The position numbers and the translations under genes were made by a program. From a virus (taxonomy: Duplodnaviria > Heunggongvirae > Uroviricota > Caudoviricetes), in IMG/VR virus record IMGVR_UViG_3300042401_001499: a DNA stretch of 64,000 nucleotides; one strand, written 5' to 3'. Position 1 is the stretch's first letter, and each line of letters opens with the position of its first letter. The notes under the pieces are model-generated. The model saw only the letters and a program-made list of their open reading frames with translations. It made no database searches and was not told the origin of the DNA. Of the stretch, positions 1 to 64,000 are shown in pieces.

Positions 1-224
1 CTCAAGAGTTTGCTTTCTATTCAGATTATAAATGGATATACTCTTTAGATACTTCCAATCCAGTTGTTCACGGAATAAAAGGAATTGAATACAGAGAAGA
101 CGGACTATGGTCAAAAGAATCTCAGAAGTTATTTGAATTAATAAATCATCAGGTAGAAGATATTAATCCAATACTATATAATATCAATAAGTTCAAATGG
201 TTTACAAATGGAAGCAAAGTATAA
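1..224 (+). CDS. C-terminal fragment of an upstream gene (5-prime partial), unknown function
   Basis: Open frame from the window edge to TAA at 222-224. It is co-oriented with the downstream operon. Confidence 0.35.
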   Translation, partial: QEFAFYSDYKWIYSLDTSNPVVHGIKGIEYREDGLWSKESQKLFELINHQVEDINPILYNINKFKWFTNGSKV

Positions 225-384
225 AGTAGGACAAAAAGTTGATATTAATCGTGATAATGAAATACTAGAAGTACAGATATTCGGACATTTTAAAATGAGA
301 GAAAGAGTACTTTACAGTGTTAGATCAGAAGGAAAGTTTCACGTAATAGAAGAATCAGAAATATTAGAAAGAGTAAATGATTAG
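208..384 (+). CDS. Small hypothetical protein (58 aa), overlaps neighbours at both ends
   Basis: ATG at 208 to TAG at 382-384. Not in the ORF track (under 60 aa). The tight overlap is typical of this operon. Confidence 0.25.
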   Translation: MEAKYKVGQKVDINRDNEILEVQIFGHFKMRERVLYSVRSEGKFHVIEESEILERVND

Positions 385-904
385 ACCTTGGATAGCATTT
401 TTTAGTCAAACAGGATCAGAGATCGTAGAAGTATCAAAGCTTCTAGGAAGATGGCCTGATATGATAGTAACAAACGAAAGACCAGAACATCTTAGAAAGA
501 TTCATCCGGCTTTAGAGAACAAGCATTTAATCTTCGTAGATAATAAACCTTCAGAAGAAGAATTAGGACTAATATTAGGTCACTATAAAGAACCTTTAGT
601 AACTCTTCATGGATGGTTAAGAGTTATGCCTCCGGATATCTGTAATAGGTTTGAAATCTATAATGGACATCCAGGACTTATAACTGAACATCCAGAACTA
701 AAAGGAAAAGATCCACAACAAAAAGCTTTTGACTTAGGATTAGAATCTTCCGGATGTGTTATTCATAGAGTAACAGAAGGAGTTGATGAAGGAGAGATAC
801 TTCGAAGTAGAAAAGTTTCTATAAAAGGGTTGGAAATAGGAGAATTATTTCATATCTTACATAGTATATCAGTAAGTCTTTGGGTAGACTTCTTAAAAAA
901 TTAG
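377..904 (+). CDS. Formyltransferase-domain protein (PurN/Fmt family), candidate 7-deazaguanine-modifying formyltransferase
   Basis: NGHPGLITEHP...GCVIHRVTEGVDEGEIL matches the N10-formyl-THF transferase core (N-x-HPSLLP ... GxTxH ... DxG). It sits in an operon with QueF. Confidence 0.7.
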   Translation: MIRPWIAFFSQTGSEIVEVSKLLGRWPDMIVTNERPEHLRKIHPALENKHLIFVDNKPSEEELGLILGHYKEPLVTLHGWLRVMPPDICNRFEIYNGHPGLITEHPELKGKDPQQKAFDLGLESSGCVIHRVTEGVDEGEILRSRKVSIKGLEIGELFHILHSISVSLWVDFLKN

Positions 905-1431
905 TTATGAAAAGAATAGCATTAGTAGGAGCATCATCAGTAGGTAAGACTACGGTATATGAATTACTTAAAAGTAAATTACCTGAGTATGATTTCATAA
1001 ATGAATCAACAAGAACGGTTGGTAAATTTGGATTTCCTATTAATGAAGCAGGAACTTCTGAAACACAGCTTGCTATTTCTTCTTTCCATTTAGAAGCTCT
1101 ATTAGCTCCTAAGGATGTAATCTTAGATAGATGTTATTTGGATTTGGTAGTATACTCTACTTATATGGATAAGTTATCTACTAGCGCATATGATTACATA
1201 TTAGATACTTGGGTAAGAGTTAGGCATCAGTATACACATTTTATTTACTTCCCTATCGAATTTGCATCAGTAGACGATGGAGTAAGAAGTGTAAACGAAG
1301 AATGGAGAGAGGCAATTGATAAGCAGTTTGAAATTAACTTAAAAGCAATTAAATTTGCTGGAGGAGATTATTTAACAGTAACAGGAAGTCCTAATCAAAG
1401 AGTTGAACAAATATTAAACTACATAAAATAA
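880..1431 (+). CDS. P-loop NTPase / putative kinase
   Basis: Walker A motif ALVGASSVGKTT. Start overlaps the upstream stop. Lies between the formyltransferase and QueF. Confidence 0.55.
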   Translation: MGRLLKKLVMKRIALVGASSVGKTTVYELLKSKLPEYDFINESTRTVGKFGFPINEAGTSETQLAISSFHLEALLAPKDVILDRCYLDLVVYSTYMDKLSTSAYDYILDTWVRVRHQYTHFIYFPIEFASVDDGVRSVNEEWREAIDKQFEINLKAIKFAGGDYLTVTGSPNQRVEQILNYIK

Positions 1432-1432
1432 T

Positions 1433-2359
1433 ATGACACAAGAATTAAATCAAGCAGAAGTTGTAAAGATTGCAGGAAAGCATCTAGGACAAGTAGGTGG
1501 AGCAGGTTATAGCGATACTTATGATCCAAGCCTATTGGTAGAAATTCCACGTTACTTGAATAGAGAAGCGTATGGAATTGATGATAACAGTTTACCATTC
1601 GTGGGAGGAGATGTATGGAATGCATACGAAGTATCTGCAATTACTACAAAAGGACTTCCAGTTGTTGGAATGTTAAAGATTTGGTATCCAGCAGATTCAA
1701 AACTTCACGTAGAGTCTAAATCAATTAAATTGTATTTGAATTCATTCAATATGACTCAATTGGGAGAAACAGATCATGAATGTATCAAGTTACTAAAACA
1801 AAGAGTAAAGAAAGACTTATCTGACTTACTACAAACAAAAGTACAGGTAGAGATGTTTACCTCAGAGCATTCTCCAAGCTATGCCTTCAAAGGATATGCA
1901 CCACTAGATGCTTTAGTAGATCTAAATGCAATTGAATTTACTTCTTACCATTCAGACGCTACACAATTGGAAACAGAAGAAGTAGATGAGGATGTTGAAA
2001 TAGGAGAAATAAAAGTACAATCAAATCTTTTAAGATCAAATTGTAGAGTAACAAATCAACCAGACTGGGGTGATGTATTTATTCACATCAAGCCTAAAGC
2101 AGGAGTTGTTCCTAATCTACAATCACTAGCAAAATATATTGTAAGTCATAGACAAGTAAGTCACTTCCATGAAGAGATTTGTGAAATGATCTACATGCAC
2201 TTAAAAGAAGCTTACAATCCAGAAGAATTAATGGTAGCTTGTCTTTACACTCGTAGAGGAGGATTAGATATTAATCCAATTAGAGCTTCACATAAGAAAC
2301 TAATACCAGGATTCTTTACAGACATTACTTGTAGAATGGCTAAAACATTACGTCAATAA
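1433..2359 (+). CDS. queF: NADPH-dependent 7-cyano-7-deazaguanine (preQ0) reductase QueF, bimodular type
   Basis: QueF motif E(S/L)K(S/A)hK(L/Y)(Y/F/W) is present as ESKSIKLYL. Catalytic Cys context NCRVTNQPDWGD matches E. coli QueF (C..T.QPDWG). 308 aa, bimodular T-fold. Confidence 0.85.
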   Translation: MTQELNQAEVVKIAGKHLGQVGGAGYSDTYDPSLLVEIPRYLNREAYGIDDNSLPFVGGDVWNAYEVSAITTKGLPVVGMLKIWYPADSKLHVESKSIKLYLNSFNMTQLGETDHECIKLLKQRVKKDLSDLLQTKVQVEMFTSEHSPSYAFKGYAPLDALVDLNAIEFTSYHSDATQLETEEVDEDVEIGEIKVQSNLLRSNCRVTNQPDWGDVFIHIKPKAGVVPNLQSLAKYIVSHRQVSHFHEEICEMIYMHLKEAYNPEELMVACLYTRRGGLDINPIRASHKKLIPGFFTDITCRMAKTLRQ

Positions 2360-2640
2360 TGTCAGAAGGTAGGCAGATAACTGAAATGCGATTCAGAGTA
2401 ATTGCAAAAAGAGAAGCTCCAGGAGATAGATGGAGACTAGTAGATGATAATCATAAACCTTCTGGAGAGATCATAGAAGGTTTAGTTGAGACTTTGTCAG
2501 CTTACATGAAAAAAACCGGACACAAAGAAGGTTATCGATTGGAGCCTTTGAGAGGAACTTTGATGGCAATAGAGTGGGCAGAGCCAGAAGCAGTAATACC
2601 ACCACCTCCAAAAACTTATGATCTTTACGGGGAATTTTAA
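2359..2640 (+). CDS. Hypothetical protein (93 aa), proline-rich C-terminus
   Basis: ORF with TAATG coupling to queF. No recognisable domain. Confidence 0.4.
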   Translation: MSEGRQITEMRFRVIAKREAPGDRWRLVDDNHKPSGEIIEGLVETLSAYMKKTGHKEGYRLEPLRGTLMAIEWAEPEAVIPPPPKTYDLYGEF

Positions 2641-2644
2641 TACA

Positions 2645-2675
2645 AAAGAGTTGTTTAATCGCAACTCTTTTCTTA
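2645..2675 (+). terminator. Rho-independent terminator after the queF operon
   Basis: 9-bp stem AAAGAGTTG / CAACTCTTT with an 8-nt loop, followed by a T-rich tract. Confidence 0.55.
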
Positions 2676-2694
2676 TCTTTATAGTATATAAAAT
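2669..2694 (+). promoter_or_regulatory. Promoter-like motif, class 2 (TTTTCTTATCTTTATAGTATATAAAAT) upstream of polA
   Basis: Near-identical motif recurs at 10300-10324 upstream of another gene. Contains a TAnnTTT-like -7 element. Confidence 0.4.
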
Positions 2695-2699
2695 CAGTT

Positions 2700-5033
2700 A
2701 TGCAAATAGAAAAAAAGTACTACCATGTTGACAGTATCGAGACTGTTAATCTTCTTATCGAACATATTAATCAGTCAGAGGTTATTGCCTATGATACTGA
2801 GACAAGTGGCTTAAATGTTAGAAAAGGATCTATCGTAGGATGGTCCATATCAGGAGAAGAAGGAATAGGATTTTATCTCCCTACTCAGAAATGGAATACA
2901 GAAACAAATCAATTGGAAGAATGTAGTATTGGTGGCAAAGGAGCACATGGTATTACTAAAAAGTTACTCCCGCTGCTTAAGGGTAAGAAACTAGTAATGC
3001 ACAATGCTTCTTTTGACTGCCGTTTTACAAAGAACTATTACGGAGTATCTTTATTAGAAGATCTTTGGGTAGATACAGCTCTACTTGTTCATACAGTACA
3101 GGAAGAGGGAGCAGGTATGGGAGTATTTGGATTAAAAGCATTAGCAATCTCTATTCAGAAAGAGATTGGATTAGATGTACAAGAAGCAGCCAATAAGGAA
3201 CAAGTAGAGTTAAAAGAATCTATTAAAGCAAACGGAGGATCAACCACGAAAGACCTCTATGAAATTTTCAAAGCAGATATGGCAATTCTGTCAAAGTATG
3301 CTGCAGCCGATACAGATTTAACCCTCAGGGTTTGTAATCACTTCCTAAAAGTGTTAAAGGCGGAAGGATTAGAGAAATTCTTCTTTGAAGAAGAAGTAAT
3401 GCCTCTTTATAGAGAAGTAACTATTCCAATGGAAGAGTTAGGAGTAGCATTAGATCTTCCACTACTGGAAAAGACTAAAGAGGATATTACAAATGATTTA
3501 CAGTCAAATAAAAAGATTGTAATCGATAGCATTTTAAGTATTCCAGAGGCCAAGGAATGGGTAGTCGATACAGCACTATATACTTATCCACCTTCGCATA
3601 AAGGAAACTGGGCACAGAATTTAATTATGCTTCATTCACTTCCCCTAGAAAGAAGCGAGAAGACTAGAAAGTATTCTTTAACTAAGAAAGCTATTGACGA
3701 ATTAGATGAGAGTAACATAAAACAATTTCTACTAACAGGAGATTTATCTCTACTAGACGAAATGGAAGTTGTTAGAATCTCTATGTCAATGTGGAAGGAA
3801 GACAATGAAGGAGACTATTTGAATATACAATCAAAGAAACACTTAGGTGAGATTGCATTTAAGTATATGGGAATTAAACCTCTTACTCAGACTAAAAAAG
3901 GACAAGATCAATTCGATATGGATATGTTAGAGGAACTAGCCAAGACATATGAATGGGCAAATAATCTTAGAACATATAATAAGTTACTAAAGATTAAATC
4001 AACCTACATCGATAGATTCCTAGACGGTCAAGAAGACGGAAGATACTATTTCTATTATAAGCAGCATGGTACAGTATCAGGACGATATGGTTCAGATGCA
4101 CAACAATTACCTAAACCTAAAGAAGAAGGAGAAGATACCCCACTACTTGTAAAATATACAAATGTAGTAAGAGAGTTCTTAATTGCAGGAGAAGGAAGAA
4201 AGTTAATCGATAATGATTATACTTCTCTAGAACCTCACTGCTTTGCTTCTGTAGCAGGTGATATTAATCTTCAAGAGATCTTTAACAACGGATGGGATTT
4301 TTATTCTACTGTTGCCATAAGAACTGAGAAGCTAGATCAAGATAAAGTAAAGTATCCAAATGGTGTTTCACCTGATACTAAATCTCCTATCTTCTTAAAG
4401 AAATTAGATCCAGTAAAAAGAAATCAAGCAAAGGCTTATTCATTAGGAATTGCATACGGAATGGAAGCATACGCATTGGCTAAAACTCTAGATATATCTC
4501 AGAAAGAAGCTGATACTCTTGTAGCAGGTTACCTAGATGGTTTTCCTCAATTAAAAGAGTGGAGAGTTAATTCTAGAGAGCAAGTAAAACAACATGGGTA
4601 TATCCAAAATAAAGTAGGACGAATCAGACACTTACCAAAAGTAAAACTTATCTTTGAGAAATTTGGAGATCAAGTATTGGATTGGAGATTTAGAAAGAGT
4701 CTAGAGAATCAATACGGAAAAGAGCCTGTAATGCAGATGTATAGAGATTATCGAAATGGATTGAACAACTGCTTGAATTATCAGCTACAGTCACTAGCAG
4801 CGGCGGTTGTGAATAGAGCAGCAGTACAGATCAACAGAAAGGCAAAAGAGTTAGGAATAGATGCTAGAGTACAGGCACAGATTCATGATCAACTTATCAT
4901 AAACATTAGAGAAGATCAAGCAGAAATGTTTATGCCTTATGTAAAAGAGCTAATGGAACTAACAACACAACTTCCAGGAGTAACTCTAAAGGCACCACCA
5001 CAAATAGCAAATAACTTTGCAGAAGGTCATTAG
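2700..5033 (+). CDS. polA: DNA polymerase I (family A) with 3-prime to 5-prime exonuclease domain
   Basis: Exo I motif YDTETSGL. Motif A DYTSLEPHCFA. Motif B KRNQAKAYSLGIAYGM (R..K...G..YG). Motif C IHDQLII. Confidence 0.9.
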   Translation: MQIEKKYYHVDSIETVNLLIEHINQSEVIAYDTETSGLNVRKGSIVGWSISGEEGIGFYLPTQKWNTETNQLEECSIGGKGAHGITKKLLPLLKGKKLVMHNASFDCRFTKNYYGVSLLEDLWVDTALLVHTVQEEGAGMGVFGLKALAISIQKEIGLDVQEAANKEQVELKESIKANGGSTTKDLYEIFKADMAILSKYAAADTDLTLRVCNHFLKVLKAEGLEKFFFEEEVMPLYREVTIPMEELGVALDLPLLEKTKEDITNDLQSNKKIVIDSILSIPEAKEWVVDTALYTYPPSHKGNWAQNLIMLHSLPLERSEKTRKYSLTKKAIDELDESNIKQFLLTGDLSLLDEMEVVRISMSMWKEDNEGDYLNIQSKKHLGEIAFKYMGIKPLTQTKKGQDQFDMDMLEELAKTYEWANNLRTYNKLLKIKSTYIDRFLDGQEDGRYYFYYKQHGTVSGRYGSDAQQLPKPKEEGEDTPLLVKYTNVVREFLIAGEGRKLIDNDYTSLEPHCFASVAGDINLQEIFNNGWDFYSTVAIRTEKLDQDKVKYPNGVSPDTKSPIFLKKLDPVKRNQAKAYSLGIAYGMEAYALAKTLDISQKEADTLVAGYLDGFPQLKEWRVNSREQVKQHGYIQNKVGRIRHLPKVKLIFEKFGDQVLDWRFRKSLENQYGKEPVMQMYRDYRNGLNNCLNYQLQSLAAAVVNRAAVQINRKAKELGIDARVQAQIHDQLIINIREDQAEMFMPYVKELMELTTQLPGVTLKAPPQIANNFAEGH

Positions 5034-5096
5034 AAGTTGTTTCCTTAGATATTTATTCATATATTAATAAAATAAGTTATAAATTAAAATCAGTTT

Positions 5097-7045
<1,949 letters not shown>

Positions 7046-7068
7046 TATTAATTAAACAAATAAAAAAA

Positions 7069-7236
7069 ATGAACAAGCAAGAATTATTCGAACAAATCGA
7101 TGAATTGTATCAAAGTTTTGTAGCAAGCCATAACGGAACTACTAAAAAATCACAAGCAGGAGCAAGAAAATCTATTGGAGAGGTTAAGAAATTAATCACG
7201 GACTATAGAAAAGCTTCAACAGCAGAGAGTAAATAA
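7069..7236 (+). CDS. Small Lys-rich protein (55 aa), histone-H1-like / nucleoid-associated candidate
   Basis: ATG at 7069 to TAA at 7234-7236. Not in the track (under 60 aa). Fills an otherwise gene-free gap after groEL. Confidence 0.35.
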   Translation: MNKQELFEQIDELYQSFVASHNGTTKKSQAGARKSIGEVKKLITDYRKASTAESK

Positions 7237-7246
7237 GAAGGGACCG

Positions 7247-7294
7247 AGAGGGGAGGGGGCGTCAAAACCTCCTCACCGAAGGTGTCACGCGCAA
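7247..7294 (+). repeat. GC-rich conserved intergenic element, copy 1 (GAGGGGAGGGGGCG ... CTCACCGAAGGTGTCACGCGCAA)
   Basis: A 13-mer plus a 23-mer are identical to a second copy at 32822-32865. The GC content is strikingly above the local AT-rich background. Confidence 0.6.
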
Positions 7295-7315
7295 AATTAA
7301 CCAATTAACAAACAT

Positions 7316-7687
7316 ATGACAATTTTAACATCATTTATTCTAGTAGTAGCTATCACAGCAATAGCTCTATTCATTGCATACAATGTGCAAAAAGGTACAA
7401 AAACCTTAAAAGAATTTAAAACAGACTTCGATAACAACGAGGAAGCTCAAGAGTTAGTACAGTTATCTAAAGAATTGTATAACAAAGACCTACGTCCAGT
7501 TACAGCAAAGAAAGCACCTAAGAAAGAAAAGGTAGCAGAAATAACACCAGAGGTTGTAGAGAAAGTAGTAGAGATTGCCCAAGTAACACCAGACACTACA
7601 ACAGTAAACGTTGAAGCAGTAGTGGAATCAACCAAGCCTAAGAAAAAAAGAAAGTATTATCCAAAAGCTCCTAAGGGGAAGGCATAA
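7316..7687 (+). CDS. Membrane-anchored Lys-rich protein
   Basis: N-terminal transmembrane helix (ILTSFILVVAITAIALFIAY) and a KKxPKK-rich C-terminus. Confidence 0.45.
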   Translation: MTILTSFILVVAITAIALFIAYNVQKGTKTLKEFKTDFDNNEEAQELVQLSKELYNKDLRPVTAKKAPKKEKVAEITPEVVEKVVEIAQVTPDTTTVNVEAVVESTKPKKKRKYYPKAPKGKA

Positions 7688-7941
7688 TGTCAGATTCAAG
7701 AGCCAAGTACGAGGAATTAAGAGAGAAGCCTACCTTTGTTGAAAATACAGAACAGCAAAGAAGCGTGGCCATTATTGTAGAAATTCTACAGGCAAGTGAT
7801 CATACCTCTCTCACCAAGCACCTTTTATCAAAAGTGTTAGAAGTATCAAAGGAGGGTCCAAACCTTTCACCGGCCACTGTCTTTCAAATAGCAGCAGATG
7901 CTACAAAGGTAGATGAATTATGCAATGCAAAACAAAACTAA
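7687..7941 (+). CDS. Hypothetical protein
   Basis: ORF with ATGA-type coupling to its neighbours. Confidence 0.4.
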   Translation: MSDSRAKYEELREKPTFVENTEQQRSVAIIVEILQASDHTSLTKHLLSKVLEVSKEGPNLSPATVFQIAADATKVDELCNAKQN

Positions 7942-8179
7942 AATGGAACAACAACCAAGAATGAATCTATCGATTGATCAAACACTTCCGGTAGAATGCG
8001 AAAAATGTGGACACACCTTCTTTGAAGAAGCACTTCATATTAGAAAAGCATCGGGAATACTTACAGGTACAGGTCAAACAACCTACATGCCTATTCCGGT
8101 ATTTGCGTGCAAGGCCTGCGGCCATGTCAACACAGAATTTCTTCCAAAGGAATTAAAAGGGTTGAATTCTGAGGAATAA
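7913..8179 (+). CDS. Double zinc-ribbon protein
   Basis: Motifs CEKCGH ... CKACGH. Confidence 0.45.
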   Translation: MNYAMQNKTKMEQQPRMNLSIDQTLPVECEKCGHTFFEEALHIRKASGILTGTGQTTYMPIPVFACKACGHVNTEFLPKELKGLNSEE

Positions 8180-8200
8180 ACCAGACTTTACTTAAACTTC

Positions 8201-8228
8201 AAAGAGGCCTCGTGCCTCTTTTTTTTGT
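8201..8228 (+). terminator. Rho-independent terminator
   Basis: Stem AGAGGC / GCCTCT with loop CTCGT, followed by TTTTTTTT. Confidence 0.6.
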
Positions 8229-8560
8229 GCTATTTATATCAAAGAGTTACTATGAAAATTTTGTTACTACCAATTAGTTACGTCCTAACTAACTTAAAAA
8301 AATATTTTATGGGATTTTTCAGTATCTTTAAAAAATCAAATGATTACAATGAAAAGGTTGTAATTGGATTCATGTCATTCATGGTGATGGTAATTGCCAT
8401 TGCAGTAGACCTTGTAACAGGTTACATGGGTAAAGCTTTAGAATTAAACGAGTACATCTTTGATGCATTCATGTACATCACATTAGGTTCATTCCTTCCA
8501 GATGTATTGGAGAAATTTGCAGCAATGAAAAACGGAGGTAAATCAAACAACGAAGAATAA
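8225..8560 (+). CDS. Small membrane protein, holin candidate
   Basis: Two predicted transmembrane segments. Sits immediately upstream of the endolysin. Confidence 0.4.
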   Translation: MCYLYQRVTMKILLLPISYVLTNLKKYFMGFFSIFKKSNDYNEKVVIGFMSFMVMVIAIAVDLVTGYMGKALELNEYIFDAFMYITLGSFLPDVLEKFAAMKNGGKSNNEE

Positions 8561-8570
8561 AAATTAGATT

Positions 8571-9182
8571 ATGAGCTTAAAAAGTTTACAAGAAAAAGTA
8601 GGAGTAACAGCCGATGGTGCTTTTGGTCCAGGAACAATGAAAAAAGCAATGGAGTTTTATAAATTAACTCCAGTAAGAGCAGCACATTTCTTTGCACAAA
8701 CAGCACACGAAACAGGAGGGTTTAAAGCATTTGCAGAAAATCTAAACTACTCAGGAGATGGATTAAAAGGTATCTTTGGAAAATACTTTCCAGGTAACTT
8801 AAATGAACTATACGCTCGTAATCCTGAAAAGATTGCCAATAGAGTATACGGATCAAGAATGGGTAATGGAGCAGAAGCTTCAGGAGATGGATACAAGTTC
8901 AGAGGAAGAGGAGCTCTTCAATTGACAGGAAAAGAAAACTACAAAGCATTTTCAGATTATTTGAAAAAGCCAGAAATCATGACCAATCCAGATCTAGTAG
9001 CAACTACTTACTCTTTTGAATCAGCAATGTTCTTTTTTGATAAAAATAAATTATGGTCAATATGTGACCAAGGAGTGAACGATGCTTCAATCCTAGCTCT
9101 TACAAAAAGAATTAACGGCGGTACTCATGGTTTAGCAGATCGTTCTGAGAAAACTAAAAAATATTACGAATACGTTAAATAG
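8571..9182 (+). CDS. Endolysin: N-terminal peptidoglycan-binding domain plus GH19 (chitinase-like lysozyme) catalytic domain
   Basis: PG_binding-like motif ADGAFGPGTMKKA. GH19 motifs FFAQTAHETGGF and RGRGALQLTGKENY. Confidence 0.8.
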   Translation: MSLKSLQEKVGVTADGAFGPGTMKKAMEFYKLTPVRAAHFFAQTAHETGGFKAFAENLNYSGDGLKGIFGKYFPGNLNELYARNPEKIANRVYGSRMGNGAEASGDGYKFRGRGALQLTGKENYKAFSDYLKKPEIMTNPDLVATTYSFESAMFFFDKNKLWSICDQGVNDASILALTKRINGGTHGLADRSEKTKKYYEYVK

Positions 9183-9193
9183 GTAAATATAAG

Positions 9194-9619
9194 ATGAAAA
9201 CTTCACTATTAATCACATTATCATTGACAACAGCATTAGCATTTATTGGTACATATTTTATGCACCTAACAGCAGATAACATCGAACAATACCTTTCAGT
9301 AGGGTTGGTTGTCTTTGCTGATGGCTTCTTTGGTATATGGGCAGGAGTTAAGAGAGAAGGTTTTCAGACTTTTAAAGCATTAAGCGTATTAAAAACATTT
9401 GGCTTTTGGGTAGTAATGCTATCAGCTATCTTATCAATAGAAAAAGGATTTACTGGAACAGCTTGGTTAAGCGAGACTATTATGGCTCCCTTCTTAGTAT
9501 TCCAGTTAATTTCTATTTTAAAAAATGCCTCAATGGTAGGTTTAGTAAAAAATGAATTAGCAGTTCAGATATTGGACAGACTAGATAAACACAAAGGAGA
9601 AAGAGATGTTACAGAATAA
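9194..9619 (+). CDS. Holin-like multi-pass membrane protein
   Basis: Three to four hydrophobic helices and a charged C-terminus. Directly follows the endolysin. Confidence 0.45.
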   Translation: MKTSLLITLSLTTALAFIGTYFMHLTADNIEQYLSVGLVVFADGFFGIWAGVKREGFQTFKALSVLKTFGFWVVMLSAILSIEKGFTGTAWLSETIMAPFLVFQLISILKNASMVGLVKNELAVQILDRLDKHKGERDVTE

Positions 9620-9959
9620 ACAAAACTTATTACTGGTTATAGTAGTTGTATTAATTGGTTATAATATTTTCAATACAAATAGCATCAGAACAGATGTAAA
9701 AGGGTACAAAGCTGAAATAGAATTATTACAAACTAAAGTAGATTCAGCTAAGACAGTAAACAAACAAATCGATACTAAAATCGATTCAGTAAAAGAAAAG
9801 GTAGTTTCTATTTCAAAAGAAATACATCACATAGACAATACAATAACAATCGTAAAAAATCAAACAAATGAAAAAGCTGCTAATGCTGGTAAGTTTTCTA
9901 ATGTTGAGCTTGAGCAGTTTTTCGCAAGCAGATACAACAAAAGTCTTACTCCCAACTAA
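9606..9959 (+). CDS. Spanin-like protein (N-terminal TM plus coiled coil; i-spanin candidate)
   Basis: Single N-terminal transmembrane segment followed by a heptad-rich periplasmic domain. Confidence 0.35.
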   Translation: MLQNKQNLLLVIVVVLIGYNIFNTNSIRTDVKGYKAEIELLQTKVDSAKTVNKQIDTKIDSVKEKVVSISKEIHHIDNTITIVKNQTNEKAANAGKFSNVELEQFFASRYNKSLTPN

Positions 9960-10263
9960 AATTGCTAGACAAGTTGCAAAAGACCTTATTAGGTATGATG
10001 GTTGCAAACAAGAACTAAAACTTACTCAAGAAAAAATTATCAAGTTAGAAGAAAGAGAAGTACAAAAAGATACTATCATCAAGCTTCTAAACGATAAGGA
10101 TGAGAACAATAAATACATCATTCATCAGAATGAACTTCAAATTGGACAGTACGAACATATGACTGACGATTTACAAAAAGAGTTAAAGGCCTCTAGAACA
10201 AAAACCTTCCTCTATAAAGTAGGAACATTTGTCGGATTGGCATTAGCACTCTACCTCTACTAA
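9868..10263 (+). CDS. Overlapping, out-of-frame ORF with signal peptide and C-terminal TM (o-/u-spanin-like candidate)
   Basis: Overlaps the upstream ORF by 92 nt in another frame, reminiscent of Rz/Rz1 architecture. No lipobox Cys is seen, so the call is tentative. Confidence 0.3.
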   Translation: MKKLLMLVSFLMLSLSSFSQADTTKVLLPTKIARQVAKDLIRYDGCKQELKLTQEKIIKLEEREVQKDTIIKLLNDKDENNKYIIHQNELQIGQYEHMTDDLQKELKASRTKTFLYKVGTFVGLALALYLY

Positions 10264-10276
10264 AATAATTAAATTA

Positions 10277-10302
10277 AGGCTTGCTTTTGCAGGCCTTTTT
10301 TC
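10277..10302 (+). terminator. Rho-independent terminator after the lysis cassette
   Basis: GGCTTGC-TTTT-GCAGGCC hairpin plus a T-run. Confidence 0.55.
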
Positions 10303-10324
10303 TTATATTATAGTTATATAAAAT
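10300..10324 (+). promoter_or_regulatory. Promoter-like motif, class 2 (TTCTTATATTATAGTTATATAAAAT)
   Basis: Same motif as upstream of polA (2669-2694). Confidence 0.4.
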
Positions 10325-10329
10325 ACGTT

Positions 10330-10620
10330 ATGACAAAGAACAGTGATGTAAAACCTTTAGTAAAAGAGAAGGTTGTAAACAAAATGGTCGACCATCCTCA
10401 ACACTACGGAGGTAAGGGAAACAAATACGAAGCCATAAAAGTAATTGAAGCATGGGACTTAGGTTTCTGTTTAGGAAATACTGTGAAGTATATCTCCAGA
10501 GCAGGAAAGAAAGATAACATAGTTCAAGAATTAGAAAAAGCTCTTTGGTATTTAAAAAGAGAAATCAAAACACTAAAGAAAAATGGCCAAGAAAATACTC
10601 AAGCAGGTAAGTCTAATTAA
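10330..10620 (+). CDS. DUF3310-like small phage protein
   Basis: Pattern HPQHYGG ... KYEAIKVIEAW ... GNTVKYISRAGKK ... LEKALWYL is typical of DUF3310. Confidence 0.4.
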   Translation: MTKNSDVKPLVKEKVVNKMVDHPQHYGGKGNKYEAIKVIEAWDLGFCLGNTVKYISRAGKKDNIVQELEKALWYLKREIKTLKKNGQENTQAGKSN

Positions 10621-11524
10621 GGACTTCTGCAATCCAGTTATAGATTATAACATCAGCAAATCAATATCGTATAGTCAAACTCTAGCATACAATACTTGTC
10701 CGCACCAATGGGCATTAAAATATGTTAAAGGACTGCAGGAGTATAAGCCCTCCATTCATACAGTCTTTGGAACAGCCTTACACGAAGTTGTACAGGAATG
10801 GCTAACAGAACTCTATGAAGGGACTGTAAAGAAAGCAACTGAGATGGATCTTGGAGCACTTCTACATGAAAAGCTCTTTAGTATTTATGCTCAAGAAAAA
10901 GATAAGTACGGAAAACATTTCTCTACCTCTGAGCAGTTATCTGAGTTTCATAATGATGGAGTTGAAATATTGAATTACGTACGTAAGAAACGCTCTATTT
11001 ACTTCGGTACCAAGTATTATAAGTTGGTAGGAGTAGAGATTCCTTTGATACATCAAATAGCTGAGAATATTTTCTTCAAAGGATTTATTGATATTGTTCT
11101 CTATGATGAGCAGGATGACAGGTATATCATTTTAGATATCAAAACATCAACCTCAGGATGGAATGATTATGCAAAGAAGGATGATAAAAAGCTAGCACAA
11201 TTACTTCTCTATAAAGAATTCCTAGCAAGACAATTTGATATAGATGTTGATAAGGTAGATGTAAAGTACTTCATCGTAAAGAGAAAAGTACCTGCCGATC
11301 CAGAATATCCAGCCATGGGTAGAAGAGTTCAAGAGTTTGTACCACCTTCAGGAAAAATTAAAAGAGGACAAGCAACCACAGCTCTTACAAAATTTATTGA
11401 CGATGCTTTCGATTCACATGGAAAGTATATTGATAAGGAATATGATAAGAAGCCATCCAAGTCCAATTGTATGTTCTGTGATTTTAAAGGTACAGAGCAT
11501 TGCCATGCAGGTGTTTTGATATAA
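10583..11524 (+). CDS. PD-(D/E)xK nuclease with C-terminal Cys cluster (Cas4 / RecB-family exonuclease-like)
   Basis: GFIDIV ... ILDIKTS core. C-terminal CMFCDFKGTEHCHAG looks like an Fe-S-type Cys cluster. Confidence 0.65.
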   Translation: MAKKILKQVSLIKDFCNPVIDYNISKSISYSQTLAYNTCPHQWALKYVKGLQEYKPSIHTVFGTALHEVVQEWLTELYEGTVKKATEMDLGALLHEKLFSIYAQEKDKYGKHFSTSEQLSEFHNDGVEILNYVRKKRSIYFGTKYYKLVGVEIPLIHQIAENIFFKGFIDIVLYDEQDDRYIILDIKTSTSGWNDYAKKDDKKLAQLLLYKEFLARQFDIDVDKVDVKYFIVKRKVPADPEYPAMGRRVQEFVPPSGKIKRGQATTALTKFIDDAFDSHGKYIDKEYDKKPSKSNCMFCDFKGTEHCHAGVLI

Positions 11525-11559
11525 GGGTATATTTATATATACATATAATTATATAAACA

Positions 11560-11742
11560 ATGAACACAAAAAAATTAACATCGGTTAAGGTAGAAGAGGA
11601 TCTTCTACAAGAATTTAAAGAGCAATGCGTAAGAGATAAATTTTCTTTACAGAAGCTTGTAGACAGAGCAATTTTTCTTTATATTACAGAAGAGAGCTTT
11701 AAACAAAAATTACGCACACAAACAGATATTAAATTAAAATAG
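11560..11742 (+). CDS. Small hypothetical protein (possible ribbon-helix-helix)
   Basis: 60-aa ORF. Weak call. Confidence 0.3.
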   Translation: MNTKKLTSVKVEEDLLQEFKEQCVRDKFSLQKLVDRAIFLYITEESFKQKLRTQTDIKLK

Positions 11743-11746
11743 TTAC

Positions 11747-13189
11747 ATGAAAGAAAAATTTCGTTATGTTAAGAAAGAAGATCGTAAAAAGATACTTCTG
11801 TTATGCGATGATATTAGGATGCATTCCGGTATCGCAACGATGGCTAGAGAGATTGTTGTAGGAACATCTCATCACTTTAACTGGATCAATCTAGGAGCTG
11901 CAATTAACCACCCCGAAGCAGGAAAAGGATTTGACATCTCAGGAGAGGTTAATAGGTTAACAGGGCTAGAAGATTCAGATGTAAAGGTATTGCCTAACAA
12001 TGGTTATGGAGATGCTATGCAAATTAGAGCTTTAATTGCACAAGAAAAGCCAGATGCTATTTTTATCTTTACAGATCCAAGGTACTGGGTATGGTTATTT
12101 GAAATAGAAAGAGAGATTAGAAATGAAATTCCTTTGATGTACTTAAACATTTGGGATGACTATCCAGCTCCTCTTTATAACAAACCGTACTACGAGTCAT
12201 GTGATTTGTTAATGGCAATCTCAAAACAAACTAAAAATATTAATGAAATAGTTTTAGGAGAAGCAGTTGAGAATAAGATTTTAAAATATGTTCCTCATGG
12301 AATAAATGAAGAGCACTTCTTTCCAATGACCTCAGTAGATCAACTTGAGACTTTAGGTCAATTTAAAAAAGACTTATTTCAAGGAAAGGATATCGAATTC
12401 GTAGCATTCTTCAATTCAAGAAACATCAGAAGAAAATCTCCAGGAGATGTAATTCTATCTTATAGAATGTTCTGTGATTTAATCGGAGAAGAGAAAGCTA
12501 AGAAATGTGCTTTAGTAATGCACACACAGGCTGTAGATGAAAACGGTACAGACCTTTATGCAGTAAGAGAAGCAATTTGTGATGAGAGTTATGTAAATGT
12601 ATTCTTCTCACAAGAGAGATTAGATACTCCACAAATTAATTTACTTTATAACATAGCTGATGTAGGATTGCTTATCACTTCAAATGAAGGATGGGGATTA
12701 TCTCTAACTGAGACTATGATGGCAGGTAAAATGATCATAGCCAACGTAACAGGCGGTATGCAAGATCAAATGAGATTTACAGATGAGAATGGTGAGTGGA
12801 TTAACTTCACTCCTGACTTCCCTTCTAACCATAGAGGTACTTATAAAGAGCATGGAGAGTGGGCAGTGCCTGTCTATCCTTCAAACATCTCAATGGTAGG
12901 TTCAGTTCCAACTCCATACATCTTCGATGATAGGTGTGCACCAGAAGACGTAGCTAAAGCTTTAGAAGAGGTTTACAACATGGGGAAAGAAGAGAGAGAT
13001 AGAAGAGGATTATTAGCTAGAGAATGGGTAACATCAGATGAATCAGGAATGTCAGCACGTCAAATGTGTACAAACGTTATTGATGCAATGGATGAGACAT
13101 TTGAAAAGTTTACTCCAAGATCTAGATTTGACCTATATAAAGTAACAGACAGACCAAAAAAATATATCACACATAAATTAATATACTAG
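11747..13189 (+). CDS. Glycosyltransferase, GT-B fold (GT4-like)
   Basis: ITSNEGWGLSLTETMMAGKMIIA matches the GT4 E-x7-E region (EGFGLP..EAMA.G.PVIA). Confidence 0.6.
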   Translation: MKEKFRYVKKEDRKKILLLCDDIRMHSGIATMAREIVVGTSHHFNWINLGAAINHPEAGKGFDISGEVNRLTGLEDSDVKVLPNNGYGDAMQIRALIAQEKPDAIFIFTDPRYWVWLFEIEREIRNEIPLMYLNIWDDYPAPLYNKPYYESCDLLMAISKQTKNINEIVLGEAVENKILKYVPHGINEEHFFPMTSVDQLETLGQFKKDLFQGKDIEFVAFFNSRNIRRKSPGDVILSYRMFCDLIGEEKAKKCALVMHTQAVDENGTDLYAVREAICDESYVNVFFSQERLDTPQINLLYNIADVGLLITSNEGWGLSLTETMMAGKMIIANVTGGMQDQMRFTDENGEWINFTPDFPSNHRGTYKEHGEWAVPVYPSNISMVGSVPTPYIFDDRCAPEDVAKALEEVYNMGKEERDRRGLLAREWVTSDESGMSARQMCTNVIDAMDETFEKFTPRSRFDLYKVTDRPKKYITHKLIY

Positions 13190-13191
13190 TT

Positions 13192-14478
13192 ATGAGTAAA
13201 CCTACATTAGTAGTAAGCTGTCCAGTAGACACTTACTCAGGATATGGAGCAAGAGCAAGAGACTTTGTACAATCAATTATCGATACAGATAAGTACGAAG
13301 TAAAGATCCTATCACAAAGATGGGGAGGTACTAGATTTGGATATCTTAAAGATCATAAGAATGAATCTTTAGCCTCTAGAATTATACCACAACTAACACA
13401 ACAGCCAGACATCTGGATTCAAATTACAGTACCGAATGAATTTCAAAAGGTTGGTAAATACAATATTGGACTAACAGCAGGAATTGAAACTACAATCTGT
13501 GATCCTTCCTGGATTGAAGGATGTAACAGAATGGACTTAGTATTAGTATCAGCACAACATGCTAAGAAAGTATTTGAAGATAGTAAATTCAATATGCAAG
13601 ATTCAAATACAGGACAAGTAACAGGACAGTTAGCACTTAGTACAAAGGTAGAAGTTCTATTTGAAGGAGCTGATATAGAGAAGTATGCACCATTGTCATG
13701 GCCAGTCACATTAGATCTTTCAACTATACCGGAAATGTTCTGCTTCCTAACAGTAGGTCACTGGCTTCAGGGGTCTCTTGGAGAGGATAGAAAGAATATT
13801 GGATACACTATTAAAGCATTCTTAGAAACATTTAAGAATAAAAAAGATCAACCGGCACTTATTTTAAAAGTACAAGCAGGAGCAGGAACCTCTATCATGG
13901 ATAGGGAAGCAGTGTTGGATAAAATTGATGCAATCAGAAAGACAGTAAAGGGAAAGTTACCAAACATTTACGTACTACATGGAGAAATGTCTGATGCTGA
14001 AGTAAATGAACTATACAACCACGGTAAGGTAAAGGCGATGATCTCTTTAACAAAAGGAGAAGGATTTGGAAGACCTCTACTAGAATTTAGTTTAATAAAC
14101 AAACCAATCATAGCTTCAGGATGGTCAGGGCATATTGACTTCCTTGATAATCGATATACAAAACAAATAGGAGGAACTCTTACAAACGTACATCCATCAG
14201 CAGCTGTAGACAAAATGATCTTACAAGAAAGCCAGTGGTTTACACCAGACGATGCTCTTGTAGGAAAAGCTCTTAAGGATGTATTTGAGGATTATAAACC
14301 ATATAAGGAATTAGCCAAAAGACAGGGGTATAAGAGTAGAACTGAGTTCTCGTATGATAAGATGAGAGAGACGCTAGATACTCTTCTAACACAGTACATT
14401 CCTGAATTCCCTAAGCAAGTACAGTTAAAGTTACCTCAACTTAAGAAAATAGAACTACCAAAATTAACTAAAATATAA
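13192..14478 (+). CDS. Glycosyltransferase, GT-B fold (GT4-like)
   Basis: TKGEGFGRPLLEFSLINKPIIAS matches the GT4 signature. Confidence 0.6.
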   Translation: MSKPTLVVSCPVDTYSGYGARARDFVQSIIDTDKYEVKILSQRWGGTRFGYLKDHKNESLASRIIPQLTQQPDIWIQITVPNEFQKVGKYNIGLTAGIETTICDPSWIEGCNRMDLVLVSAQHAKKVFEDSKFNMQDSNTGQVTGQLALSTKVEVLFEGADIEKYAPLSWPVTLDLSTIPEMFCFLTVGHWLQGSLGEDRKNIGYTIKAFLETFKNKKDQPALILKVQAGAGTSIMDREAVLDKIDAIRKTVKGKLPNIYVLHGEMSDAEVNELYNHGKVKAMISLTKGEGFGRPLLEFSLINKPIIASGWSGHIDFLDNRYTKQIGGTLTNVHPSAAVDKMILQESQWFTPDDALVGKALKDVFEDYKPYKELAKRQGYKSRTEFSYDKMRETLDTLLTQYIPEFPKQVQLKLPQLKKIELPKLTKI

Positions 14479-14936
14479 TGGAAGAAAAAATGTCAATCTG
14501 TCCACATTGTGGAGGAAATGCTTGCTATGAACAAGCAGTAACAGAAGAAGTAACAACAAGCTTTTGCTTTGGATGCGGGTATTCAACTTCAACTCTAATG
14601 GTTGAAGGAGGAGATTTAGTAAACAAAACACTAGAAGCATCACCAGAACTTTATAAAGATCTTATGTTTGTAAGTGAAGATAAGAAAGTATGGTTCCCTT
14701 CTACAGTTACTCTTCCAAATAAAGGAATGGTATTCTTAGACGGAACAGCAAAAGAGAATTGGAGATGGGCAGCAGTAACCTCAGTAGAGATTCTAGAAGA
14801 AGAGAAAGCTAAATTTCCAAAAGGTCAGACAACTAAAATGGATATGAAAAATATCAAACATTTTGAGAAAGAAGATTTTATGGAAGCATTAGATGCTATC
14901 AAATTCTTTGATGTAGAAGTTGCTGAATCAGAATAA
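14478..14936 (+). CDS. Zinc-ribbon protein
   Basis: Motifs CPHCGG ... CFGCGY. Start is ATGA-coupled. Confidence 0.4.
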   Translation: MEEKMSICPHCGGNACYEQAVTEEVTTSFCFGCGYSTSTLMVEGGDLVNKTLEASPELYKDLMFVSEDKKVWFPSTVTLPNKGMVFLDGTAKENWRWAAVTSVEILEEEKAKFPKGQTTKMDMKNIKHFEKEDFMEALDAIKFFDVEVAESE

Positions 14937-14954
14937 ATTTCTTATCTTAATAGG

Positions 14955-15572
14955 ATGAAAATAAGTTATGCAATAACAGTTTGTAATGAGTTGGAGGAGA
15001 TTAAACGCTTAGTGACTTTCCTCCTTCTTACTAAACGTAAAGAAGACGAAGTAGTTATTTTATTTGATGAGAAGAACGGAACAGATGAAGTATTTGATTA
15101 CATAGAGTCTCAAGTTTATCACTGTGAAGTATTCTGTGAAAAGTTTGAAGGACACTTTGCTGATTGGAAAAATGAACTTACATCACACTGTACAGGAAAG
15201 TACATCTTTCAAATAGATGCAGACGAACTTCCAACTGAAGACCTTATTGTAAACCTTCCGTACATCTTAGAAGTTAATCAAGATGTAGATGTATTTCTTG
15301 TACCAAGAATTAATACAGTAGAAGGACTAACACTTCAACATATTCAGAAATGGGGATGGAATGTAAATGATAAAGGTTGGGTAAACTTCCCAGACTACCA
15401 ATGGAGAATTTATAGAAATGATCCTAGTATAAAATGGAAGAACAGAGTACACGAAGTACTAGAAGGATTTAAAACATCCACACTACTTCCAGCAGAGGAG
15501 ATGTATTGCCTATATCATCCAAAGACAATCGACAGACAAGAGAAACAGAATAATTATTACGATACATTATAA
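14955..15572 (+). CDS. Glycosyltransferase family 2-like (GT-A)
   Basis: N-terminal YAITVCNE typical of GT2, with DxD-like acidic motifs. Confidence 0.4.
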   Translation: MKISYAITVCNELEEIKRLVTFLLLTKRKEDEVVILFDEKNGTDEVFDYIESQVYHCEVFCEKFEGHFADWKNELTSHCTGKYIFQIDADELPTEDLIVNLPYILEVNQDVDVFLVPRINTVEGLTLQHIQKWGWNVNDKGWVNFPDYQWRIYRNDPSIKWKNRVHEVLEGFKTSTLLPAEEMYCLYHPKTIDRQEKQNNYYDTL

Positions 15573-15579
15573 ATTAGTT

Positions 15580-16890
15580 ATGGATAGTATTTTAAATTTA
15601 GTACAAGAGTACATTACAAAGAAGGATAGCGAGAAGAAATGGGTAGCAGGAGAAGACTTAGTTCAATATGCTGGACCTTACTTCGATGGTCAAGAAGCTC
15701 AAGCGGTTGTTAGGACTATGCTTGAAGGATGGTTAGTTCTAGGAAAAGAAGGAGCAATGTTTGAAAGACGTTTCCCTAAAAAATTAGGGCAGAAGACTGG
15801 AGTCATTGTTAATAGCGGTTCAAGTGCTAATTTACTAATGATGTTAGCCTTAACATCTAAGAGAGGAATGAACTTACCAAAAGGTACAAAAGTAATTACT
15901 CCAATAGCAGGATTCCCTGCAACACTTAGTCCTACTATTCAAGTAGGCTTTACACCAATCTTTGTTGATATTGAATTAGAATCTCTTAATCTAGACTTAG
16001 ATCAAGTAGAGCAAGCATGCATTGATCATCCGGATGCAAAGATAATTACATTTGCTCACGTATTAGGTAATCCACCTAACATGGATCGATTAATGGAAAT
16101 TGTAAACAAATATAATTTAATTCTATTAGAAGACTGTTGTGATGCTTTAGGAACGACATACGATGGTAAGATGTTAGGATCATTTGGTAAAATGTCTTCA
16201 TGCTCATTCTATCCAGCACATCACATTACAATGGGTGAAGGAGGATTTGTAGCTTGTGGAGATGCTCATACAGAAAAGATACTAAGAAGTTTTAGAGACT
16301 GGGGTAGAGGGTGTTTCTGTCAAGGTAAAGCAAATGCTTTAGAATGTGGTTCATGTGGTATTAGATTTAGTAATTGGTTACCAAGTCTTCCTAATGAGAT
16401 CTTTGATCACAAATATACTTATGAAGAGATTGGATACAATTTAAAACCTACAGAGTTACAAGCAGCAATGGGTAATGTTCAGTTAGGTAAGTTAGAAGAG
16501 ATTGGAGTACTGAGAAGAAGAAATCATAAAGCAATTGTTGACATCTTTAAGAAGTATGAAGATAAATTTATCCTTCCTAAAGCTACAGATAAATCAGATC
16601 CAGATTGGTTTGCAGTAGCATTAACATTAAGAGACGGAGTAGGATTTACAAGATCTGAATTCTGTCAATACTTAGAAGCAAATAAGATTCAAACAAGACC
16701 TTACTTTGCAGGTAACATTATGTTACAGCCAGGCTATTCACATTTAATTGATTCAAAAGAAGTTATTGAGAAATATCCAGTATCAAGAAAAGTAACAACA
16801 GATACTTTCTTCTTAGGATGCTCACCAATCATTACATTGGAACAAATAGAATACATTGGAACAATTGTAGATAAATTCTTCAGTAAATAG
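15580..16890 (+). CDS. ddhC: E1-type PMP-dependent, Fe-S NDP-4-keto-6-deoxyhexose 3-dehydrase (DdhC/AscC/RfbH family)
   Basis: DegT/AHBA-synthase fold. The Schiff-base Lys is replaced by His (SFYPAHHITMGEGG), the E1/ColD hallmark. The Cys spacing C-x57-C-x1-C-x8-C (CC ... CFCQGKANALEC) matches the E1 [2Fe-2S] site. Confidence 0.8.
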   Translation: MDSILNLVQEYITKKDSEKKWVAGEDLVQYAGPYFDGQEAQAVVRTMLEGWLVLGKEGAMFERRFPKKLGQKTGVIVNSGSSANLLMMLALTSKRGMNLPKGTKVITPIAGFPATLSPTIQVGFTPIFVDIELESLNLDLDQVEQACIDHPDAKIITFAHVLGNPPNMDRLMEIVNKYNLILLEDCCDALGTTYDGKMLGSFGKMSSCSFYPAHHITMGEGGFVACGDAHTEKILRSFRDWGRGCFCQGKANALECGSCGIRFSNWLPSLPNEIFDHKYTYEEIGYNLKPTELQAAMGNVQLGKLEEIGVLRRRNHKAIVDIFKKYEDKFILPKATDKSDPDWFAVALTLRDGVGFTRSEFCQYLEANKIQTRPYFAGNIMLQPGYSHLIDSKEVIEKYPVSRKVTTDTFFLGCSPIITLEQIEYIGTIVDKFFSK

Positions 16891-16891
16891 T

Positions 16892-17737
16892 ATGAAAAAA
16901 TTTGTAATAAGTACACATGGGTTTGATATGGGAATAGGAGGCTTAAAGGTTTTACATAAACTTTGTCACCTTCTAAATGAAAATGGATACGACGCATATC
17001 TAATACCAGTAAATTTTAATGAACCATTCGGCATGTATGAGGGGTATAATACCAAAATGATTACACAAGACATACTAGATAATCTGGAAGAGGCCATAGT
17101 AGTGTACCCTGAAAGCTGGAACGGTAACTACCTCAATGCACCAAACGTAGTTAGGTGGATGATAGGACCTCCTACCAAGGATGTTGCTGCTACATGGTCT
17201 AGCAAGGACCTATGGTTTTGGTATATTCCTTTTTATAAGTCTTCTGAGTTTACTAAGCATTTAGAAAATCAACTGTATATAGGAGAGCAGCATAGGGATA
17301 TCTTTTTTAATAGAAACTTAGAAAGGACTATTACTAGTTGGACTTTAAGAAAAGCTCAAGGGTTAGTACAAGAAGTAAATTACAAACACCCTAAGGATAG
17401 TTTGTTTCTTCCGTATCATGCAGCAGGAGATTTAGCCTCTCTTTCTGATATATTTAATAGATCTAAAGCATTCTACTGCTACGATACATATACCTACTTA
17501 ACAATACAGAGCCTACTATGCGGTACAGAGGCCATAGTGCTTCCAAATAGTTGGACCGAGAAAGAACATTTTCTAAAAGGATTTGCACTAAGCAAGTATG
17601 TAGCCTATGGAATAGACGATCTACCCAGAGCCAGAAGTATCCGTAATGAATTTTTAGAAGAAGTAGAAGAGATTGAAACATTAACAATAAAACAGTTACA
17701 TGAATTTACAGAAAAATGCTCTACCTACTTTAGCTGA
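16892..17737 (+). CDS. Hypothetical protein in the sugar island
   Basis: 281-aa ORF with no clear motif. Confidence 0.35.
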   Translation: MKKFVISTHGFDMGIGGLKVLHKLCHLLNENGYDAYLIPVNFNEPFGMYEGYNTKMITQDILDNLEEAIVVYPESWNGNYLNAPNVVRWMIGPPTKDVAATWSSKDLWFWYIPFYKSSEFTKHLENQLYIGEQHRDIFFNRNLERTITSWTLRKAQGLVQEVNYKHPKDSLFLPYHAAGDLASLSDIFNRSKAFYCYDTYTYLTIQSLLCGTEAIVLPNSWTEKEHFLKGFALSKYVAYGIDDLPRARSIRNEFLEEVEEIETLTIKQLHEFTEKCSTYFS

Positions 17738-18728
17738 GTTTAGCTTCTTGATCGTAACTGCAGCAAGAGATGAGAATAGACTAAGAGAAGCCTACAGGTC
17801 AATAAGGCTACAATACCCGGAAAATGAAATAGTAGTAGTATATGATAACACTGGTGTTTTATTACTAAATAGAGAAGATATAAACCTACTGGAGATTCCA
17901 ACTTCGGAAAGAGTGTATGTTAGTAGGGGATATAATATAGCATTAAAAAACTGCTCTAAGCCATATTTTGTATTTCTACATGATGATACTTTTATTGCTC
18001 CTAACTTTCTAGAAAACATATTACCCCATATAAGCGAAAGTCAGTTTTGTAACTTCACTGCAATAGAGCCTCCAGTATTTGGCAACATCGATTCAGCAAC
18101 AGCACCAATTAGGGATTTTGGTAGAAGCTTAGATACGTTTGTAGTAGAGAACTTTAATAAATATACAGAAAAGTATGTACAGACCTTAGAACACAGAACA
18201 GTAGAATCTCCTTTTGGAGGATTTTTTATGGTGGGAAGTACTAAGAGTATATTAAGTATAGGAGGATTTGATGAAACCTTTCAACCCTATTTCTTTGAAG
18301 ACAGTGACTTAATGGTACGGCTACACCTAGCAAACTTTAGGTTTATACAGGTACTAGATAGTTTAGTATATCATATGGTAAGCCTAACCTCTAGAGGAAC
18401 TCCGGAGAGTAGGGTAGCTGAGAGTATCACTCATAAGTTGTTTGTTAAGAAATGGAAGGTAGAATTCAATTACTTCAGACAGTATACAATGTCAGCAGGT
18501 ATTCCATATAAGAAGATACCAGTCTTAATTAAACACACAAACTGTAGTGAATCATTACAAGAGTACCTATCCTTAATAAGTGAACCTAGTACAGTAGAGC
18601 TAATAGTAGACGGACTGCAAATATCTCAAGAAGATGTAGGATATATACAATCATTACCGTATATTATACAGGATACAATACTATCAGGTAGCTACCAACT
18701 GGGAAGTATGCAACTAAATTTTAACTAA
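17700..18728 (+). CDS. Glycosyltransferase family 2-like
   Basis: VVVYDN ... LHDDTFIAP (DxD) GT-A pattern. Confidence 0.4.
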   Translation: MNLQKNALPTLAEFSFLIVTAARDENRLREAYRSIRLQYPENEIVVVYDNTGVLLLNREDINLLEIPTSERVYVSRGYNIALKNCSKPYFVFLHDDTFIAPNFLENILPHISESQFCNFTAIEPPVFGNIDSATAPIRDFGRSLDTFVVENFNKYTEKYVQTLEHRTVESPFGGFFMVGSTKSILSIGGFDETFQPYFFEDSDLMVRLHLANFRFIQVLDSLVYHMVSLTSRGTPESRVAESITHKLFVKKWKVEFNYFRQYTMSAGIPYKKIPVLIKHTNCSESLQEYLSLISEPSTVELIVDGLQISQEDVGYIQSLPYIIQDTILSGSYQLGSMQLNFN

Positions 18729-18755
18729 ATAACATAAAAAGATAATTTTATAAAG

Positions 18756-19712
18756 ATGAAAAAAGTAGTTTACGTTACCGGTTGTTTAGGATTTATTGGA
18801 TCCTACGTAACAAGGAAGTGTTTAGATAGAGGATGGTACGTTAAGGGAGTTGATAAGAAGACCTATGCAGCTAATAAAGACTTATTAAAAGAGTTTAAAG
18901 AGTATGAAAACTTTTCATTTGTAGATTGTGATATAAATGATTTGAAGTTCCTATATGACTGTGACTATATAATTAATACAGCAGCTGAGACTCATGTAGG
19001 AAACTCTATAATGGATTCGGATGTATTTGTACATTCAAATGTAAATGGAGTTCACAATCTACTAGAGTTAATAAAAAATCATAGAGGAGAGAATGCTACT
19101 AAGCCTACACTCCTTCACTTTAGTACAGACGAAGTTTATGGAGATATCGAAGAAGGAGAGCATATCGAGACTGACATACTTAAACCATCTAATCCATACT
19201 CAGCTACTAAAGCTGCAGCAGATATGCTAATAACAGCTTGGGCAAGAACTTACAAACTTCCTTATATTATAATAAGGCCAACAAACAATTACGGAATAGG
19301 GCAGTATGTAGAGAAGTTAATACCTAAAGCCTGTAAGTACTTACGACTTGGTAAAAAGATTCCTCTACACAATAACGGTACTCCAATTAGAAACTGGCTC
19401 CATGCCCAGGATACAGCTGAGGCTGTAATTAGAATTATTGAATCAGGAGTGCAGAATGAAATCTATAATATTTGTGGAGGATTTGAGCAAACTAATTTGG
19501 ATACTATTAAAAAAGTTCTTATATTGTACTATAAGGATTTAGGAGTAGACATAGAAGCTAACTTAGACCTAAAATGTAATAGACAAGGACAAGATGTTAG
19601 GTATGCCTTAAATGATGATAAATTAAGAGCATTAGGATGGAAACCTACAATTGACTTTGACTTGGAATTAAAAAATGTTGTAGAATATTATAGAGAAAAA
19701 TTCATATGGTAA
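18756..19712 (+). CDS. rfbB: NDP-hexose 4,6-dehydratase (RfbB-like extended SDR)
   Basis: Rossmann motif VTGCLGFIGS. FSTDEVYG and catalytic PYSATKAAADM (YxxxK), followed by NNYGIGQYVEKLIP, closely match dTDP/CDP-glucose 4,6-dehydratases. Confidence 0.75.
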   Translation: MKKVVYVTGCLGFIGSYVTRKCLDRGWYVKGVDKKTYAANKDLLKEFKEYENFSFVDCDINDLKFLYDCDYIINTAAETHVGNSIMDSDVFVHSNVNGVHNLLELIKNHRGENATKPTLLHFSTDEVYGDIEEGEHIETDILKPSNPYSATKAAADMLITAWARTYKLPYIIIRPTNNYGIGQYVEKLIPKACKYLRLGKKIPLHNNGTPIRNWLHAQDTAEAVIRIIESGVQNEIYNICGGFEQTNLDTIKKVLILYYKDLGVDIEANLDLKCNRQGQDVRYALNDDKLRALGWKPTIDFDLELKNVVEYYREKFIW

Positions 19713-21460
19713 AAGTAAGTGATGTAATCGTTCAATACCTTAAAGCTAATAAGATAGAGATTGTATTTGGAATAATTGGCTCAGCTAATTCTCACATATT
19801 CAATTCGATATTAGAAGAAGGAAGTATCAAATTGGTATCGGTACATCATGAACAAGCCGCTGTAATGGCTATGGGAGCTTATTACCGTTCAACCGGAAAG
19901 ATGGCTGTTGCATTAGTAACAGCAGGAGGAGGAGCATCAAATGCTTCAACAGGAATTCTTTCCAACTGGGCTGACTCCATTCCAGGAATAACTATCTCAG
20001 GACAAGAACAATCCTACTACTTAGCTGAATATAAAGATATGAGAATGTTTGGAGTACAAGGTTATGATGCAACTAAAGCATATGAAAACTGTACTAAAAT
20101 GTCTTATGTACTTACAGAAAATACCTTACATTCAATAATGCCTTTTGCATTTGCTTTAACACAAGAAGGTAGACCAGGGCCAGTATTCCTGGAAGTACCT
20201 TTCGATGTTCAAAGTAAAATGATAGAAGAAGTAGAAATAAAAGTAACTCCAATTGTAGAAATATACCCTGAGACTTCTTCTGATACAGACTATATCCTCT
20301 CTGCACTTTCACAAGCAGAGCGACCAGTTATACTAGGAGGTCACGGCGTTAAGCTAGCTAAAGCAGAAGAATTATTTAAACAATTTGTAGGAGACTATAA
20401 CATACCAACAGTATTAAGCTGGTCAGCAGTAGACTTACTTGATGATAATGATCCTAACTATTTCGGAAGACCAGGAGTACAGGGTCAGAGAGCAGCTAAC
20501 TTTATAGTACAGAACTCTGATTTACTAATTGTATTAGGAAGCAGACTATCATTACTTCAGACAGGCTACAAAAGAGAAGACTTTGCTCCATATGCTAATA
20601 TCATTCATGTTGATGTAGATGATACAGAAATTAATAAGTTCAACGGAAAGAATATAAAAGCAGATGTAGGAGAATTACTTACAAGTTTAAATTCTAAATG
20701 GAAAGCTGAGATTGAAATAGAGGAATGGATACAATACTGTAATCAAATTAAAGAAAAGTATCCTTTAGTAATGCCTGAGCATTTAGCAGACCCTACCAAT
20801 TCATATACATTTATTGATAAATTCTCACAAAAAGTATCGGACAATTATACAATCGTTACTGATATGGGAACAGCTTTATTAAGTGGATTCTATGGATGGA
20901 GAATTAAACCTAACCAAAAGATGTTTACCTCTCTAGGATTAGGAGAGATGGGATATGGATTAGCAGCAGCAGTTGGAGCTGGATTTGGAGAAAGACCAGT
21001 GATGTGTTTAAATTGTGATGGAGGTATGATGATGAACATACAAGAGTTACAAACAATTAAGACACATAACCTTCCAGTAAAGATTATCATATTCAACAAT
21101 GACGGATACTTAATGATCAAACATACTCAGAATATGTTATTTAAAGGAGCACGTACTTGTGTTGACAAAGAGACAGGAGTAACACTTCCTGATTATAAAA
21201 AAGTAGCACATGCATTTGATTTTGAATACTTCACAGAAGATAACGTAGATGACTTCTTAGCATTTGAAGGCCAGGCTATCATGGAAGTATTTATGGATCC
21301 AAATCAAGAATTTATTCCTAAGGTAAGAGGAATGAAGCTAGAAGATAGTACAATCCAAGCAGGACTATTAGAGGAGATGTCTCCACTTCTTCCGTTAGAA
21401 GAAATAGAACAAGCAATGGTTGCAGGAATTAACCAAAGAAGTAAAACAGTTGTAAGATGA
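19706..21460 (+). CDS. ThDP-dependent enzyme of the acetolactate-synthase family (YerE-like sugar C-branching enzyme candidate)
   Basis: 584 aa. ThDP motif GDG-x~26-NN (CDGGMMMN ... IIFNNDGY). Located inside a deoxysugar cluster. Confidence 0.7.
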   Translation: MVKVSDVIVQYLKANKIEIVFGIIGSANSHIFNSILEEGSIKLVSVHHEQAAVMAMGAYYRSTGKMAVALVTAGGGASNASTGILSNWADSIPGITISGQEQSYYLAEYKDMRMFGVQGYDATKAYENCTKMSYVLTENTLHSIMPFAFALTQEGRPGPVFLEVPFDVQSKMIEEVEIKVTPIVEIYPETSSDTDYILSALSQAERPVILGGHGVKLAKAEELFKQFVGDYNIPTVLSWSAVDLLDDNDPNYFGRPGVQGQRAANFIVQNSDLLIVLGSRLSLLQTGYKREDFAPYANIIHVDVDDTEINKFNGKNIKADVGELLTSLNSKWKAEIEIEEWIQYCNQIKEKYPLVMPEHLADPTNSYTFIDKFSQKVSDNYTIVTDMGTALLSGFYGWRIKPNQKMFTSLGLGEMGYGLAAAVGAGFGERPVMCLNCDGGMMMNIQELQTIKTHNLPVKIIIFNNDGYLMIKHTQNMLFKGARTCVDKETGVTLPDYKKVAHAFDFEYFTEDNVDDFLAFEGQAIMEVFMDPNQEFIPKVRGMKLEDSTIQAGLLEEMSPLLPLEEIEQAMVAGINQRSKTVVR

Positions 21461-22314
21461 AAATAAAAGTAGCAATTATTGGTACAGGTAATATCGGAAC
21501 AGATTTATTACTCAAAGCCTTAAAGACAGACTTCATGGATGTAGTAGCATTCGTAGGTCGTAGATTAGATTCAGATGGAATGCTAACAGCTAAGAAATAC
21601 AATGTACTGATATCAGATCAAGGTATTCAATACTTTATTGACAATCCAAAGTGTTGTGATGTAGTTTACGATTGTACCTCAGCAGCAGATGCTATTGAAC
21701 ATGCTAAGATATTTAAAGACCAGGAAATAAAAGTAATTGACCTAACACCAGCCAAGGTAGGAGATATGTGCGTACCAGATGTTAACTCTGAGATTATATT
21801 GACAGATGATAATGTAAATATGATTACTTGCGGAGGACAAGCTTCAATGCCTATGCTTCATTTACTATCAAAAGAGTGCATAGGATTAGAATACATCGAA
21901 GTAGTATCACAGATTGCATCTAAGAGTGCAGGAATGGCTACAAGAATAAACGTAGACAATTACATTCAAACAACTCAGAAAGCTATAACAAAGTTTACTG
22001 GTTGTTCAAATAACAAAGTAATACTAAACCTTAACCCTGCTGAACCCTGTGTTGATATGCAGACAACTATCTTTATCAAAGCAAAGAAAGTTAATTTTGA
22101 AAATCTAACAGAGAAGGTCTTAGAAAAAATTGAAGAGTTAAGAACATACATTCCATATTACGAAATGGTGCTTCCTCCAACTATGAACGATAATGGTGTA
22201 GTTGTAATGAGTATTAAAGTAAGAGGTACAGGAGACTATCTTCCAGCCTATGCTGGTAACCTGGATATTATTAACTGTGCAGCAATTAAAGTAACAGAAA
22301 GATTGGTAAAATGA
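21457..22314 (+). CDS. Acetaldehyde dehydrogenase (acetylating), DmpF/MhpF family
   Basis: N-terminus MKIKVAIIGTGNIGTDLLLK closely matches DmpF/MhpF. ~290 aa. Confidence 0.75.
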   Translation: MKIKVAIIGTGNIGTDLLLKALKTDFMDVVAFVGRRLDSDGMLTAKKYNVLISDQGIQYFIDNPKCCDVVYDCTSAADAIEHAKIFKDQEIKVIDLTPAKVGDMCVPDVNSEIILTDDNVNMITCGGQASMPMLHLLSKECIGLEYIEVVSQIASKSAGMATRINVDNYIQTTQKAITKFTGCSNNKVILNLNPAEPCVDMQTTIFIKAKKVNFENLTEKVLEKIEELRTYIPYYEMVLPPTMNDNGVVVMSIKVRGTGDYLPAYAGNLDIINCAAIKVTERLVK

Positions 22315-23309
22315 GAAAAGTAATCATAACAGATTCAAGTCTTAGAGATGGAAATCATAGTGTTAAGCATACTATAAGTTTAGATAGTATAGCAAGGTAT
22401 TGTCAATTTGCTGATAGAGCTGGCGTACCAATTGTAGAGGTAGGTCACGGAAATGGATTAGCAGCATCCTCTTTACTTGTAGGTAAGTCTGTTAATACAG
22501 ATGAAGAGATGCTAACAACTGCTAGAAAGAATCTAAAGAATTCTAAACTAGGAATTCATATGATACCAGGACTAGCAACACTAGAACATACTAGGAGAGC
22601 AATTGATCTAGGAGTAGATGTAGTGAGAGTGGCAACACATTGTACAGAAGCAACACTATCTAAATCTCATATTGAAGCACTAGCAAAAGCAAATGTAGAA
22701 GTGTTCGGAGTATTGATGATGAGTGCTTTAATTACTCCTCTAGAATTATTAGAGCAAGCTAAAATAATGGAAGGGTATGGAGCTAAGGCTATTATTATAA
22801 TGGACTCTACAGGAACATATCTACCATTTGATGTACAGCAGAGAATTGCCCTACTGACAAGCAATCTAAATATTGCAGTAGGATTTCATGCTCATAACAA
22901 CTTAGGATGTGCAGTAGCCAATTCCCTAACAGCAGTAGAATTTGGAGCAGACTATATTGACGGATGTATTAGAGGATTTGGAGCCGGAGCAGGAAATGCA
23001 CCACTAGAAATACTTATACCAGTATTAGAGCAAACAGGCTTTCAAGTAGGAATAAACTTCCAGGAGACGATCAAAGAAGCTGATAATGTAATGAACTACT
23101 TAGTTCCATCAGCTCCTATCACAACTCCAATTAACATACTAACCGGACTTAAGAAACTATTCTCAGGATTTGAAAAGCCTATCGTAAGTGCTTCTAAGTT
23201 GTATGGAATAGAATATTCATCTCTTATCTTTGAATTAGGTAATAGAAAGTTGGTAGCCGGGCAAGAAGATCTTATCTTAGAGGTAGCACAGAAGCTAAAG
23301 AAGAGATAG
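22311..23309 (+). CDS. 4-hydroxy-2-oxovalerate aldolase-like (DmpG/MhpE DRE-TIM family)
   Basis: SLRDGNHSVKH and VEVGHGNGL motifs of the HOA aldolase family. Overlaps and pairs with the DmpF homolog. Confidence 0.75.
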   Translation: MRKVIITDSSLRDGNHSVKHTISLDSIARYCQFADRAGVPIVEVGHGNGLAASSLLVGKSVNTDEEMLTTARKNLKNSKLGIHMIPGLATLEHTRRAIDLGVDVVRVATHCTEATLSKSHIEALAKANVEVFGVLMMSALITPLELLEQAKIMEGYGAKAIIIMDSTGTYLPFDVQQRIALLTSNLNIAVGFHAHNNLGCAVANSLTAVEFGADYIDGCIRGFGAGAGNAPLEILIPVLEQTGFQVGINFQETIKEADNVMNYLVPSAPITTPINILTGLKKLFSGFEKPIVSASKLYGIEYSSLIFELGNRKLVAGQEDLILEVAQKLKKR

Positions 23310-24221
23310 ATGAACATATTAATTACAGGAGGGAATGGATTCTTAGGATCTAATATTGTTAGAAAGCTGTTAAAGGAAGGACATAGTGTCTACTTATTTT
23401 CAAACAATACAAATAACATAGAGGACATACTTCCTCAAGTTTTATTTGACTACAGTAGTACTAATTCACTACCTATGTTTAAGAAGAAAATAGAGACATT
23501 TTCACCAGACATAGTAATACATTGTGGATGGAGTGGAGGAAATAGTTACGCAGATACTAATAGTATGGATCAGTTTTATGAAAATGTAGATCCAAGTATC
23601 TCTCTACTACAACTACTAAGTAAGCTCAAGAAGAAGCCTAAGTTTGTAGGTTTTGGAAGTTTTGCAGAGTATGGAGAGATGTTCAATCCAGTAAGTGAAA
23701 CAGTCCAAGAAGTTCCTACAAACCTATATGGACTATCAAAGTATACTTTTAAGAAGTATAGTGAAATGATATGCAACCAACACAGTATAGAATGGGTATG
23801 GATAAGGCCCTGCTACGTTTACGGACCAGGAGATGTAAGCACAAGACTTCTTCCTAGTATAATTAAGAAGTTCTTAAGGAATGAAGCAGTAATACTTGAT
23901 GAGTGTACTTCTACTGTAGATTATATTTATATAGATGATTTTGTTAATTCAATTTATTTTCTTATATTAACAAAACATACAGGAGTGTACAACATATGCT
24001 CAGGAAAACAATACAAGATAAGAGATATAGTTGAGCAAGTTCATAAACAAATTGAGAGTAGTAGTACTATTGAATTTAGTGCTAATCTAAAAAGAACCTC
24101 TACATACTCTTATGTATGTGGGGACAGACGAAAGATTGATGCTGTTGCAAATATTCCAACTCAGATATCTTTAAATGAAGGATTAGTTAAAACAATAACA
24201 TATTATAAAGTAAGAAAATGA
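23310..24221 (+). CDS. NAD(P)-dependent SDR epimerase/reductase (sugar ketoreductase candidate)
   Basis: ILITGGNGFLGSNIV Rossmann motif and a YxxxK-type core (YGLSK). Confidence 0.6.
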   Translation: MNILITGGNGFLGSNIVRKLLKEGHSVYLFSNNTNNIEDILPQVLFDYSSTNSLPMFKKKIETFSPDIVIHCGWSGGNSYADTNSMDQFYENVDPSISLLQLLSKLKKKPKFVGFGSFAEYGEMFNPVSETVQEVPTNLYGLSKYTFKKYSEMICNQHSIEWVWIRPCYVYGPGDVSTRLLPSIIKKFLRNEAVILDECTSTVDYIYIDDFVNSIYFLILTKHTGVYNICSGKQYKIRDIVEQVHKQIESSSTIEFSANLKRTSTYSYVCGDRRKIDAVANIPTQISLNEGLVKTITYYKVRK

Positions 24222-24859
24222 AAAACGAAGTTGTAGTAAAAGAAGGAGGCTGGATTTGGCCTAAGAAGGATGAGAGAAGTTGGCAAGGTCAAATAAAACA
24301 AAAGGAACTAGCTCAATACATACTTCCCTATGTAGTGAAGAATGATGTAATGATACAAGCAGGTGGTAATTGTGGATTCATTCTAAGTACCTTTGTTCCC
24401 TACTTTAACAACATCTATACATTTGAACCAGATCCAATAAACTTTTATTGCTTGAATCAGAATGTTACAGCACCAAGTGTTATTAAGATGCAATGTTGCT
24501 TAGGAAAAGAAAGTACACCAGTAGCTGTACAACATCTACAAAGAGGTATAGGAGAGGGAATAGACATAGGGGGAGTACATGTTAGTGGAGTAGGGTTTAC
24601 TCCTACTATTGTTATCGACAAATTAAACCTACAGGCATGTGACTTAATTCAACTAGACATAGAAGGGTATGAACTCAATGCACTACTGGGTGCAGTAGAG
24701 ACTATTAAGAAATATAAACCTGTACTATGTATAGAGTTCTGTGAAAACTGGTTAAATAGGTATGAAGCTACGTCAGATAGTGTTGAAACTCTTTTAGTTG
24801 AATTAGGATACAAACATGTAGAATCGTACCAAGCAGATAGAATTTACATAACACAATAG
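24218..24859 (+). CDS. FkbM-family methyltransferase
   Basis: IQAGGNCGF ... YTFEPDPINFYCLNQN matches the FkbM domain signature. Confidence 0.55.
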   Translation: MKNEVVVKEGGWIWPKKDERSWQGQIKQKELAQYILPYVVKNDVMIQAGGNCGFILSTFVPYFNNIYTFEPDPINFYCLNQNVTAPSVIKMQCCLGKESTPVAVQHLQRGIGEGIDIGGVHVSGVGFTPTIVIDKLNLQACDLIQLDIEGYELNALLGAVETIKKYKPVLCIEFCENWLNRYEATSDSVETLLVELGYKHVESYQADRIYITQ

Positions 24860-24877
24860 GTTACATATATACATACA

Positions 24878-26155
24878 ATGGAAAATTCAATTAGTTTTTG
24901 CATCAATACAGCAGTAGATGAACTACCTTATTTAAAACTACTAATGAAGTCGTTAAAAGAAAATCTTAAGTACGACCACCACGAGGTAATTGTGTTTGTT
25001 GATTCTGATAATCAAAAAACCTTCGAATGGCTGACTACTCAAAAGTTAGAGTTTAAGAATCTAAAAATACTTAAAAACATACTCCCAGTATGTTATGGCC
25101 CTATTAGGAATATAAATGAAATGTTTAAATTTGCTTCTCATGAAATAGTTTCTTACCTACAGTCTGATATGGTTGTTTCTAGAAACTATGATGAGTATCT
25201 CTTAAAGCATATTAAACCTAATACGATACTATCTAGCACTAGAATTGAACCACCACTACATGGACCAGGTCCTGAGAAGCATACTGTGAACTTTGGACTA
25301 ACTCCCTCTGAGTTTGATTATGAGGGGTTTTTAAACTACTGTGACATATGTAGAGAAGATAAAACAACAAGTTACTATTTTGCACCATTTACTTTATATA
25401 GAGAGATTTGGAACACTATAGGAGGGCAAGACAACACCTTTAGACGGTCAAGAGATGACTCTGATATTTTAAATAGGTTTATACTTTCAGGAGTAGAGAT
25501 TGTTCAAACATGGGAAGCACTGGTATACCATTTTACTTGTACTTCTAGTAGAGGACCGGGCTGGCATGAGCCAAGTAATACAAAGGCACAGGAAAAGTTA
25601 CAACTCCAAGCAAGAGCAGATAAGGTAGAACTTACTAGAATATTTAGAAAGTGGGGAGAATTTAGCCATGGACATCCAACACCGTACTACTATAATATAG
25701 TCTCAGAAATTAATATAGATATAGATATAGGTAACTTAGAGTTATTTAAAAACGTTGAGATGTTTTTTATAAAAAACTACATAACTTCTAAAAAACTATA
25801 TAACGAGTTTATAAATGAGAATGAACATCTATATGCTAATATACTTTACAAGTACTCTCAAGAACAGTGGGAGGAGTACAAGTACATGTGCAACATAGAG
25901 AGATTAGAGGATAGAGTTTGTATAGGAGAACCAGAAGGAGATGTGGTAGTTTCATTTAACCTTAGTAGTATTAACCAAAATACATTTAATAATGTACTAA
26001 GTAAGTTACAACACATAATACACGAAGCAGAACCAGGTGATTATGAATTCGAAGGATTTACTTTCTCAATAAAGAACAAAGAGAATATTATAGAGACTAA
26101 ACTTAAAGTAAACAATCCTGATATAAAACCAGAACATCTATATAAGGTATACTAG
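24878..26155 (+). CDS. Glycosyltransferase family 2-like, with C-terminal extension
   Basis: VIVFVDSDN acidic motif within a GT-A-like N-terminal half. Confidence 0.4.
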   Translation: MENSISFCINTAVDELPYLKLLMKSLKENLKYDHHEVIVFVDSDNQKTFEWLTTQKLEFKNLKILKNILPVCYGPIRNINEMFKFASHEIVSYLQSDMVVSRNYDEYLLKHIKPNTILSSTRIEPPLHGPGPEKHTVNFGLTPSEFDYEGFLNYCDICREDKTTSYYFAPFTLYREIWNTIGGQDNTFRRSRDDSDILNRFILSGVEIVQTWEALVYHFTCTSSRGPGWHEPSNTKAQEKLQLQARADKVELTRIFRKWGEFSHGHPTPYYYNIVSEINIDIDIGNLELFKNVEMFFIKNYITSKKLYNEFINENEHLYANILYKYSQEQWEEYKYMCNIERLEDRVCIGEPEGDVVVSFNLSSINQNTFNNVLSKLQHIIHEAEPGDYEFEGFTFSIKNKENIIETKLKVNNPDIKPEHLYKVY

Positions 26156-26182
26156 AAAATAAACTATTTATAACAAAAACAT

Positions 26183-26533
26183 ATGAGCTTAATCAACGAA
26201 ATAAAAGAGATGCTATCAGAAGTTACCAAAGTAAACTTCAAAGGAAATAAATTTGTCCTTAAGATAGATGTAAATGAAGATCCAAATAAGAAAGGAATTA
26301 AAGTACAATTCCTTCCAACAACATTCTCAGGTATGTCTAAACAACAACAAGACGATATCGCTATGGACTTAGGAGCTAAATTAAATCAAGGATTAGCACC
26401 TCTAGGGTTAGCAGTAGAGAGAGACAGAGAGTTAAAGGATAAGACAATTGTAGGCTTCTTTATCTATATCGAATATCTAGATAAGATTATTATCAATGCT
26501 CTAAATCAAGCAGCACAAACAAGTAACGACTAA
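26183..26533 (+). CDS. Hypothetical protein
   Basis: ORF only. Confidence 0.4.
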   Translation: MSLINEIKEMLSEVTKVNFKGNKFVLKIDVNEDPNKKGIKVQFLPTTFSGMSKQQQDDIAMDLGAKLNQGLAPLGLAVERDRELKDKTIVGFFIYIEYLDKIIINALNQAAQTSND

Positions 26534-26544
26534 ATAAAAAAGAT

Positions 26545-26757
26545 ATGCCACAGTTTTGTTTTTATTCAAAGAATAACCCTACACAAGAACCAGTAGGAGT
26601 TCTACACGCAGCAAGTAGAGAAGAAGCAATAAAATTCTTCTCATTGTCAAAACAATTATCAACAAATGATTTTCTAACAATTTTCGAAGTAAAAAACTAT
26701 ACGTATGGAGCTCAAGAAGGAATTAAGGAAAACGCTAAACAATTACTTAAAGGGTAA
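26545..26757 (+). CDS. Hypothetical protein
   Basis: ORF only. Confidence 0.4.
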   Translation: MPQFCFYSKNNPTQEPVGVLHAASREEAIKFFSLSKQLSTNDFLTIFEVKNYTYGAQEGIKENAKQLLKG

Positions 26758-26779
26758 TATTAGGATAAAAGAAAGAGAT

Positions 26780-27103
26780 ATGGCTAGAGATACAATGGAA
26801 AAGAAACTTTTTATCGAAAGCATAATCCTTTTAAGAGAGATAGAAGATAGAAGAGACTTTATGGAGGAAGAGATTGGAATGGATATGTCTATGTATGAAG
26901 AGAAGTTCTTACAGATTATAGAGAATCTATTTAAAGTTCATTTTACAAAAGAACAATTTGCTTTAATACAATACTACCTATATAAAGTTCCGGAGATTGA
27001 AGATTGGGATGGAAAGATTGATATTACAGACGGAAAGGAAATGATTACTGTTGACTTTGAAACTCCTGATCAAGTATGGAATGTTATATCCAGCTTAAAA
27101 TAA
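26780..27103 (+). CDS. Hypothetical protein (start moved to the internal ATG after the upstream stop)
   Basis: Track ORF 26705 overlaps the upstream gene. ATG at 26780 is in frame and non-overlapping. Confidence 0.4.
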   Translation: MARDTMEKKLFIESIILLREIEDRRDFMEEEIGMDMSMYEEKFLQIIENLFKVHFTKEQFALIQYYLYKVPEIEDWDGKIDITDGKEMITVDFETPDQVWNVISSLK

Positions 27104-27114
27104 ATAAGAAAATA

Positions 27115-27151
27115 GTTGCTAGATAAGACTATTGTTCGTATATTTAGGTAT
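27115..27151 (+). promoter_or_regulatory. Conserved phage promoter, copy 1 (AGTTGC - ~20 nt - TATATTTAGGTAT)
   Basis: First of more than 21 near-identical copies. Bacteroidetes-type -33 TTG / -7 TAnnTTT architecture. Gene ATG at 27173. Confidence 0.6.
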
Positions 27152-27172
27152 AAATAATAAATTAAAACGGTT

Positions 27173-27580
27173 ATGAGCTTAGAACAAATTAAATGTACAA
27201 GGTGTAGGAATGATATGCCTAAACTTAGATTGGACAATTACGGATACGATTTCTGTATAGAATGTTCAGATGTAAAGCCTAAGGTAGGACGTATTAGAGT
27301 AGTTGGGGAAGGAGACTATACAGTCACTGAACTTGATATCTTAGACCAGGATACAGCTAGAAGACTTCAAGAGCTGGAGAATACCTCTAGAGGAGTTAGA
27401 AATGTTCCATTAGAGATCTTAAACTTTGATGAGGATGAAATGTCTGACGACAGTAGAGCAATCTCAGAAGCTACAGACAAAGCATTAGAAGGTGAATTAG
27501 AAGTCTTAGATGATGAAGAAGACTTAGAAGACCTAGAAGATGTTGAAGATGTAGAGCTTGAAGACGAAGACGACGAATAG
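27173..27580 (+). CDS. Zinc-ribbon protein with a highly acidic Asp/Glu-rich C-terminal tail
   Basis: CTRCRN ... CIEC C4 ribbon (DksA/TraR-like). Last 40 aa are almost entirely D/E/L. Confidence 0.5.
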   Translation: MSLEQIKCTRCRNDMPKLRLDNYGYDFCIECSDVKPKVGRIRVVGEGDYTVTELDILDQDTARRLQELENTSRGVRNVPLEILNFDEDEMSDDSRAISEATDKALEGELEVLDDEEDLEDLEDVEDVELEDEDDE

Positions 27581-28234
27581 ATGCCACCACCAAAATTCAT
27601 ATCGAAAGATGATTGCTTAAGAGCAATGCAAAATACTAGAAGTAACCGAGGAGCAGCTCGGTTTCTTCGATGTAGCTTTGTACACTATAAGAAGTATGCT
27701 AGAACGTATGTTAATGATCAAGGAGTAACTCTATGGGAGGCTCATAAGAATCAATCAGGCATAGGTATTCCTAAATATCTTCCTAACAAAGGTAAGCAAG
27801 CACCTCTTAAAGAATTGATTGAAGGGAAGATATCAGTAGCTTCTTTTGAGCCGGCTAAGATCAAACAGAGATTAATCTTTGAAGGCTATTTAAAAGAGGA
27901 ATGTAATCGATGTGGCTTTCATGAAGAGAGAGTAACAGATCATAAGATACCTTTGATACTTCAATTTAGAGATAAGAACAAAGTCAACTACGAGCTTTCT
28001 AATATAGAGCTTATGTGTTACAATTGCTCTTTCCTATACTCTGTATCACCTATCACCGATAGACAAGTAGCAGCAGCAGAGGATTCTGTAGACAGACAAG
28101 TAAGAGATTTTGATTGGGAGGTAGATGATGCAATGAAAGAGCATTTAGAATCATTAGGACTTTGGAATGAAGTACCAACAGATGGTTCACAATACATCTC
28201 AGAAAACTATAAAGGGAATGAAAAAGAAGACTAA
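27581..28234 (+). CDS. HNH-type endonuclease-like protein
   Basis: CNRCGFHEERVTDHKIP ... N ... CYNC resembles the HNH beta-beta-alpha-Me motif. Confidence 0.45.
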   Translation: MPPPKFISKDDCLRAMQNTRSNRGAARFLRCSFVHYKKYARTYVNDQGVTLWEAHKNQSGIGIPKYLPNKGKQAPLKELIEGKISVASFEPAKIKQRLIFEGYLKEECNRCGFHEERVTDHKIPLILQFRDKNKVNYELSNIELMCYNCSFLYSVSPITDRQVAAAEDSVDRQVRDFDWEVDDAMKEHLESLGLWNEVPTDGSQYISENYKGNEKED

Positions 28235-28345
28235 GCCCTCTAGGGAGAGAATTGTAGCTAACAAGCTTGTCAAACAATCTGAACAGAATGAAAAGCTGAG
28301 AGAGAAAACAATTAGTAATTCTTTTTGGAAATTATTTAGGAAATA

Positions 28346-28382
28346 GTTGCTAGAACAAACCTTTGTTCGTATATTTAGGTAT
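28346..28382 (+). promoter_or_regulatory. Conserved phage promoter, copy 2
   Basis: AGTTGCTAGAACAAACCTTTGTTCGTATATTTAGGTATGG. The ATG directly replaces the usual leader. Confidence 0.55.
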
Positions 28383-28707
28383 GGAAAAAACAGGTGCAAC
28401 AGTAAAGAAGCTTCATGACTTTAATACCTCAGGAGTATTAGAAGTATGTATAAAAGGTAACTGGTATAGGACTACTTGTAATGATTTTAGATCATTCGAT
28501 GGTAAGAGAAGAATAACTGAGCCAATCAAACAGCCAGGTATAGGGGATAGTTTTAATGATATAGAATTTAAGACCTATGACTATAACGGTCCAGTATATG
28601 TTCTTCAAACAAACTTAGAAGTAATCAGAATGGATACAGAGACAATTGTAACTAATCCATATATTGAATCAACACAAAAATCTTTACCTAACAGCAATCG
28701 TATATGA
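28381..28707 (+). CDS. Hypothetical protein (start at ATG 28381, probably leaderless)
   Basis: The track start at 28363 lies inside the promoter -7 element. ATG 28381 is in frame. Confidence 0.4.
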   Translation: MEKTGATVKKLHDFNTSGVLEVCIKGNWYRTTCNDFRSFDGKRRITEPIKQPGIGDSFNDIEFKTYDYNGPVYVLQTNLEVIRMDTETIVTNPYIESTQKSLPNSNRI

Positions 28708-29000
28708 AAAAATTAGTATTCAGATCCACAGATGAATTCTCAGAATTCTTTAAAGGAAAGAGCCCAGAGCTTACAAATGCAATAGTACATTCTATAAGAG
28801 AGGCTTTCATGTTTCATAAGAAGACAGCCAATCTATTTGAGATTACTTTTGATGAGAGTGATTCCGTATTTGAAATATCGCTATCGCATAAGGAATGGAT
28901 AATAGCATTAGAGAATTGTCTTTCTCACTATGAGGAGTGGGAGATGGGAGACGACGCAATAGATACATTTTTATTAATTAAAGAAATAAAAACATGGTAA
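28704..29000 (+). CDS. Hypothetical protein
   Basis: ORF, ATGA-coupled. Confidence 0.4.
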   Translation: MKKLVFRSTDEFSEFFKGKSPELTNAIVHSIREAFMFHKKTANLFEITFDESDSVFEISLSHKEWIIALENCLSHYEEWEMGDDAIDTFLLIKEIKTW

Positions 29001-29248
29001 AGCCTTATACTAAAACATTTACATGTGATATCACAGGAATTATAACGACCTACACTTACAACGGTGCTAGCATTGTAAATGGTATCATAAAAGCAGAGTT
29101 CGAATATCCTAAAGAATACTTAGATGAATTCAATAAAAAGGAAAAAAGACAGAGTAATCTTCCGAAAACAAAACAAATGTTCTTAAATCCTGCAACAGGA
29201 AAAGAAGTGGGATATTACAGAGCTAAGAATTTAGGCCTTGTAAAATAA
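28994..29248 (+). CDS. Hypothetical protein
   Basis: ORF only. Confidence 0.4.
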   Translation: MVKPYTKTFTCDITGIITTYTYNGASIVNGIIKAEFEYPKEYLDEFNKKEKRQSNLPKTKQMFLNPATGKEVGYYRAKNLGLVK

Positions 29249-29270
29249 ATTAAAAAAAGTTTGTATATTA

Positions 29271-29307
29271 GTTGCTAGAACGAATCTTTGTTCGTATATT
29301 TAGGTAT
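29271..29307 (+). promoter_or_regulatory. Conserved phage promoter, copy 3
   Basis: AGTTGCTAGAACGAATCTTTGTTCGTATATTTAGGTAT. Gene ATG at 29333. Confidence 0.6.
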
Positions 29308-29332
29308 AGAAATCAATTAAAAACAATAAGTT

Positions 29333-30157
29333 ATGTTAGCAAAATTCAACACAGGTTTAGATTCTTACCTTTCAAAAGATCAAGTAAAAGCTTTAGCACC
29401 AGTAGCATTCGCTACAGCACCAACAAGTGATAAAGTTAGTAAGGATTACTTACTAGTAAATACTGAGACTATCATCGATGACTTAGAAAAGTTAGGATGG
29501 CTTCCAGTTACAGCCTCTCAAAGAAAGGCTAGAAAGTCTGAAAAGGCTACAATCTTCTCCAAGCACATGGTATCCTTTCAGAATCCAGATCTTATGATCA
29601 AGGGTAAGAATGGTGATGATGCTTTTCCAAGAATCATTTTAACGAACTCCCATGATGGATTTAATTCTTTTCAGTTTAGAATTGGAATCTACAGATTGGT
29701 ATGTTCAAATGGATTGGTAGTAGCTGACGAGGAATTCTCAGCATTCAGAATACGTCACACAGGATATACCTTCGAAGAATTAAGAGGAGTAGTAGCACAA
29801 GCAGTAGCTGATCTTCCTAATAAGGTAATGATTTTAAATCAAATGCAGTTGAGAGAATTGTCTCCAGTAGAGCAAAGACAGTTAGCTATCGATGCAATGC
29901 AATTGAGAACAAATAGAATCGATGCTGTATGGGATGAAGAAACTATTCAAGACGTTTTAACTCCTATAAGAGATGCTGATAAAGGAAATGATCTTTGGAC
30001 AGTCTTTAATGTAATTCAAGAGAAGATTACTCAAGGAGGATATTCAGCAGCATTGAATGGTGCTAAGGTTAGAAAGGTTAGAAAGATCAAATCATTCGAG
30101 AAAGATCTTAAAGTGAATCAAGATTTATTCAAGCTAGCAGTAGCATTAGTAAACTAA
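29333..30157 (+). CDS. DUF932-family protein
   Basis: Size and the conserved stretch ILTNSHDGFNSFQFRIGIYRLVCSNGLV are typical of DUF932. Confidence 0.5.
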   Translation: MLAKFNTGLDSYLSKDQVKALAPVAFATAPTSDKVSKDYLLVNTETIIDDLEKLGWLPVTASQRKARKSEKATIFSKHMVSFQNPDLMIKGKNGDDAFPRIILTNSHDGFNSFQFRIGIYRLVCSNGLVVADEEFSAFRIRHTGYTFEELRGVVAQAVADLPNKVMILNQMQLRELSPVEQRQLAIDAMQLRTNRIDAVWDEETIQDVLTPIRDADKGNDLWTVFNVIQEKITQGGYSAALNGAKVRKVRKIKSFEKDLKVNQDLFKLAVALVN

Positions 30158-30396
30158 TGGATAGAGCAAAGTATATACAGATGAGAAAATCAGGCCAGTA
30201 TGATCTGGCTTGGTTTTACCAATACTTCCTGGAGAATAAGGATAAGAATAGAGTAACACCTCCCTTTGAAATATTTCAACAAGCCTTCAATATGTACTTC
30301 CAAATGAATGGAGCATTTATTCTAGAGCATATGGACAAGAAGATGGATGTATCAAAGATAGAAGATCAACAAGGAAATTTAATATACATAAACTAA
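30157..30396 (+). CDS. Hypothetical protein
   Basis: ORF only. Confidence 0.35.
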   Translation: MDRAKYIQMRKSGQYDLAWFYQYFLENKDKNRVTPPFEIFQQAFNMYFQMNGAFILEHMDKKMDVSKIEDQQGNLIYIN

Positions 30397-30398
30397 AC

Positions 30399-30638
30399 AT
30401 GGAAGGAAAAGTAAAAACACCGAAGGAATTAATGGCAGACTTAAAAGGAAATTACATTCAAGTAATTAAAAAGAATGGAAAGACTCACGATAAGCTTTAT
30501 AAAGATCCTCAGAGAGCAATCAGAGGAGTAGGAGGAGTAGAATATGTAAAGTACTTAAGAGAAGTTCTTAAAGAGCAAGTCAATTCAAGATACACAGAAG
30601 TAGATTCATTAACAGGAACACCAGAAAACGAATTATAA
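30399..30638 (+). CDS. Hypothetical protein
   Basis: ORF only. Confidence 0.35.
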   Translation: MEGKVKTPKELMADLKGNYIQVIKKNGKTHDKLYKDPQRAIRGVGGVEYVKYLREVLKEQVNSRYTEVDSLTGTPENEL

Positions 30639-30844
30639 TGGTAGAAAAAGTAGGATTAGCAGTAATGGCAGCTTTAGGAGTTGCAGTACTAACAGCAGTA
30701 TTATTGGCTTGGCCAACACAGTGGCTTTGGAATAACGCTCTAGTAGGAGCAGTGGATGGAATCAATCCAATAGGATTTTGGCAAGCATTAGGACTTACAT
30801 TCCTTTGCAATATATTATTCAAATCAACATCAAATAGTAAATAA
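30638..30844 (+). CDS. Small two-TM membrane protein
   Basis: Hydrophobic helices LAVMAALGVAVLTAVLLAW and GFWQALGLTFLCNILF. Confidence 0.4.
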   Translation: MVEKVGLAVMAALGVAVLTAVLLAWPTQWLWNNALVGAVDGINPIGFWQALGLTFLCNILFKSTSNSK

Positions 30845-30845
30845 G

Positions 30846-31133
30846 ATGAAGACAAAAACAATTTTAAAAGCAATTGGATTTTTTATAGGATGGTTGTTAT
30901 CATTCCAATTAATAGGTGTGGGAACATATCTAATGAATCAACCAAGCAATCTTTCATTTACATTTGGAGTATTAGCAGCACTATCAACAATTGGAGCCAT
31001 AGGGTACTTTGCATGGAACTTAGGAGGGTACATGGGTAAGTTATCAAAGGAGTATCTAGAGAGTAAAGAAGTTAAGCAAGAAGAGCCTGAGCAAGAAGTA
31101 GAAGAAGAAGTTAAACAAGTTAAACAAGAATAG
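30846..31133 (+). CDS. Small membrane protein with acidic C-terminal tail
   Basis: Two transmembrane helices and an EEPEQEVEEEVKQ tail. Confidence 0.4.
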   Translation: MKTKTILKAIGFFIGWLLSFQLIGVGTYLMNQPSNLSFTFGVLAALSTIGAIGYFAWNLGGYMGKLSKEYLESKEVKQEEPEQEVEEEVKQVKQE

Positions 31134-31135
31134 TT

Positions 31136-31498
31136 ATGGTATTTTTAATAGTAGTTTTAGTAGTACTGCTGCTTATATTCACAATAGTACTGGGAATATT
31201 TTTAGCAGAGAATGACGGTATATTAGATGACCAAACCGTAAAAGATTATCTAGATAAATTAGGAGATAGCTTTAACGTATACATCTCAGAATACACTCAC
31301 AGAATAGATCCAACATATTCAGCAAATGTAAAGAAGAGTATTGAACAATCTCCTGCAGTAATTCGATTAGTTTTCCCATATCACATAGAGTATGTAGGAG
31401 CAATTCCAGCATGGAGTAAATCAAAGCCTAGAATTGATGCAATGTTTGGACAAGGAACAAAAAGCAATTGGAAGAGAAAAAAATTAGGATTAGAGTAG
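31136..31498 (+). CDS. N-terminally anchored membrane protein
   Basis: Transmembrane helix VFLIVVLVVLLLIFTIVLGIFLA. Confidence 0.4.
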   Translation: MVFLIVVLVVLLLIFTIVLGIFLAENDGILDDQTVKDYLDKLGDSFNVYISEYTHRIDPTYSANVKKSIEQSPAVIRLVFPYHIEYVGAIPAWSKSKPRIDAMFGQGTKSNWKRKKLGLE

Positions 31499-31518
31499 AT
31501 TTATCGAAGTAAGTTTCG

Positions 31519-31531
31519 TATCTTTAAGTAT
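31519..31531 (+). promoter_or_regulatory. Variant promoter -7 box (TATCTTTAAGTAT)
   Basis: Degenerate copy of the conserved -7/leader core. Gene ATG at 31580. Confidence 0.35.
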
Positions 31532-31579
31532 TATTAAAAACAAATAAAAGTAAACAATTAAATTTAAACAAAAGTAGTT

Positions 31580-32437
31580 ATGAACAGAATTTTAGTAGTA
31601 GTAGCGTTGATCTTAGTAACATTAGGATTAGCAGGGTCATGTAAGATTGCCGATTCGGCAGAAGTAGCATTAGTGGTAGATCAAATTGGAACCAATAAAG
31701 GAGTTCCCAACATTGAAATGGCAAGTGGATTTATTTTCTATTTCCCGCCAACACAAGATGTATTTATGTATCCAACATCAGTTCAACACAAGGTATGGAC
31801 AGCATCAGTAGATGAAGACTCTCCAACAGATGAGCATATTGATGTAACGTCAGCAGATGGAGCGACATTTGGATTAGATGTATCTATTAACTTACAATTG
31901 CAGAGAGCAAGAGCAGCTGAATTATTTATCAAGTATAGAGTTGATATGGAAGATCTAATTAATTCAAGAGTAAGAACTATAGTTAGAAAAGAGTTACTAG
32001 ACAATGCAGTTAACTTCGCTTCAGATAGTTTATTACAGCATAGAAATATCTATGAAGGTAATGTAACAAGATCTTTAACAGCTTCTTTAGAGAAGGAAGG
32101 ATTCACATTAAATAACATTGCAATTCTTAAAATGCAATTGCCTAAATCATATAAAGCAGCTATTGAAAGAAAGATTGCAGTATTACAAGAGACAGCAACT
32201 ATTATCTCTCAGACAAAGCAAGCAGAGCAGACAGCATTAAAGAAAGTAGCATTAGCAAAAGGTAACTATGAAGCAGCACAATATGATGCTAAAACAAAAG
32301 AAATCTTATCTCAACCTAAGTTATTAGAATTGTACAAAGCAGAGACAGCTAGAATAAGAGCTACCAATGGTACATCAGAGTATGGATCTAATAACGTCTT
32401 TGGATCTACATCAGGAATACTCTTGAATAGAAACTAA
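31580..32437 (+). CDS. SPFH/band-7 (prohibitin/HflC-like) domain lipoprotein
   Basis: Signal peptide plus lipobox LAGSC, then an SPFH core with a C-terminal coiled coil. Confidence 0.65.
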   Translation: MNRILVVVALILVTLGLAGSCKIADSAEVALVVDQIGTNKGVPNIEMASGFIFYFPPTQDVFMYPTSVQHKVWTASVDEDSPTDEHIDVTSADGATFGLDVSINLQLQRARAAELFIKYRVDMEDLINSRVRTIVRKELLDNAVNFASDSLLQHRNIYEGNVTRSLTASLEKEGFTLNNIAILKMQLPKSYKAAIERKIAVLQETATIISQTKQAEQTALKKVALAKGNYEAAQYDAKTKEILSQPKLLELYKAETARIRATNGTSEYGSNNVFGSTSGILLNRN

Positions 32438-32457
32438 AATATATTAAAAATAAATGT

Positions 32458-32487
32458 AAAAAGGCTTGCTTATGTGAGCCTTTTTTC
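32458..32487 (+). terminator. Rho-independent terminator
   Basis: AGGCT - 10-nt loop - AGCCT followed by TTTTTT. Confidence 0.55.
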
Positions 32488-32488
32488 T

Positions 32489-32501
32489 TATCTTTAAGTA
32501 T
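32489..32501 (+). promoter_or_regulatory. Variant promoter -7 box (TATCTTTAAGTAT)
   Basis: Same variant as at 31519. Directly follows a terminator and precedes a small ORF. Confidence 0.35.
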
Positions 32502-32523
32502 TAGAAACAAACAAATAAAGGTT

Positions 32524-32700
32524 ATGAAAGTACAAGATTTAAAAGCAGGTGATAAGTTTAAGATGAATGGACTATCAGTAAGCGGTAAGCAGACTAAGGT
32601 TAAATGCGAGATGATTAGATACAATGGAATGGATAAGTACATTGTAGTATGCCAGGGTATTAGTATATTGGTAGATGGTACTGATGAAGTCTCTGTATAA
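32524..32700 (+). CDS. Small hypothetical protein (58 aa)
   Basis: ATG at 32524 to TAA at 32698-32700. Not in the track. Preceded by the variant promoter. Confidence 0.35.
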   Translation: MKVQDLKAGDKFKMNGLSVSGKQTKVKCEMIRYNGMDKYIVVCQGISILVDGTDEVSV

Positions 32701-32821
32701 CTAAAGGATAAGAGCTATGACAGAAGAAGAGTTACAGGCATTACTTGATGAGGAAGAGAAATACATCAATGAATGGAGAGATAGTTTAACACAGGAGCAG
32801 ATTGATTCGATTTAAAAACTT

Positions 32822-32894
32822 AGGGGAGGGGGCGCAAGACTACTCACCGAAGGTGTCACGCGCAATTTCTCCCAACCTTCCAGGTTGTTGGAGG
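32822..32894 (+). repeat. GC-rich conserved element, copy 2, plus adjacent bulged hairpin
   Basis: AGGGGAGGGGGCG ... CTCACCGAAGGTGTCACGCGCAA is identical to copy 1. It is followed by the stem TCTCCCAACC / GGTTGTTGGAG. Confidence 0.6.
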
Positions 32895-32915
32895 TAAAAT
32901 CTAAATAAAAACTAT

Positions 32916-33170
32916 ATGAAAACAATTTACAAGTACGAATTAAGATCACAAGATGCTAGTATAAAGCTTCCTCTAGGGGCAGAGATACTTACAGTACAGA
33001 TTCAAGACGGTAGGCCAATGATATGGGCTTTAGTAGATCCAGAGAATGTATTAGTGGATAGATTTATATCCATTGTAGGTACAGGATGGCAAGTAGAGGA
33101 CAATACGAAATATATTTGTACATTCATGGAAGGATATTTTGTGTGGCATGTATTTGAAATGATACAATAG
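32916..33170 (+). CDS. Hypothetical protein
   Basis: ORF only. Confidence 0.4.
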   Translation: MKTIYKYELRSQDASIKLPLGAEILTVQIQDGRPMIWALVDPENVLVDRFISIVGTGWQVEDNTKYICTFMEGYFVWHVFEMIQ

Positions 33171-33298
33171 TATGAAAGTAATCTATATGGAAAGAACTAT
33201 TGCTCTTATGTTACATGAAAGAGCCAAAGAGACAGAGATATTAATAGCCTCAGGAGAGGTTAAGAAGTCAGAACAAGGAGTTAATTATTTACTAACAA

Positions 33299-33493
33299 TT
33301 GAAGAGGATGGTGATAGTATTGTATCAGAAGAAGTATAAGGGGATGAAGGTCATGTTCAATTCTAGAAAAGGAAGCGGGATGATAATAGAGGGGATAGCC
33401 GTACAAGAGGTACCGGAACTAGATGTAGTAATTCTCAGAGATAGAGAAAACTTCTCACATGCAGTAAGTAAGAATTCAATAACAGAGATATGA
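33299..33493 (+). CDS. Hypothetical protein
   Basis: ORF only. Confidence 0.35.
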   Translation: MKRMVIVLYQKKYKGMKVMFNSRKGSGMIIEGIAVQEVPELDVVILRDRENFSHAVSKNSITEI

Positions 33494-33696
33494 AAAAGTT
33501 ACTTTGGATATTGTATTGGAGACTTACAGGAATGATAGGGTATACAATCGTCCTTAGCGATTGGTATGATCCGGAAACATTTACATTAAAGAGAAAGAAC
33601 AGTCACATGACCTTTCTCAAGATTCTAAGTAAGGAGGATGCAAACGGACATAGAAAAATAAAGGAAGTATTTAAAATACAAATAAGAAAGATATGA
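33490..33696 (+). CDS. Hypothetical protein
   Basis: ORF only. Confidence 0.35.
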   Translation: MKKLLWILYWRLTGMIGYTIVLSDWYDPETFTLKRKNSHMTFLKILSKEDANGHRKIKEVFKIQIRKI

Positions 33697-33842
33697 AAGA
33701 AATAACAATCAAAGATGTTTTTAATAAGGAGAAAGCCCAGGAAATAAAAACAACCTTAGATGAGATAAAAAGGCTTAGAAATGAAAATAAAATACTCAGA
33801 GAGGAATTAGAATACGAAAAAAGAAAGAACATTATAAAATAA
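33693..33842 (+). CDS. Small coiled-coil protein (49 aa)
   Basis: ATG at 33693 to TAA at 33840-33842. Fills a gap in an otherwise gap-free gene string. Not in the track. Confidence 0.3.
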   Translation: MKEITIKDVFNKEKAQEIKTTLDEIKRLRNENKILREELEYEKRKNIIK

Positions 33843-33847
33843 TAGAG

Positions 33848-34045
33848 ATGATAAAGACTAGAATGGTTATAATGAAAGGAGGTCATACAGAATATGATTT
33901 CGAAACAGAGATTATAAAGCCTAGAATAGGGGAGTTAATCTCCATAGGAGGTAATCATTATGAAGTAAAATTCATACAATACCTCTTTGATGATGAAAAA
34001 CAATTCAAACATATACTTGTAACAGCAATAAATGGAGGAAGATGA
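33848..34045 (+). CDS. Hypothetical protein
   Basis: ORF only. Confidence 0.35.
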   Translation: MIKTRMVIMKGGHTEYDFETEIIKPRIGELISIGGNHYEVKFIQYLFDDEKQFKHILVTAINGGR

Positions 34046-34302
34046 CAGTTAAAGAACTAATTGAAAGTCTAAGTAAGATAGAAGACAAGGACATAAGAGT
34101 AATAGTAAGTGGATATGAAGGAGGCGTAGATGATATAGTAATAGGAAACGGTATAGATAATAGTACTATAGTAATTCCAGCAATCATACATGTAGCCTTA
34201 GATGTAAATAAAGAATGGTATTACGGTAAACATAAAAGAGTAGATGATATGTATGGAGCGACTAATAGTGAATACCATATAGTAAAGGCAATTATACTAT
34301 AG
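34042..34302 (+). CDS. Hypothetical protein
   Basis: ORF only. Confidence 0.35.
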   Translation: MTVKELIESLSKIEDKDIRVIVSGYEGGVDDIVIGNGIDNSTIVIPAIIHVALDVNKEWYYGKHKRVDDMYGATNSEYHIVKAIIL

Positions 34303-34305
34303 AGA

Positions 34306-34396
34306 TACCCATTCATAGACCCGTTTACATACCCGTTTACATACCCAATTCGTTACCCATTTGTAACCCGTTTCTGTCCCCGTTTCATACCCATAC
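34306..34396 (+). repeat. Iteron array A: 8 copies of ACCC(G/A)TTT-like motif at ~12-bp phasing
   Basis: ACCC cores at 34307, 34319, 34331, 34343, 34355, 34366, 34379 and 34389. The region is non-coding. Confidence 0.7.
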
Positions 34397-34682
34397 ATAC
34401 ATGCATGTCACGTACGGAAGATACCTGGAGAGACATAGAGAGAACTACTGAGATACAATAAGAAAAGGTAAGACTTTGATTAAACATAAAGAGTAGTAAA
34501 ACCCTTTGAAGAGTATAAAGACATATAGTACTAGGTATGAAAAGGTACTGTAAAGGATATACGATGTGTAAGAAAAGAATAAAGGCACGGTAAAATAAAG
34601 TAAGGAAAAATGTGGGGACTGTGTCTCCTTATTACTTTTTTTTCTATATAGAGATAATCTATTGTCTATAGTGTAAGGAGAT

Positions 34683-34867
34683 ACCCGATTTCGATACCCA
34701 TTTGGTACCCGTTCCTATAGGCGACAGGGAGAGAGTGTAAGGAAAAACCCGTTCTAGCTACCCGTTTGTAACCCGTCCTGTTACCCGACCTAGTAACCCG
34801 TTTGGAAACCCCTCTAGTGACCCGGTTGAGACCCGTTTCTTTCCCCGTTTTCTACCCCCTTCGGGGG
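34683..34867 (+). repeat. Iteron array B: ~13 copies of (T/A)ACCCG(T)TT motif at 11-13-bp phasing, ending in a CCCCC-TTC-GGGGG hairpin
   Basis: ACCC cores at 34683, 34696, 34707, 34747, 34760, 34771, 34783, 34796, 34808, 34820, 34831, 34843 and 34854. Confidence 0.7.
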
Positions 34868-34884
34868 AAATAACTTAAAATAAA

Positions 34885-34921
34885 GTTGCCTAACATAACT
34901 ATTGTTCGTATCTTTAGGTAT
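34885..34921 (+). promoter_or_regulatory. Conserved phage promoter, copy 4 (TATCTTTAGGTAT variant)
   Basis: AGTTGCCTAACATAACTATTGTTCGTATCTTTAGGTAT immediately right of the iterons. Confidence 0.55.
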
Positions 34922-34942
34922 AAAGATAAAAAAACAGACACT

Positions 34943-35155
34943 ATGAGAACAATGAGAACAGAGAAGGTAGCAGAATGGTTAGGAAATCAAGGAATGGTTG
35001 AGGCTAAGGCTAACTTACTCAGCACCTTTGGTCATATGGAGAATATTGACTACGGAGGAATAGAAGGTTTCTTGTATATCTATTATAAAGACTTTGCTGG
35101 GGATGTTTTCCTCTCTATGCAGTGTCAGGTTTCTACAACTCTAACCTTTGATTAA
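34943..35155 (+). CDS. Hypothetical protein (start moved to ATG 34943)
   Basis: Track ORF 34886 starts inside the promoter. First ATG after the leader is in frame. Confidence 0.4.
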   Translation: MRTMRTEKVAEWLGNQGMVEAKANLLSTFGHMENIDYGGIEGFLYIYYKDFAGDVFLSMQCQVSTTLTFD

Positions 35156-35269
35156 ACACTATGAAGACAATTCAATTTACCATGCAAGAGAGATGGGCTG
35201 CCTCACGGCATACCGTACAGAAGTCTAAGAAGACCTACAACAGGAAGGAGAAGCACTCCTCAAAGAAAC

Positions 35270-35297
35270 AGGGGCCTCAAAAGGGTCCCTTTTATTA
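35270..35297 (+). terminator. Rho-independent terminator
   Basis: AGGGGCC - loop - GGTCCCT (7 bp including one G-U) followed by TTTTATTA. Confidence 0.45.
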
Positions 35298-35465
35298 TAC
35301 CTAAAGCTTTGCTTTAAGTGCCAGGACCAGTTAAAGCATCACTTTAAGTTAAAGCATCACTTTAAGTGGGTATGAAACAGTAGTGTGTATTACCTACTAC
35401 AGAATATAAGGTACCGGCCCGTCTACTCTTCCGACTCTCTTTCAAGATCAGGCCCCTTATCCTTC
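35298..35465 (-). ncRNA. Putative non-coding RNA transcribed leftward from the minus-strand promoter
   Basis: A full-consensus promoter on the minus strand points into ~170 nt. That stretch has no ORF longer than 3 codons on either strand and contains the 18-mer tandem repeat. Confidence 0.3.
35331..35366. repeat. Perfect tandem duplication of an 18-mer (TTAAAGCATCACTTTAAG x2)
   Basis: Exact direct repeat. Lies inside the antisense transcript region. Confidence 0.8.
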
Positions 35466-35469
35466 TAAC

Positions 35470-35507
35470 ATACCTAAAGATACGAACATAACTCCTCTCT
35501 AGCAACT
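35470..35507 (-). promoter_or_regulatory. Conserved phage promoter, minus-strand copy (only one in the window)
   Basis: The reverse complement reads AGTTGCTAGAGAGGAGTTATGTTCGTATCTTTAGGTATG. Confidence 0.55.
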
Positions 35508-35556
35508 ATTTTTACATTTATTTTGTTATTAATAATGAATATAAATAACGTACAGG

Positions 35557-35593
35557 AGTTGCCTCCTATGTACTTATTCCTTATCTTTAGGTA
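35557..35593 (+). promoter_or_regulatory. Conserved phage promoter, copy 6
   Basis: AGTTGCC ... CTTATCTTTAGGTATCAATAATTAAAACA. Gene ATG at 35618. Confidence 0.55.
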
Positions 35594-35617
35594 TCAATAA
35601 TTAAAACAATAAAGGTC

Positions 35618-35872
35618 ATGACTAAATCAGAAACATTCAAATTACATTTTCCAGAGTTTAAAGGAGTGGTACATTTCTTCACCTCAGATTGTGAGCAATT
35701 AAACTTTATAGATGTACCTAATGATACAGTTGAATTCACTACTTCTTTTACATTGAGTTGTGGATGTTGTTCTGACTTTGATCAGAGAGAGGGATCTCTA
35801 AGTCATATCATGGATCTTATGAGTGGAGGTGAATTTGTAGAACTTTTATCAATAGTAAATAATTTAAAATAA
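35618..35872 (+). CDS. Hypothetical small protein
   Basis: ORF behind a promoter copy. Confidence 0.45.
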   Translation: MTKSETFKLHFPEFKGVVHFFTSDCEQLNFIDVPNDTVEFTTSFTLSCGCCSDFDQREGSLSHIMDLMSGGEFVELLSIVNNLK

Positions 35873-35873
35873 A

Positions 35874-35910
35874 GTTGCTTAATTAAATTATAGTTCATAT
35901 ATTTAGGTAT
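35874..35910 (+). promoter_or_regulatory. Conserved phage promoter, copy 7
   Basis: AAATAAAGTTGC ... TAGTTCATATATTTAGGTAT. Confidence 0.6.
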
Positions 35911-35933
35911 CAATAATTAAAACGACATATATT

Positions 35934-36149
35934 ATGAATGCAATTTACAAATGTGAGGATTTTAAAATCGAAAATGGAGTATTAACAATATGGGGAGCTG
36001 AGCTAATAGGAATGGCTGCATCTGTTAATGATTTCAATAAGGTATATGAAATATTTTGTAAGGGTAAAGGAATCCTTCCTAATGGATTAATATGTCCAGC
36101 ATTATATTGTGAACAAAGGGAAATTAATATTGTGGTATTTGAAAAATAA
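35934..36149 (+). CDS. Hypothetical small protein
   Basis: ORF behind a promoter copy. Confidence 0.45.
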   Translation: MNAIYKCEDFKIENGVLTIWGAELIGMAASVNDFNKVYEIFCKGKGILPNGLICPALYCEQREINIVVFEK

Positions 36150-36150
36150 A

Positions 36151-36187
36151 GTTGCTCGTTTAAATTAAAGTTCATATATTTAGGTAT
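36151..36187 (+). promoter_or_regulatory. Conserved phage promoter, copy 8
   Basis: Consensus copy. Confidence 0.6.
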
Positions 36188-36210
36188 CAATAATTAAAAC
36201 GACATATATC

Positions 36211-36606
36211 ATGGTAAACAAAATTAAAGGATTAACAGTAGTAGACTTCATCGGAGGTAGAAAAGGTATCTTCCAGGCCATTACAAAAGTACCAGCAGGC
36301 TTTATGATAGCCTATGAGATAGGTACAGAATTACCTTCTCTTGATAGATGGAAGAAAGGAGCTCTTCAGACTATCCAATTTAAAGCTGAAGGAACTAGCC
36401 ATTGGACAACAGTATTTGCTAAGAAAGGCACAAAGGTAATCTTATTGGATCAGTCTTTGGCTGAGACTATAGAGGTAGGAACAATCAATTCTTTATTCTA
36501 CAATACAAATCTAATGGATCACAATCAGTATCAAGCTGTAAAGGCTAAGACATGGGCAGATAAAGTATTTGTAGTGAATGAAAATAATTTAGAAAAAGTT
36601 GTATAA
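36211..36606 (+). CDS. Hypothetical protein
   Basis: ORF behind a promoter copy. Confidence 0.45.
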   Translation: MVNKIKGLTVVDFIGGRKGIFQAITKVPAGFMIAYEIGTELPSLDRWKKGALQTIQFKAEGTSHWTTVFAKKGTKVILLDQSLAETIEVGTINSLFYNTNLMDHNQYQAVKAKTWADKVFVVNENNLEKVV

Positions 36607-36609
36607 ATA

Positions 36610-36646
36610 GTTGCTCGTTTAAATTATAGTTCATATATTTAGGTAT
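36610..36646 (+). promoter_or_regulatory. Conserved phage promoter, copy 9
   Basis: Consensus copy. Confidence 0.6.
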
Positions 36647-36668
36647 CAATAATTAAAACAATATAGAA

Positions 36669-36905
36669 ATGGAAAATCAAGAAATTAAAGATTATGTTTT
36701 AGATTTTATTTTTGATGATATGGATGTATTTGAAGATTGTACTTCAAAGAAATCTTTCATTGAACTTGCTATTACTATTTTAGATGCAAATCTTTTAGCT
36801 GAGTTTGATTTCAAGGGGGAAGATTTAAGCCAAGATCTCCAATATGAATTCTTAGAAGGGGTAAAAGTTGAATGGAAAATATTTAAAAAATTAAATGGAT
36901 TATAG
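36669..36905 (+). CDS. Hypothetical acidic small protein
   Basis: ORF behind a promoter copy. Confidence 0.45.
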   Translation: MENQEIKDYVLDFIFDDMDVFEDCTSKKSFIELAITILDANLLAEFDFKGEDLSQDLQYEFLEGVKVEWKIFKKLNGL

Positions 36906-36941
36906 TTGTTTAATTGAATCTTAGTTCGTATATTTAGGTAT
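36905..36941 (+). promoter_or_regulatory. Conserved phage promoter, copy 10
   Basis: Consensus copy with GTTGT at -33. Confidence 0.55.
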
Positions 36942-36964
36942 CAATAATTAAAACAATATAAACT

Positions 36965-37246
36965 ATGGGTTATTCTTCAATGTTATTAGGGAAAGGTTTT
37001 GACCAGCCTTATCGTTCAGTTAAAGAAATTGTTAGTTTTCTTCAAACTTCAAATTACCAAACAGAATCTCAAATACAAGAAAAAGTATTTGGTTACTTCA
37101 GAAATTCAACTTGGGAATCAAATAAGAAATATGCCGACATGTTGAGAAGAGGTTTGGAAAAAGGACTGTATAAGAGAATCCTATGGAAAAAGAAATCTGA
37201 TAGTAGAAATCTATACTACTATTATGTTGTAAATAAATCAAAATAA
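36965..37246 (+). CDS. Hypothetical protein
   Basis: ORF behind a promoter copy. Confidence 0.45.
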   Translation: MGYSSMLLGKGFDQPYRSVKEIVSFLQTSNYQTESQIQEKVFGYFRNSTWESNKKYADMLRRGLEKGLYKRILWKKKSDSRNLYYYYVVNKSK

Positions 37247-37247
37247 A

Positions 37248-37284
37248 GTTGCTCGTTTAAATTTTTATTCATATATTTAGGTAT
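37248..37284 (+). promoter_or_regulatory. Conserved phage promoter, copy 11
   Basis: Consensus copy. Confidence 0.6.
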
Positions 37285-37307
37285 CAATAATTAAAACATA
37301 TAAAAAC

Positions 37308-37580
37308 ATGGGAAATTTATTATCGACTGCAAAACAAGTATTAATTGACGGGGCTATTGAATTGTATGAAATGAGAAGATCAGATTTAGATTTTGATGTT
37401 CTTTCATATGAAAATCATTATCGAAATCTTGGAAGTTTAATTTTTCAAATCGATTCTTATAATTCATTAGGAGATATCTTAAATGATATGGAAAATGATA
37501 ATCTTCAGGAATTGGGATATTTCGGAGCTGATGAGTTTTTAATTGAAGAATTTTTAAAAGCTGTTAGAGAAAGTATTTAA
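37308..37580 (+). CDS. Hypothetical protein
   Basis: ORF behind a promoter copy. Confidence 0.45.
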   Translation: MGNLLSTAKQVLIDGAIELYEMRRSDLDFDVLSYENHYRNLGSLIFQIDSYNSLGDILNDMENDNLQELGYFGADEFLIEEFLKAVRESI

Positions 37581-37587
37581 AAAAATA

Positions 37588-37624
37588 GTTGCCTCTTCGG
37601 AGGCAATTTACTATCTTTAGGTAT
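37588..37624 (+). promoter_or_regulatory. Conserved phage promoter, copy 12, with embedded UUCG-tetraloop hairpin
   Basis: GTTGCCTCTTCGGAGGC ... TATCTTTAGGTATCATTAATTAAAACA. GCCTC-TTCG-GAGGC at 37591-37604. Confidence 0.55.
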
Positions 37625-37647
37625 CATTAATTAAAACAATATAAGTT

Positions 37648-37746
37648 ATGGAAGATGCAAATAAATTTTACGAGTGGATGTTAAAGATTAAAAGTATTCA
37701 TTTGGCTGACAATAATAAGATGGCTAAGGCTTTCGAAAAGTTTTCT
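37648..37746 (+). CDS. Tiny ORF (32 aa) behind a promoter copy
   Basis: Only ORF between this promoter and the tRNA-like elements. May be non-functional. Confidence 0.2.
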
Positions 37747-37761
37747 GAGAAATAAATAATA

Positions 37762-37864
37762 TTTGTTGTGTGGCGAAATTGGTATACGCTAAATCACCTC
37801 AAGTAGAATAGCCGGTAGACGTGGGTGACGTGCAAAGGCGTGAGGGTTCGAGTCCCTTCACAAC
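37762..37864 (+). other. tRNA-like element 1 (acceptor, D-arm and T-arm recognisable; 71-nt central segment with no canonical anticodon arm)
   Basis: TGTTGTG ... GCG-AAATTGGTATA-CGC ... GAGGG-TTCGAGT-CCCTT-CACAACA-T. The 7-bp acceptor pairs perfectly and the T-loop is canonical GTTCGAGTC. Confidence 0.35.
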
Positions 37865-37914
37865 ATCAAAATAATTAGCTTAGTCTGCATTAATTATTTG
37901 GATCTGCAGGTCCA

Positions 37915-37975
37915 GGAGAGGTCTGGTTAAAGTGGGCAGTGCCAACACAGGAAGTTCGAATCTTCCCTCTCCACA
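37915..37975 (+). other. tRNA-like element 2 (T-arm GGAAG-TTCGAAT-CTTCC plus 6-7-bp acceptor; about 61 nt, too short for a canonical tRNA)
   Basis: AGGAGAG ... CTG-GTTAAAGTGGG-CAG ... GGAAGTTCGAATCTTCC-CTCTCCA-C. Confidence 0.3.
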
Positions 37976-38003
37976 AAATAAATTAAAAATAAATAATAAA
38001 ATA

Positions 38004-38040
38004 GTTGTTAGATTAAATTAATGTTCGTATATTTAGGTAT
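38004..38040 (+). promoter_or_regulatory. Conserved phage promoter, copy 13
   Basis: Consensus copy. Confidence 0.6.
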
Positions 38041-38063
38041 CAATAATTAAAACATATAACATT

Positions 38064-38840
38064 ATGACAAGAATTCAAATTTTAGAAGATCAAAAAGCAA
38101 TCTTCGTAGCACAGAAAGAAGTATTAGAAAACAAAAGAGGAGACATTTATGTTAGAGAGCAACAAGCAATCTCAGATGCTTTGCTTCCTTTTTTTTATGA
38201 ATTTTCGGAAGAAGTAGAAATTGAAGTAACTAGAGGATCTGTTTATTTTAAAATGGCTCATCCAGAAGTAACTTACAAGAAAGAATTATTTAATCTTTAT
38301 TTAAGAGAGAATTGGGACGATAGTTTAGCTAAATCTTTTAAAGGAGTTGATCTTTCTTATTATACTACTCAAACAAAAGGGGAGTCAAAATGGGAATTAA
38401 AGAGATTGCAATTGTTAGGAAAGTTAGCTGAGATTGTAGATGAGTTTCAACAAAAAATGGTTTATGTTGTAAACGAAGCTGTATTTCCTTTTAAAGAAGA
38501 ATTCAAAGCAGTTTTTGCTCAAATGGAATTAGTAGGGAAAGCTATTAGAGAATTAGACGTTAAGATTGCATCCTTTGAAAAGGAAGTGATTGAATGGGAA
38601 TTGAGATATGCAAAGATTGAATTTGCAAAAGCAAGAGAGGTTCAAATGAAGTTTAATTATTCTCCAAGAATTGTATCTTTGAAATTATTTGAGTTCTCTA
38701 AATCCGGAAAGAAAGCTACTGCAATCTTTGAATGGGAAAAAGGAAGAGAATCTAGAGAAGAAAATGTAAGCGTTAGTTCCATAGTTGATCAAGTATTTGG
38801 ACTACGTAAAGATATTGTTCAGCACACTTTAGCTGAATAG
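38064..38840 (+). CDS. Hypothetical protein (258 aa), coiled-coil rich
   Basis: Largest ORF of the small-gene array. Confidence 0.5.
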   Translation: MTRIQILEDQKAIFVAQKEVLENKRGDIYVREQQAISDALLPFFYEFSEEVEIEVTRGSVYFKMAHPEVTYKKELFNLYLRENWDDSLAKSFKGVDLSYYTTQTKGESKWELKRLQLLGKLAEIVDEFQQKMVYVVNEAVFPFKEEFKAVFAQMELVGKAIRELDVKIASFEKEVIEWELRYAKIEFAKAREVQMKFNYSPRIVSLKLFEFSKSGKKATAIFEWEKGRESREENVSVSSIVDQVFGLRKDIVQHTLAE

Positions 38841-38860
38841 TTTTTAATTATTGATCGAAG

Positions 38861-38886
38861 AAAGGGCTCCTATTAGGGGCCTTTTT
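38861..38886 (+). terminator. Imperfect GC hairpin plus T-run (terminator-like)
   Basis: AAAGGGCTCCTATTAGGGGCCTTTTT. Confidence 0.35.
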
Positions 38887-38909
38887 GGGTTAAAATAGTT
38901 TGTGAAATA

Positions 38910-38946
38910 GTTGCTAGTTACAATCTTTGTTCGTATATTTAGGTAT
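38910..38946 (+). promoter_or_regulatory. Conserved phage promoter, copy 14
   Basis: Consensus copy. Confidence 0.6.
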
Positions 38947-38967
38947 CAATAATTAAATAGATATATT

Positions 38968-39150
38968 ATGAAAGAAGTTAGAGAGTACTTTGATTTGAAT
39001 TATGGTTATGTTGATCTAGGAGGAATAGATGATCATGTATTAGAGAGTTTTTTATCTCGATCTTATTTGATTGACTTAAGTTTTATAAGAAAGATGGATT
39101 GTTTATACGATTATATTCTTTCTCAGGATTTATGTAATGTTCAAGAATAA
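38968..39150 (+). CDS. Hypothetical small protein
   Basis: ORF behind a promoter copy. Confidence 0.4.
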   Translation: MKEVREYFDLNYGYVDLGGIDDHVLESFLSRSYLIDLSFIRKMDCLYDYILSQDLCNVQE

Positions 39151-39176
39151 TTAATAATAATTTAAAAAATAAGACT

Positions 39177-39530
39177 ATGACTAAATTATTCAGAGATGTA
39201 AACTACTACATCGTACAAGCTTCTAATAGCACACAGAGAGAATTTGAATTGGACTTCGCAGATGTCATAGAGGTCTATGATACAAATTCCATAACTTTAA
39301 CTACTGAAGATAAAAGAGAGGTAGTTATTAGTTGGGATGAAAAAGGTTATTTTAAATCTTACTTCATACAGGAAGAAACAATACTAATGAGATCACATCC
39401 GGGAATGGTAGAAGAAGTAATCTCTATGTTAAGACATATGGAGATAGATGGAGAAACAATGGAGTACATTCTAGATAAAGTAGGAATGACAGATCAAATG
39501 TTAAAACAACTCTCAGGGAAATACTTATAA
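39177..39530 (+). CDS. Hypothetical protein
   Basis: ORF with no dedicated promoter copy; probably co-transcribed. Confidence 0.4.
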   Translation: MTKLFRDVNYYIVQASNSTQREFELDFADVIEVYDTNSITLTTEDKREVVISWDEKGYFKSYFIQEETILMRSHPGMVEEVISMLRHMEIDGETMEYILDKVGMTDQMLKQLSGKYL

Positions 39531-39535
39531 AAAAA

Positions 39536-39572
39536 GTTGCTAGTTACAAAGTTAGTTCATATATTTAGGTAT
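39536..39572 (+). promoter_or_regulatory. Conserved phage promoter, copy 15
   Basis: Consensus copy. Confidence 0.6.
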
Positions 39573-39595
39573 CAATAATTAAAACAATATAAATC

Positions 39596-39832
39596 ATGGC
39601 TACATTAATCAAAGATCAAAAAGAAGTTACATTTGCACAAGGAGAGAGAGTTCAATTCAGAATGTTAGATTCTAAAGCTCCTGGAGATAATTACTCTCCA
39701 CCACAAAAGACAGTTTATGGAACAGTTGGAAATATAAACAAAGTTTCAATGATTGTTCAAGGAGTGGATGGAAATCTATATAGAGTAATGAAGAATGAAG
39801 TTAAAAAATATGTTGATCCTTTTGCAAAATAA
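39596..39832 (+). CDS. Hypothetical small protein
   Basis: ORF behind a promoter copy. Confidence 0.45.
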   Translation: MATLIKDQKEVTFAQGERVQFRMLDSKAPGDNYSPPQKTVYGTVGNINKVSMIVQGVDGNLYRVMKNEVKKYVDPFAK

Positions 39833-39833
39833 A

Positions 39834-39870
39834 GTTGCTAGTTACAAAGTTAGTTCATATATTTAGGTAT
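39834..39870 (+). promoter_or_regulatory. Conserved phage promoter, copy 16
   Basis: Consensus copy. Confidence 0.6.
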
Positions 39871-39890
39871 CAATAATTAAAACAAACAAT

Positions 39891-40070
39891 ATGAAAAATT
39901 CAATTAGATTACAAAGTTCAATTTACATTTACGATGTAGAGTTTGATGAAGTTCAATATGAAGTTCAAGTAACAGATGGAGTAATAAGTGCTATGTATAG
40001 ATCAGATGGCTTCAATATTTCAGGGGTAGAGGGAGAAGACCTTAGGGATTTTATCTACAATAATAAGTAA
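39891..40070 (+). CDS. Small hypothetical protein (59 aa)
   Basis: ATG at 39891 to TAA at 40068-40070. Sits behind a promoter copy. Not in the track. Confidence 0.4.
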   Translation: MKNSIRLQSSIYIYDVEFDEVQYEVQVTDGVISAMYRSDGFNISGVEGEDLRDFIYNNK

Positions 40071-40077
40071 AAATAAA

Positions 40078-40114
40078 GTTGCTAGTTACAATTAAAGTTC
40101 ATATATTTAGGTAT
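40078..40114 (+). promoter_or_regulatory. Conserved phage promoter, copy 17 (extended leader)
   Basis: Consensus copy. The leader carries an extra AATTAATCAATCAATAATTAAAAACA. Confidence 0.55.
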
Positions 40115-40150
40115 CAAAATTAATCAATCAATAATTAAAAACAAAACATT

Positions 40151-40489
40151 ATGAAAAAAGTAAATGTATTAGAGTCAGTTCAAAATTCAGTTAGTTCAAT
40201 CTTTAGTAAAGAAGATGTAATCAATCTTATCAATTCAATTGAAGGAGAAGGAGGAAGAGTTATTACAGTTACAGAAATTGGAGCAGCTATTGATAGATTA
40301 GTTGATAGCTTGGAAAATAATGAAGATGAAATAGTTGATACAGATTCAGTAGAGTTCAGTATTGCTTATGATAATCGAATTGAAGTTGATAGGGTAAGAG
40401 TAAACTTTGATTACATCAGAGAAGCTCTTGAAAATACTTTTATGGACTTTGGTGAAGCTGAAGAAGAAGTTACAGAAAATGAATTGTAA
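40151..40489 (+). CDS. Acidic hypothetical protein
   Basis: ORF behind a promoter copy. Strongly D/E-rich. Confidence 0.45.
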   Translation: MKKVNVLESVQNSVSSIFSKEDVINLINSIEGEGGRVITVTEIGAAIDRLVDSLENNEDEIVDTDSVEFSIAYDNRIEVDRVRVNFDYIREALENTFMDFGEAEEEVTENEL

Positions 40490-40494
40490 ATAAA

Positions 40495-40531
40495 GTTGCC
40501 TCTTCGGAGGCTTCTTCTTATCTTTAGGTAT
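40495..40531 (+). promoter_or_regulatory. Conserved phage promoter, copy 18, with embedded UUCG-tetraloop hairpin
   Basis: GCCTC-TTCG-GAGGC at 40498-40511, followed by TATCTTTAGGTATCATTAATTAAAACA. Confidence 0.55.
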
Positions 40532-40554
40532 CATTAATTAAAACATATAACATC

Positions 40555-40752
40555 ATGAAAGAATTTTTCGAAGCACAGTTTAAAATGTTGGACAGAGGAA
40601 TAGTTGCAACTCCTAAAACAAGAGAAGATCTTGAATACTTTGCAAAGGCTAATCAAGGGTCGATGGATATCTTATTAATGCAAATGGCTATGAACTTTGG
40701 TTATAAAATGGCATTAGAGAATGTTCAAGAAGAACTAGAGAAAGTGGCATAG
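40555..40752 (+). CDS. Hypothetical small protein
   Basis: ORF only. Confidence 0.4.
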   Translation: MKEFFEAQFKMLDRGIVATPKTREDLEYFAKANQGSMDILLMQMAMNFGYKMALENVQEELEKVA

Positions 40753-40980
40753 ATGTCTGAGTTGTATAAGAGCTGGAAAGGAAAAGGAAAGAAGGTCGCT
40801 AAGGTCTTCTCTCCGATGGTAGGGATGGTATATCAAGGACAAGATAAGTTCTTTGGAAAGATAGTAATAGGAATGTTAGTCGAGATGTTTGATCAGAACG
40901 ATGAAGCAGTACTAAGAACAAAAGACAATAAATTAATCTCAGTAGATATTAAATCTTTAAAAGCAATCATATGTCATTAA
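40753..40980 (+). CDS. Hypothetical small protein
   Basis: ORF only. Confidence 0.4.
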   Translation: MSELYKSWKGKGKKVAKVFSPMVGMVYQGQDKFFGKIVIGMLVEMFDQNDEAVLRTKDNKLISVDIKSLKAIICH

Positions 40981-41168
40981 ATGTAGATCAAAGATTATCT
41001 TTCACATCCTCTGAAGGAGTAGAGGTAACAGTAAGCCAATATGGAGGCAGTAAGATGGTTCAGTTAACATTGAAAGATGTAGATGAGGATGGAAAGGCAG
41101 TAGCTCTTATCTCTTTCTTAAACAAAGATGAAGTAGTAGCCCTTATAAGTATGCTGGAAGAGATTTAA
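40971..41168 (+). CDS. Hypothetical small protein
   Basis: ORF only. Confidence 0.4.
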   Translation: MSLNVDQRLSFTSSEGVEVTVSQYGGSKMVQLTLKDVDEDGKAVALISFLNKDEVVALISMLEEI

Positions 41169-41174
41169 TAAAGA

Positions 41175-41211
41175 GTTGCTATTCTGTAAAAGAGTTCTTA
41201 TATTTAGGTAT
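41175..41211 (+). promoter_or_regulatory. Conserved phage promoter, copy 19
   Basis: Consensus copy. Confidence 0.55.
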
Positions 41212-41234
41212 CAATAATTAAAAAGAGATACATT

Positions 41235-41483
41235 ATGACAAGAGAAGATTTTATTGCAGGGGTAGAGTTCGAGATTAAAGGCAATTACTTTAAGCTGGAT
41301 AGGGATCAAAGATCTATTACAAAGGTCTTTAGAACATCTGATAGGAGTAGAGTAGTAATGGAGGACTATCATATGAATGTAGAAATGATAGGCAGGGTAA
41401 GGTTTGAATGCTACAGCTACATGATGGGTAGGAAAGTAGAAAGAAGAATTAGGTTTGAGGACCTAGAAGTTTTTAAAGGTTAG
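41235..41483 (+). CDS. Hypothetical small protein
   Basis: ORF behind a promoter copy. Confidence 0.45.
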   Translation: MTREDFIAGVEFEIKGNYFKLDRDQRSITKVFRTSDRSRVVMEDYHMNVEMIGRVRFECYSYMMGRKVERRIRFEDLEVFKG

Positions 41484-41506
41484 TCTTCGGACTAACTTTT
41501 TTTTTG
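41480..41506 (+). terminator. Rho-independent terminator (UUCG-type loop)
   Basis: TTAGTC-TTCG-GACTAA followed by a T10 tract. Confidence 0.7.
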
Positions 41507-41513
41507 ACCGGTG

Positions 41514-41546
41514 GTCAAGGTGACGTCAAGGTGAGGTCAAGTTGAG
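41514..41546. repeat. Three tandem 11-mers (GTCAAGGTGAC / GTCAAGGTGAG / GTCAAGTTGAG)
   Basis: Direct repeats inside a 450-bp non-coding island. Confidence 0.6.
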
Positions 41547-41941
41547 AGAAGTTTGATAGTTAAGTTCCCTCAACGGGTAGCCACTCGGGTATTTGGGCCC
41601 ACATAGAGTTGTATATTTCTGATGAAAATTGAGGTATGGGGGTATATATTTATATATACTATGTAGCTTTAAGAAAGATGTTGTTATGAGCCCAACCTAC
41701 CTAACCTAGTCCCTCCGAAGAAGAATTACTGCTCAAGGTGTCCTCCTTCTTTAAGTTTGGTCTATATAGCTGCTAAACCCTAGCACGGTTACCACCTATA
41801 CCCCTAACCTACCTCTTATGTTGTATTACTATGTGTTTGTTTCTTATATTTAATATAGAACATTTCCAGCAATTCTCCAACTACCCAAGGGATTTTTTCC
41901 GGACAATTTTTCGTTATACAAACATTATATATTTATATAAG

Positions 41942-42355
41942 ATGAAGAAGCTTAATAGTAACGACCTTTTTGATATATTCTCCCAGGGGGATGAAGCTGT
42001 CTATAGAGAAAACCATGTAGAGGAGGTATTGGACAATTCCTTTGTATTATTCGGTATGGTGATAAGAGGGGTAGAGAATTATTTCATCATAGATAAGATC
42101 TATTCAAATAGATACGGAAAAGACTATGCCTCTATGTCCGATTCTATAAAACTAAAGTACTTTAACGGCCTTATTGGATACCTTGAGAGAATCAATCTAT
42201 CACAGTCAGACACGGTTTTAGAACTTGTTGATGAATTCGGACCTCAAGCTATCAAATACGCCTTGGAAGAATTATTAGAATTCTATGAAGAGAGAGAGTA
42301 TTACGAGAAATGTGCAATTATTTTTAAGTTTTACGACCTTTTCTTTAAGAAATAG
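41942..42355 (+). CDS. Hypothetical protein (start moved to ATG 41942)
   Basis: The first 37 codons of the track ORF lie in the AT-rich leader. MKKLNSND starts right after a TATATTTAT-like box. Confidence 0.4.
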   Translation: MKKLNSNDLFDIFSQGDEAVYRENHVEEVLDNSFVLFGMVIRGVENYFIIDKIYSNRYGKDYASMSDSIKLKYFNGLIGYLERINLSQSDTVLELVDEFGPQAIKYALEELLEFYEEREYYEKCAIIFKFYDLFFKK

Positions 42356-42391
42356 TTGCTAGAAGTGACCTTTATTCGTATATTTAGGTAT
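42355..42391 (+). promoter_or_regulatory. Conserved phage promoter, copy 20
   Basis: Consensus copy. Confidence 0.6.
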
Positions 42392-42415
42392 AGAAATCAA
42401 TTAAACAAATAGGTT

Positions 42416-42610
42416 ATGGAAAATTTAATTTTAAACATCGCAATTGGTTATTTCATTACAGGGGGGATTCTTTCAGTTATTACCGACATCTCTATAAGAT
42501 TGATCAAGGTAAGCCCTCCATTCACATTCAAGGATGTAATCATTGTTGCCCTCATCTGGCCGACGGTTATATCTGTATTGGTAACGGATTACTTAAACGG
42601 AGATTTTTAA
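42416..42610 (+). CDS. Small two-TM membrane protein, paralog 1
   Basis: DISIRxxKxSxPFTF ... WP ... NGD(F/Y) is shared with the next ORF. Confidence 0.5.
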   Translation: MENLILNIAIGYFITGGILSVITDISIRLIKVSPPFTFKDVIIVALIWPTVISVLVTDYLNGDF

Positions 42611-42795
42611 TGATAGTAGATTACATGTTAACATACCTCGGTATAGGTGTTTTTATATACATTCTATCGGATATCTCCATTCGGGAGATGAAAACAAGTG
42701 AACCTTTTACTTTTATAGAGATAATATCATGTGTGTTATTCTGGCCTTTTGTAGTGTTTGCTTTTATAAGAGAATTTTTTAATGGAGATTATTAA
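42610..42795 (+). CDS. Small two-TM membrane protein, paralog 2 (tandem duplicate)
   Basis: Clear paralog of the 42416 ORF. ATGA-coupled. Confidence 0.5.
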   Translation: MIVDYMLTYLGIGVFIYILSDISIREMKTSEPFTFIEIISCVLFWPFVVFAFIREFFNGDY

Positions 42796-42810
42796 TTAAA
42801 CAAATAAGTT

Positions 42811-43443
42811 ATGTATAAAGACAAAATAAGTATGGGAGAGGCCATGTCTCTTGAATTATTAGGAGAGATTACAATTGTTGATGCTTCGCCAGAGTCTGCC
42901 ACCCCTTTTGGAGAAAACGGAAAACAGTGGAAAGAAGCATTTATAAAACTACAATCCAAACACAGGCATATATCCCCAGATAAACTCCTTAACTTCCTTT
43001 CGGCAAAATACCTTATAGAGGTATCTGAAGGCATAGTGGATACAGATAGTAATACTTATTCCTGGAGATATTTCCATGGTATAGAGAATAGACAAATAAA
43101 AGAGAAATCTAAAGATAATATCGAGTATGTCTATATTCTGGTTAATCCGGGTTATCCTTCCTTGGTTAAGATAGGAATGACCATTAAGGAAGTTCATAGC
43201 AGAGTCACGTCAATTAACGCTACTGCGACAGTTGAGGAGTGGGTTCCAAAATTTGCTCTTCCGGTAGAGAAAGGTACTGCCTTTTATGTAGAACAGGCTG
43301 TTCACACTTTCTTTGCCCCTGTAAGGGTTTCTTCCGATCTTGGTTCTTCAAGAGAGTTTTTTACCCTAGATCCATTAACGGCTTTTGATAAGGTTCGTGA
43401 GGTAGGGGCAGTGTTTGCTATAGGAAATCCTATTACTTATTAA
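42811..43443 (+). CDS. T5orf172 / GIY-YIG-like domain protein
   Basis: YVYILVNPGYPSLVKIGMT ... R ... EWV ... matches the T5orf172 (MUG113) signature. Confidence 0.5.
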   Translation: MYKDKISMGEAMSLELLGEITIVDASPESATPFGENGKQWKEAFIKLQSKHRHISPDKLLNFLSAKYLIEVSEGIVDTDSNTYSWRYFHGIENRQIKEKSKDNIEYVYILVNPGYPSLVKIGMTIKEVHSRVTSINATATVEEWVPKFALPVEKGTAFYVEQAVHTFFAPVRVSSDLGSSREFFTLDPLTAFDKVREVGAVFAIGNPITY

Positions 43444-43525
43444 GGATTAACAGGAAATTAACAGAGGTTAGGCAAGGATATATAAAATCTTGCGCGGCGA
43501 TTCTTCGAAAATAAATTAAAAAATA

Positions 43526-43562
43526 GTTGCCTCCTTTAGTTTTTCTTCTTATATTTAGGTGT
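43526..43562 (+). promoter_or_regulatory. Conserved phage promoter, copy 21 (last; degenerate leader)
   Basis: AGTTGCC ... CTTATATTTAGGTGT. Confidence 0.5.
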
Positions 43563-43579
43563 AATCAAAAAGATATATT

Positions 43580-44233
43580 ATGAAACAGTTTAAATTTTTA
43601 TTTTTAGCATTAGTATCGTTATTTATTTTTAGCTGTACTCCTGATGAGATTCAACAAGATGTTTGTTTAAATGGGGATTGCGGTGTAGAATTCTGGATTG
43701 ATACTCTAGGTCATCCTGGGACCTACCAAGACCCACAAGGGGTATGGCATATAAAACATGCTGATCTAGACTATTTTACTGTAAAAGGTCGTATAAATGA
43801 GTTGGATCCTCACTATGTTATAAATGGAGTTCCTTTAGTAGAAACAGGATTTGATTCTAATTTCTTCTATACTCTTGGAAATGTTATTTGGACTTACCCT
43901 ACTTATTCTTTTCTAGGACTTTGGTCAAGTAGTCAGATGAACACACCAATTCCTTACGGAACTGCTTCTTATACATTTCCGCAACTAATAGGACAGACTA
44001 CTATAATCAACCTAGCAGGGTATGAGATTCAACGTAATCCTCATGTTAATACAAATCACCCGGCTTACCAAGGATATTTCGCAACTTACAGCAAATACAC
44101 GTATACTCCTCAGCAGAGCATGGTTTTCTTTGACGATTTTGAAGGGATGACAGCAACAATATATTTAGAGGTGACTTTAGGAGAAAATAAAAAAACTATT
44201 AACAAAGAGATAAAGATATCTTTTGAACCTTAA
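43580..44233 (+). CDS. Lipoprotein (signal peptide plus Cys)
   Basis: LALVSLFIFSCTPDE lipobox-like Cys after a signal peptide. Confidence 0.5.
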   Translation: MKQFKFLFLALVSLFIFSCTPDEIQQDVCLNGDCGVEFWIDTLGHPGTYQDPQGVWHIKHADLDYFTVKGRINELDPHYVINGVPLVETGFDSNFFYTLGNVIWTYPTYSFLGLWSSSQMNTPIPYGTASYTFPQLIGQTTIINLAGYEIQRNPHVNTNHPAYQGYFATYSKYTYTPQQSMVFFDDFEGMTATIYLEVTLGENKKTINKEIKISFEP

Positions 44234-44341
44234 TAGTTGTTTCCCAAAAAAAAAGTTCATACCTTACCTCTATAAGAAATTATCCCGGACTAAAAAAGGA
44301 ATAAAAACTTAAAAAAATAGTAATTAATAAAAATAAACAAA

Positions 44342-44515
44342 ATGAGAAACAAAGATTTATTCGAACAAAAGTTAGAAAGATTTGAAGCAGAAGTAAAAAA
44401 TATGGGGTATAATATTCATAAAAATGAATTAGATGTTGCATATGGTTTGGTAGAGGTATTATTAGAGAAGATAGGTGATCTTAGAACTCTATTGAATACC
44501 GAACACCAAGACTAA
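44342..44515 (+). CDS. Small hypothetical protein (57 aa)
   Basis: ATG at 44342 to TAA at 44513-44515. Overlaps the next start in a TAATG junction. Not in the track. Confidence 0.35.
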   Translation: MRNKDLFEQKLERFEAEVKNMGYNIHKNELDVAYGLVEVLLEKIGDLRTLLNTEHQD

Positions 44516-45252
44516 TGAATCTTTCGGCAGAACAAATAGAACGTAATTGGGATAAACATCTTAAAATCGTTGATACTTTTATAACAGGTGATCGTAAAGA
44601 GAAGTTAAAAGCTCTTTACCTTGACCTTGCCGATGAAATGGTTATGGCTCCTGCCTCCGGAAAGACTTTTTACCATAATGCTTTCCCGGGAGGGTATATT
44701 GACCATGTTAATCGTGTTGTTCATTGTGCTTTAAAAACTAAAGCATTATGGGAAGAGATGGGTACCTCTATAGATTTTACAGATGAAGAGTTAGTTTTTG
44801 CAGCTCTTAATCATGATTTAGGTAAAATAGGTTCTAAAGGAAAACCTAACTATATTCAACAAACAGATAAGTGGAGACAGGATAAATTAAATGAAATGTA
44901 TACTCCTAATAAGGATTTAACTTTTATGCTTATTCAAGACCGTTCTCTTTTTACTCTACAGCAATATGGTATAGCTTTAACAGAAAGAGAATTCTTAGCT
45001 ATTAAATTACATGATGGATTATATGATGATGTAAATAAGCCTTACTATATGTCTTTTAGTCCTGATGCTAAATTTAAAACTAATTTAGTCTATATTCTTC
45101 ATAATGCAGACTTCCTAGCTTCTAAAATAGAATACGATAACTGGAAGTCCTTAGGAGGTTCTACGGAGAATAAGGCAGAGAAAACCAAAGCAAGTACAGG
45201 TAGAACAGTTAATGCTTCAGAGGGATTAATGAATTTAGTAAAAAATATTTAA
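44515..45252 (+). CDS. HD-domain phosphohydrolase
   Basis: H ... HDLGK ... D pattern (VHCAL ... LNHDLGKIG ... LHDGLYDD). Confidence 0.65.
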   Translation: MNLSAEQIERNWDKHLKIVDTFITGDRKEKLKALYLDLADEMVMAPASGKTFYHNAFPGGYIDHVNRVVHCALKTKALWEEMGTSIDFTDEELVFAALNHDLGKIGSKGKPNYIQQTDKWRQDKLNEMYTPNKDLTFMLIQDRSLFTLQQYGIALTEREFLAIKLHDGLYDDVNKPYYMSFSPDAKFKTNLVYILHNADFLASKIEYDNWKSLGGSTENKAEKTKASTGRTVNASEGLMNLVKNI

Positions 45253-45253
45253 A

Positions 45254-45547
45254 ATGGAAATCTTATTAATAATATCAGCAATAGTAATTTTAGCACTAGC
45301 TTATATAACTTTCAACTTAAACCGTAAGGTAATTAAGCAAGAAGAGATCTTAGAATACCAAGTAGGTTACCTTAGAAATGTTTCGTACCTTATACAAGAA
45401 TCAAAAATTTATGTTGAACAATTAGATGAGAAAGGTGCATTTAGAGCAGATGATGAAGTTGGAGTTTTCTTCAATTTTATGAAAGAAATACAGGAAACTA
45501 TAAATGCTTACCGTCTCCCAGAAGACTATGGCAAAGCCACCAAATAA
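45254..45547 (+). CDS. N-terminally anchored membrane protein
   Basis: Transmembrane helix ILLIISAIVILALAYITF. Confidence 0.4.
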   Translation: MEILLIISAIVILALAYITFNLNRKVIKQEEILEYQVGYLRNVSYLIQESKIYVEQLDEKGAFRADDEVGVFFNFMKEIQETINAYRLPEDYGKATK

Positions 45548-46226
45548 AGATAATTACTATTTTACACAAGAGACAGAGGATGCAATCGTAAGATATAACG
45601 CATCCTCTGACCCTATTTTCCGAGACACGGTATTTAAGAAAGAAATATACCACCCACTTTATAAGCTAGCAGAAAATATTATACATACTTTTAAGTTTTA
45701 TTACTTAGATGTAGATAGTATTGAAGATTTAAAGCTAGATGTAGTGAGTATGCTTGTTGAAGAGAAACTCTATAGGTTTGATGCAACCAACGGCGCTAAG
45801 GCGTTTTCCTATTTTCAAACAATAGTGAAGAGGTGGCTTATCAACTATAATAACCGTAACTATAAAAAACTAAAACAAGTAGGATCTTTCGAAGAAATGG
45901 AAGATTCTTACGAAGTAGAAGGTTTACCTGATTCTGAAAGAAGAATAACTCTAGCAGTAGTGGTGAATCTTTTTGTTGAAAGTAGTTATGAAAATATAGA
46001 AGAGCTATTTCCTAGAGAACAAGACCAAAAGGTAGCAGACGCCATACTCACACTCTTTAGAACACGTCACGACTTAGAAATTTTTAGAAAGAAAGCTCTA
46101 TACATATACATAAGAGAGATGACCGATTGTGAAACCCCTACACTTACTAAGGTAATCTCTAAACTTAAAGAAGAATTTTATAGAATATATAAAACCTACC
46201 AAGAAGCAGGATTTACTATTCAATAA
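45504..46226 (+). CDS. Sigma-70-family-like transcription factor (candidate late sigma)
   Basis: GAKAFSYFQTIVKRWLINY resembles sigma region 2.2-2.4 (G.KFSTYA.WWI). Sits immediately upstream of the structural module. Confidence 0.45.
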   Translation: MLTVSQKTMAKPPNKDNYYFTQETEDAIVRYNASSDPIFRDTVFKKEIYHPLYKLAENIIHTFKFYYLDVDSIEDLKLDVVSMLVEEKLYRFDATNGAKAFSYFQTIVKRWLINYNNRNYKKLKQVGSFEEMEDSYEVEGLPDSERRITLAVVVNLFVESSYENIEELFPREQDQKVADAILTLFRTRHDLEIFRKKALYIYIREMTDCETPTLTKVISKLKEEFYRIYKTYQEAGFTIQ

Positions 46227-46259
46227 CATATCTTTCGATATTTATATAATAAATAGACT

Positions 46260-46607
46260 ATGGGATTAGAGACAACAATATTCGGAAAAAAGACTGTTTC
46301 TGATGTTTTGAAAGAAATTTACGACAATTCTCGAAATAAGGACAAACAAATCAATGCTCTTATTGGAGAACTAAAACCTCTTGTTGAGAACATAGGTGAT
46401 GCAACTTTAGTTGTTCCTATGATAAAAGAGTATTTAGAGGTAGGAGTAAAGAATGATGAACATCTTATTAAAATGGTAGCACTTGTTCAAAGACTAGAAG
46501 GAGGAGCAAAAGGATCTGAAGCAGACTTTTTCAACCCTGAAGAGCTTGCAAAGCTAATGGAACAGAGTGAAGAGCTTGGAAAGCAATTAGATAAAAAAGA
46601 CGAGTAA
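46260..46607 (+). CDS. Hypothetical protein
   Basis: ORF at the start of the structural module. Confidence 0.45.
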   Translation: MGLETTIFGKKTVSDVLKEIYDNSRNKDKQINALIGELKPLVENIGDATLVVPMIKEYLEVGVKNDEHLIKMVALVQRLEGGAKGSEADFFNPEELAKLMEQSEELGKQLDKKDE

Positions 46608-47758
46608 TGGCAGCAGGTAATTATTTCTTAGGAAGTAAGATAGGGGGCATAGTACAGTCTCAAAATGGAGGAGGATCTCAACAAGCTTCCCCTGTTTTCG
46701 GAAGAGTTATGAAGATTGCTCTAGATGAAAGTACAGAAATCCTAGATGCACAAGGAAATTCTTTACCTATCGGAACTATCCTGTACAGGGATATTACAGC
46801 TGAGAAAGAAACAACAGCAACTGAATATCCAGCACTACCCCTACAAAGTAACTTCAAGCAATTTCCATTACTAAACGAAGTAGTACTGTTAATACAAGGA
46901 CCTACCTCAGATATTCAAACAAACGTAAGTACAAAAGATGTATACTACTCAACAGTAGTAAATCTCTGGGGGAGTAGTCATCACAATGCCCTACCTGAAC
47001 CCAACACAGATATTAGTACAATTTTAGGTAAAGATGTAAAAGAGCTTTCTGACGTAAACCCTATGTACCCATACCCAGGAGACGTACTAATAGAAGGAAG
47101 ACAGGGTCAGTCTATAAGAATAGGAGGAAATATGTCTCCTAAAAATACATTAGTAGACTCTATTAATAATGCAAAGCCTTTTATTTTAATAAGTAACGGG
47201 CAAATTAAGACAGATAACGGGATAGATCATATTGTAGAAGATATAAACAAAGATCCTAACTCGTTATACTTTTTATCTGATCATAAATCTGATTTAGTAG
47301 CTGCTAATACAAAGAGAGATTCTTATGACCTAGTTCCTCTAAACTCAGATCAATATATAGGAAATCAAGTAATTATAAACGGAGGAAGACTTTTTTTTAA
47401 TGCAAAAGAAGATTCAATCTTACTATCTGCTAAAGAATCAGTAGGATTAAATGCAAGAACTTTAAATTTAGATGCAACAGAGTACTTCTGCGCCGATTCA
47501 AAAAAGATATACCTAGGTAAAGCAGCTAGAACCTCAGGAGGTAAAGAGCCGGTAATACTCGGAGCACAGTTAGAGAACTGGTTAACCACCTTATTAGATA
47601 CTTTGAATAACCTAGCAATCGCTATGACTACTGCAACATCGGTAATAGGCGGCCCAGTAGTACAGCTAAATGCTGCAGGTCCAGAACTACAAGCAGTTGT
47701 TAACTCTTTGAAGACTCAAATTAAGTTATTTCAATCTAAAAAGGTATTTACAGAATAA
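46607..47758 (+). CDS. Baseplate/tail structural protein (hub or spike candidate)
   Basis: 383 aa, ATGA-coupled in the baseplate gene string. Confidence 0.4.
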   Translation: MAAGNYFLGSKIGGIVQSQNGGGSQQASPVFGRVMKIALDESTEILDAQGNSLPIGTILYRDITAEKETTATEYPALPLQSNFKQFPLLNEVVLLIQGPTSDIQTNVSTKDVYYSTVVNLWGSSHHNALPEPNTDISTILGKDVKELSDVNPMYPYPGDVLIEGRQGQSIRIGGNMSPKNTLVDSINNAKPFILISNGQIKTDNGIDHIVEDINKDPNSLYFLSDHKSDLVAANTKRDSYDLVPLNSDQYIGNQVIINGGRLFFNAKEDSILLSAKESVGLNARTLNLDATEYFCADSKKIYLGKAARTSGGKEPVILGAQLENWLTTLLDTLNNLAIAMTTATSVIGGPVVQLNAAGPELQAVVNSLKTQIKLFQSKKVFTE

Positions 47759-48759
47759 TGGCAGAGCAGATACAAAATCAAGAAGATTCTATAGCAAAAG
47801 CTAGAGAAGCTCAAAAGAAATACGAAGAGGCTAAAAGTAAAGCAGAGGCATCTAGTAAAAAAGCAGCTGACGCTACCAAAAGAGCAAAAGAGCTTCAAAA
47901 GAGAATAAAAGAAACACAGGCTATAAGTAAGGTGGCTGGAAAAGTAACTGGAGGAATAGCAGCAGTAGTAGCTATACAAGTAGGTGGGTTACGTGGGAAG
48001 ATAGTAGCTCAAGTACAAGCTCAAGTACTTACATTATTGAATAAGTTCTCAAATAAATGCCCAGATCCAGCAGAACTACAGGAGATTATTAAAATAAGAA
48101 ACACCCTTATAAACCATTTATCTAGTTTTGAAAAAAGGGTATCTAAATTCTCTACAATAGCAACTCAGATATTAGCAATTGTCGCTATAGTTAAGATTGC
48201 TATTAAGATAATAACCTCCATCCCAATACCAACAGCAATTATACCCCCAATGTCAGGGGGAATAGGTATTCCAATTAGTATACTAACAAAGTATAGTAAA
48301 GCCTTAGTAGCACTAGATAAGACATTAGATAAGTTATTAGGAGAAGCAGCAGCTATAACAGTAACAATTGCATCTATAACTCCTATAATACAGAACTTAA
48401 AGAATAGATTAACCTCTATAGATCAAGCAATAGAGCAATGTAGCTTAGGTAACCCTGCTGATTTGAATGAAATAATAGCAACTGCACAACCACCAGAGAA
48501 TACAGGTTCAGAAGGAACTCCGACAGATACCCAGGGTAATATTGATCCAAATTATATTCATACAAGTGCTACAACAGGAAAGGTATACACATTAGCTATC
48601 AATCAAGATCCAGATTCTCCTAAAATAGCTCCAAAAAGATACGCAACTGCAATAGACAATAGGGGAATAGTAGTACTAAAAGGACCTTCCTCATTTAGTT
48701 CATCAACACAGGTACTATTGGATGAGGTAAAATTTAGAATAGATAATCAATTATTATAA
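47758..48759 (+). CDS. Coiled-coil plus multi-TM virion protein (tape-measure-like or ejection protein candidate)
   Basis: N-terminal Lys/Glu/Ala coiled coil, then several hydrophobic Gly/Ile/Ala helices. Confidence 0.4.
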   Translation: MAEQIQNQEDSIAKAREAQKKYEEAKSKAEASSKKAADATKRAKELQKRIKETQAISKVAGKVTGGIAAVVAIQVGGLRGKIVAQVQAQVLTLLNKFSNKCPDPAELQEIIKIRNTLINHLSSFEKRVSKFSTIATQILAIVAIVKIAIKIITSIPIPTAIIPPMSGGIGIPISILTKYSKALVALDKTLDKLLGEAAAITVTIASITPIIQNLKNRLTSIDQAIEQCSLGNPADLNEIIATAQPPENTGSEGTPTDTQGNIDPNYIHTSATTGKVYTLAINQDPDSPKIAPKRYATAIDNRGIVVLKGPSSFSSSTQVLLDEVKFRIDNQLL

Positions 48760-48776
48760 CATAACTATTTATTAAT

Positions 48777-49190
48777 ATGAAGTTAGACTTATTAAAAAAA
48801 TTAATCAAAGAAGCTGTAAGTGAAGCAGTTCGAGAGGAATTAGGTAAAATTCTTTCTGAAGATGTGAAACCTGTTCAAACACAAGTACAGCAAGTAACGA
48901 AGTATGCAGAACATAAACCAGTTATTGCAAAACCGGTTGCTACAGGTAATCCACTTATGGATTTAATGAACGAGACAAAGTATTCAATGACTCAAGGAGA
49001 GTATCAAAACCTAGTAAGTGCAACATCAGACATGGTATCAGCACCAGGAATGGGAATGCAAACAGGTTTAGAGCAGTTTAGACCAGGTGTAGAACCGGGA
49101 TTAGATATTTCTCAATTTGACTTCATGATGAGAGCAGGAGACGTATATAAAGCATCAGTACAGAAAGATAAAGAAAGATTCGGAGCATAA
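48777..49190 (+). CDS. Hypothetical structural protein
   Basis: ORF only. Confidence 0.4.
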   Translation: MKLDLLKKLIKEAVSEAVREELGKILSEDVKPVQTQVQQVTKYAEHKPVIAKPVATGNPLMDLMNETKYSMTQGEYQNLVSATSDMVSAPGMGMQTGLEQFRPGVEPGLDISQFDFMMRAGDVYKASVQKDKERFGA

Positions 49191-49600
49191 TGGCGTTTAA
49201 TGTACAAAAAATAAATCCACTAGATCTACAACCTAGGAAAGCAGTTGGAGTTAGCTTACCCTTCTCCTCTACCTCTGTGTTTAACTCTACATACTCCACT
49301 CAAGACGCTTTAAAATCTAATTTAGTTAATCACTTTCTTACAGAAAAAGGAGAGAGATTCCTAAACCCTAACCTAGGTGCAGGATTAAGGAGATTGTTAT
49401 TTGATCAGATAACAGTGGATAAACAGGATGAGATAGAGGGAGTAGTTAGGACAGAAATATCAACCTGGTTTCCAAATCTACAGGTGAACGATATAAAGGT
49501 AGCAACCTCACCAGATACAAATACAGTAACAGTCTATATAAAATATAGCGTCACTCAAACAAATATACAAGACGAATTGTTAATTAACTTCGAACAATAA
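49190..49600 (+). CDS. Baseplate wedge protein, gp25/GPW family
   Basis: TEKGERFLNPNLGAGLRRLLFDQ matches the gp25/GPW T.kGER..P.fG..l..llF core. 136 aa. Confidence 0.6.
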   Translation: MAFNVQKINPLDLQPRKAVGVSLPFSSTSVFNSTYSTQDALKSNLVNHFLTEKGERFLNPNLGAGLRRLLFDQITVDKQDEIEGVVRTEISTWFPNLQVNDIKVATSPDTNTVTVYIKYSVTQTNIQDELLINFEQ

Positions 49601-51420
49601 TGGCTCAGGATAGAGATATAAAATATGTAAATAAAGACTTTGGAGACTTTAGAAGTCAACTAACAGAGTACGCTAAAAACTACTTCCCAGACACTTACAA
49701 CGACTTCTCACCTTCATCACCAGGTATGATGTTTATTGAGATGGCTGCATATGTAGGAGATGTTTTATCATTCTACCAAGATACACAGCTACAAGAAACA
49801 TACCTCCAACATGCAAAAAATCCTGCTAACTTATACAATCTAGCATACATGATGGGATATAGACCTAAGATAACATCTCCCTCAGAAGTTGATTTAGAAA
49901 TTTCTCAAATAGTAGGAGCAGTAGGCGGGGAGCCTAACTGGGGTCAAGCACTATACATACCAGCCTATACAAGATTAAAGTCAACAGTAGCAGATCAAGT
50001 TAACTTTTTTATAGATAAGCATATAGACTTCACTTTCTCAAGCTCTTACGACAATACTGAAGTAACAGTAGAAACCCTATCAGGAGCTAACCCTAGTCAG
50101 TTCAGGTTAACAAAAACAGCAAAAGCAATATCAGGAGAAGTAAAGACTATAACAGAGACTATTACATCTGTAGAGAAGTTTAAGACACTTATAATAGATG
50201 ATGTAAATATTATCGGTATTCAATCAATAGTAGATAGTAATAGTAATATTTGGTATGAAGTTCCTTTCTTAGGACAAGATACTATCTTTGTAGATAATAC
50301 AAATAATACACCGGACAAGCAGGTTGTTCCTTACAGTTTGGCTCTTCAAAAAGTACCAAGAAGGTTTGTAACAAGATTTACAGCAACCGGACAATTACAA
50401 GTACAATTTGGAGCAGGAATTAATGGACAAGACGATTCAATAATAACACCTGACCCAACTAATGTAGGGTTCGGATCAAATCAAGGAATTTCAAGAATTG
50501 ATTATGCATTCGATCCTTCTAACTTTTTATCAACAAAGTCTTACGGACTCGCACCCTCAAATACAACACTTACAATAAAGTACCTAGTAGGAGGAGGAGT
50601 AGCAGCAAATGCCCCTGCAAATACGATTAACACGTTAGTAGGTTATAGCGGTACACCGACAGCAGTAGATACTTCACAATTATCAACAGTTACATTTAAC
50701 AATATACTCCCAGCAGCTGGAGGAAGAGATGGAGATACAGTTGATGAGTTAAGAGAAAATTCAATGAGAGCTTTTAACGAACAAGGAAGAGCGGTAACAC
50801 TACAAGATTACACTGTAAGAGCATTATCAATGGATTCTAAATACGGTTCTATTGCAAAAGTTTATGTTACACAAGATCAATTAACAAATCCAAATAGCTC
50901 TACAGATAGTATAGTAGATAGTAATCCACTATCATTATCGATATATACACTAGCTTACGATAACAATAAGAATCTAACACCTGCAACAACTACACTAAAG
51001 AATAACTTAAAGACATATCTTGCAGAGTATATGATGTTAACAGACGCTCTTAATATAAAAGATGCTTTTGTAGTAAATATTGGTATTAACTTTGACATAA
51101 TAGTAAAACCTAACTTCTCAGGAAGAGATGTATTACTTGCTTGTACAAACAGAATAAAAGATTATTTTAATATTACAAAATGGAATATTAACCAACCAAT
51201 TAACCTATCGAGTATATACACACTCTTAGATCAAGAAAAAGGGGTTCAAACAGTACAAAAAGTAGAAGCAATTAACAATGCAGGAGGAATATACTCTCAG
51301 TATGCATATGATATAGTAGGAGCAACAAGGAGTAATATAGTATACCCATCTTACGATCCATGCATATTTGAAGTAAAATACCCGGATACAGATATTAAAG
51401 GAAGAATAACAACACTATAA
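49600..51420 (+). CDS. Baseplate J / gp6-like wedge protein
   Basis: 606 aa directly after the gp25-like gene, with ATGG-overlap coupling. Confidence 0.45.
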   Translation: MAQDRDIKYVNKDFGDFRSQLTEYAKNYFPDTYNDFSPSSPGMMFIEMAAYVGDVLSFYQDTQLQETYLQHAKNPANLYNLAYMMGYRPKITSPSEVDLEISQIVGAVGGEPNWGQALYIPAYTRLKSTVADQVNFFIDKHIDFTFSSSYDNTEVTVETLSGANPSQFRLTKTAKAISGEVKTITETITSVEKFKTLIIDDVNIIGIQSIVDSNSNIWYEVPFLGQDTIFVDNTNNTPDKQVVPYSLALQKVPRRFVTRFTATGQLQVQFGAGINGQDDSIITPDPTNVGFGSNQGISRIDYAFDPSNFLSTKSYGLAPSNTTLTIKYLVGGGVAANAPANTINTLVGYSGTPTAVDTSQLSTVTFNNILPAAGGRDGDTVDELRENSMRAFNEQGRAVTLQDYTVRALSMDSKYGSIAKVYVTQDQLTNPNSSTDSIVDSNPLSLSIYTLAYDNNKNLTPATTTLKNNLKTYLAEYMMLTDALNIKDAFVVNIGINFDIIVKPNFSGRDVLLACTNRIKDYFNITKWNINQPINLSSIYTLLDQEKGVQTVQKVEAINNAGGIYSQYAYDIVGATRSNIVYPSYDPCIFEVKYPDTDIKGRITTL

Positions 51421-51421
51421 C

Positions 51422-52534
51422 ATGGCAGTATACAGAATATTTCCCGAAAAAGATACATTTATATCAACAGAAGTTCCTACAGGTAATGCTGGAAAGGATG
51501 AAATAATTGAAATAGGAGGGTATGTAGATATATCAGATACAGGAGAAACTAACCGTATATTAATACAGTATAGTACTTCCGAAATTCAAGATGTAATAGC
51601 TAATAAAATAGGAGCAGCAACTTATAGTGCTAGTTTAAACCTATACCTAGCAGATGCTTATGAAATACCAGTTAACTACAGTCTCTATGCCTATCCGGTA
51701 TACGGAGCATGGGATAACGGGGTAGGAAAGTTTGGAGATATTCCAACAAATACAACAGGAGTTTCCTGGCAGTATAAAAAAGCAGGAGGAACAGATGCAT
51801 GGACAGTAACAGGATTTGTAGCAAATACAACCGGTTCATACTTATCTGGATCAATAGCAGGAGGAGGAAACTGGTATACAACCGTAGGGGGTATTAGTCA
51901 GGAATTTACACAGTCACATGCTTTCAATTCTAGTAACGATGTTAACATAAATGTTACAAAAGCTATTCAACTCTTTAATATAGGTACAATTGATAATAAC
52001 GGGTTTATAATAAAACTGCCTAATAATTTAGAATATAATACTACATCCTCTATCCGACTTAAATACTATGGTGCAGATACAAATACTATCTACCCACCAT
52101 TCTTAGAGTTTAAATGGGATGACAGTGTATACAGTACAGGATCTTTATCAGTTCTTTCAAATAGTATTTCAATTGTTAACCTAACAAATAATAAAGGGAA
52201 GTATGCCGATGTAGGAAAGCAAAGATTTAGAGTATCTGCAAGACCTAAATACCCGGTTAGATCATTCACAACCTCTTCAGCATATTTAACAAACCACGCC
52301 CTACCCTCAGGTTCATACTGGGGATTAAGAGATGAGAACACAGAAGAGATGGTTGTTGATTTTGATACTAAGTTTACTAAGATAAGTTGTGATTCAAATG
52401 GATCATTCTTCGATGTGTATATGGATGGCTTGCAACCGGAGAGATATTATCGTATATTAGTAAAAACGACTTTAGATGGAAGCACTACAGTAGTAGATAA
52501 CCAAAATATATTTAAAGTAGTAAGAAATGGCTAA
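51422..52534 (+). CDS. Baseplate/tail-fiber structural protein
   Basis: 370 aa, Ser/Thr/Asn/Tyr-rich. Confidence 0.4.
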   Translation: MAVYRIFPEKDTFISTEVPTGNAGKDEIIEIGGYVDISDTGETNRILIQYSTSEIQDVIANKIGAATYSASLNLYLADAYEIPVNYSLYAYPVYGAWDNGVGKFGDIPTNTTGVSWQYKKAGGTDAWTVTGFVANTTGSYLSGSIAGGGNWYTTVGGISQEFTQSHAFNSSNDVNINVTKAIQLFNIGTIDNNGFIIKLPNNLEYNTTSSIRLKYYGADTNTIYPPFLEFKWDDSVYSTGSLSVLSNSISIVNLTNNKGKYADVGKQRFRVSARPKYPVRSFTTSSAYLTNHALPSGSYWGLRDENTEEMVVDFDTKFTKISCDSNGSFFDVYMDGLQPERYYRILVKTTLDGSTTVVDNQNIFKVVRNG

Positions 52535-52865
52535 TGATATTAACATACAGAAAACTGTATTTAGCTCCACAGAGTTTAATAAAGTTATTGATAATAATTT
52601 TAAAACCTTCACTCAACCAGTACCAGAGGAAGATACAGATACTCCGGAAGAGTTATTTAGGTTATACGAAAAGCTTTACTATGTTATAGATGTAACTGGA
52701 GATACAGATTCACATGAATACCTAGTAAAAAAGAGCTCTGAATTACTAACTTTTGATAGAGTAACAGAAGATATTCAACCTTTACTGGATGAAATAGCAC
52801 AATTAAGACAAGAAAACCTAGCACTAAGTCAGGAAGTACTTACATTAGAAACAAAGACAGCATAG
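52527..52865 (+). CDS. Small acidic protein with C-terminal coiled coil (fiber assembly/chaperone candidate)
   Basis: LLDEIAQLRQENLALSQEVLTLETK heptads. Sits upstream of the large fiber gene. Confidence 0.35.
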   Translation: MANDINIQKTVFSSTEFNKVIDNNFKTFTQPVPEEDTDTPEELFRLYEKLYYVIDVTGDTDSHEYLVKKSSELLTFDRVTEDIQPLLDEIAQLRQENLALSQEVLTLETKTA

Positions 52866-55800
52866 ATGGCAGATATAGTTTATACAGCTTACCAAGACTC
52901 ACCAGAAGCTATAACAGGCTTTGAACAATTCTCTCAGGAAGATCAAGCCCTAGTAAGCTCATTTGAGATCAACAGCGTATTTGACCCAGCCAAGCATTAC
53001 TCGGAAATACATATACTATCTCTAGCAGATGAATTACTAGAAAGTAGTTACAATTACACCTCGTATAAGTTACTAGGAAATGCCCAATCTGCCGGACAGT
53101 CAGGAGCATCGGTACTAACTCTAGACCCTATACAGGATAGTAAGGCTTATGGATACGAAAATGGAGGAGTAAAACTACTTTACCATTTTCTAGATGATCT
53201 GTACACCGAAGATAATAATACCCTAGAGTTCTTTATACAAGATATCTCAGCTGATAGAACAGAATTATCACTATCTACTTTAAATCTAATACCAGAGACT
53301 ATTACTGCAATAACCTCTAAAATTAAAACTAACCTACAAAGCCAATCTTACTTTACCGGGTTTAGGTTAAATTTTAAAGATAACGATTTATTCATTGCAA
53401 CAAACATAGATACTTTAGATACAAGCGCTGGAACGGTAGTTGTAGTTAAGTTATACGAACCGCTACCTACTCTTTATGATATAAAAAGTAAACTAAATAT
53501 AGTAGATGTAGTATCAAACTCAGTAGCTTATGAGGTAGATGCAGAAACAGTTATACCCCCTACAGTAGCTCCAACCTTAAGATCTCCTAATTTTAACATT
53601 GATATAACAGATCAAAGCATAATACCTACAGGGTATTATAATTACGACGAATTATTTAGCTACCCAGTTAATAACGCTAACAGCCAAATATTTTCAACCG
53701 TTAGTGAAAAGGGAATAGACATAAGTGTTGATTATACTACATTTAATGACTTTGTACATTTCTCATCAGCACAAGAACGACTTTTAAACTTTAAGTATAA
53801 AGTAGACTTATTAGAGACTTACTCTGGAAGCATAGCCTCAATTGCAAACGCAACCCTAGGCTCTACAGGGATATCTGGAAGTAGAACATACTACGAAGGA
53901 TTAATGGCAGGAGTTGTAGATAATTTTGATCATTACGAAAGATTCTTATACTACGAATCAGGAAGTAGTTCTTGGCCAAAGAGTAATACTACAAAACCAT
54001 ACGTAAACAAACTTAGCACAGATCCAGAATCGGTAACTTGGTATACAAGTCAAATTGCAACTGCAGTCGAGTATGATTTAGTAAATTATAACTCGCTGGT
54101 ATATAGTATTCCAACCTACCTAAGAGATGATGCAAACAATGAAAACTATTTGACATTTGTTTACATGGTAGGGCAGCACTTTGATAACTTGTGGTTATAC
54201 GCAAAAGCAGTAACAGATAAGTATGATGCTGATAATAGAATAGATTTTGGTATATCAAAAGACTTAGTTGCAGAGGCGTTAAGAAACTTTGGAGTAAAGT
54301 TATATACCTCTAATAAATCAGTAGAAGATCTTTTTAGTACATTTATAGGACAATCATACCAGTCAGGAAGCGAGGTAATTAACCACTACATAACAGGTTC
54401 TTTAACAGGATCAAATACCCCTATTCAACCTACCTCATATAATGATTACCAAAAAGAAGTACAAAAACGTGTTTACCACAACTTACCTTTACTTTTAAAA
54501 TCTAAAGGAACTGAAAGAGGATTAAGAGCATTAATAAACTGTTACGGCATACCAGGAGATATTTTAGACATAAAACTATCAGGCGGTAGAGATACGAATA
54601 ATCTTCCATTTTTTGGGGACTACAGAGCATCTACTTCATCTATAGATAAAGTACGTTTAGATAATACCGGTAGCATAGTAACGGGAAGTACCTTATCAAA
54701 CTTTACTTCTATAGTAAAGCGAGATTCAAAATACACAGACGATTTACACCTTATCGAGGTAGGGTTCTCCCCTACAGATAATGTTGATGAATATATCTTA
54801 TCAAACTCAATATCCACCTTTACCATTGACAGGTATTTAGGGGATCCAAGCAACCTAACATCTGACAACTATTCAGGACTAGGAGCATTAGCAGAAGGAA
54901 TCTTAGGTAACCTACAGCAGTATAACCTGCAAGATTATGTAAGATTAATCAAATTTTTTGATAATACAATCTTTAAAACAATTAAAGATTTTATACCAGC
55001 TAAAGCAACTGCCGACACAGGTATAGTTATTAAACCAAACTTACTTAATAGGTCTAAAGCAAAATCAGTAACTGTTACCGGAACACAACCAGAGTATACA
55101 GGATCAATCGATACTGCTTTTATAACAGGATCAGATGGTGGAGCATTTACAACCTCTACAAGACACTCAGATCCTTCTTGGACAGAGGTATTACAAACCC
55201 CTCAAGGTTTAGCAAATAGCTACATTAATCAAGGTACAGATCAACCACTCTATACAGGAGAGTTAGGAGGAACAGAAATAAGAGTATCAAATGGAGAATT
55301 AAACGAAGCAAATCCGCACAAATACATAGATACATATAGTACAATACCTAAGAATGTAATATTAATAAAGGACTTCCCAGCAGATATCTGTGCAATAGAA
55401 TCAGCATATCCTTCAGTGAATATTTCACTCCCTCAAAACGTAGATGTAAGAACTGCATTTAATATACCGGGAGACAACTACGTCACATATTACTCAGGAT
55501 CAACAGATATAACAACTACCGCTAGTGCTTTCCCAATGACTACTAACTACACCACTTTCGCTATTACTGCATCAAAGACAGGTATAGCAGGGTGTACAGG
55601 GTCAAAAGTATATACAACAAGTTTTTGTTCAATATCATTAACATCATCAGGATCAACAACACTTGTACAGCAAAACACTTCATACGATCTTACAACATGG
55701 TTTACATCTTCATACAATACAAACTTAACATACACCCTGTATACTAACAATGGAACCGTTTCTTCTAATATTAGCAATTCAGGAAGTTATATATTTACAG

Positions 55801-56504
55801 TTGATACTGGAAGTTACATTTATGTAGAAGTAAGTGATCCAATTACCATAGATTCATGTACTCAAAAAACAAGGGACATACTGGTACAACCACAGGTAAC
55901 AGTAACAATGGATACATCAGGAAGTAATTATTTATACGATGGGCTGCCATTAGGACCAAGTACAAGTACACTACTTAATAGATTCTACCCAGATACACCA
56001 GGTGCAAGAACGTATTACTATTACGGAAGTCCATTTACAGGCTCAACATATACAACACAATCAAACCAGCCAACAGCTAGTGGAAATTACGAAGTATACG
56101 TAAGAGTTCCATCAGATATATACTACCCAGAAATAACATCTTCACGTTTACCATTTACTATCTATAAAAACATATTAACAATAGAAGCAAACGATAGATT
56201 AATACCTACAGAAGGAACAGCTTCAGAATACGTTACAAGTTCTACAAACAATACTTATACAGTATTTAATCTACAGAATAACGAAACAACAAGTAGTGTA
56301 ATTTCAGGAACAGTAACGTATACATCAAACTATACAGAATCAACACCAGGAGGAACAACAGGTATTTATATCCGTCCAATAGTAACAGAACTATCAGCAA
56401 TTAACTACACATTTATAAGTAGTGACGGAGTGGTAACAATAGGAGGTACAACGTACAATCCTTCCGACTACTCAGCAGATGATTACATAACAGGTTCAGT
56501 ATAA
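52866..56504 (+). CDS. Large tail fiber / structural protein (1212 aa)
   Basis: Extremely Ser/Thr/Tyr/Asn-rich, consistent with a beta-structure-rich fiber-like composition. Confidence 0.5.
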   Translation: MADIVYTAYQDSPEAITGFEQFSQEDQALVSSFEINSVFDPAKHYSEIHILSLADELLESSYNYTSYKLLGNAQSAGQSGASVLTLDPIQDSKAYGYENGGVKLLYHFLDDLYTEDNNTLEFFIQDISADRTELSLSTLNLIPETITAITSKIKTNLQSQSYFTGFRLNFKDNDLFIATNIDTLDTSAGTVVVVKLYEPLPTLYDIKSKLNIVDVVSNSVAYEVDAETVIPPTVAPTLRSPNFNIDITDQSIIPTGYYNYDELFSYPVNNANSQIFSTVSEKGIDISVDYTTFNDFVHFSSAQERLLNFKYKVDLLETYSGSIASIANATLGSTGISGSRTYYEGLMAGVVDNFDHYERFLYYESGSSSWPKSNTTKPYVNKLSTDPESVTWYTSQIATAVEYDLVNYNSLVYSIPTYLRDDANNENYLTFVYMVGQHFDNLWLYAKAVTDKYDADNRIDFGISKDLVAEALRNFGVKLYTSNKSVEDLFSTFIGQSYQSGSEVINHYITGSLTGSNTPIQPTSYNDYQKEVQKRVYHNLPLLLKSKGTERGLRALINCYGIPGDILDIKLSGGRDTNNLPFFGDYRASTSSIDKVRLDNTGSIVTGSTLSNFTSIVKRDSKYTDDLHLIEVGFSPTDNVDEYILSNSISTFTIDRYLGDPSNLTSDNYSGLGALAEGILGNLQQYNLQDYVRLIKFFDNTIFKTIKDFIPAKATADTGIVIKPNLLNRSKAKSVTVTGTQPEYTGSIDTAFITGSDGGAFTTSTRHSDPSWTEVLQTPQGLANSYINQGTDQPLYTGELGGTEIRVSNGELNEANPHKYIDTYSTIPKNVILIKDFPADICAIESAYPSVNISLPQNVDVRTAFNIPGDNYVTYYSGSTDITTTASAFPMTTNYTTFAITASKTGIAGCTGSKVYTTSFCSISLTSSGSTTLVQQNTSYDLTTWFTSSYNTNLTYTLYTNNGTVSSNISNSGSYIFTVDTGSYIYVEVSDPITIDSCTQKTRDILVQPQVTVTMDTSGSNYLYDGLPLGPSTSTLLNRFYPDTPGARTYYYYGSPFTGSTYTTQSNQPTASGNYEVYVRVPSDIYYPEITSSRLPFTIYKNILTIEANDRLIPTEGTASEYVTSSTNNTYTVFNLQNNETTSSVISGTVTYTSNYTESTPGGTTGIYIRPIVTELSAINYTFISSDGVVTIGGTTYNPSDYSADDYITGSV

Positions 56505-56522
56505 CAGAATAAATTAAAAATT

Positions 56523-56921
56523 ATGGCAACACCAAAAACAAAGACAGAACTAACCGCACTAATTAACAGTTATATAGCGGATACAGCTCCAAATATAAAA
56601 AAAGAAGAACATAAAGAGATTGAATTAGCAATACTTGATCGTGTAGATGCTAGAGTGCTTACTACAGGTACGTTTACCCATGGAAATATCACCAATTTTG
56701 AATCTAAAACTATTACCTTCACAAAAACAATATACACAACAAATTACTTAGTAAACATAACACCATTCGATCCACCACCCTATACCCTTTACTCCTATAG
56801 AACCTCTTGGGCAATAACAAACAAAACAACAACAGGATTCACAGCACAGTTAAAGAGAAACGGCTCACAAGGTTCAGGAAGGTTTTTTTATGTAGTTATT
56901 AATTTAAGTAATACAATATAA
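56523..56921 (+). CDS. Small structural protein, paralog A (132 aa)
   Basis: N-terminus MATPKTKTELTALINSYIAD ... EHKEIELAILDRVDA is shared with the next two ORFs. Confidence 0.45.
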   Translation: MATPKTKTELTALINSYIADTAPNIKKEEHKEIELAILDRVDARVLTTGTFTHGNITNFESKTITFTKTIYTTNYLVNITPFDPPPYTLYSYRTSWAITNKTTTGFTAQLKRNGSQGSGRFFYVVINLSNTI

Positions 56922-56961
56922 AGCAGGTAATTATATTAATATCTTTCAAATAAAGTAAATA

Positions 56962-57372
56962 ATGGCAAAGACAAGGGCAAAAATGAACGAGTTGATAATT
57001 GCAAACCTAAGTTCATCACCTGCAGATAAGATAACTGCACTAGAGCATAATGAGGTTGCAAGAGAATCTGTAGAGTATATTACAGGACAGGTTGTAGCAG
57101 GAGGTAGTGTACCTATAGGAAATATACTCGGAGGAGATAATAACTTTGGACCAATATCACTAGGGGTAACCCTACCAGACACAAACTACGGAATAGTAGG
57201 GCACTTGACATCCCTAATTGCAGGAGGAGGAAATCAGTGGGATTATGATAATGATGGAGTTTGGCAGTTGGCTGCAAAGACAACAACATCTTTTACAATA
57301 AGACTAGGAGAATGGGCAGGACATGGTCAAAATTTAAACTTTGACTGGTTAGCAATAATAGATCAAGTATAG
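56962..57372 (+). CDS. Small structural protein, paralog B (136 aa)
   Basis: MAKTRAKMNELIIANL ... EHNEVARESVEY. Confidence 0.45.
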   Translation: MAKTRAKMNELIIANLSSSPADKITALEHNEVARESVEYITGQVVAGGSVPIGNILGGDNNFGPISLGVTLPDTNYGIVGHLTSLIAGGGNQWDYDNDGVWQLAAKTTTSFTIRLGEWAGHGQNLNFDWLAIIDQV

Positions 57373-57412
57373 TAGTATACACTGTAGTAATTAACATAAG
57401 TACGTATATAAA

Positions 57413-57808
57413 ATGGCAACACAAAAGGCAACAACACTAGCTCTAATTAATACAAATATAGTAAATAAACCAGCTAAAATATCTCCTGCAGATCATAGAG
57501 AGGTATCACAGGCAATGGTAGGATGTATAGATAATAGGTTCCTAATAGCAGGAACCCAAGCATTAGTGAGAATAGACACACCCGATCAAAAATTTACAAT
57601 AGTATTCAATGCAATAGACACAATAAATTATACTGTAGTATATTCAATTAGCTCAGCAACAGTTTTTGCAAACAACGCTGCAAATTTTATTACAATAAAA
57701 GACAAAGGAACAACTCAATTTGATGTTTTAATGAGATCTGTTAATCAAACTCCAACAGCAAACATAACTTTTGAGTATGCATTATTTAGAACATCTGAAC
57801 CTTCGTAA
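57413..57808 (+). CDS. Small structural protein, paralog C (131 aa)
   Basis: MATQKATTLALINTNIVN ... DHREVSQAMVG. Confidence 0.45.
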   Translation: MATQKATTLALINTNIVNKPAKISPADHREVSQAMVGCIDNRFLIAGTQALVRIDTPDQKFTIVFNAIDTINYTVVYSISSATVFANNAANFITIKDKGTTQFDVLMRSVNQTPTANITFEYALFRTSEPS

Positions 57809-57820
57809 AAATAACAACTA

Positions 57821-59131
57821 ATGACTTTAGCAGAATTCAAATACTTAGCAGCAAATACTACTCAAGGTTTAATTACCTACGGGAACTATGTAGCACAGTT
57901 ATACTGGCCCTCAGGATATGTTGCCCCCAGTTATGGCACATACGGAAACGAAGTAATAATATTATTTAATATCTACCCAGGTAACGTAATAAGAGTAGAT
58001 GCAATAGGCTTGCAGATATCCAATTTTCCACTAGAAGTACTAGAACAAGTTATAGCAATAGATGTAAATATACCAGGAGTAGGTCCTATGCAAAACGTAC
58101 AAACTATGGATTCTGATGTACCTTATAGACGGGTAGAAAAAACTGTAAACGGGCCGTATTTTATATATGCATTTTCACCAGAAGATCAACGAATAGCCAT
58201 AAACTCTCCTACAACCGGTTCAGAAGGTTACGAAGAATATAGCTCATTTACAGCGCTAGAATATCCTAGTATATCTTTTTTCCGTAGAGCAGTAGACTAC
58301 GATTTAGAATTAATAATTAATAAACCTAGAGAATCTAGCTATATCTATAAATGTGATAGAGTAAACCCAACACTTACCTCAAAAACAAATCCTGTAAACC
58401 TACCTAATATCTTAGCCAATGCCGCACCATCTGCTACAGTACAAGACAGTAACTATACGAGTACACCATGGGTGAATGCAAGATATCAAGGAAGTAAACT
58501 AGATACAGCCACAAACACAGGTACAGATCCATTTATACAAGGAGCGTTTTTTAAAGGAGCATTTTTTACAAAAGACGTAACAGATAGTTACATAGAAAAC
58601 TTAGTATCTACAAGTAACATAACATATATAGATTATTTCGCAGTAAGTAAATTATCAACACCTGCATATACAGTAGAAAGCTTAAACTTAAAACTCTCAA
58701 CAAATATCAATACCAGCTCAATACTACAAACAGTAACAGATCTACTGCCAGCTTCAAATACAGACATAGCAATTGGAGATCTTCTACAAATAAGTAATAA
58801 GACTTCAGGAGACTTTACAGGAGAGGTATTAAGAGTAAATATACCGACTCCACCGGGACTGTACACTCCTTATGAATTTCTAACAAGAAATGTAATATCA
58901 GGAGAAACCTCAGCAATTAACACAGTAAGGAGTTATTCAAATACTCCCCGTACAGATTATTTAGCTCAAGATACTGTATACAGGATAGTACCTGTTCAGA
59001 TATTACAGATAGGTAAGGCAAAGACCACTGCTGTACAGGAGGGTAAGTTAAAGATAGAGGGTACTGAGGGGATTCTAACCCTTAGTATAGATGGATACGT
59101 AATAAGTGGAAGCACTAGAGCATTTATATAG
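57821..59131 (+). CDS. Structural protein (436 aa)
   Basis: ORF in the tail module. Confidence 0.45.
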   Translation: MTLAEFKYLAANTTQGLITYGNYVAQLYWPSGYVAPSYGTYGNEVIILFNIYPGNVIRVDAIGLQISNFPLEVLEQVIAIDVNIPGVGPMQNVQTMDSDVPYRRVEKTVNGPYFIYAFSPEDQRIAINSPTTGSEGYEEYSSFTALEYPSISFFRRAVDYDLELIINKPRESSYIYKCDRVNPTLTSKTNPVNLPNILANAAPSATVQDSNYTSTPWVNARYQGSKLDTATNTGTDPFIQGAFFKGAFFTKDVTDSYIENLVSTSNITYIDYFAVSKLSTPAYTVESLNLKLSTNINTSSILQTVTDLLPASNTDIAIGDLLQISNKTSGDFTGEVLRVNIPTPPGLYTPYEFLTRNVISGETSAINTVRSYSNTPRTDYLAQDTVYRIVPVQILQIGKAKTTAVQEGKLKIEGTEGILTLSIDGYVISGSTRAFI

Positions 59132-59172
59132 AAACAATAACACGATATATTTATTAATAAAAACAAAGTAAA

Positions 59173-59829
59173 ATGGGATACTTAAGTAATACAGTAGTAA
59201 CTGTAGATGCAATTTTAACAAAAAAAGGAAGAGAATTACTTGCAAGAGGAGATGGTTCTTTTAAAATAACACAATTTGCCTTAGCAGATGATGAAATAGA
59301 CTATACTCTTTACAATCCAGCTCATATATCCGGATCAGCTTACTACGGAGAAGCTATTGAAGCAATGCCGTTATTAGAAGCATTTCCTGATGAGTCACAA
59401 ATTATGAAGTACAAACTGACAACTCTTCCAAGAGGTACAGCCAAGCTACCAGTAATCGACCTAGGATTCTCAGCAATAGTATTAAAACAAGGAGCATCAC
59501 TTGCAATCACACCTCAAACACTAAACTACCTTAGTAGTACAAATACTTTTGAAGCAGGAGGATATGTAGCAACTATAGCAGATGCTAGAGTATTAAACAC
59601 ATTTAACGGAGTAGGAATTAATACAACAGAAGCAGTAGCATTAAATTCAACAACTACACTAGGTACTAATGTATCTAAAACAGTAATTGGAACTTCTATC
59701 AATTTAACTGCTACAACAGTTAATACTCTATTTGGAACAAATACATCACTACAAACAACCATTACAGTAGTAGGTAGAGATTCAGGAGCTAGATTAACAA
59801 TTCCAGTAACAATCACAAAAGTAAACTAA
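59173..59829 (+). CDS. Structural protein (218 aa)
   Basis: ORF only. Confidence 0.45.
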   Translation: MGYLSNTVVTVDAILTKKGRELLARGDGSFKITQFALADDEIDYTLYNPAHISGSAYYGEAIEAMPLLEAFPDESQIMKYKLTTLPRGTAKLPVIDLGFSAIVLKQGASLAITPQTLNYLSSTNTFEAGGYVATIADARVLNTFNGVGINTTEAVALNSTTTLGTNVSKTVIGTSINLTATTVNTLFGTNTSLQTTITVVGRDSGARLTIPVTITKVN

Positions 59830-59835
59830 TAAGAT

Positions 59836-60828
59836 ATGTCATTTAAAAGATTCGATACAGAAGATATAGCATTAAGTGCAGATTCAGTAGTAGCACCAGC
59901 TTGGTCAAATCAGATAACTAAGCTAACTTCTATGGCTCTTGGTACACAAGCAAACCTATCATCAGGAAAGTACTACTATAATGTTTATACCCCAACTGTG
60001 ACAGATACTCAATTCTCTACAGCATACGGAAATAGAAACGGAAGTGGTTCTACATTAATTACTTCTACAGAGGTGGGTAAGTCTCCTTCATCTGTGATAT
60101 ACGGACAGTATAGGACTTTAATTAATGGAGATGAGAATACAGATTTTAACTTCGGAGGACCTACACCAGACTCAGTACATGTAATAACAGTTAATAGAGC
60201 TAGATTTAAAGAAAAATTACTACCAGGTAGTTTTGAACTAACACTAACAAGCGGTAGCAACACAATTACACTTGTAGATAACAGTAGTACTATAAGTACA
60301 CTTTCTTATGTAGATGCAGGAAGAGTATACGACATAGTTAGTGGTTCAATTACAAATGGAGTTTATAGCGCTAATAGTACCTTTACAGCAGCATCAGGAT
60401 CTTTTGGTAAATTTTTACCAGATGTAGGTATCTTTATATTTAACGCTAACGCACTTAAAGACTCCACTTATGGAATTAATTTACTTGTATCTGAAAGTTA
60501 TAATGCAGAAGGAAATAATAAGCAAGCGTTTACTAATGCAATTATCTCTGGATCAAACTTCAGTGTAAGATCAGAAGAAACAATCACATCAAACTATGTA
60601 TTTGTTAGGGTTAGAAATACAGAGTTTAACTACTCAACAAATCCATCTAACATTTCAGGTTCAGGTGATTTAAGACATAGTATAATGATAAACAGTCCAC
60701 AAGCTTACATGACTACAGTTGGACTGTATAACGATAACAATGACTTACTAGGAGTGGCAAAACTATCAAAGCCATTAATTAAAGACTTTACAAAAGAAGC
60801 ATTAATACGAATTAAACTTGACTTTTAA
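59836..60828 (+). CDS. Structural protein, paralog 1 of a pair
   Basis: C-terminal YMTTVGLYNDNNDLLGVAKLSKPL ... IRIKLDF is shared with the 60832 ORF. Confidence 0.45.
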   Translation: MSFKRFDTEDIALSADSVVAPAWSNQITKLTSMALGTQANLSSGKYYYNVYTPTVTDTQFSTAYGNRNGSGSTLITSTEVGKSPSSVIYGQYRTLINGDENTDFNFGGPTPDSVHVITVNRARFKEKLLPGSFELTLTSGSNTITLVDNSSTISTLSYVDAGRVYDIVSGSITNGVYSANSTFTAASGSFGKFLPDVGIFIFNANALKDSTYGINLLVSESYNAEGNNKQAFTNAIISGSNFSVRSEETITSNYVFVRVRNTEFNYSTNPSNISGSGDLRHSIMINSPQAYMTTVGLYNDNNDLLGVAKLSKPLIKDFTKEALIRIKLDF

Positions 60829-60831
60829 TGA

Positions 60832-61653
60832 ATGGGTGCTTACAAAAAATTAAACAAACAGGATGCCTACATAACAACCTACGTTGCTCATAAGCAGTGG
60901 TCAATACCTCTCGCTCAGTATCCCACTTACGAGATATCCACAACATTAGCAGACGAAAGTTATAAAAGTAGCTTATCGCAACTATACTACCCTAGTAAAT
61001 CTCTAGGGAACATAGTTTCACATTCATTCGACTACTACCCGCAAACTACTCTATACAACTCAGAATCTAGAAACCTTACTGGAGACGCTTTAGTTGTATC
61101 AATTCCGAGAACATTATACGGAACAAGTATAAAACCGGGAGTTATACTAGGTTTTTACGGAGCAATCAACTCACAGTTTGTAAATAGAATTATTCTTGAT
61201 GATTTAGAAGGTAGTCTCTACATATCAGGGAGCTCCCCTAGACTGTATGTAGGAGATATTATATACACCCATGGAATAGCAGTAATTACTCAAGGAGAAT
61301 ATGTATATGGTAGTATTAGTAGCGTAGCTTTTAAATCAAGCCAACCTATTTATACATATAATTATCACTGTAAGATAAGAGAGTCGGAGTATAACTATAC
61401 CTATAACCCATCAGTATTGAGTGGATCTATAAAAACGATCTACGATAGTACCGGAAATGTTTATTCAACAACCGGAAGTGTTAATGATGGAGCATTAAAA
61501 AATAATGTAACAGGAAGTTCTTTTCAACCGTATATAACAACAGTAGGATTATATAATGATGCAAACGAATTAATTGCAGTGGGAAAAATGTCACAACCAG
61601 TACCTAAACCTGCTAATACAGAAATGACAATTGTAGTAAAAATAGATATTTAA
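60832..61653 (+). CDS. Structural protein, paralog 2 of a pair
   Basis: C-terminal YITTVGLYNDANELIAVGKMSQPV ... VVKIDI. Confidence 0.45.
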   Translation: MGAYKKLNKQDAYITTYVAHKQWSIPLAQYPTYEISTTLADESYKSSLSQLYYPSKSLGNIVSHSFDYYPQTTLYNSESRNLTGDALVVSIPRTLYGTSIKPGVILGFYGAINSQFVNRIILDDLEGSLYISGSSPRLYVGDIIYTHGIAVITQGEYVYGSISSVAFKSSQPIYTYNYHCKIRESEYNYTYNPSVLSGSIKTIYDSTGNVYSTTGSVNDGALKNNVTGSSFQPYITTVGLYNDANELIAVGKMSQPVPKPANTEMTIVVKIDI

Positions 61654-61663
61654 AAAATAAAAC

Positions 61664-64000
61664 ATGGGAATAACATTAAGAATAGTAACAGGATCAACAC
61701 TTACTTATGGACAGGTAGATACTAACTTTTCATCACTATACTACTCAGCATCTCAATCAGGAAATAACTTAGTACTGCATACAACGGGAAGTTTTGTACA
61801 AGCAGCAACAACAACTACTTTTAACTTAGGGTTAGGATATAATACAATAGCAACAGGTATATATTCACATGCAGAAGGAGATCAGACAATAGCATCAGGA
61901 CAAGGTTCGCATGCTGAAGGACTCTTTACATTCGCGAGTGGATCTTATTCACATGCAGAAGGTATGAACACAACCGCATCAGGAGCTAACTCACATGCAG
62001 AAGGTCAGAACACCCTAGCAAGTGATACCGCAGCACATGCAGAAGGTAACTATACAACCGCATCAGGACCTTATTCACATGCTGAAGGATATCAAACAAA
62101 TGCTGCATTTTGGGGATCACACACAGAAGGAACCGGTACAAGAACTACAAACTACTATGCACATGCTGAAGGACTTTCTACATTAGCATCAGGAGGATCT
62201 TCACATGCAGAAGGACATAGTGTAACTGCATCAGGAGACTACTCACATGCAGAAGGGCTTACTAATAAGTCATTAGGACCTTGGTCACATGCTGAAGGGC
62301 AGTCTACTATAGCATCTGGAACAGGTTCACATGCTGAAGGCTTTTATACAACAGCATTAGGAGATTTCCAACACGTACAGGGTCAATATAATATATCTTC
62401 ACCATTCCAATCAGCTTTCATTTTAGGAAACGGAACATCAGATGGTTCTAGATCAAATTTAATCTATGCATCAGGATCAGAAGTTCAAATATCAGGTTCA
62501 TTAACAGTAGGATCAGGATCATCTACTGTAGCTCCAACTTACGGGTTTACGCCTAATCTAGCTATAGGTATGCCTACTGGCTCTACAGGAGCAGTATTAG
62601 ATTTAAGCAATACAAGGGGAATTATAGTTGGAGGAGATACCTTAGGAATCTTACAATTCTCAGGACTAGCCTCAGGTACAAGCTATGCTTCTTCTCAAAT
62701 TAGAGCAACTGTAAATTCCTCAGCAGGTTCAGGAGATCCTGGAGGAGGTATTTTATCATTCTGGACTGGTAATGATTATGGAGGTGCATCCCCAGAAGAA
62801 CGTATGCGTATCACCCACCAAGGTAAAGTAGGTATCGGAACAACAGGTCCTAGTCATCCGTTAGATGTAAATGGTGTAGCTGTTTTTAGAAGTGATTTAT
62901 ACATGACAGCGGGAGGAGGTTCAGCTGTACCTGATTGGTATTTTGCAATAAATGGTGCTGGGGATTTAGTTATAGATGACGCAGTAGGTTCAAAAAATTT
63001 TATATTTAGTAATAGTGGTAGAGTAGGTATAGGAACAACAACACCAAATGCAAAACTAGATGTAAATGGTAGTACTATAATAACAGGTTCACTAACTGTA
63101 ACAAATGGTATAACAGGTTCATTCAAAGGAGATGGTTCTCAAATAACTGGTGTAACAGCTGAATGGGATGGTTCTCATAATGGTAATGCTTCAATAACAG
63201 GTTCATTGACTGTGACTGGAGATATAACGGGTTCTGGAAATCTATTGCTATCTAAAACAGGAACTAGGGTATTAACAATGGAAGCTCAAGTTGCTGGAGG
63301 TACAGAACTGAGACTACTTCCAAATAATGCAGGAGGTCATGCTAGGATAAACGTAGGTAATACTAATGCTCCATTAGACTTTCAAATGAACAGTGTTGAT
63401 GTAATGAGAATTACACAAGCAGGTAACATCCTTATAGGGACAACTGCAGATACTGGAGATATACTAAGGGTGCAAGGAAACACTAGTATTAGCGGTATTG
63501 CAAAAGTAACAGGTTCACTAATAGTAACGGATAAGTTATCAAACGGAAATGCAGTAAGTGCATTAGGAGGCTATTCACATGCTGAAGGAGGATATACAAA
63601 AGCTACAAACTATTACGCACATGCTGAAGGCTATTCTACAAAAGCAGGTACAGACAAAGCATATCTTGCTACTTCTTTTAATGAAGGAATTATTGAATTA
63701 TCTTCAATTTATGGAAATGTAACAAGTTCATTCCCTAGTGGTGATTTGTTTTTTTATGATGATAATCCCTATGACGGTGATTTAGGTGAAATCAATGAGT
63801 TTATATCAGATAGTCAATACAGTGGTGGAGTAACCACTATAGAATTAGCTGGTGATTGGACTTCTTACTATGGTAATAATGGTATTGTAGGAAACCTTAG
63901 TAAACCTCTAAGAACTTGGAATGGTAATATGAACTATAGAGGTGAGTGGAGTCATGCTGAAGGATATAGTAGTATATCATATGGCGTTGGCTCCCATGCT
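61664..64000 (+). CDS. Tail fiber protein with 14-residue SHAEG repeats (3-prime partial; runs off the window)
   Basis: Open frame from ATG 61664 to the window end (779 codons). More than 15 tandem (Y/S)SHAEGxxT(T/L)ASGxx repeats, then a GTTGPS/Gly-rich beta-helix-like region. Absent from the track because no stop codon falls inside the window. Confidence 0.6.
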   Translation, partial: MGITLRIVTGSTLTYGQVDTNFSSLYYSASQSGNNLVLHTTGSFVQAATTTTFNLGLGYNTIATGIYSHAEGDQTIASGQGSHAEGLFTFASGSYSHAEGMNTTASGANSHAEGQNTLASDTAAHAEGNYTTASGPYSHAEGYQTNAAFWGSHTEGTGTRTTNYYAHAEGLSTLASGGSSHAEGHSVTASGDYSHAEGLTNKSLGPWSHAEGQSTIASGTGSHAEGFYTTALGDFQHVQGQYNISSPFQSAFILGNGTSDGSRSNLIYASGSEVQISGSLTVGSGSSTVAPTYGFTPNLAIGMPTGSTGAVLDLSNTRGIIVGGDTLGILQFSGLASGTSYASSQIRATVNSSAGSGDPGGGILSFWTGNDYGGASPEERMRITHQGKVGIGTTGPSHPLDVNGVAVFRSDLYMTAGGGSAVPDWYFAINGAGDLVIDDAVGSKNFIFSNSGRVGIGTTTPNAKLDVNGSTIITGSLTVTNGITGSFKGDGSQITGVTAEWDGSHNGNASITGSLTVTGDITGSGNLLLSKTGTRVLTMEAQVAGGTELRLLPNNAGGHARINVGNTNAPLDFQMNSVDVMRITQAGNILIGTTADTGDILRVQGNTSISGIAKVTGSLIVTDKLSNGNAVSALGGYSHAEGGYTKATNYYAHAEGYSTKAGTDKAYLATSFNEGIIELSSIYGNVTSSFPSGDLFFYDDNPYDGDLGEINEFISDSQYSGGVTTIELAGDWTSYYGNNGIVGNLSKPLRTWNGNMNYRGEWSHAEGYSSISYGVGSHA

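What the first reader, a model, noticed from the sequence alone, without database searches (positions are those of the whole stretch)
1..2640. QueF plus PurN-like formyltransferase operon: edge of a phage 7-deazaguanine DNA-hypermodification system
ORF 1433-2359 carries both QueF hallmarks: the ESKSIKLYL substrate-binding motif and the NCRVTNQPDWG catalytic-Cys context. QueF reduces preQ0 to preQ1. A phage has no tRNA-queuosine of its own to make, so the likely role is a deoxy-7-deazaguanine genomic modification (dPreQ1 class). The tightly coupled PurN-like formyltransferase (377-904) could formylate the preQ1 aminomethyl group. A formyl-dPreQ1 modification has, to my recollection, been described for a few Bacteroidetes phages; I cannot verify that here. 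The P-loop NTPase between them and the upstream partial ORFs probably belong to the same operon. The DpdA transglycosylase and QueC/QueD/QueE/FolE genes are not in the window and are expected upstream of coordinate 1.
Basis: partly seen in the sequence, partly recalled or inferred. Interest (0 to 1): 0.75.

Follow-up and report, generated by a model that had tools for sequence, protein, structure and literature searches.

The report
Phage formyl-preQ1 DNA modification genes
The first 2.7 kb of the window is the downstream half of a phage gene cluster that most likely replaces guanine in the phage's DNA with a formylated 7-deazaguanine; the same system was described in 2023 in a close relative, so it is a correct call but not a new one.

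Summary
Window 1433-2359 encodes a two-domain QueF with every catalytic residue intact. Window 377-904 encodes a short PurN-like formyltransferase with the Asn-His-Asp triad. Window 907-1431 (not 880) encodes a small P-loop kinase-like protein. Window 1-224 is the 3' end of a DpdA3 transglycosylase gene, including its putative nucleophile Asp.

A metagenome contig 100% identical to window 1-12359 shows the true upstream DNA. It carries QueD, QueE, FolE, a phosphoribosyltransferase, a MazG-like hydrolase and the rest of DpdA3.

[quoted passage not shown] Cui, Hutinet et al. (NAR 2023) showed that its DNA has all G replaced by formyl-dPreQ1. They named its formyltransferase DpdN, which is predicted but not validated. 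This window is therefore a new member of a known kind.

One thing goes beyond the paper. The P-loop gene follows DpdA3 in most related viral contigs. It also follows DpdA3 in Campylobacter dADG phages, which have neither QueF nor DpdN. It may therefore be a DpdA3 partner, and it bears on whether complete G replacement happens before or after replication. QueC was not verified on this phage's own genome.

The parts
1..224 (+). 3' end of the dpdA3 gene (DNA-guanine transglycosylase, DpdA3 subfamily). It covers residues 192-264 plus the stop codon, in frame 3. The codon at 48-50 is Asp207, the putative catalytic nucleophile.
   Evidence: Translation. The full gene lies on the identical contig at L002:7998-8792. 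It is 87% identical to immuto DpdA. Asp207 is conserved in at least 95% of 40 homologues (invariant in the 13). It aligns with the SIDS Asp of Salmonella DpdA 7UI4, described as nucleophile Asp256 in PMC10164549. That numbering match assumes a 20-residue tag on the crystallised chain.
208..384 (+). 58-aa ORF of unknown function. It overlaps dpdA3 by 17 nt and dpdN by 8 nt.
   Evidence: ORF. It is called as a gene on identical contigs. No Pfam, NCBIfam or PHROG match. Homologues occur only in close relatives (L001-L026), so it is not part of the conserved core.
377..904 (+). dpdN: a PurN-like, folate-dependent formyltransferase. It is predicted to formylate the aminomethyl nitrogen of preQ1 or dPreQ1.
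   Evidence: PF00551 at 7e-13. PurN is the best PDB match. N96, H98 and D137 are conserved. It is 90.9% identical to immuto gp067, which is DpdN. DpdA3 lies upstream in 36 of 36 informative viral loci and QueF lies nearby in 32 of 33.
907..1431 (+). P-loop protein of 174 aa, resembling a nucleoside or nucleotide kinase (Pfam AAA_28). It is an accessory partner of the module and its substrate is unknown.
   Evidence: AAA_28 at 4.6e-13. The conserved motifs are Walker A GxxxxGKT, DRC...D..VY and DDGxRS. The PDB matches are weak and roughly equal for thymidylate kinase, deoxynucleoside kinase and the kinase domain of NadR. The AlphaFold model has pLDDT 74, and its best TM-score is 0.69, to NadR. 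The gene is present in 26 of 33 DpdN-seeded loci and 37 of 43 DpdA3-seeded loci. It lies directly downstream of DpdA3 in Campylobacter CP220-type phages.
1433..2359 (+). [quoted passage not shown] It makes preQ1.
   Evidence: Pfam QueF_N and QueF. TIGR03138 at 9.2e-79. Full-length alignment with V. cholerae QueF, with both motifs conserved. The catalytic residues are conserved across 37 homologues. It is 80.7% identical to immuto QueF.
2359..2640 (+). 93-aa ORF of unknown function and the last gene of the unit. Its start overlaps the queF stop (TAATG).
   Evidence: ORF. It is called on identical contigs. No family match. It occurs only in some close relatives.
2644..2681 (+). Terminator-like hairpin with an 11-bp stem (AAAAGAGTTGT...GCAACTCTTTT), followed by a T-rich tail. 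It lies between the 93-aa ORF and the DNA polymerase gene.
   Evidence: The region had 3 such sites against 2.1 expected, so this is a consensus match only. Sequence.

Best explanation
Window 1-2681 is the downstream half of a phage operon for 7-deazaguanine hypermodification of the phage's own DNA. [quoted passage not shown]

The proposed pathway runs as follows.
- Upstream genes FolE, QueD and QueE, plus QueC further upstream, convert GTP to preQ0.
- QueF (1433-2359) reduces the nitrile of preQ0 with NADPH to give preQ1.
- DpdA3 (gene end at 1-224) exchanges guanine for the deazaguanine base.
- DpdN (377-904) transfers a formyl group from a formyl-folate onto the exocyclic aminomethyl nitrogen. 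It acts either on free preQ1 before insertion or on dPreQ1 after it.
- The end product is 2'-deoxy-7-(formylamino)methyl-7-deazaguanosine in place of dG, which blocks restriction enzymes whose sites contain G.

Shown here:
- gene identities, catalytic residues and gene order;
- the identity of the upstream DNA;
- conserved DpdA3-DpdN-QueF linkage in dozens of viral contigs.

Taken from the literature: the chemistry of the DNA in the sister phage.

Inferred:
- that this phage's DNA carries fdPreQ1;
- that DpdN is the formylase;
- the order of the insertion and formylation steps.

The P-loop protein (907-1431) is an accessory component tied to DpdA3 and its role is undetermined.
For: Catalytic residues are conserved across homologues down to about 36% identity.

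The true upstream DNA:
- L002 is 100% identical to window 1-12359.
- It carries QueD, QueE, FolE, a phosphoribosyltransferase, a MazG-like protein and DpdA3.

Synteny with immuto:
- The window shares 81-88% nucleotide identity with immuto_2-6A.
- That phage has QueC, QueD, QueE, FolE, DpdA, the formyltransferase, the kinase and QueF in the same order.

Literature (PMC10516641):
- Immuto DNA has no detectable dG or dPreQ1, and fdPreQ1 in its place.
- It resists restriction enzymes whose sites contain G.
- gp067 is named DpdN.

Gene linkage:
- Among 40 distinct DpdN loci from IMG/VR, DpdA3 lies upstream in 36 of 36 informative cases and QueF lies next to it in 32 of 33.
- Among 43 informative loci seeded with DpdA3, QueF is present in 43 and DpdN in 41.
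- Distant loci show compact clusters in the order QueD-QueE-FolE-DpdA3-DpdN-(P-loop)-QueF-QueC.
Against: - No chemistry exists for this phage, and DpdN has never been assayed. The 2023 paper calls it 'proposed' and 'potential'.
- QueC was not found on this phage's own contigs, because the fetched flanks stop about 8 kb short of where immuto has it.
- Sequence support for placing DpdA3 in the TGT/DpdA superfamily is weak (E = 0.25 to 7UI4; Pfam TGT in 2 of 13 members).
- The loci used for the linkage counts were found with peptide patterns derived from this clade, so they sample the clade rather than all formyltransferases.
Confidence: 0.85

Rival explanations
1. Same enzymes, different level of action. 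In DpdA3 phages the deazaguanine enters DNA before replication.
- A (d)GTP pyrophosphohydrolase (the MazG-like gene next to DpdA3) makes dGMP or GMP.
- DpdA3 swaps the base on the nucleotide.
- The P-loop kinase (907-1431) re-phosphorylates the modified nucleotide.
- The adjacent family-A DNA polymerase incorporates it.
- DpdN formylates at the base or nucleotide level.

This would parallel the T4 hydroxymethyl-dCTP route.
For: The P-loop protein looks like a true kinase rather than a generic ATPase.
- Its DRC...D..VY motif aligns with the DRF...S..AYQ motif of thymidylate kinase.
- It has a DDGxR lid-like motif shared with the NadR kinase domain, and conserved arginines.

The P-loop gene follows DpdA3 in three settings:
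- in 37 of 43 informative DpdA3 loci;
- in loci that lack DpdN (L259, L298);
- about 60 nt downstream of DpdA3 in ten Campylobacter dADG phages that have no QueF or DpdN.

MazG lies within 1.5 kb upstream of DpdA3 in 31 of 56 loci.

Literature points:
- Replacement is complete in every DpdA3 phage tested, and DpdA3 could not be made to work in the authors' E. coli model system (PMC10516641).
- A modified-dGTP route was once proposed for Campylobacter phages (PMC6884629).
Against: - No enzyme of the TGT superfamily is known to act on free nucleotides (from memory).
- The authors of the field conclude that all of these modifications are post-replicative.
- The kinase is missing from 6 of 43 DpdA3 loci that still have DpdN and QueF.
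- MazG is missing from the compact distant clusters.
- Similar P-loop genes occur in Streptomyces phages with no deazaguanine gene in the 16.5-kb stretch inspected.
- Phage genomes often carry nucleotide kinases for general dNTP supply.
Confidence: 0.15
2. The P-loop protein is an ATP-hydrolysing helper of DpdA3 on DNA. It would be a functional analogue of bacterial DpdB, whose ATPase activity is required for DpdA to insert preQ0. It would account for the high efficiency of DpdA3. The rest of the pathway stays as in the best explanation (post-replicative).
For: The adjacency to DpdA3 holds across phages with different end products. A precedent exists: DpdB's ATPase is necessary for DpdA-catalysed insertion (PMC10164549 abstract).
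Against: - No sequence match to DpdB surfaced in any search run here; the two were not compared directly.
- The conserved motifs are those of small-molecule kinases.
- The protein is small (174 aa) with no recognisable DNA-binding domain.
- It is absent from some DpdA3 clusters.
Confidence: 0.2
3. The 377-904 protein is not a deazaguanine enzyme. It would be either a true PurN that boosts purine supply, or a sugar N-formyltransferase working with the aminotransferase and glycosyltransferases of the sugar island at 11.7-26.2 kb. QueF and the other genes would then yield plain dPreQ1.
For: - PurN is the best family match.
- Sugar N-formyltransferases (PseJ, VioF, 6V2T) also match at 5e-7 to 1e-6.
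- The window carries a DegT-type aminotransferase and many glycosyltransferases.
- Cyanophages carry PurN-like auxiliary genes.
Against: - It scores far below the PurN equivalog cut-off (51.5 against 150.1 bits).
- At 175 aa it is shorter than the PurN chains it matches (184-229 aa) and the matched sugar N-formyltransferase chains (192-267 aa).
- It is always next to DpdA3 and QueF even where no sugar island is near.
- It has a clade-specific invariant LKGKDPQ loop.
- Immuto DNA contains fdPreQ1 and no dPreQ1, which requires a formylase.
Confidence: 0.04
4. The queuosine-pathway genes serve tRNA, by boosting queuosine in host or phage tRNAs, and not DNA.
For: This was the older reading of phage Q-pathway genes. 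It is still suggested for phages without a DpdA (PMC6884629).
Against: - A DpdA3 gene sits in the same operon.
- No gene in the window or in the upstream contig matched Pfam TGT in the proteins scanned here or in the precomputed gene table.
- The window has no tRNA genes.
- The sister phage's DNA is fully modified.
Confidence: 0.02

Closest known systems
[quoted passage not shown]
   Same: The gene order is the same: DpdA3, small ORF, DpdN, P-loop, QueF, small ORF, PolA, GroES/GroEL. Protein identities are DpdA3 87%, DpdN 91%, P-loop 86% and QueF 81%. Nucleotide identity is 81-88%.
   Different: This is a different, uncultured phage known from aquatic metagenome contigs. Immuto has an extra 186-aa gene (gp71) between the 93-aa ORF homologue and PolA. 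The sugar island downstream has different content. There are no DNA chemistry data for this phage.
mdPreQ1 systems (DpdM methyltransferase) of Cellulophaga phage phiSM and Vibrio phages phi-Grn1, phi-ST2 and VH7D
   Same: QueF makes preQ1, and a second enzyme then decorates the aminomethyl nitrogen. These Vibrio phages carry QueF proteins about 44% identical to the window's.
   Different: The added group is methyl rather than formyl. The enzyme has a different fold. Only a small fraction of G is modified, and only a few percent of dPreQ1 is methylated (Table 1 quoted), whereas fdPreQ1 replacement is complete.
dADG system of Campylobacter phage CP220 and other Firehammervirus phages (DpdA3)
   Same: DpdA3 is 42% identical (E 2e-60). 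It is followed directly by a P-loop AAA_28 gene 32-34% identical to window 907-1431. Replacement of G is complete.
   Different: There is no QueF and no DpdN. The end product is 7-amido-7-deazaguanine. The biosynthetic genes are scattered rather than in one operon.
Bacterial Dpd modification module (DpdA, DpdB, DpdC; Salmonella Montevideo; PMC10164549)
   Same: A TGT-like transglycosylase swaps G for a 7-deazaguanine in DNA. The Asp of the DpdA3 'SLDTS' motif aligns with the DpdA nucleophile. An NTP-using partner protein is needed there (DpdB) and may exist here (the P-loop protein).
   Different: - DpdA was crystallised as a 436-residue chain, whereas DpdA3 is a 264-aa minimal protein.
- No sequence match to DpdB surfaced in any search run here, and the two were not compared directly.
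- Modification is below 0.1% of G in bacteria, whereas it is complete here.
- The bacterial system belongs to a restriction-modification system, not to a phage counter-defence.
PurN (glycinamide ribonucleotide transformylase, PF00551)
   Same: The N-terminal fold family is the same. The Asn-His-Asp triad and the HPS/HPG motif are shared. The formyl-folate donor is probably shared too (inference).
   Different: - DpdN is only 175 aa.
- It scores 51.5 bits against an equivalog cut-off of 150.1.
- It has a clade-specific invariant LKGKDPQ loop where PurN has a different loop.
- Its genomic context is deazaguanine genes rather than purine genes.
Two-domain QueF (E. coli YqcD, V. cholerae QueF; TIGR03138)
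   Same: The architecture is the same (QueF_N plus QueF). The QueF motif is present. Cys, Asp and His-Glu are conserved.
   Different: Identity is about 45% at best to Vibrio phage QueF proteins. The protein scores slightly below the NCBIfam equivalog cut-off. It has a longer, acidic inter-domain linker. Its product is destined for DNA rather than tRNA.

Membership tests
QueF, two-domain type (NADPH-dependent preQ0 reductase) | QueF_N plus QueF domain architecture | tested here: met
   PF14819 at 8.9e-34 and PF14489 at 6.5e-21, both above their gathering scores.
QueF, two-domain type (NADPH-dependent preQ0 reductase) | QueF motif E(S/L)K(S/A)hK(L/Y)(Y/F/W) | tested here: met
   ESKSIKLY at residues 94-101 aligns with ESKSFKLY of 3BP1. 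It is conserved in at least 95% of 37 homologues.
QueF, two-domain type (NADPH-dependent preQ0 reductase) | Catalytic Cys (thioimide former), with Asp seven residues later and the His-Glu pair | tested here: met
   C204, D211 and H246-E247 align with the matching residues of V. cholerae QueF. All are conserved in at least 95% of homologues.
QueF, two-domain type (NADPH-dependent preQ0 reductase) | Score at or above the NCBIfam equivalog cut-off (TIGR03138) | tested here: not met
   The score is 264.9 bits against a cut-off of 293.45. This is a near miss typical of a divergent phage copy. It is a threshold, not a mechanistic feature.
QueF, two-domain type (NADPH-dependent preQ0 reductase) | Reduction of preQ0 to preQ1 with NADPH | not testable with these tools
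   This needs an enzyme assay.
DpdN (preQ1/dPreQ1 formyltransferase, group 1 of Cui et al. 2023) | PF00551 formyltransferase fold with the Asn-His-Asp triad | tested here: met
   PF00551 at 7e-13. N96, H98 and D137 align with the PurN triad. They are conserved in at least 95% of 41 sequences and invariant in the 16.
DpdN (preQ1/dPreQ1 formyltransferase, group 1 of Cui et al. 2023) | Close relation to the founding member, immuto gp067 | tested here: met
   90.9% identity over all 175 residues.
DpdN (preQ1/dPreQ1 formyltransferase, group 1 of Cui et al. 2023) | Co-encoded with a DpdA and the full FolE-to-QueF pathway | tested here: inconclusive
   DpdA3, FolE, QueD, QueE and QueF are on the identical contig. 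QueC is not within reach on this phage's contigs. QueC is present in immuto and on four IMG/VR contigs that also hold a DpdN 89-93% identical to the window's (contig names shared).
DpdN (preQ1/dPreQ1 formyltransferase, group 1 of Cui et al. 2023) | Formylation of the 7-aminomethyl nitrogen; fdPreQ1 in virion DNA | not testable with these tools
   This is shown only for immuto DNA by LC-MS/MS. The enzyme itself has not been assayed anywhere.
PurN proper (GAR transformylase) | Score at or above the TIGR00639 equivalog cut-off | tested here: not met
   The score is 51.5 bits against 150.1, and only residues 53-150 match. The protein is not filed as PurN.
DpdA3 (phage DNA-guanine transglycosylase subfamily) | Close relation to named DpdA3 members (immuto, Campylobacter CP220 group) | tested here: met
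   87% identity to immuto DpdA. 42% identity, E 2e-60, to CP220 gp056. The hhalign probability is 100%.
DpdA3 (phage DNA-guanine transglycosylase subfamily) | Homology to the TGT/DpdA TIM barrel, with conserved active-site aspartates | tested here: inconclusive
   The best PDB match is DpdA 7UI4, but at E = 0.25 and over only 49 residues. Pfam TGT (0.0034) and DUF6610 (0.00065) hit a few members only. D53, D84 and D207 are invariant. D207 aligns with the DpdA nucleophile.
DpdA3 (phage DNA-guanine transglycosylase subfamily) | Exchange of guanine for a 7-deazaguanine in DNA; complete replacement | not testable with these tools
   No DpdA3 has been reconstituted. The authors report failed attempts in E. 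coli.
AAA_28 / NadR-type ribosylnicotinamide kinase-like P-loop proteins | Pfam AAA_28 above its gathering score, with Walker A | tested here: met
   50.1 bits against 27. GASSVGKT is present. All 15 diverse homologues match AAA_28.
Thymidylate kinase (the name used in the immuto annotation) | Pfam Thymidylate_kin above its gathering score | tested here: not met
   16.6 bits against 27. The PDB profile matches to TMPK, dNK and NadR are similarly weak (about 1e-5). The name 'thymidylate kinase' is not justified.

The most novel reading that the evidence does not exclude
The small P-loop kinase-like gene (907-1431) is a conserved partner of DpdA3 rather than of QueF or DpdN. Its presence would mean that DpdA3 phages, the only 7-deazaguanine phages with complete G replacement, build the modified base into a nucleotide and polymerise it. 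The route would be MazG-type dGTP hydrolysis, base exchange on the mononucleotide by DpdA3, re-phosphorylation by this kinase, and incorporation by the adjacent PolA. [quoted passage not shown] A weaker version of the idea is that the P-loop protein is a DpdB-like energy-supplying helper of DpdA3 acting on DNA.
Probability: 0.15. Interest if true: 0.75.

Novelty: new member of a known kind. Interest (0 to 1): 0.3.

Why it matters
As a finding, this is a correct reading of a system published in 2023 for a sister phage. Its main value is as an annotation. It shows that fdPreQ1-type modules (DpdA3, DpdN, QueF) are common in aquatic viral metagenomes, with dozens of distinct contigs down to 36% DpdN identity and the same gene order.

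Two open questions remain. The first is whether DpdN acts on the free base, on a nucleotide or on DNA. The second is how DpdA3 phages reach complete replacement of G.

The P-loop kinase-like gene sits next to DpdA3 in phages that make different end products. The 2023 paper does not use the word 'kinase' at all (0 occurrences). The gene is therefore a concrete candidate to test, and it could reopen the question of modification before or after replication.

Tried and rejected
(1) QueC on this phage's own genome was not found.
- A metagenome scan with immuto QueC gave 80 loci, none overlapping L002 at high identity.
- An IMG/VR scan gave the same result.
- A protein search and a cluster look-up found no QueC on a 157,994-bp contig, the longest contig that carries this phage's DpdN and QueF.
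- One cluster member (P0341) has 87,509 bp as its longest-contig length. Close DpdN and P-loop relatives (P0009, P0025) show the same length. This is circumstantial only.

(2) Net charge and pI as a hint to DNA binding by DpdN were uninformative. DpdA3 itself is acidic (pI 5.3), so the measure says nothing.

(3) The AlphaFold model of the P-loop protein had pLDDT 74.
- Foldseek against the PDB gave only weak matches.
- The top match by E-value was an unrelated hydrolase.
- The best TM-scores were NadR 0.69 and thymidylate kinase 0.65.
- This confirms the kinase fold but does not settle the substrate.

(4) Rfam at gathering thresholds found nothing in the window or in L002, so there is no preQ1 riboswitch.

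(5) The sigma-70 promoter scan found 17 sites against 21.4 expected from shuffles, which is not informative. Bacteroidetes promoters are also not covered by this consensus.

(6) The 'NadR' annotation over a DpdA-like gene in Bacillus phage BSTP12 is not a DpdA-kinase fusion.
- The gene encodes 262 aa that are DpdA-like only.
- The gene just upstream is a P-loop protein with a weak match to this family (hhalign probability 82%, E 1e-5). I give this little weight.

(7) CP220 gp055 (HD domain plus AAA_33) is not a member of this P-loop family.

(8) The supplements of the 2023 paper are not held, so its list of DpdN homologues could not be compared with this contig.

Full report
**What is in the sequence**

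The + strand of window 1-2700 carries a tightly packed run of genes (sequence).
- Frame 3 of positions 3-224 is an open reading frame that enters from upstream.
- A 58-aa ORF follows at 208-384.
- A 175-aa ORF lies at 377-904.
- A P-loop ORF ends at 1431.
- A 308-aa ORF lies at 1433-2359.
- A 93-aa ORF lies at 2359-2640.
- A terminator-like hairpin follows at 2644-2671.
- After a 59-nt gap comes a family-A DNA polymerase gene at 2700-5033.

Neighbouring genes overlap by up to 17 nt or are separated by at most 2 nt.

The 308-aa protein matches Pfam QueF_N (8.9e-34) and QueF (6.5e-21). It matches NCBIfam TIGR03138 at 9.2e-79, at 264.9 bits, just under the equivalog cut-off of 293.45. It aligns from residue 24 to 289 with the solved Vibrio cholerae QueF. 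ESKSIKLYLNS lies opposite ESKSFKLYLNS, and SNCRVTNQPDWG lies opposite SNCLITNQPDWG.

I collected 37 distinct homologues from viral contigs, 36-96% identical to the window's protein. In at least 95% of them the QueF motif, Cys204, Asp211 and His246-Glu247 are conserved.

The 175-aa protein matches PF00551 at 7e-13. A profile of 16 diverse homologues hits PurN structures at 2e-15 to 1e-10. That is well ahead of PurU, of the sugar N-formyltransferases and of Fmt. Asn96, His98 and Asp137 align with the PurN catalytic triad. They are conserved in at least 95% of 41 distinct sequences and invariant in the 16-sequence alignment.

The protein is not a true PurN. It scores 51.5 bits against a cut-off of 150.1, and only residues 53-150 match.

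The P-loop gene starts at the ATG at 907, not at the TTG at 880. That start agrees with the gene calls on identical contigs and with immuto gp68. The protein matches Pfam AAA_28 at 4.6e-13.

**What lies upstream of coordinate 1**

The exact QueF protein is encoded on many metagenome contigs. One of them, JGI Ga0453159_0000460 (locus L002), is 100% identical to window 1-12359. Its first 8568 bases are therefore the true upstream DNA. In order, they encode:
- thymidylate synthase;
- PTPS/QueD;
- a radical-SAM protein (QueE);
- an Endonuclease_NS protein;
- a small phosphoribosyltransferase;
- GTP cyclohydrolase I (FolE);
- a DUF4494 protein;
- a MazG-like pyrophosphohydrolase;
- a 65-aa ORF;
- a 264-aa protein whose last 73 codons are window 3-221, with the stop codon at 222-224.

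Its sequence link to the TGT/DpdA superfamily is weak. The best PDB match is Salmonella DpdA 7UI4, at E = 0.25. Pfam TGT and DUF6610 hit only a few members.

The short match that does exist places the invariant Asp207 of 'SLDTSNP' opposite the 'SIDS' aspartate of DpdA. Allowing for a 20-residue tag on the crystallised chain, that aspartate is the nucleophile Asp256 described in PMC10164549. The tag length is my assumption. The codon for Asp207 is window 48-50, so the transglycosylase gene is partly inside the window.

**Closest cultured relative and the literature**

Window 1-8000 matches only the three immuto phages, four records in all (160 kb; host Flavobacterium sp. LMO8; Baltic Sea). Identity averages 85.6%, and individual blocks are 81-88% identical.

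The immuto annotation shows the same gene order. In addition it shows QueC about 16 kb upstream, and QueD, QueE, FolE and DpdA.

Cui, Hutinet and colleagues (NAR 2023, PMC10516641) report the following for immuto_2-6A:
- Its DNA resists restriction enzymes whose sites contain G.
- Its DNA has no detectable dG or dPreQ1.
[quoted passage not shown] This was confirmed against a synthetic standard.
- The phage encodes a DpdA of a new subfamily, DpdA3.
- The PF00551 protein gp067 is the 'proposed' or 'potential' preQ1/dPreQ1 formyltransferase, named DpdN. It was predicted from context and has not been assayed.

The window's protein is 90.9% identical to gp067.

**Independent support from gene linkage**

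A scan of IMG/VR with the formyltransferase returned 55 loci with 36-94% identity. I removed duplicates and the window's own phage, then considered only loci with enough flanking DNA.
- DpdA3 lies upstream in 36 of 36 loci.
- QueF lies next to DpdN in 32 of 33 loci.
- The P-loop gene is present in 26 of 33 loci.

The distant loci often hold the whole pathway in one compact cluster, in the order QueD-QueE-FolE-DpdA3-DpdN-(P-loop)-QueF-QueC.

A second scan was seeded with a DpdA3 alignment. Among 43 informative loci it gave QueF in 43, DpdN in 41 and the P-loop gene in 37.

Both scans used peptide patterns from this clade. They show that the clade is consistently linked. They do not show that all such formyltransferases are.

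The two small ORFs (58 aa and 93 aa) occur only in close relatives and match no family. I treat them as lineage-specific passengers of unknown function.

**Most likely mechanism**

- GTP is converted to preQ0 by FolE, QueD, QueE and QueC.
- QueF reduces preQ0 to preQ1 with NADPH.
- DpdA3 exchanges guanine for the deazaguanine.
- DpdN transfers a formyl group from a formyl-folate onto the aminomethyl nitrogen.

The gene identities, catalytic residues, upstream genes and linkage are shown here. The DNA chemistry comes from the sister phage. That this phage's DNA carries fdPreQ1, and that DpdN is the formylase, are inferences.

Whether formylation comes before or after insertion is unknown. Immuto DNA shows no residual dPreQ1. 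By contrast, the DpdM methylase modifies only a few percent of dPreQ1 (Table 1 quoted). This fits formylation before insertion, but it does not prove it.

**The P-loop protein**

This is the one component the 2023 paper does not discuss: the word 'kinase' does not occur in it.

An alignment of 15 homologues that are 27-86% identical to the window's protein shows these motifs:
- Walker A;
- a conserved 'TR';
- a conserved Gln;
- a 'DRC..D..VY' motif;
- a 'DDGxRS' motif;
- a C-terminal Arg.

A profile search of the PDB gives weak and roughly equal matches, from 9e-6 to 4e-4, to thymidylate kinase, deoxynucleoside kinases and the kinase domain of NadR. The DRC motif aligns with DRF of thymidylate kinase. 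The DDGxR motif aligns with IDDGFR of NadR.

An AlphaFold model (pLDDT 74) confirms the kinase fold without fixing the substrate. Its best TM-score is 0.69, to NadR. The label 'thymidylate kinase' in the immuto record is not supported, at 16.6 bits against a cut-off of 27.

Among cultured phages, homologues occur in immuto, in Campylobacter CP220-type phages, in many Streptomyces phages and in one Rhodococcus phage.

In ten Campylobacter phages (CP220, CPt10, CP21, CP20, IBB_35, WX1, F379, CJLB-12, CJLB-13, CJLB-14) the P-loop gene lies about 60 nt downstream of a gene 42% identical to DpdA3 (E 2e-60). These phages make dADG and have neither QueF nor DpdN. They count as a single lineage.

Viral contigs L259 and L298 also have DpdA3, the P-loop gene and QueF with no DpdN.

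The P-loop gene therefore tracks DpdA3, not the formylation or reduction step. It is missing from six informative DpdA3 loci. It also occurs in Streptomyces phages with no deazaguanine gene in the 16.5-kb stretch inspected. It is not an obligate part of the system.

**Readings of the P-loop gene**

Three readings remain open.
1. It is a general nucleotide kinase that happens to sit here.
2. It is an ATP-using helper of DpdA3. This would be analogous in role to DpdB, whose ATPase is required for bacterial DpdA (PMC10164549).
3. It re-phosphorylates a modified mononucleotide in a pre-replicative route: MazG-type hydrolysis of dGTP, base exchange by DpdA3, the kinase step, then the adjacent polymerase.

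A modified-dGTP route was proposed earlier for Campylobacter phages (cited in PMC6884629). It was set aside once DpdA3 was found.

Four facts keep the third reading alive:
- Replacement is complete in all DpdA3 phages tested.
- DpdA3 failed to work in the authors' E. coli model.
- An ADG nucleoside was seen in infected cells (all three).
- The P-loop protein has kinase motifs.

I rate the third reading as unlikely but not excluded.

**Rivals for the formyltransferase**

A genuine PurN, or a sugar N-formyltransferase serving the sugar island at 11.7-26.2 kb, are both possible in principle. The invariable DpdA3/QueF context, the short length, the low PurN score and the need for a formylase in immuto all argue against them. 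A tRNA-queuosine role is made unlikely by three things:
- the DpdA3 gene sits in the same operon;
- no gene scanned here, or listed in the precomputed gene table, matches Pfam TGT;
- the window has no tRNA genes.

**What could not be settled**

QueC was not found on this phage's own contigs, because the fetched flanks stop short. It is present in immuto. It is also present on four IMG/VR contigs that carry a DpdN 89-93% identical to the window's, as shown by contig names shared. Rfam finds no riboswitch or other known RNA in the window or in the upstream contig.

**Verdict**

The system is an orthologue of a published one, so this is a new member of a known kind and of modest interest. The most useful by-product is the conserved pairing of DpdA3 with the P-loop gene.

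Noticed in passing
window 11747-26155 (+): A 14.4-kb glycosylation and nucleotide-sugar island. It holds two GT1 and three GT2 glycosyltransferases, a DegT-type aminotransferase, an NDP-sugar 4,6-dehydratase and an epimerase. It also holds a 584-aa TPP-dependent enzyme, a DmpF-like acylating acetaldehyde dehydrogenase, a DmpG/HMGL-like aldolase and an FkbM methyltransferase. Immuto has a sugar island at the same place with different annotated content and no TPP or DmpFG genes annotated. From memory, a TPP enzyme together with an aldolase-dehydrogenase pair suggests synthesis of a branched or acylated sugar. Its target (virion, host surface or DNA) is unknown.
   Followed up: partly
L223 (Campylobacter phage CP220, NC_027997.1) 8180-9540; also for nine other phages: CP220 gp056, annotated 'hypothetical protein', is a DpdA3 homologue (42% identity). 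It is followed directly by gp057, a homologue of the window's P-loop protein. The same pair is adjacent in ten Campylobacter dADG phages. The pairing is independent of QueF and DpdN, and the 2023 paper does not mention a kinase.
   Followed up: yes
L259 5278-8326 and L298 5935-8424 (IMG/VR contigs): These loci have DpdA3, the P-loop gene and QueF in a row with no DpdN. They are probably phages that stop at dPreQ1, with a DpdA3-type (possibly complete) replacement. No such cultured phage is listed in the papers read here.
   Followed up: partly
L002 7282-7806 and 5843-6238 (upstream of window coordinate 1): A MazG-like nucleotide pyrophosphohydrolase lies about 190 nt upstream of DpdA3, with a 65-aa ORF between them. 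A truncated phosphoribosyltransferase (131 aa) lies next to FolE. MazG is within 1.5 kb upstream of DpdA3 in 31 of 56 related loci but is absent from the compact distant clusters. Possible roles are dGTP depletion or guanine salvage. Neither was tested.
   Followed up: partly
window 5097-7045 (+): A phage-encoded GroES (101 aa) and GroEL (546 aa) pair lies directly after the DNA polymerase, as in immuto gp73 and gp74.
   Followed up: no
window 2700-5033 (+): A family-A DNA polymerase with a 3'-5' exonuclease domain lies immediately downstream of the modification operon. PMC11348598 reports that immuto-type phages carry this 'regular' polymerase plus a second, divergent PolA (divPolA1) elsewhere in the genome. 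A polymerase that copies DNA in which G is fully replaced may have adapted to it.
   Followed up: no
window 1-64000: All real genes of at least 100 aa are on the + strand. The + strand has a strong positive GC skew (0.1-0.29) from position 1 to about 47 kb. The skew falls to about zero or slightly negative between 48 and 62 kb, where the structural genes lie. There are no tRNA genes in the window, although immuto has four tRNAs about 14 kb upstream of its DpdA. There are no Rfam matches.
   Followed up: no
L225 (Bacillus phage BSTP12, MW354678.1) 4336-5684: A DpdA-like gene, mis-annotated as 'NadR', sits in a Gat-QueC/QueD/FolE cluster just before a DNA polymerase I gene. It is preceded by a 187-aa P-loop protein with a weak full-length match to the window's P-loop family (hhalign probability 82%, E 1e-5). 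This may be a third lineage with the same pairing. The evidence is weak.
   Followed up: partly
L224 (Streptomyces phage Paradiddles, MF347637.1) 7228-8615: Homologues of the P-loop protein (about 29% identity) occur in 89 Streptomyces phage records. In Paradiddles the gene lies next to an FkbM-type methyltransferase, with a MazG-like gene about 5 kb upstream. No deazaguanine genes are annotated in the 16.5-kb stretch inspected. This argues that the family is not restricted to DpdA3 systems.
   Followed up: partly

What the first reader, a model, noticed from the sequence alone, without database searches (positions are those of the whole stretch)
7247..7294. GC-rich ~45-nt element present twice in intergenic DNA (also at 32822-32894)
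AGGGGAGGGGGCG - 7-8 variable nt - CTCACCGAAGGTGTCACGCGCAA occurs identically at 7249-7294 and 32822-32865. Both copies lie just downstream of a small gene stop in otherwise about 70 percent AT DNA. Both can form GCG...CGC closing pairs around a CACC-GAA-GGTG mini-hairpin. Copy 2 is followed by an additional bulged hairpin. It looks like neither a terminator (no U-tract) nor the array promoter. Possibilities include a structured cis-regulatory RNA, a protein-binding site such as a packaging or recombination site, or a homing or mobile-element footprint.
Basis: seen in the sequence. Interest (0 to 1): 0.55.

Follow-up and report, generated by a model that had tools for sequence, protein, structure and literature searches.

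The report
Conserved structured RNA between phage genes
The two GC-rich copies are real and belong to a roughly 55-nt RNA element (three small hairpins plus a conserved tail), not in Rfam, that sits just after a stop codon in immuto-like Flavobacterium phages; its function is unknown, most plausibly marking or protecting the end of the upstream message.

Summary
The window is a relative of the T4-like Flavobacterium phage vB_FspM_immuto.

**What it is.** The element is on the mRNA-sense strand and is conserved in about 40-50 related viral contigs. It always lies at one of two syntenic sites:
- Site A, after an Hc1-like gene downstream of groES-groEL.
- Site B, after a 32-aa ORF.

**Structure.** Comparative analysis supports three parts plus a tail:
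- a CC-GNRA-GG mini-hairpin, in A copies only;
- a purine/pyrimidine hairpin P1, rich in G·U pairs;
- a C-GAA-G-capped hairpin P2 with clear compensatory changes;
- a nearly invariant single-stranded tail, UCACGCGCAA.

There are 42 G·U cells against 4 A·C cells, so the fold is selected on the + strand, meaning RNA.

**What it is not.** I found no support for an Rfam family, an intrinsic terminator, the array promoter, a boxA/nut site, a host sequence, a duplicated gene end, or a multicopy mobile element.

**Position.** It abuts the upstream stop codon (mostly 1-8 nt), while the downstream gene and spacing vary.

**Best inference (about 35%).** It is an intercistronic element that a specific factor recognises for mRNA processing or 3'-end protection. 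Function is untested. Interest is moderate.

The parts
7234..7236 (+). TAA stop codon of the 55-aa Hc1-like ORF (7069-7236). Copy A begins 5 nt downstream.
   Evidence: Pfam Hc1, E = 1.1e-4, 22.5 bits against a cut-off of 23.5, so just below threshold. Across 39 distinct variants the stop-to-element distance is -13 to +12 nt, mostly 1-8.
7244..7251 (+). Copy A, hairpin H0: CC-GAGA-GG, a 2-3 bp stem capped by a GNRA tetraloop.
   Evidence: Model R1 alignment. Loop variants in relatives are GAGA 14, GGCA 7, GGAA 2, GAAA 2 and GGGA 1 of 39. Pairs 3-19 and 4-18 are 97% paired. H0 is absent from B copies.
7254..7273 (+). Copy A, hairpin P1: AGGGGG (7254-7259) pairs with CCTCCT (7268-7273). The loop is CGTCAAAA (7260-7267).
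   Evidence: Six pairs are 94.5% paired. Three of them show changes on both sides, for example G-C to A-U, and there are many G.U pairs.
7274..7284 (+). Copy A, hairpin P2: CACC-GAA-GGTG.
   Evidence: Compensatory variants in relatives: GACGAC/GTCGTC (L075), CGAC/GTCG (L083), CAAC/GTTG (L124), GACAAC/GTTGTC (L158) and U.G in L055. The loop is GAA in 35 of 39 variants.
7285..7296 (+). Copy A, conserved unpaired tail TCACGCGCAAAA.
   Evidence: CGCG is invariant in all 30 unique variants of the first alignment, and the tail is lost in only one later variant (L173). The tail is kept even where P2 is lost (L047, immuto site B) or replaced (L179). No complement of the tail occurs elsewhere in the window.
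32813..32815 (+). TAA stop codon of the 32-aa ORF (32717-32815). Copy B follows.
   Evidence: The C-terminus of this upstream ORF is constant in all B-type loci, while the downstream gene differs between them.
32822..32835 (+). Copy B, G-rich arm AGGGGAGGGGG plus GCGC. In this copy the local pyrimidine partner is missing (spacer CAAGACTA).
   Evidence: The model score is 36.5 bits with two non-standard P1 pairs. RNAfold pairs this arm with 32866-32873 instead.
32845..32855 (+). Copy B, hairpin P2: CACC-GAA-GGTG.
   Evidence: Identical to copy A.
32856..32867 (+). Copy B, conserved tail TCACGCGCAATT.
   Evidence: The same tail survives in the degenerate site-B copy of phage immuto.
32866..32895 (+). 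B-specific 3' extension: TTTCTCCC, a possible distal partner of the G-rich arm, plus a further bulged hairpin (about 32875-32895).
   Evidence: RNAfold MFE. The sequence is conserved in all B-type loci and in immuto, where the loop is larger. The pairing is not tested by covariation.

Best explanation
**What it is.** The element is a lineage-specific structured RNA of about 55 nt. It is transcribed as an internal part of polycistronic phage mRNAs and lies directly 3' of the stop codon of the upstream gene.

**Architecture (shown by comparative analysis).**
- A CC-GNRA-GG mini-hairpin, in site A only.
- A G-rich/pyrimidine hairpin P1. Its loop usually carries GGCG(Y).
- A 4-6 bp hairpin P2 capped by a C-GAA-G triloop.
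- An unpaired tail, UCACGCGCAA.

**Function (inferred, not shown).** It is an intercistronic 'punctuation' module. The compact GC-rich fold and conserved unpaired nucleotides would be recognised by a phage or host factor, either an endoribonuclease or an RNA-binding protein. The fold would form a barrier that defines and protects the 3' end of the upstream message: groES-groEL-hc1 at site A, and the 58-aa and 32-aa ORFs at site B. This would uncouple the stability and yield of the upstream message from the downstream genes, which vary between phages.
For: **Transcribed in sense, inside operons.**
- Every listed ORF of at least 120 aa is on the + strand, apart from one nested inside groEL.
- No promoter-like or terminator-like site lies between the upstream genes and either copy.
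- The inferred units are P(about 5034-5065)-groES-groEL-hc1-[A]-three ORFs-T(8201-8221), and P(about 32489)-58aa-32aa-[B]-...

**RNA-level structure.**
- 96.5% of 434 pair cells are standard pairs.
- 6 of 12 pairs show double-sided changes.
- 0 of 500 shuffles reach the observed covariation score.
- Slid controls score far lower.
- P2 tested alone on a MAFFT alignment gives the same answer.
- RNAalifold returns the same three hairpins.
- G.U cells number 42 against 4 A.C cells, so the fold is selected on the + strand only.

**Purifying selection.** The P2+tail block has 85% mean pairwise identity. hc1 third codon positions in the same genomes have 62%.

**Tied to the upstream gene's 3' end, not to the downstream gene.**
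- Stop-to-element distance is -13 to +12 nt. Element-to-next-ATG distance is 10-136 nt.
- The downstream gene differs among B-type loci.
- In L083 the element is followed by a terminator and a new promoter.
- In more distant relatives the same position holds a plain G-rich terminator hairpin (L169, L171).

**Clustering.** Extra GC-rich hairpins often follow the element, as is typical of stabiliser clusters.
Against: - No transcript-end or half-life data exist, so the function is pure inference.
- A simple exonuclease barrier would not need an invariant tail and GAA loop. This forces the added assumption of a specific recognition factor, which is unidentified.
- The element is dispensable. It is absent in L079, replaced by another hairpin in L080/L081, and half-degenerate at site B of phage immuto.
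- The CM-derived alignment is fitted to the proposed structure, so its pair counts lean toward that structure.
- Independent compensatory events are few, about 4-5 lineages for P2.
- RNAfold's MFE for many variants is a different, extended hairpin, although comparative data do not support it.
Confidence: 0.35

Rival explanations
1. It is a transcription-elongation control RNA. One form would be a processive antiterminator like HK022 put or lambda nut. The other would be a leaky, factor-dependent terminator. Either would modify RNA polymerase as it passes, so that downstream terminators such as 8201-8221 are read through into the lysis-type genes.
For: - One or two copies per genome, each inside an operon and upstream of a terminator.
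- The layout of hairpins with GNRA/GAA loops plus a conserved single-stranded tail resembles boxB plus boxA.
- More distant relatives have a terminator plus promoter at the same spot (L169, L171), which looks like an alternative regulatory solution.
- Site A is followed by a GH19 'chitinase' and a holin.
- In some variants a run of 3-7 U follows the tail.
Against: - The host-type boxA (GTTC[AT]TTGA, recovered from 109 Flavobacteria-type rrn leaders) is not near either copy.
- Site A lies about 2.2 kb from its presumed promoter. put and nut sites lie close to theirs.
- The window's own copies lack a U-tract (AAAATTAACC and TTTCTCCC).
- No N- or Q-like gene was identified.
Confidence: 0.15
2. 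It is a translational operator or riboswitch-like sensor that controls initiation of the downstream gene. It would work by protein or ligand binding, or by sensing ribosomes terminating on the upstream ORF.
For: - The conserved loops and tail suggest specific recognition.
- Alternative pairings exist. H0 and P2 share the same stem sequences. In L158 the 5' arm, the P2 5' arm and the P2 3' arm all changed together.
- A ribosome terminating 1-8 nt upstream would melt H0 and the 5' side of P1 (inference).
Against: - The distance to the next ATG varies from 10 to 136 nt, and the downstream gene is not conserved.
- In L083 a terminator separates the element from any downstream gene.
- Nothing in the element pairs with the A/U-rich initiation region.
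- The pairs specific to the alternative extended fold have no compensatory support and break whenever P2 changes.
- No Rfam riboswitch matches.
Confidence: 0.1
3. It is a trans-acting or decoy RNA. After processing, the compact RNA would bind and titrate a host factor such as a ribonuclease, a defence protein, or a ribosome-biogenesis or ribosomal protein.
For: - The sequence is as conserved as non-synonymous coding positions.
- It is independent of the neighbouring downstream gene.
- It carries a strong SD-like GGAGG/GAGGUG core in a host whose ribosomes hide the anti-SD sequence.
Against: - It has no promoter or terminator of its own.
- No similar sequence was found in bacterial genomes that it could mimic.
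- There is nothing to indicate that it accumulates as a separate RNA.
Confidence: 0.1
4. It is a DNA-level site: a binding site for a phage protein, an R-loop-type replication origin, or a recombination or cassette-boundary sequence.
For: - One or two copies per genome.
- The non-template strand is G-rich, which would favour R-loops.
- The gene content downstream of site B is mosaic.
- Identical variants of the 5' half occur at site A in some genomes and at site B in others (L029 against L014). This points to exchange between the sites.
Against: - Stems covary while loops stay fixed. The 42 G.U pairs would be C.A mismatches on the other strand.
- In phage immuto all dG is replaced by fdPreQ1. 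That removes N7 and fills the major groove.
- A much better origin candidate lies at 34300-34880: about 17 iteron-like ACCCGTTT repeats.
- There are no inverted terminal repeats.
Confidence: 0.1
5. It is the footprint of a small mobile GC-rich element (MITE- or PATE-like, or a homing remnant) that inserted at two sites.
For: - Two copies lie in unrelated contexts.
- It is a GC-rich island in AT-rich DNA.
- The site is empty in L079.
- The element is internally an imperfect direct repeat: ACCGAGAGGTG..GCGCAAA and CACCGAAGGTG..GCGCAAA.
Against: - Across 40+ contigs it is only ever found at the same two syntenic sites.
- It was not found in other phages.
- In bacterial genomes the exact-pattern scan gave only chance hits inside GC-rich proteobacterial genes, plus one phage-like contig binned in a MAG.
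- There are no terminal inverted repeats, no target-site duplication and no shared target motif.
- Purifying selection and compensatory changes indicate a function rather than a scar.
Confidence: 0.05

Closest known systems
Intercistronic mRNA stabiliser hairpins: the C(UUCG)G and other very stable hairpins of phage T4 intercistronic regions, REP/BIME clusters in E. coli operons, and the puf operon hairpins of Rhodobacter (recalled from established literature, not read here).
   Same: - Small, very stable GC-rich hairpins capped by stable loops (GNRA, cGAAg).
- Placed just after a stop codon inside an operon of an AT-rich T4-like phage.
- No U-tract.
- Often in tandem with further hairpins.
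- Independent of the identity of the downstream gene.
   Different: - Here the loops and a 10-nt unpaired tail are sequence-conserved across diverged genomes.
- Only 1-2 copies occur per genome.
- The three hairpins form a fixed module.
- Generic stabilisers are numerous and constrained only in stability.
Phage T7 RNase III processing sites (R0.3 ... R18.5).
   Same: - Conserved structured elements of about 50-60 nt between cistrons of polycistronic phage mRNA.
- Cleavage leaves a protective 3' hairpin on the upstream message.
- The predicted alternative extended fold, two stems around an internal loop, resembles them.
   Different: - The comparatively supported fold here is three short hairpins, not a roughly 20-bp interrupted duplex.
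- T7 has ten sites, not one or two.
- No cleavage data exist here.
Lambda nut (boxA + boxB) and HK022 put antitermination RNAs.
   Same: - One or two copies per phage genome, transcribed in sense.
- Small hairpins with GNRA-like loops next to a conserved single-stranded stretch.
- They act in cis on the transcribing polymerase.
   Different: - The host boxA consensus is absent.
- The element is not promoter-proximal.
- No N-like protein was identified.
- The put two-stem architecture and sequence are unrelated, and no Rfam family matches.
PeSL cassettes, the promoter-early stem-loop 'mobile regulatory cassettes' of T4-type phages (recalled from the literature).
   Same: - Short conserved intergenic modules at the boundaries of shuffled small genes in T4-like phages.
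- Site B sits at such a mosaic boundary.
   Different: - PeSLs are a promoter plus a stem-loop, and are numerous. In this window that role is played by the 21 GTTGC...TATATTTAGG array promoters.
- The GC-rich element contains no promoter and has at most two copies.
3' minor domain of Bacteroidia 16S rRNA: the helix 45 tip ACC-GGAA-GGUG plus the anti-SD tail ACCUCCUUUCU.
   Same: - H0 (ACC-GNRA-GGUG) and P2 (ACC-GAA-GGUG) resemble the helix 45 tip.
- P1 pairs an SD-like strand (GGAGG/GAGGUG) with an anti-SD-like strand (ACCUCCU in the window's copy A).
- The 16S sequence was verified.
   Different: - The similarity is statistically weak: p about 0.02 for three variants and 0.13 for the window copies.
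- The anti-SD-like arm is not conserved (CCCUCU, CUCUCUCCU in other variants).
- The long stem of helix 45 is missing.

Membership tests
Any Rfam 15 family (riboswitches, ribozymes, phage and Bacteroidetes motifs such as Flavo-1, put, preQ1) | A score at or above the family gathering threshold, or at least a convincing E-value, against the covariance model. | tested here: not met
   There were 0 hits at gathering thresholds in the whole window. With E <= 10 around both copies, the only hits were snoRNA, miRNA and sRNA noise at 8-17 bits, far below their thresholds.
Intrinsic (Rho-independent) terminator | A GC-rich hairpin immediately followed by a U-tract. | tested here: not met
   The scans report no terminator at either site. 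The sequence after the last helix is AAAATTAACC at A and TTTCTCCC at B. Bona fide terminators of this phage, such as 8201-8221 and 32460-32483, carry T6-8.
Bacteroidetes-type promoter (the window's array promoter) | A -33 GTTGC box, about 19 nt of spacer, then a -7 box TAT[AC]TTTAGG. | tested here: not met
   The motif map lists 21 promoter-like sites and 22 -7 boxes. None overlaps 7240-7300 or 32815-32900.
Lambda/rrn-type nut site | A boxA sequence matching the host NusB/NusE site, next to a boxB hairpin. | tested here: not met
   The leader motif GTTC[AT]TTGA(A), which I read as the host boxA by its position and its likeness to known boxA sequences, was recovered from Flavobacteria-type rrn leaders: 81 hits in 109 leaders. 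No match at <=1 mismatch lies near either copy.
Lambda/rrn-type nut site | A cognate N-like antiterminator protein encoded by the phage. | not tested
   No systematic search of the phage proteome was made. The immuto annotation lists none.
Solitary CRISPR-repeat mimic (RNA anti-CRISPR) or other mimic of a host RNA | Near-identity to a host CRISPR repeat or other host sequence. | tested here: not met
   A scan of 185,579 species genomes with CACCGAAGGTGNCACGCGCAA gave only chance hits inside GC-rich proteobacterial genes, plus one phage-like contig binned in a MAG. Limitation: only an exact-pattern scan of the 3' half was done.
MITE / IS200-IS605 PATE-type mobile mini-element | Many copies at non-homologous sites, terminal inverted repeats or subterminal hairpins with a fixed target motif, and polymorphic insertion. 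| tested here: not met
   Only two syntenic sites are seen across more than 40 contigs. The flanks share no target motif or duplication. One empty site (L079) is too diverged to define boundaries.
Structured cis-acting RNA motif (generic: conserved secondary structure with covariation on the transcribed strand) | Base pairs maintained by compensatory and wobble changes, more than in controls. | tested here: met
   96.5% of cells are paired, 6 pairs show double-sided change, and 0 of 500 shuffles reach the score. P2 passes on an independent MAFFT alignment. RNAalifold gives the same consensus.
Structured cis-acting RNA motif (generic) | Strand specificity consistent with the direction of transcription. 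| tested here: met
   There are 42 G.U against 4 A.C cells. Every listed ORF of at least 120 aa is on the + strand, apart from one nested inside groEL.
Intercistronic mRNA processing/stability element | RNA 3' or 5' ends at the element, and different abundance or half-life of the upstream and downstream segments. | not testable with these tools
   This needs transcript-end mapping and decay measurements in infected cells. Only positional evidence is available.
H-type pseudoknot (P1 loop GCG(Y) pairing with tail (R)CGC) | Covarying loop-to-tail pairs. | tested here: inconclusive
   GCG is present in the P1 loop in 33 of 39 variants, but both partners are invariant, so there is no covariation. 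The tail stays conserved in variants that lack the loop GCG (L047, L076, L082).

The most novel reading that the evidence does not exclude
The element is a phage-made mimic of the 3' minor domain of the host 16S rRNA. It would combine a helix-45-tip-like ACC-GNRA-GGUG hairpin with an intramolecular SD:anti-SD-like helix. In Bacteroidia the ribosome's anti-SD is normally hidden by bS21, bS18 and bS6. The mimic would capture or sense a ribosome-associated factor (bS21, Era or KsgA-type proteins) or bS21-free ribosomes. That would link phage gene expression to the unusual translation system of the host.
Probability: 0.04. Interest if true: 0.8.

Novelty: new member of a known kind. Interest (0 to 1): 0.4.

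Why it matters
**For annotation.** This adds an undescribed structured RNA motif with covariation support to a phage group that has had essentially no RNA-level annotation. In the GenBank record of phage immuto nothing is annotated under the site-A copy, and the degenerate site-B copy is partly called as a tiny ORF.

**Why the group is interesting.**
- These are T4-like phages of Flavobacteria.
- Their DNA has every G replaced by a 7-deazaguanine derivative.
- Their hosts do not use Shine-Dalgarno sequences.

How such phages set relative expression inside long one-directional operons is unknown.

**What it enables.** A conserved module anchored to the stop codon, with an invariant unpaired tail, is a concrete handle. 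It predicts a specific RNA-binding or RNA-cleaving partner that could be fished out experimentally.

**If it is only a stabiliser.** Then the finding is ordinary biology, and mainly useful for annotation and for an Rfam entry.

Tried and rejected
1. **Known RNA family.** Rfam at gathering thresholds on the whole window, and at E <= 10 around both copies, found nothing. There are no tRNA or tmRNA genes.
2. **Terminator or promoter.** Rejected by motif scans.
3. **Duplicated gene end.** Flanking DNA and proteins are unrelated.
4. **Coding sequence.** Element length varies by non-multiples of 3 between variants (51-61 nt).
5. **Host-derived sequence or CRISPR-repeat mimic.** The genome scan gave only chance hits.
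6. **Presence in other cultured phages.** Only the immuto isolates match among 50,697 records.
7. **Extended single hairpin.** This is the RNAfold MFE for many variants. Its specific pairs have no compensatory support and break when P2 changes.
8. **G-quadruplex in DNA.** Variants with GGTGAGGTGG lack the G-tracts, and the phage DNA carries 7-deazaguanine.
9. **nut-like site.** A boxA-like motif from Flavobacteria-type rrn leaders was derived and is not found near the element.
10. **16S 3'-domain mimicry.** The similarity is only marginal.
11. **Tail pairing with another site in the window.** No complement exists.
12. **More copies.** The covariance model finds none in the window. In immuto it finds none beyond site A and the site-B remnant.
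13. **Association with the downstream gene.** Rejected, because the downstream genes differ between loci.
Full report
**1. Observation**

AGGGGAGGGGGCG is at 7249-7261 and 32822-32834. CTCACCGAAGGTGTCACGCGCAA is at 7272-7294 and 32843-32865. All are on the + strand.

The 23-mer was never matched in 100 shuffles, even at 3 mismatches. The spacers are 10 and 8 nt, not 7-8.

Each copy begins a few nt after a stop codon: TAA 7234-7236 of a 55-aa ORF and TAA 32813-32815 of a 32-aa ORF. Surrounding DNA is 33-36% GC. Two of the four GC-rich 30-nt islands found in the window are these two copies.

Outside the two blocks the flanks share nothing, and the flanking proteins are unrelated. The 'duplicated gene end' refutation therefore fails.

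**2. Genomic setting**

[quoted passage not shown] GroEL is 88% identical at the protein level. The synteny polA-groES-groEL-small ORF-TM protein-...-GH19 'chitinase'-holin is preserved.

Every listed ORF of at least 120 aa is on the + strand, apart from one nested inside groEL.

It has 21 copies between 27 and 44 kb.

Copy A lies inside a unit that seems to run from a promoter-like site at about 5034-5065, through groES, groEL and an Hc1-like ORF, then three further small ORFs, to a canonical terminator at 8201-8221. The Hc1 Pfam hit has E = 1e-4, just under the cut-off. Copy B lies inside a unit that starts at the terminator and promoter at 32447-32507. These units are inferred from motifs only.

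**3. Distribution**

The exact 23-mer occurs in 40 IMG/VR loci, always in one of the same two contexts.

Unbiased retrieval by synteny gave two further sets: 80 loci anchored on GroEL and 80 anchored on the Hc1-like protein. These show the following.
- The element follows the Hc1-like gene in essentially all phages whose GroEL is at least about 80% identical, and in one at 66% (L083).
- It is absent in L079.
- It is replaced by a different hairpin in L080/L081.
- In more distant relatives the same spot holds a plain G-rich terminator plus promoter (L169, L171) or nothing.

The cultured phage immuto has one full copy at site A (record 42435-42492, one T>C change). At site B it has a degenerate copy that lost hairpin P2 but kept the G-rich arm, GCGC, the tail and the 3' extension.

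Nothing similar was found elsewhere.
- Among 50,697 phage records only the immuto isolates match.
- A pattern scan of one genome per 185,579 bacterial and archaeal species gave only chance hits in GC-rich genes and one phage-like contig in a MAG.
- A covariance model finds no further copy in the window or in immuto.

**4. Structure**

Per-variant folding and alignment reveal a common architecture.

- **H0 (A copies only).** (A)CC-GNRA-GG(U). Loops are GAGA, GGAA, GAAA and GGGA, plus GGCA in the immuto type.
- **P1.** A purine-rich arm (GGGGAGG, GGUGAGG, GGGAGGGG, GAGGAGGAG ...) pairs with a pyrimidine arm (CCUCCU, CCCUCU, CCCCUCUC, CUCCUCCUC ...). Many pairs are G.U, and some are compensatory G-C to A-U changes. 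The loop is 5-13 nt and usually contains GGCG(Y).
- **P2.** Normally CACC-GAA-GGUG. Fully compensated versions are GACGAC/GUCGUC (L075), CGAC/GUCG (L083), CAAC/GUUG (L124), GACAAC/GUUGUC (L158) and UCACC/GGUGA (L057, L072). L055 has a U.G pair.
- **Tail.** An unpaired UCACGCGCAA.

Quantitative support:
- On the MAFFT alignment, P2 has 5 pairs with double-sided changes, 0 of 500 shuffles reach the score, and slid controls are much lower.
- On the model-guided alignment of 39 distinct sequences, the three helices are 96.5% paired, with 6 of 12 pairs changed on both sides and 0 of 500 shuffles reaching the score. This alignment is fitted to the model, so the counts lean its way.
- RNAalifold returns the same three helices.
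- G.U cells outnumber A.C cells 42 to 4. The structure is therefore selected on the + strand, which is the mRNA sense.

RNAfold often prefers a single extended hairpin. This happens because H0 and P2 share the same stem sequences. The pairs specific to that fold have no compensatory support and break whenever P2 changes. Only L158 suggests that the 5' arm can co-vary with P2.

A loop-tail pseudoknot (GCG(Y) with (R)CGC) is possible in 33 of 39 variants. It shows no covariation, and the tail stays conserved where the loop partner is missing.

In the window's B copy the local pyrimidine arm of P1 is missing. The G-rich arm can pair instead with UUUCUCCC at 32866-32873, giving a nested fold that encloses GCGC:GCGC and P2. 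This pairing is untested.

**5. Selection**

In the unbiased GroEL-anchored set, the 23-nt P2+tail block has 85% mean pairwise identity. hc1 third codon positions in the same genomes have 62%, and first and second positions have 86% and 90%.

Element length varies by non-multiples of three, so it is not coding.

**6. DNA or RNA?**

Three points argue against a double-stranded-DNA protein site and for RNA.
- Stems vary while loops stay fixed.
- There is an excess of wobble pairs on one strand.
- In phage immuto 100% of dG is replaced by 7-(formylamino)methyl-7-deazaguanine (PMC10516641).

A better candidate origin or regulatory array lies elsewhere: about 17 iteron-like (T/A)ACCCGTTT repeats at 34300-34880.

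**7. What it is tied to**

The distance from the upstream stop codon to the element is -13 to +12 nt, mostly 1-8. The distance to the next start codon is 10-136 nt.

At site B the upstream ORF end is constant, while three different genes follow in different phages. In L083 the element is followed by a terminator and a new promoter.

The element thus belongs to the 3' end of the upstream cistron and not to the leader of the downstream one.

**8. Mechanism**

*Shown:* a conserved, strand-specific, three-hairpin RNA with conserved unpaired nucleotides, inside operons, abutting a stop codon.

*Inferred (about 35%):* an intercistronic punctuation element. A specific factor would recognise the compact GC-rich fold as a processing and/or 3'-end-protecting module for the upstream message. 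This would allow different yields of, for example, chaperonin and Hc1-like protein against the downstream membrane and lysis-type genes.

*Rivals:*
- Antitermination or conditional termination, about 15%. A boxA-like leader motif GTTC[AT]TTGA, derived here from Flavobacteria-type rrn leaders, is absent near the element.
- An operator or switch for the downstream gene, about 10%. The variable spacing and variable downstream genes argue against it.
- A trans-acting decoy RNA, about 10%.
- A DNA-level site, about 10%.
- A mobile-element footprint, about 5%.

*Most novel reading not excluded:* the element mimics the 3' minor domain of the host 16S rRNA. The sequence GTAGCCGTACCGGAAGGTGCGGCTGGAACACCTCCTTTCT was verified. 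The resemblance is statistically weak, with p about 0.02 for some variants and 0.13 for the window copies. The anti-SD-like arm is not conserved. I give this reading about 4%.

**9. Comparison with known systems and verdict**

The element works most like the intercistronic stabiliser or processing hairpins of T4, T7 and bacterial operons. It differs from them by its sequence-conserved loops and tail and by its very low copy number.

It fails the membership tests for:
- Rfam families;
- intrinsic terminators;
- the phage's promoters;
- nut sites;
- host-sequence mimics;
- MITE/PATE elements.

It is best filed as a new, lineage-restricted member of the broad class of cis-acting structured mRNA motifs, with function untested. 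Interest is moderate (0.4). The biology could be ordinary, unless the conserved tail turns out to recruit an unusual partner.

Noticed in passing
window 34300-34880: This is a non-coding stretch of about 580 nt. It holds two clusters of + strand iteron-like repeats, (T/A)ACCCGTTT, at roughly 12-nt spacing: 7 copies at 34306-34385 and at least 10 at 34682-34861. They flank a spacer of about 300 nt. The stretch ends in a CCCCCTTCGGGGG hairpin just before the first array promoter. It could be a replication origin or a regulator-binding array.
   Followed up: partly
window 27095-43590: There are 21 copies of a Bacteroidetes-type promoter, GTTGC-N19-TTCGTATATTTAGGTAT, each in front of a small ORF. 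Two of them (37591-37604 and 40498-40511) carry a GCCTC-TTCG-GAGGC hairpin between the -33 and -7 boxes.
   Followed up: partly
L042 725-905 (immuto record 64654-64834): The degenerate site-B copy in phage immuto is partly annotated as the 3' end of a 38-aa hypothetical protein (immuto26A_116, ending ...KRRGR*). The G-rich arm GGAGGGGGCGC supplies the last codons. Either the ORF call is spurious or the element has been partly recruited into coding sequence.
   Followed up: no
L004, L011, L029, L039, L056, L124 and immuto (L041 4890-4925), just 3' of copy A: Many site-A loci carry a second GC-rich hairpin with a C-rich 5' arm and a G-rich 3' arm between the element and the next ATG. Examples are CACCCGCCC-AAGGA-GGGGGGG and CCCAC-CCTCCGGA-GTGGG. 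The window's copy A lacks it.
   Followed up: no
L080/L081 (about 4300-4380) and L169, L171 (just after the Hc1-like gene): At the position of copy A, related phages carry other elements. L080/L081 have an AU-richer hairpin, ATACGGTCACA...TGTGATACGTAT. L169 and L171 have a plain terminator with a G-rich 5' arm (AGGGGAG-CTTTG-CTCCCCT-ATTTATTTTTT) followed by a promoter. P1 may have evolved from such a terminator hairpin.
   Followed up: no
L014/L018/L038 (site B) versus L029/L053/L056 (site A): The same variant of the element's 5' half, GGGGAGGAGGGGGCGCTTCTCTCTC, is found at site B in some genomes and at site A in others. L034 looks like a chimaera of two variants. This suggests recombination or gene conversion between the two sites or between phages.
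   Followed up: no
window 61834-62385 and 63544-64000: There are tandem 42-nt (14-aa) coding repeats, ...CATGC[AT]GAAGG..., inside a large ORF at the end of the window. They are probably a repetitive tail-fibre-like protein.
   Followed up: no
L263-L342 (Flavobacteria-type rrn operons from metagenomes): The rrn leaders share a boxA-like motif, GTTC[AT]TTGA(A), about 110 nt upstream of the 16S 5' end. They also share a promoter with TACCTTTGCACCCGC. These were used here only as a reference for the nut test.
   Followed up: partly
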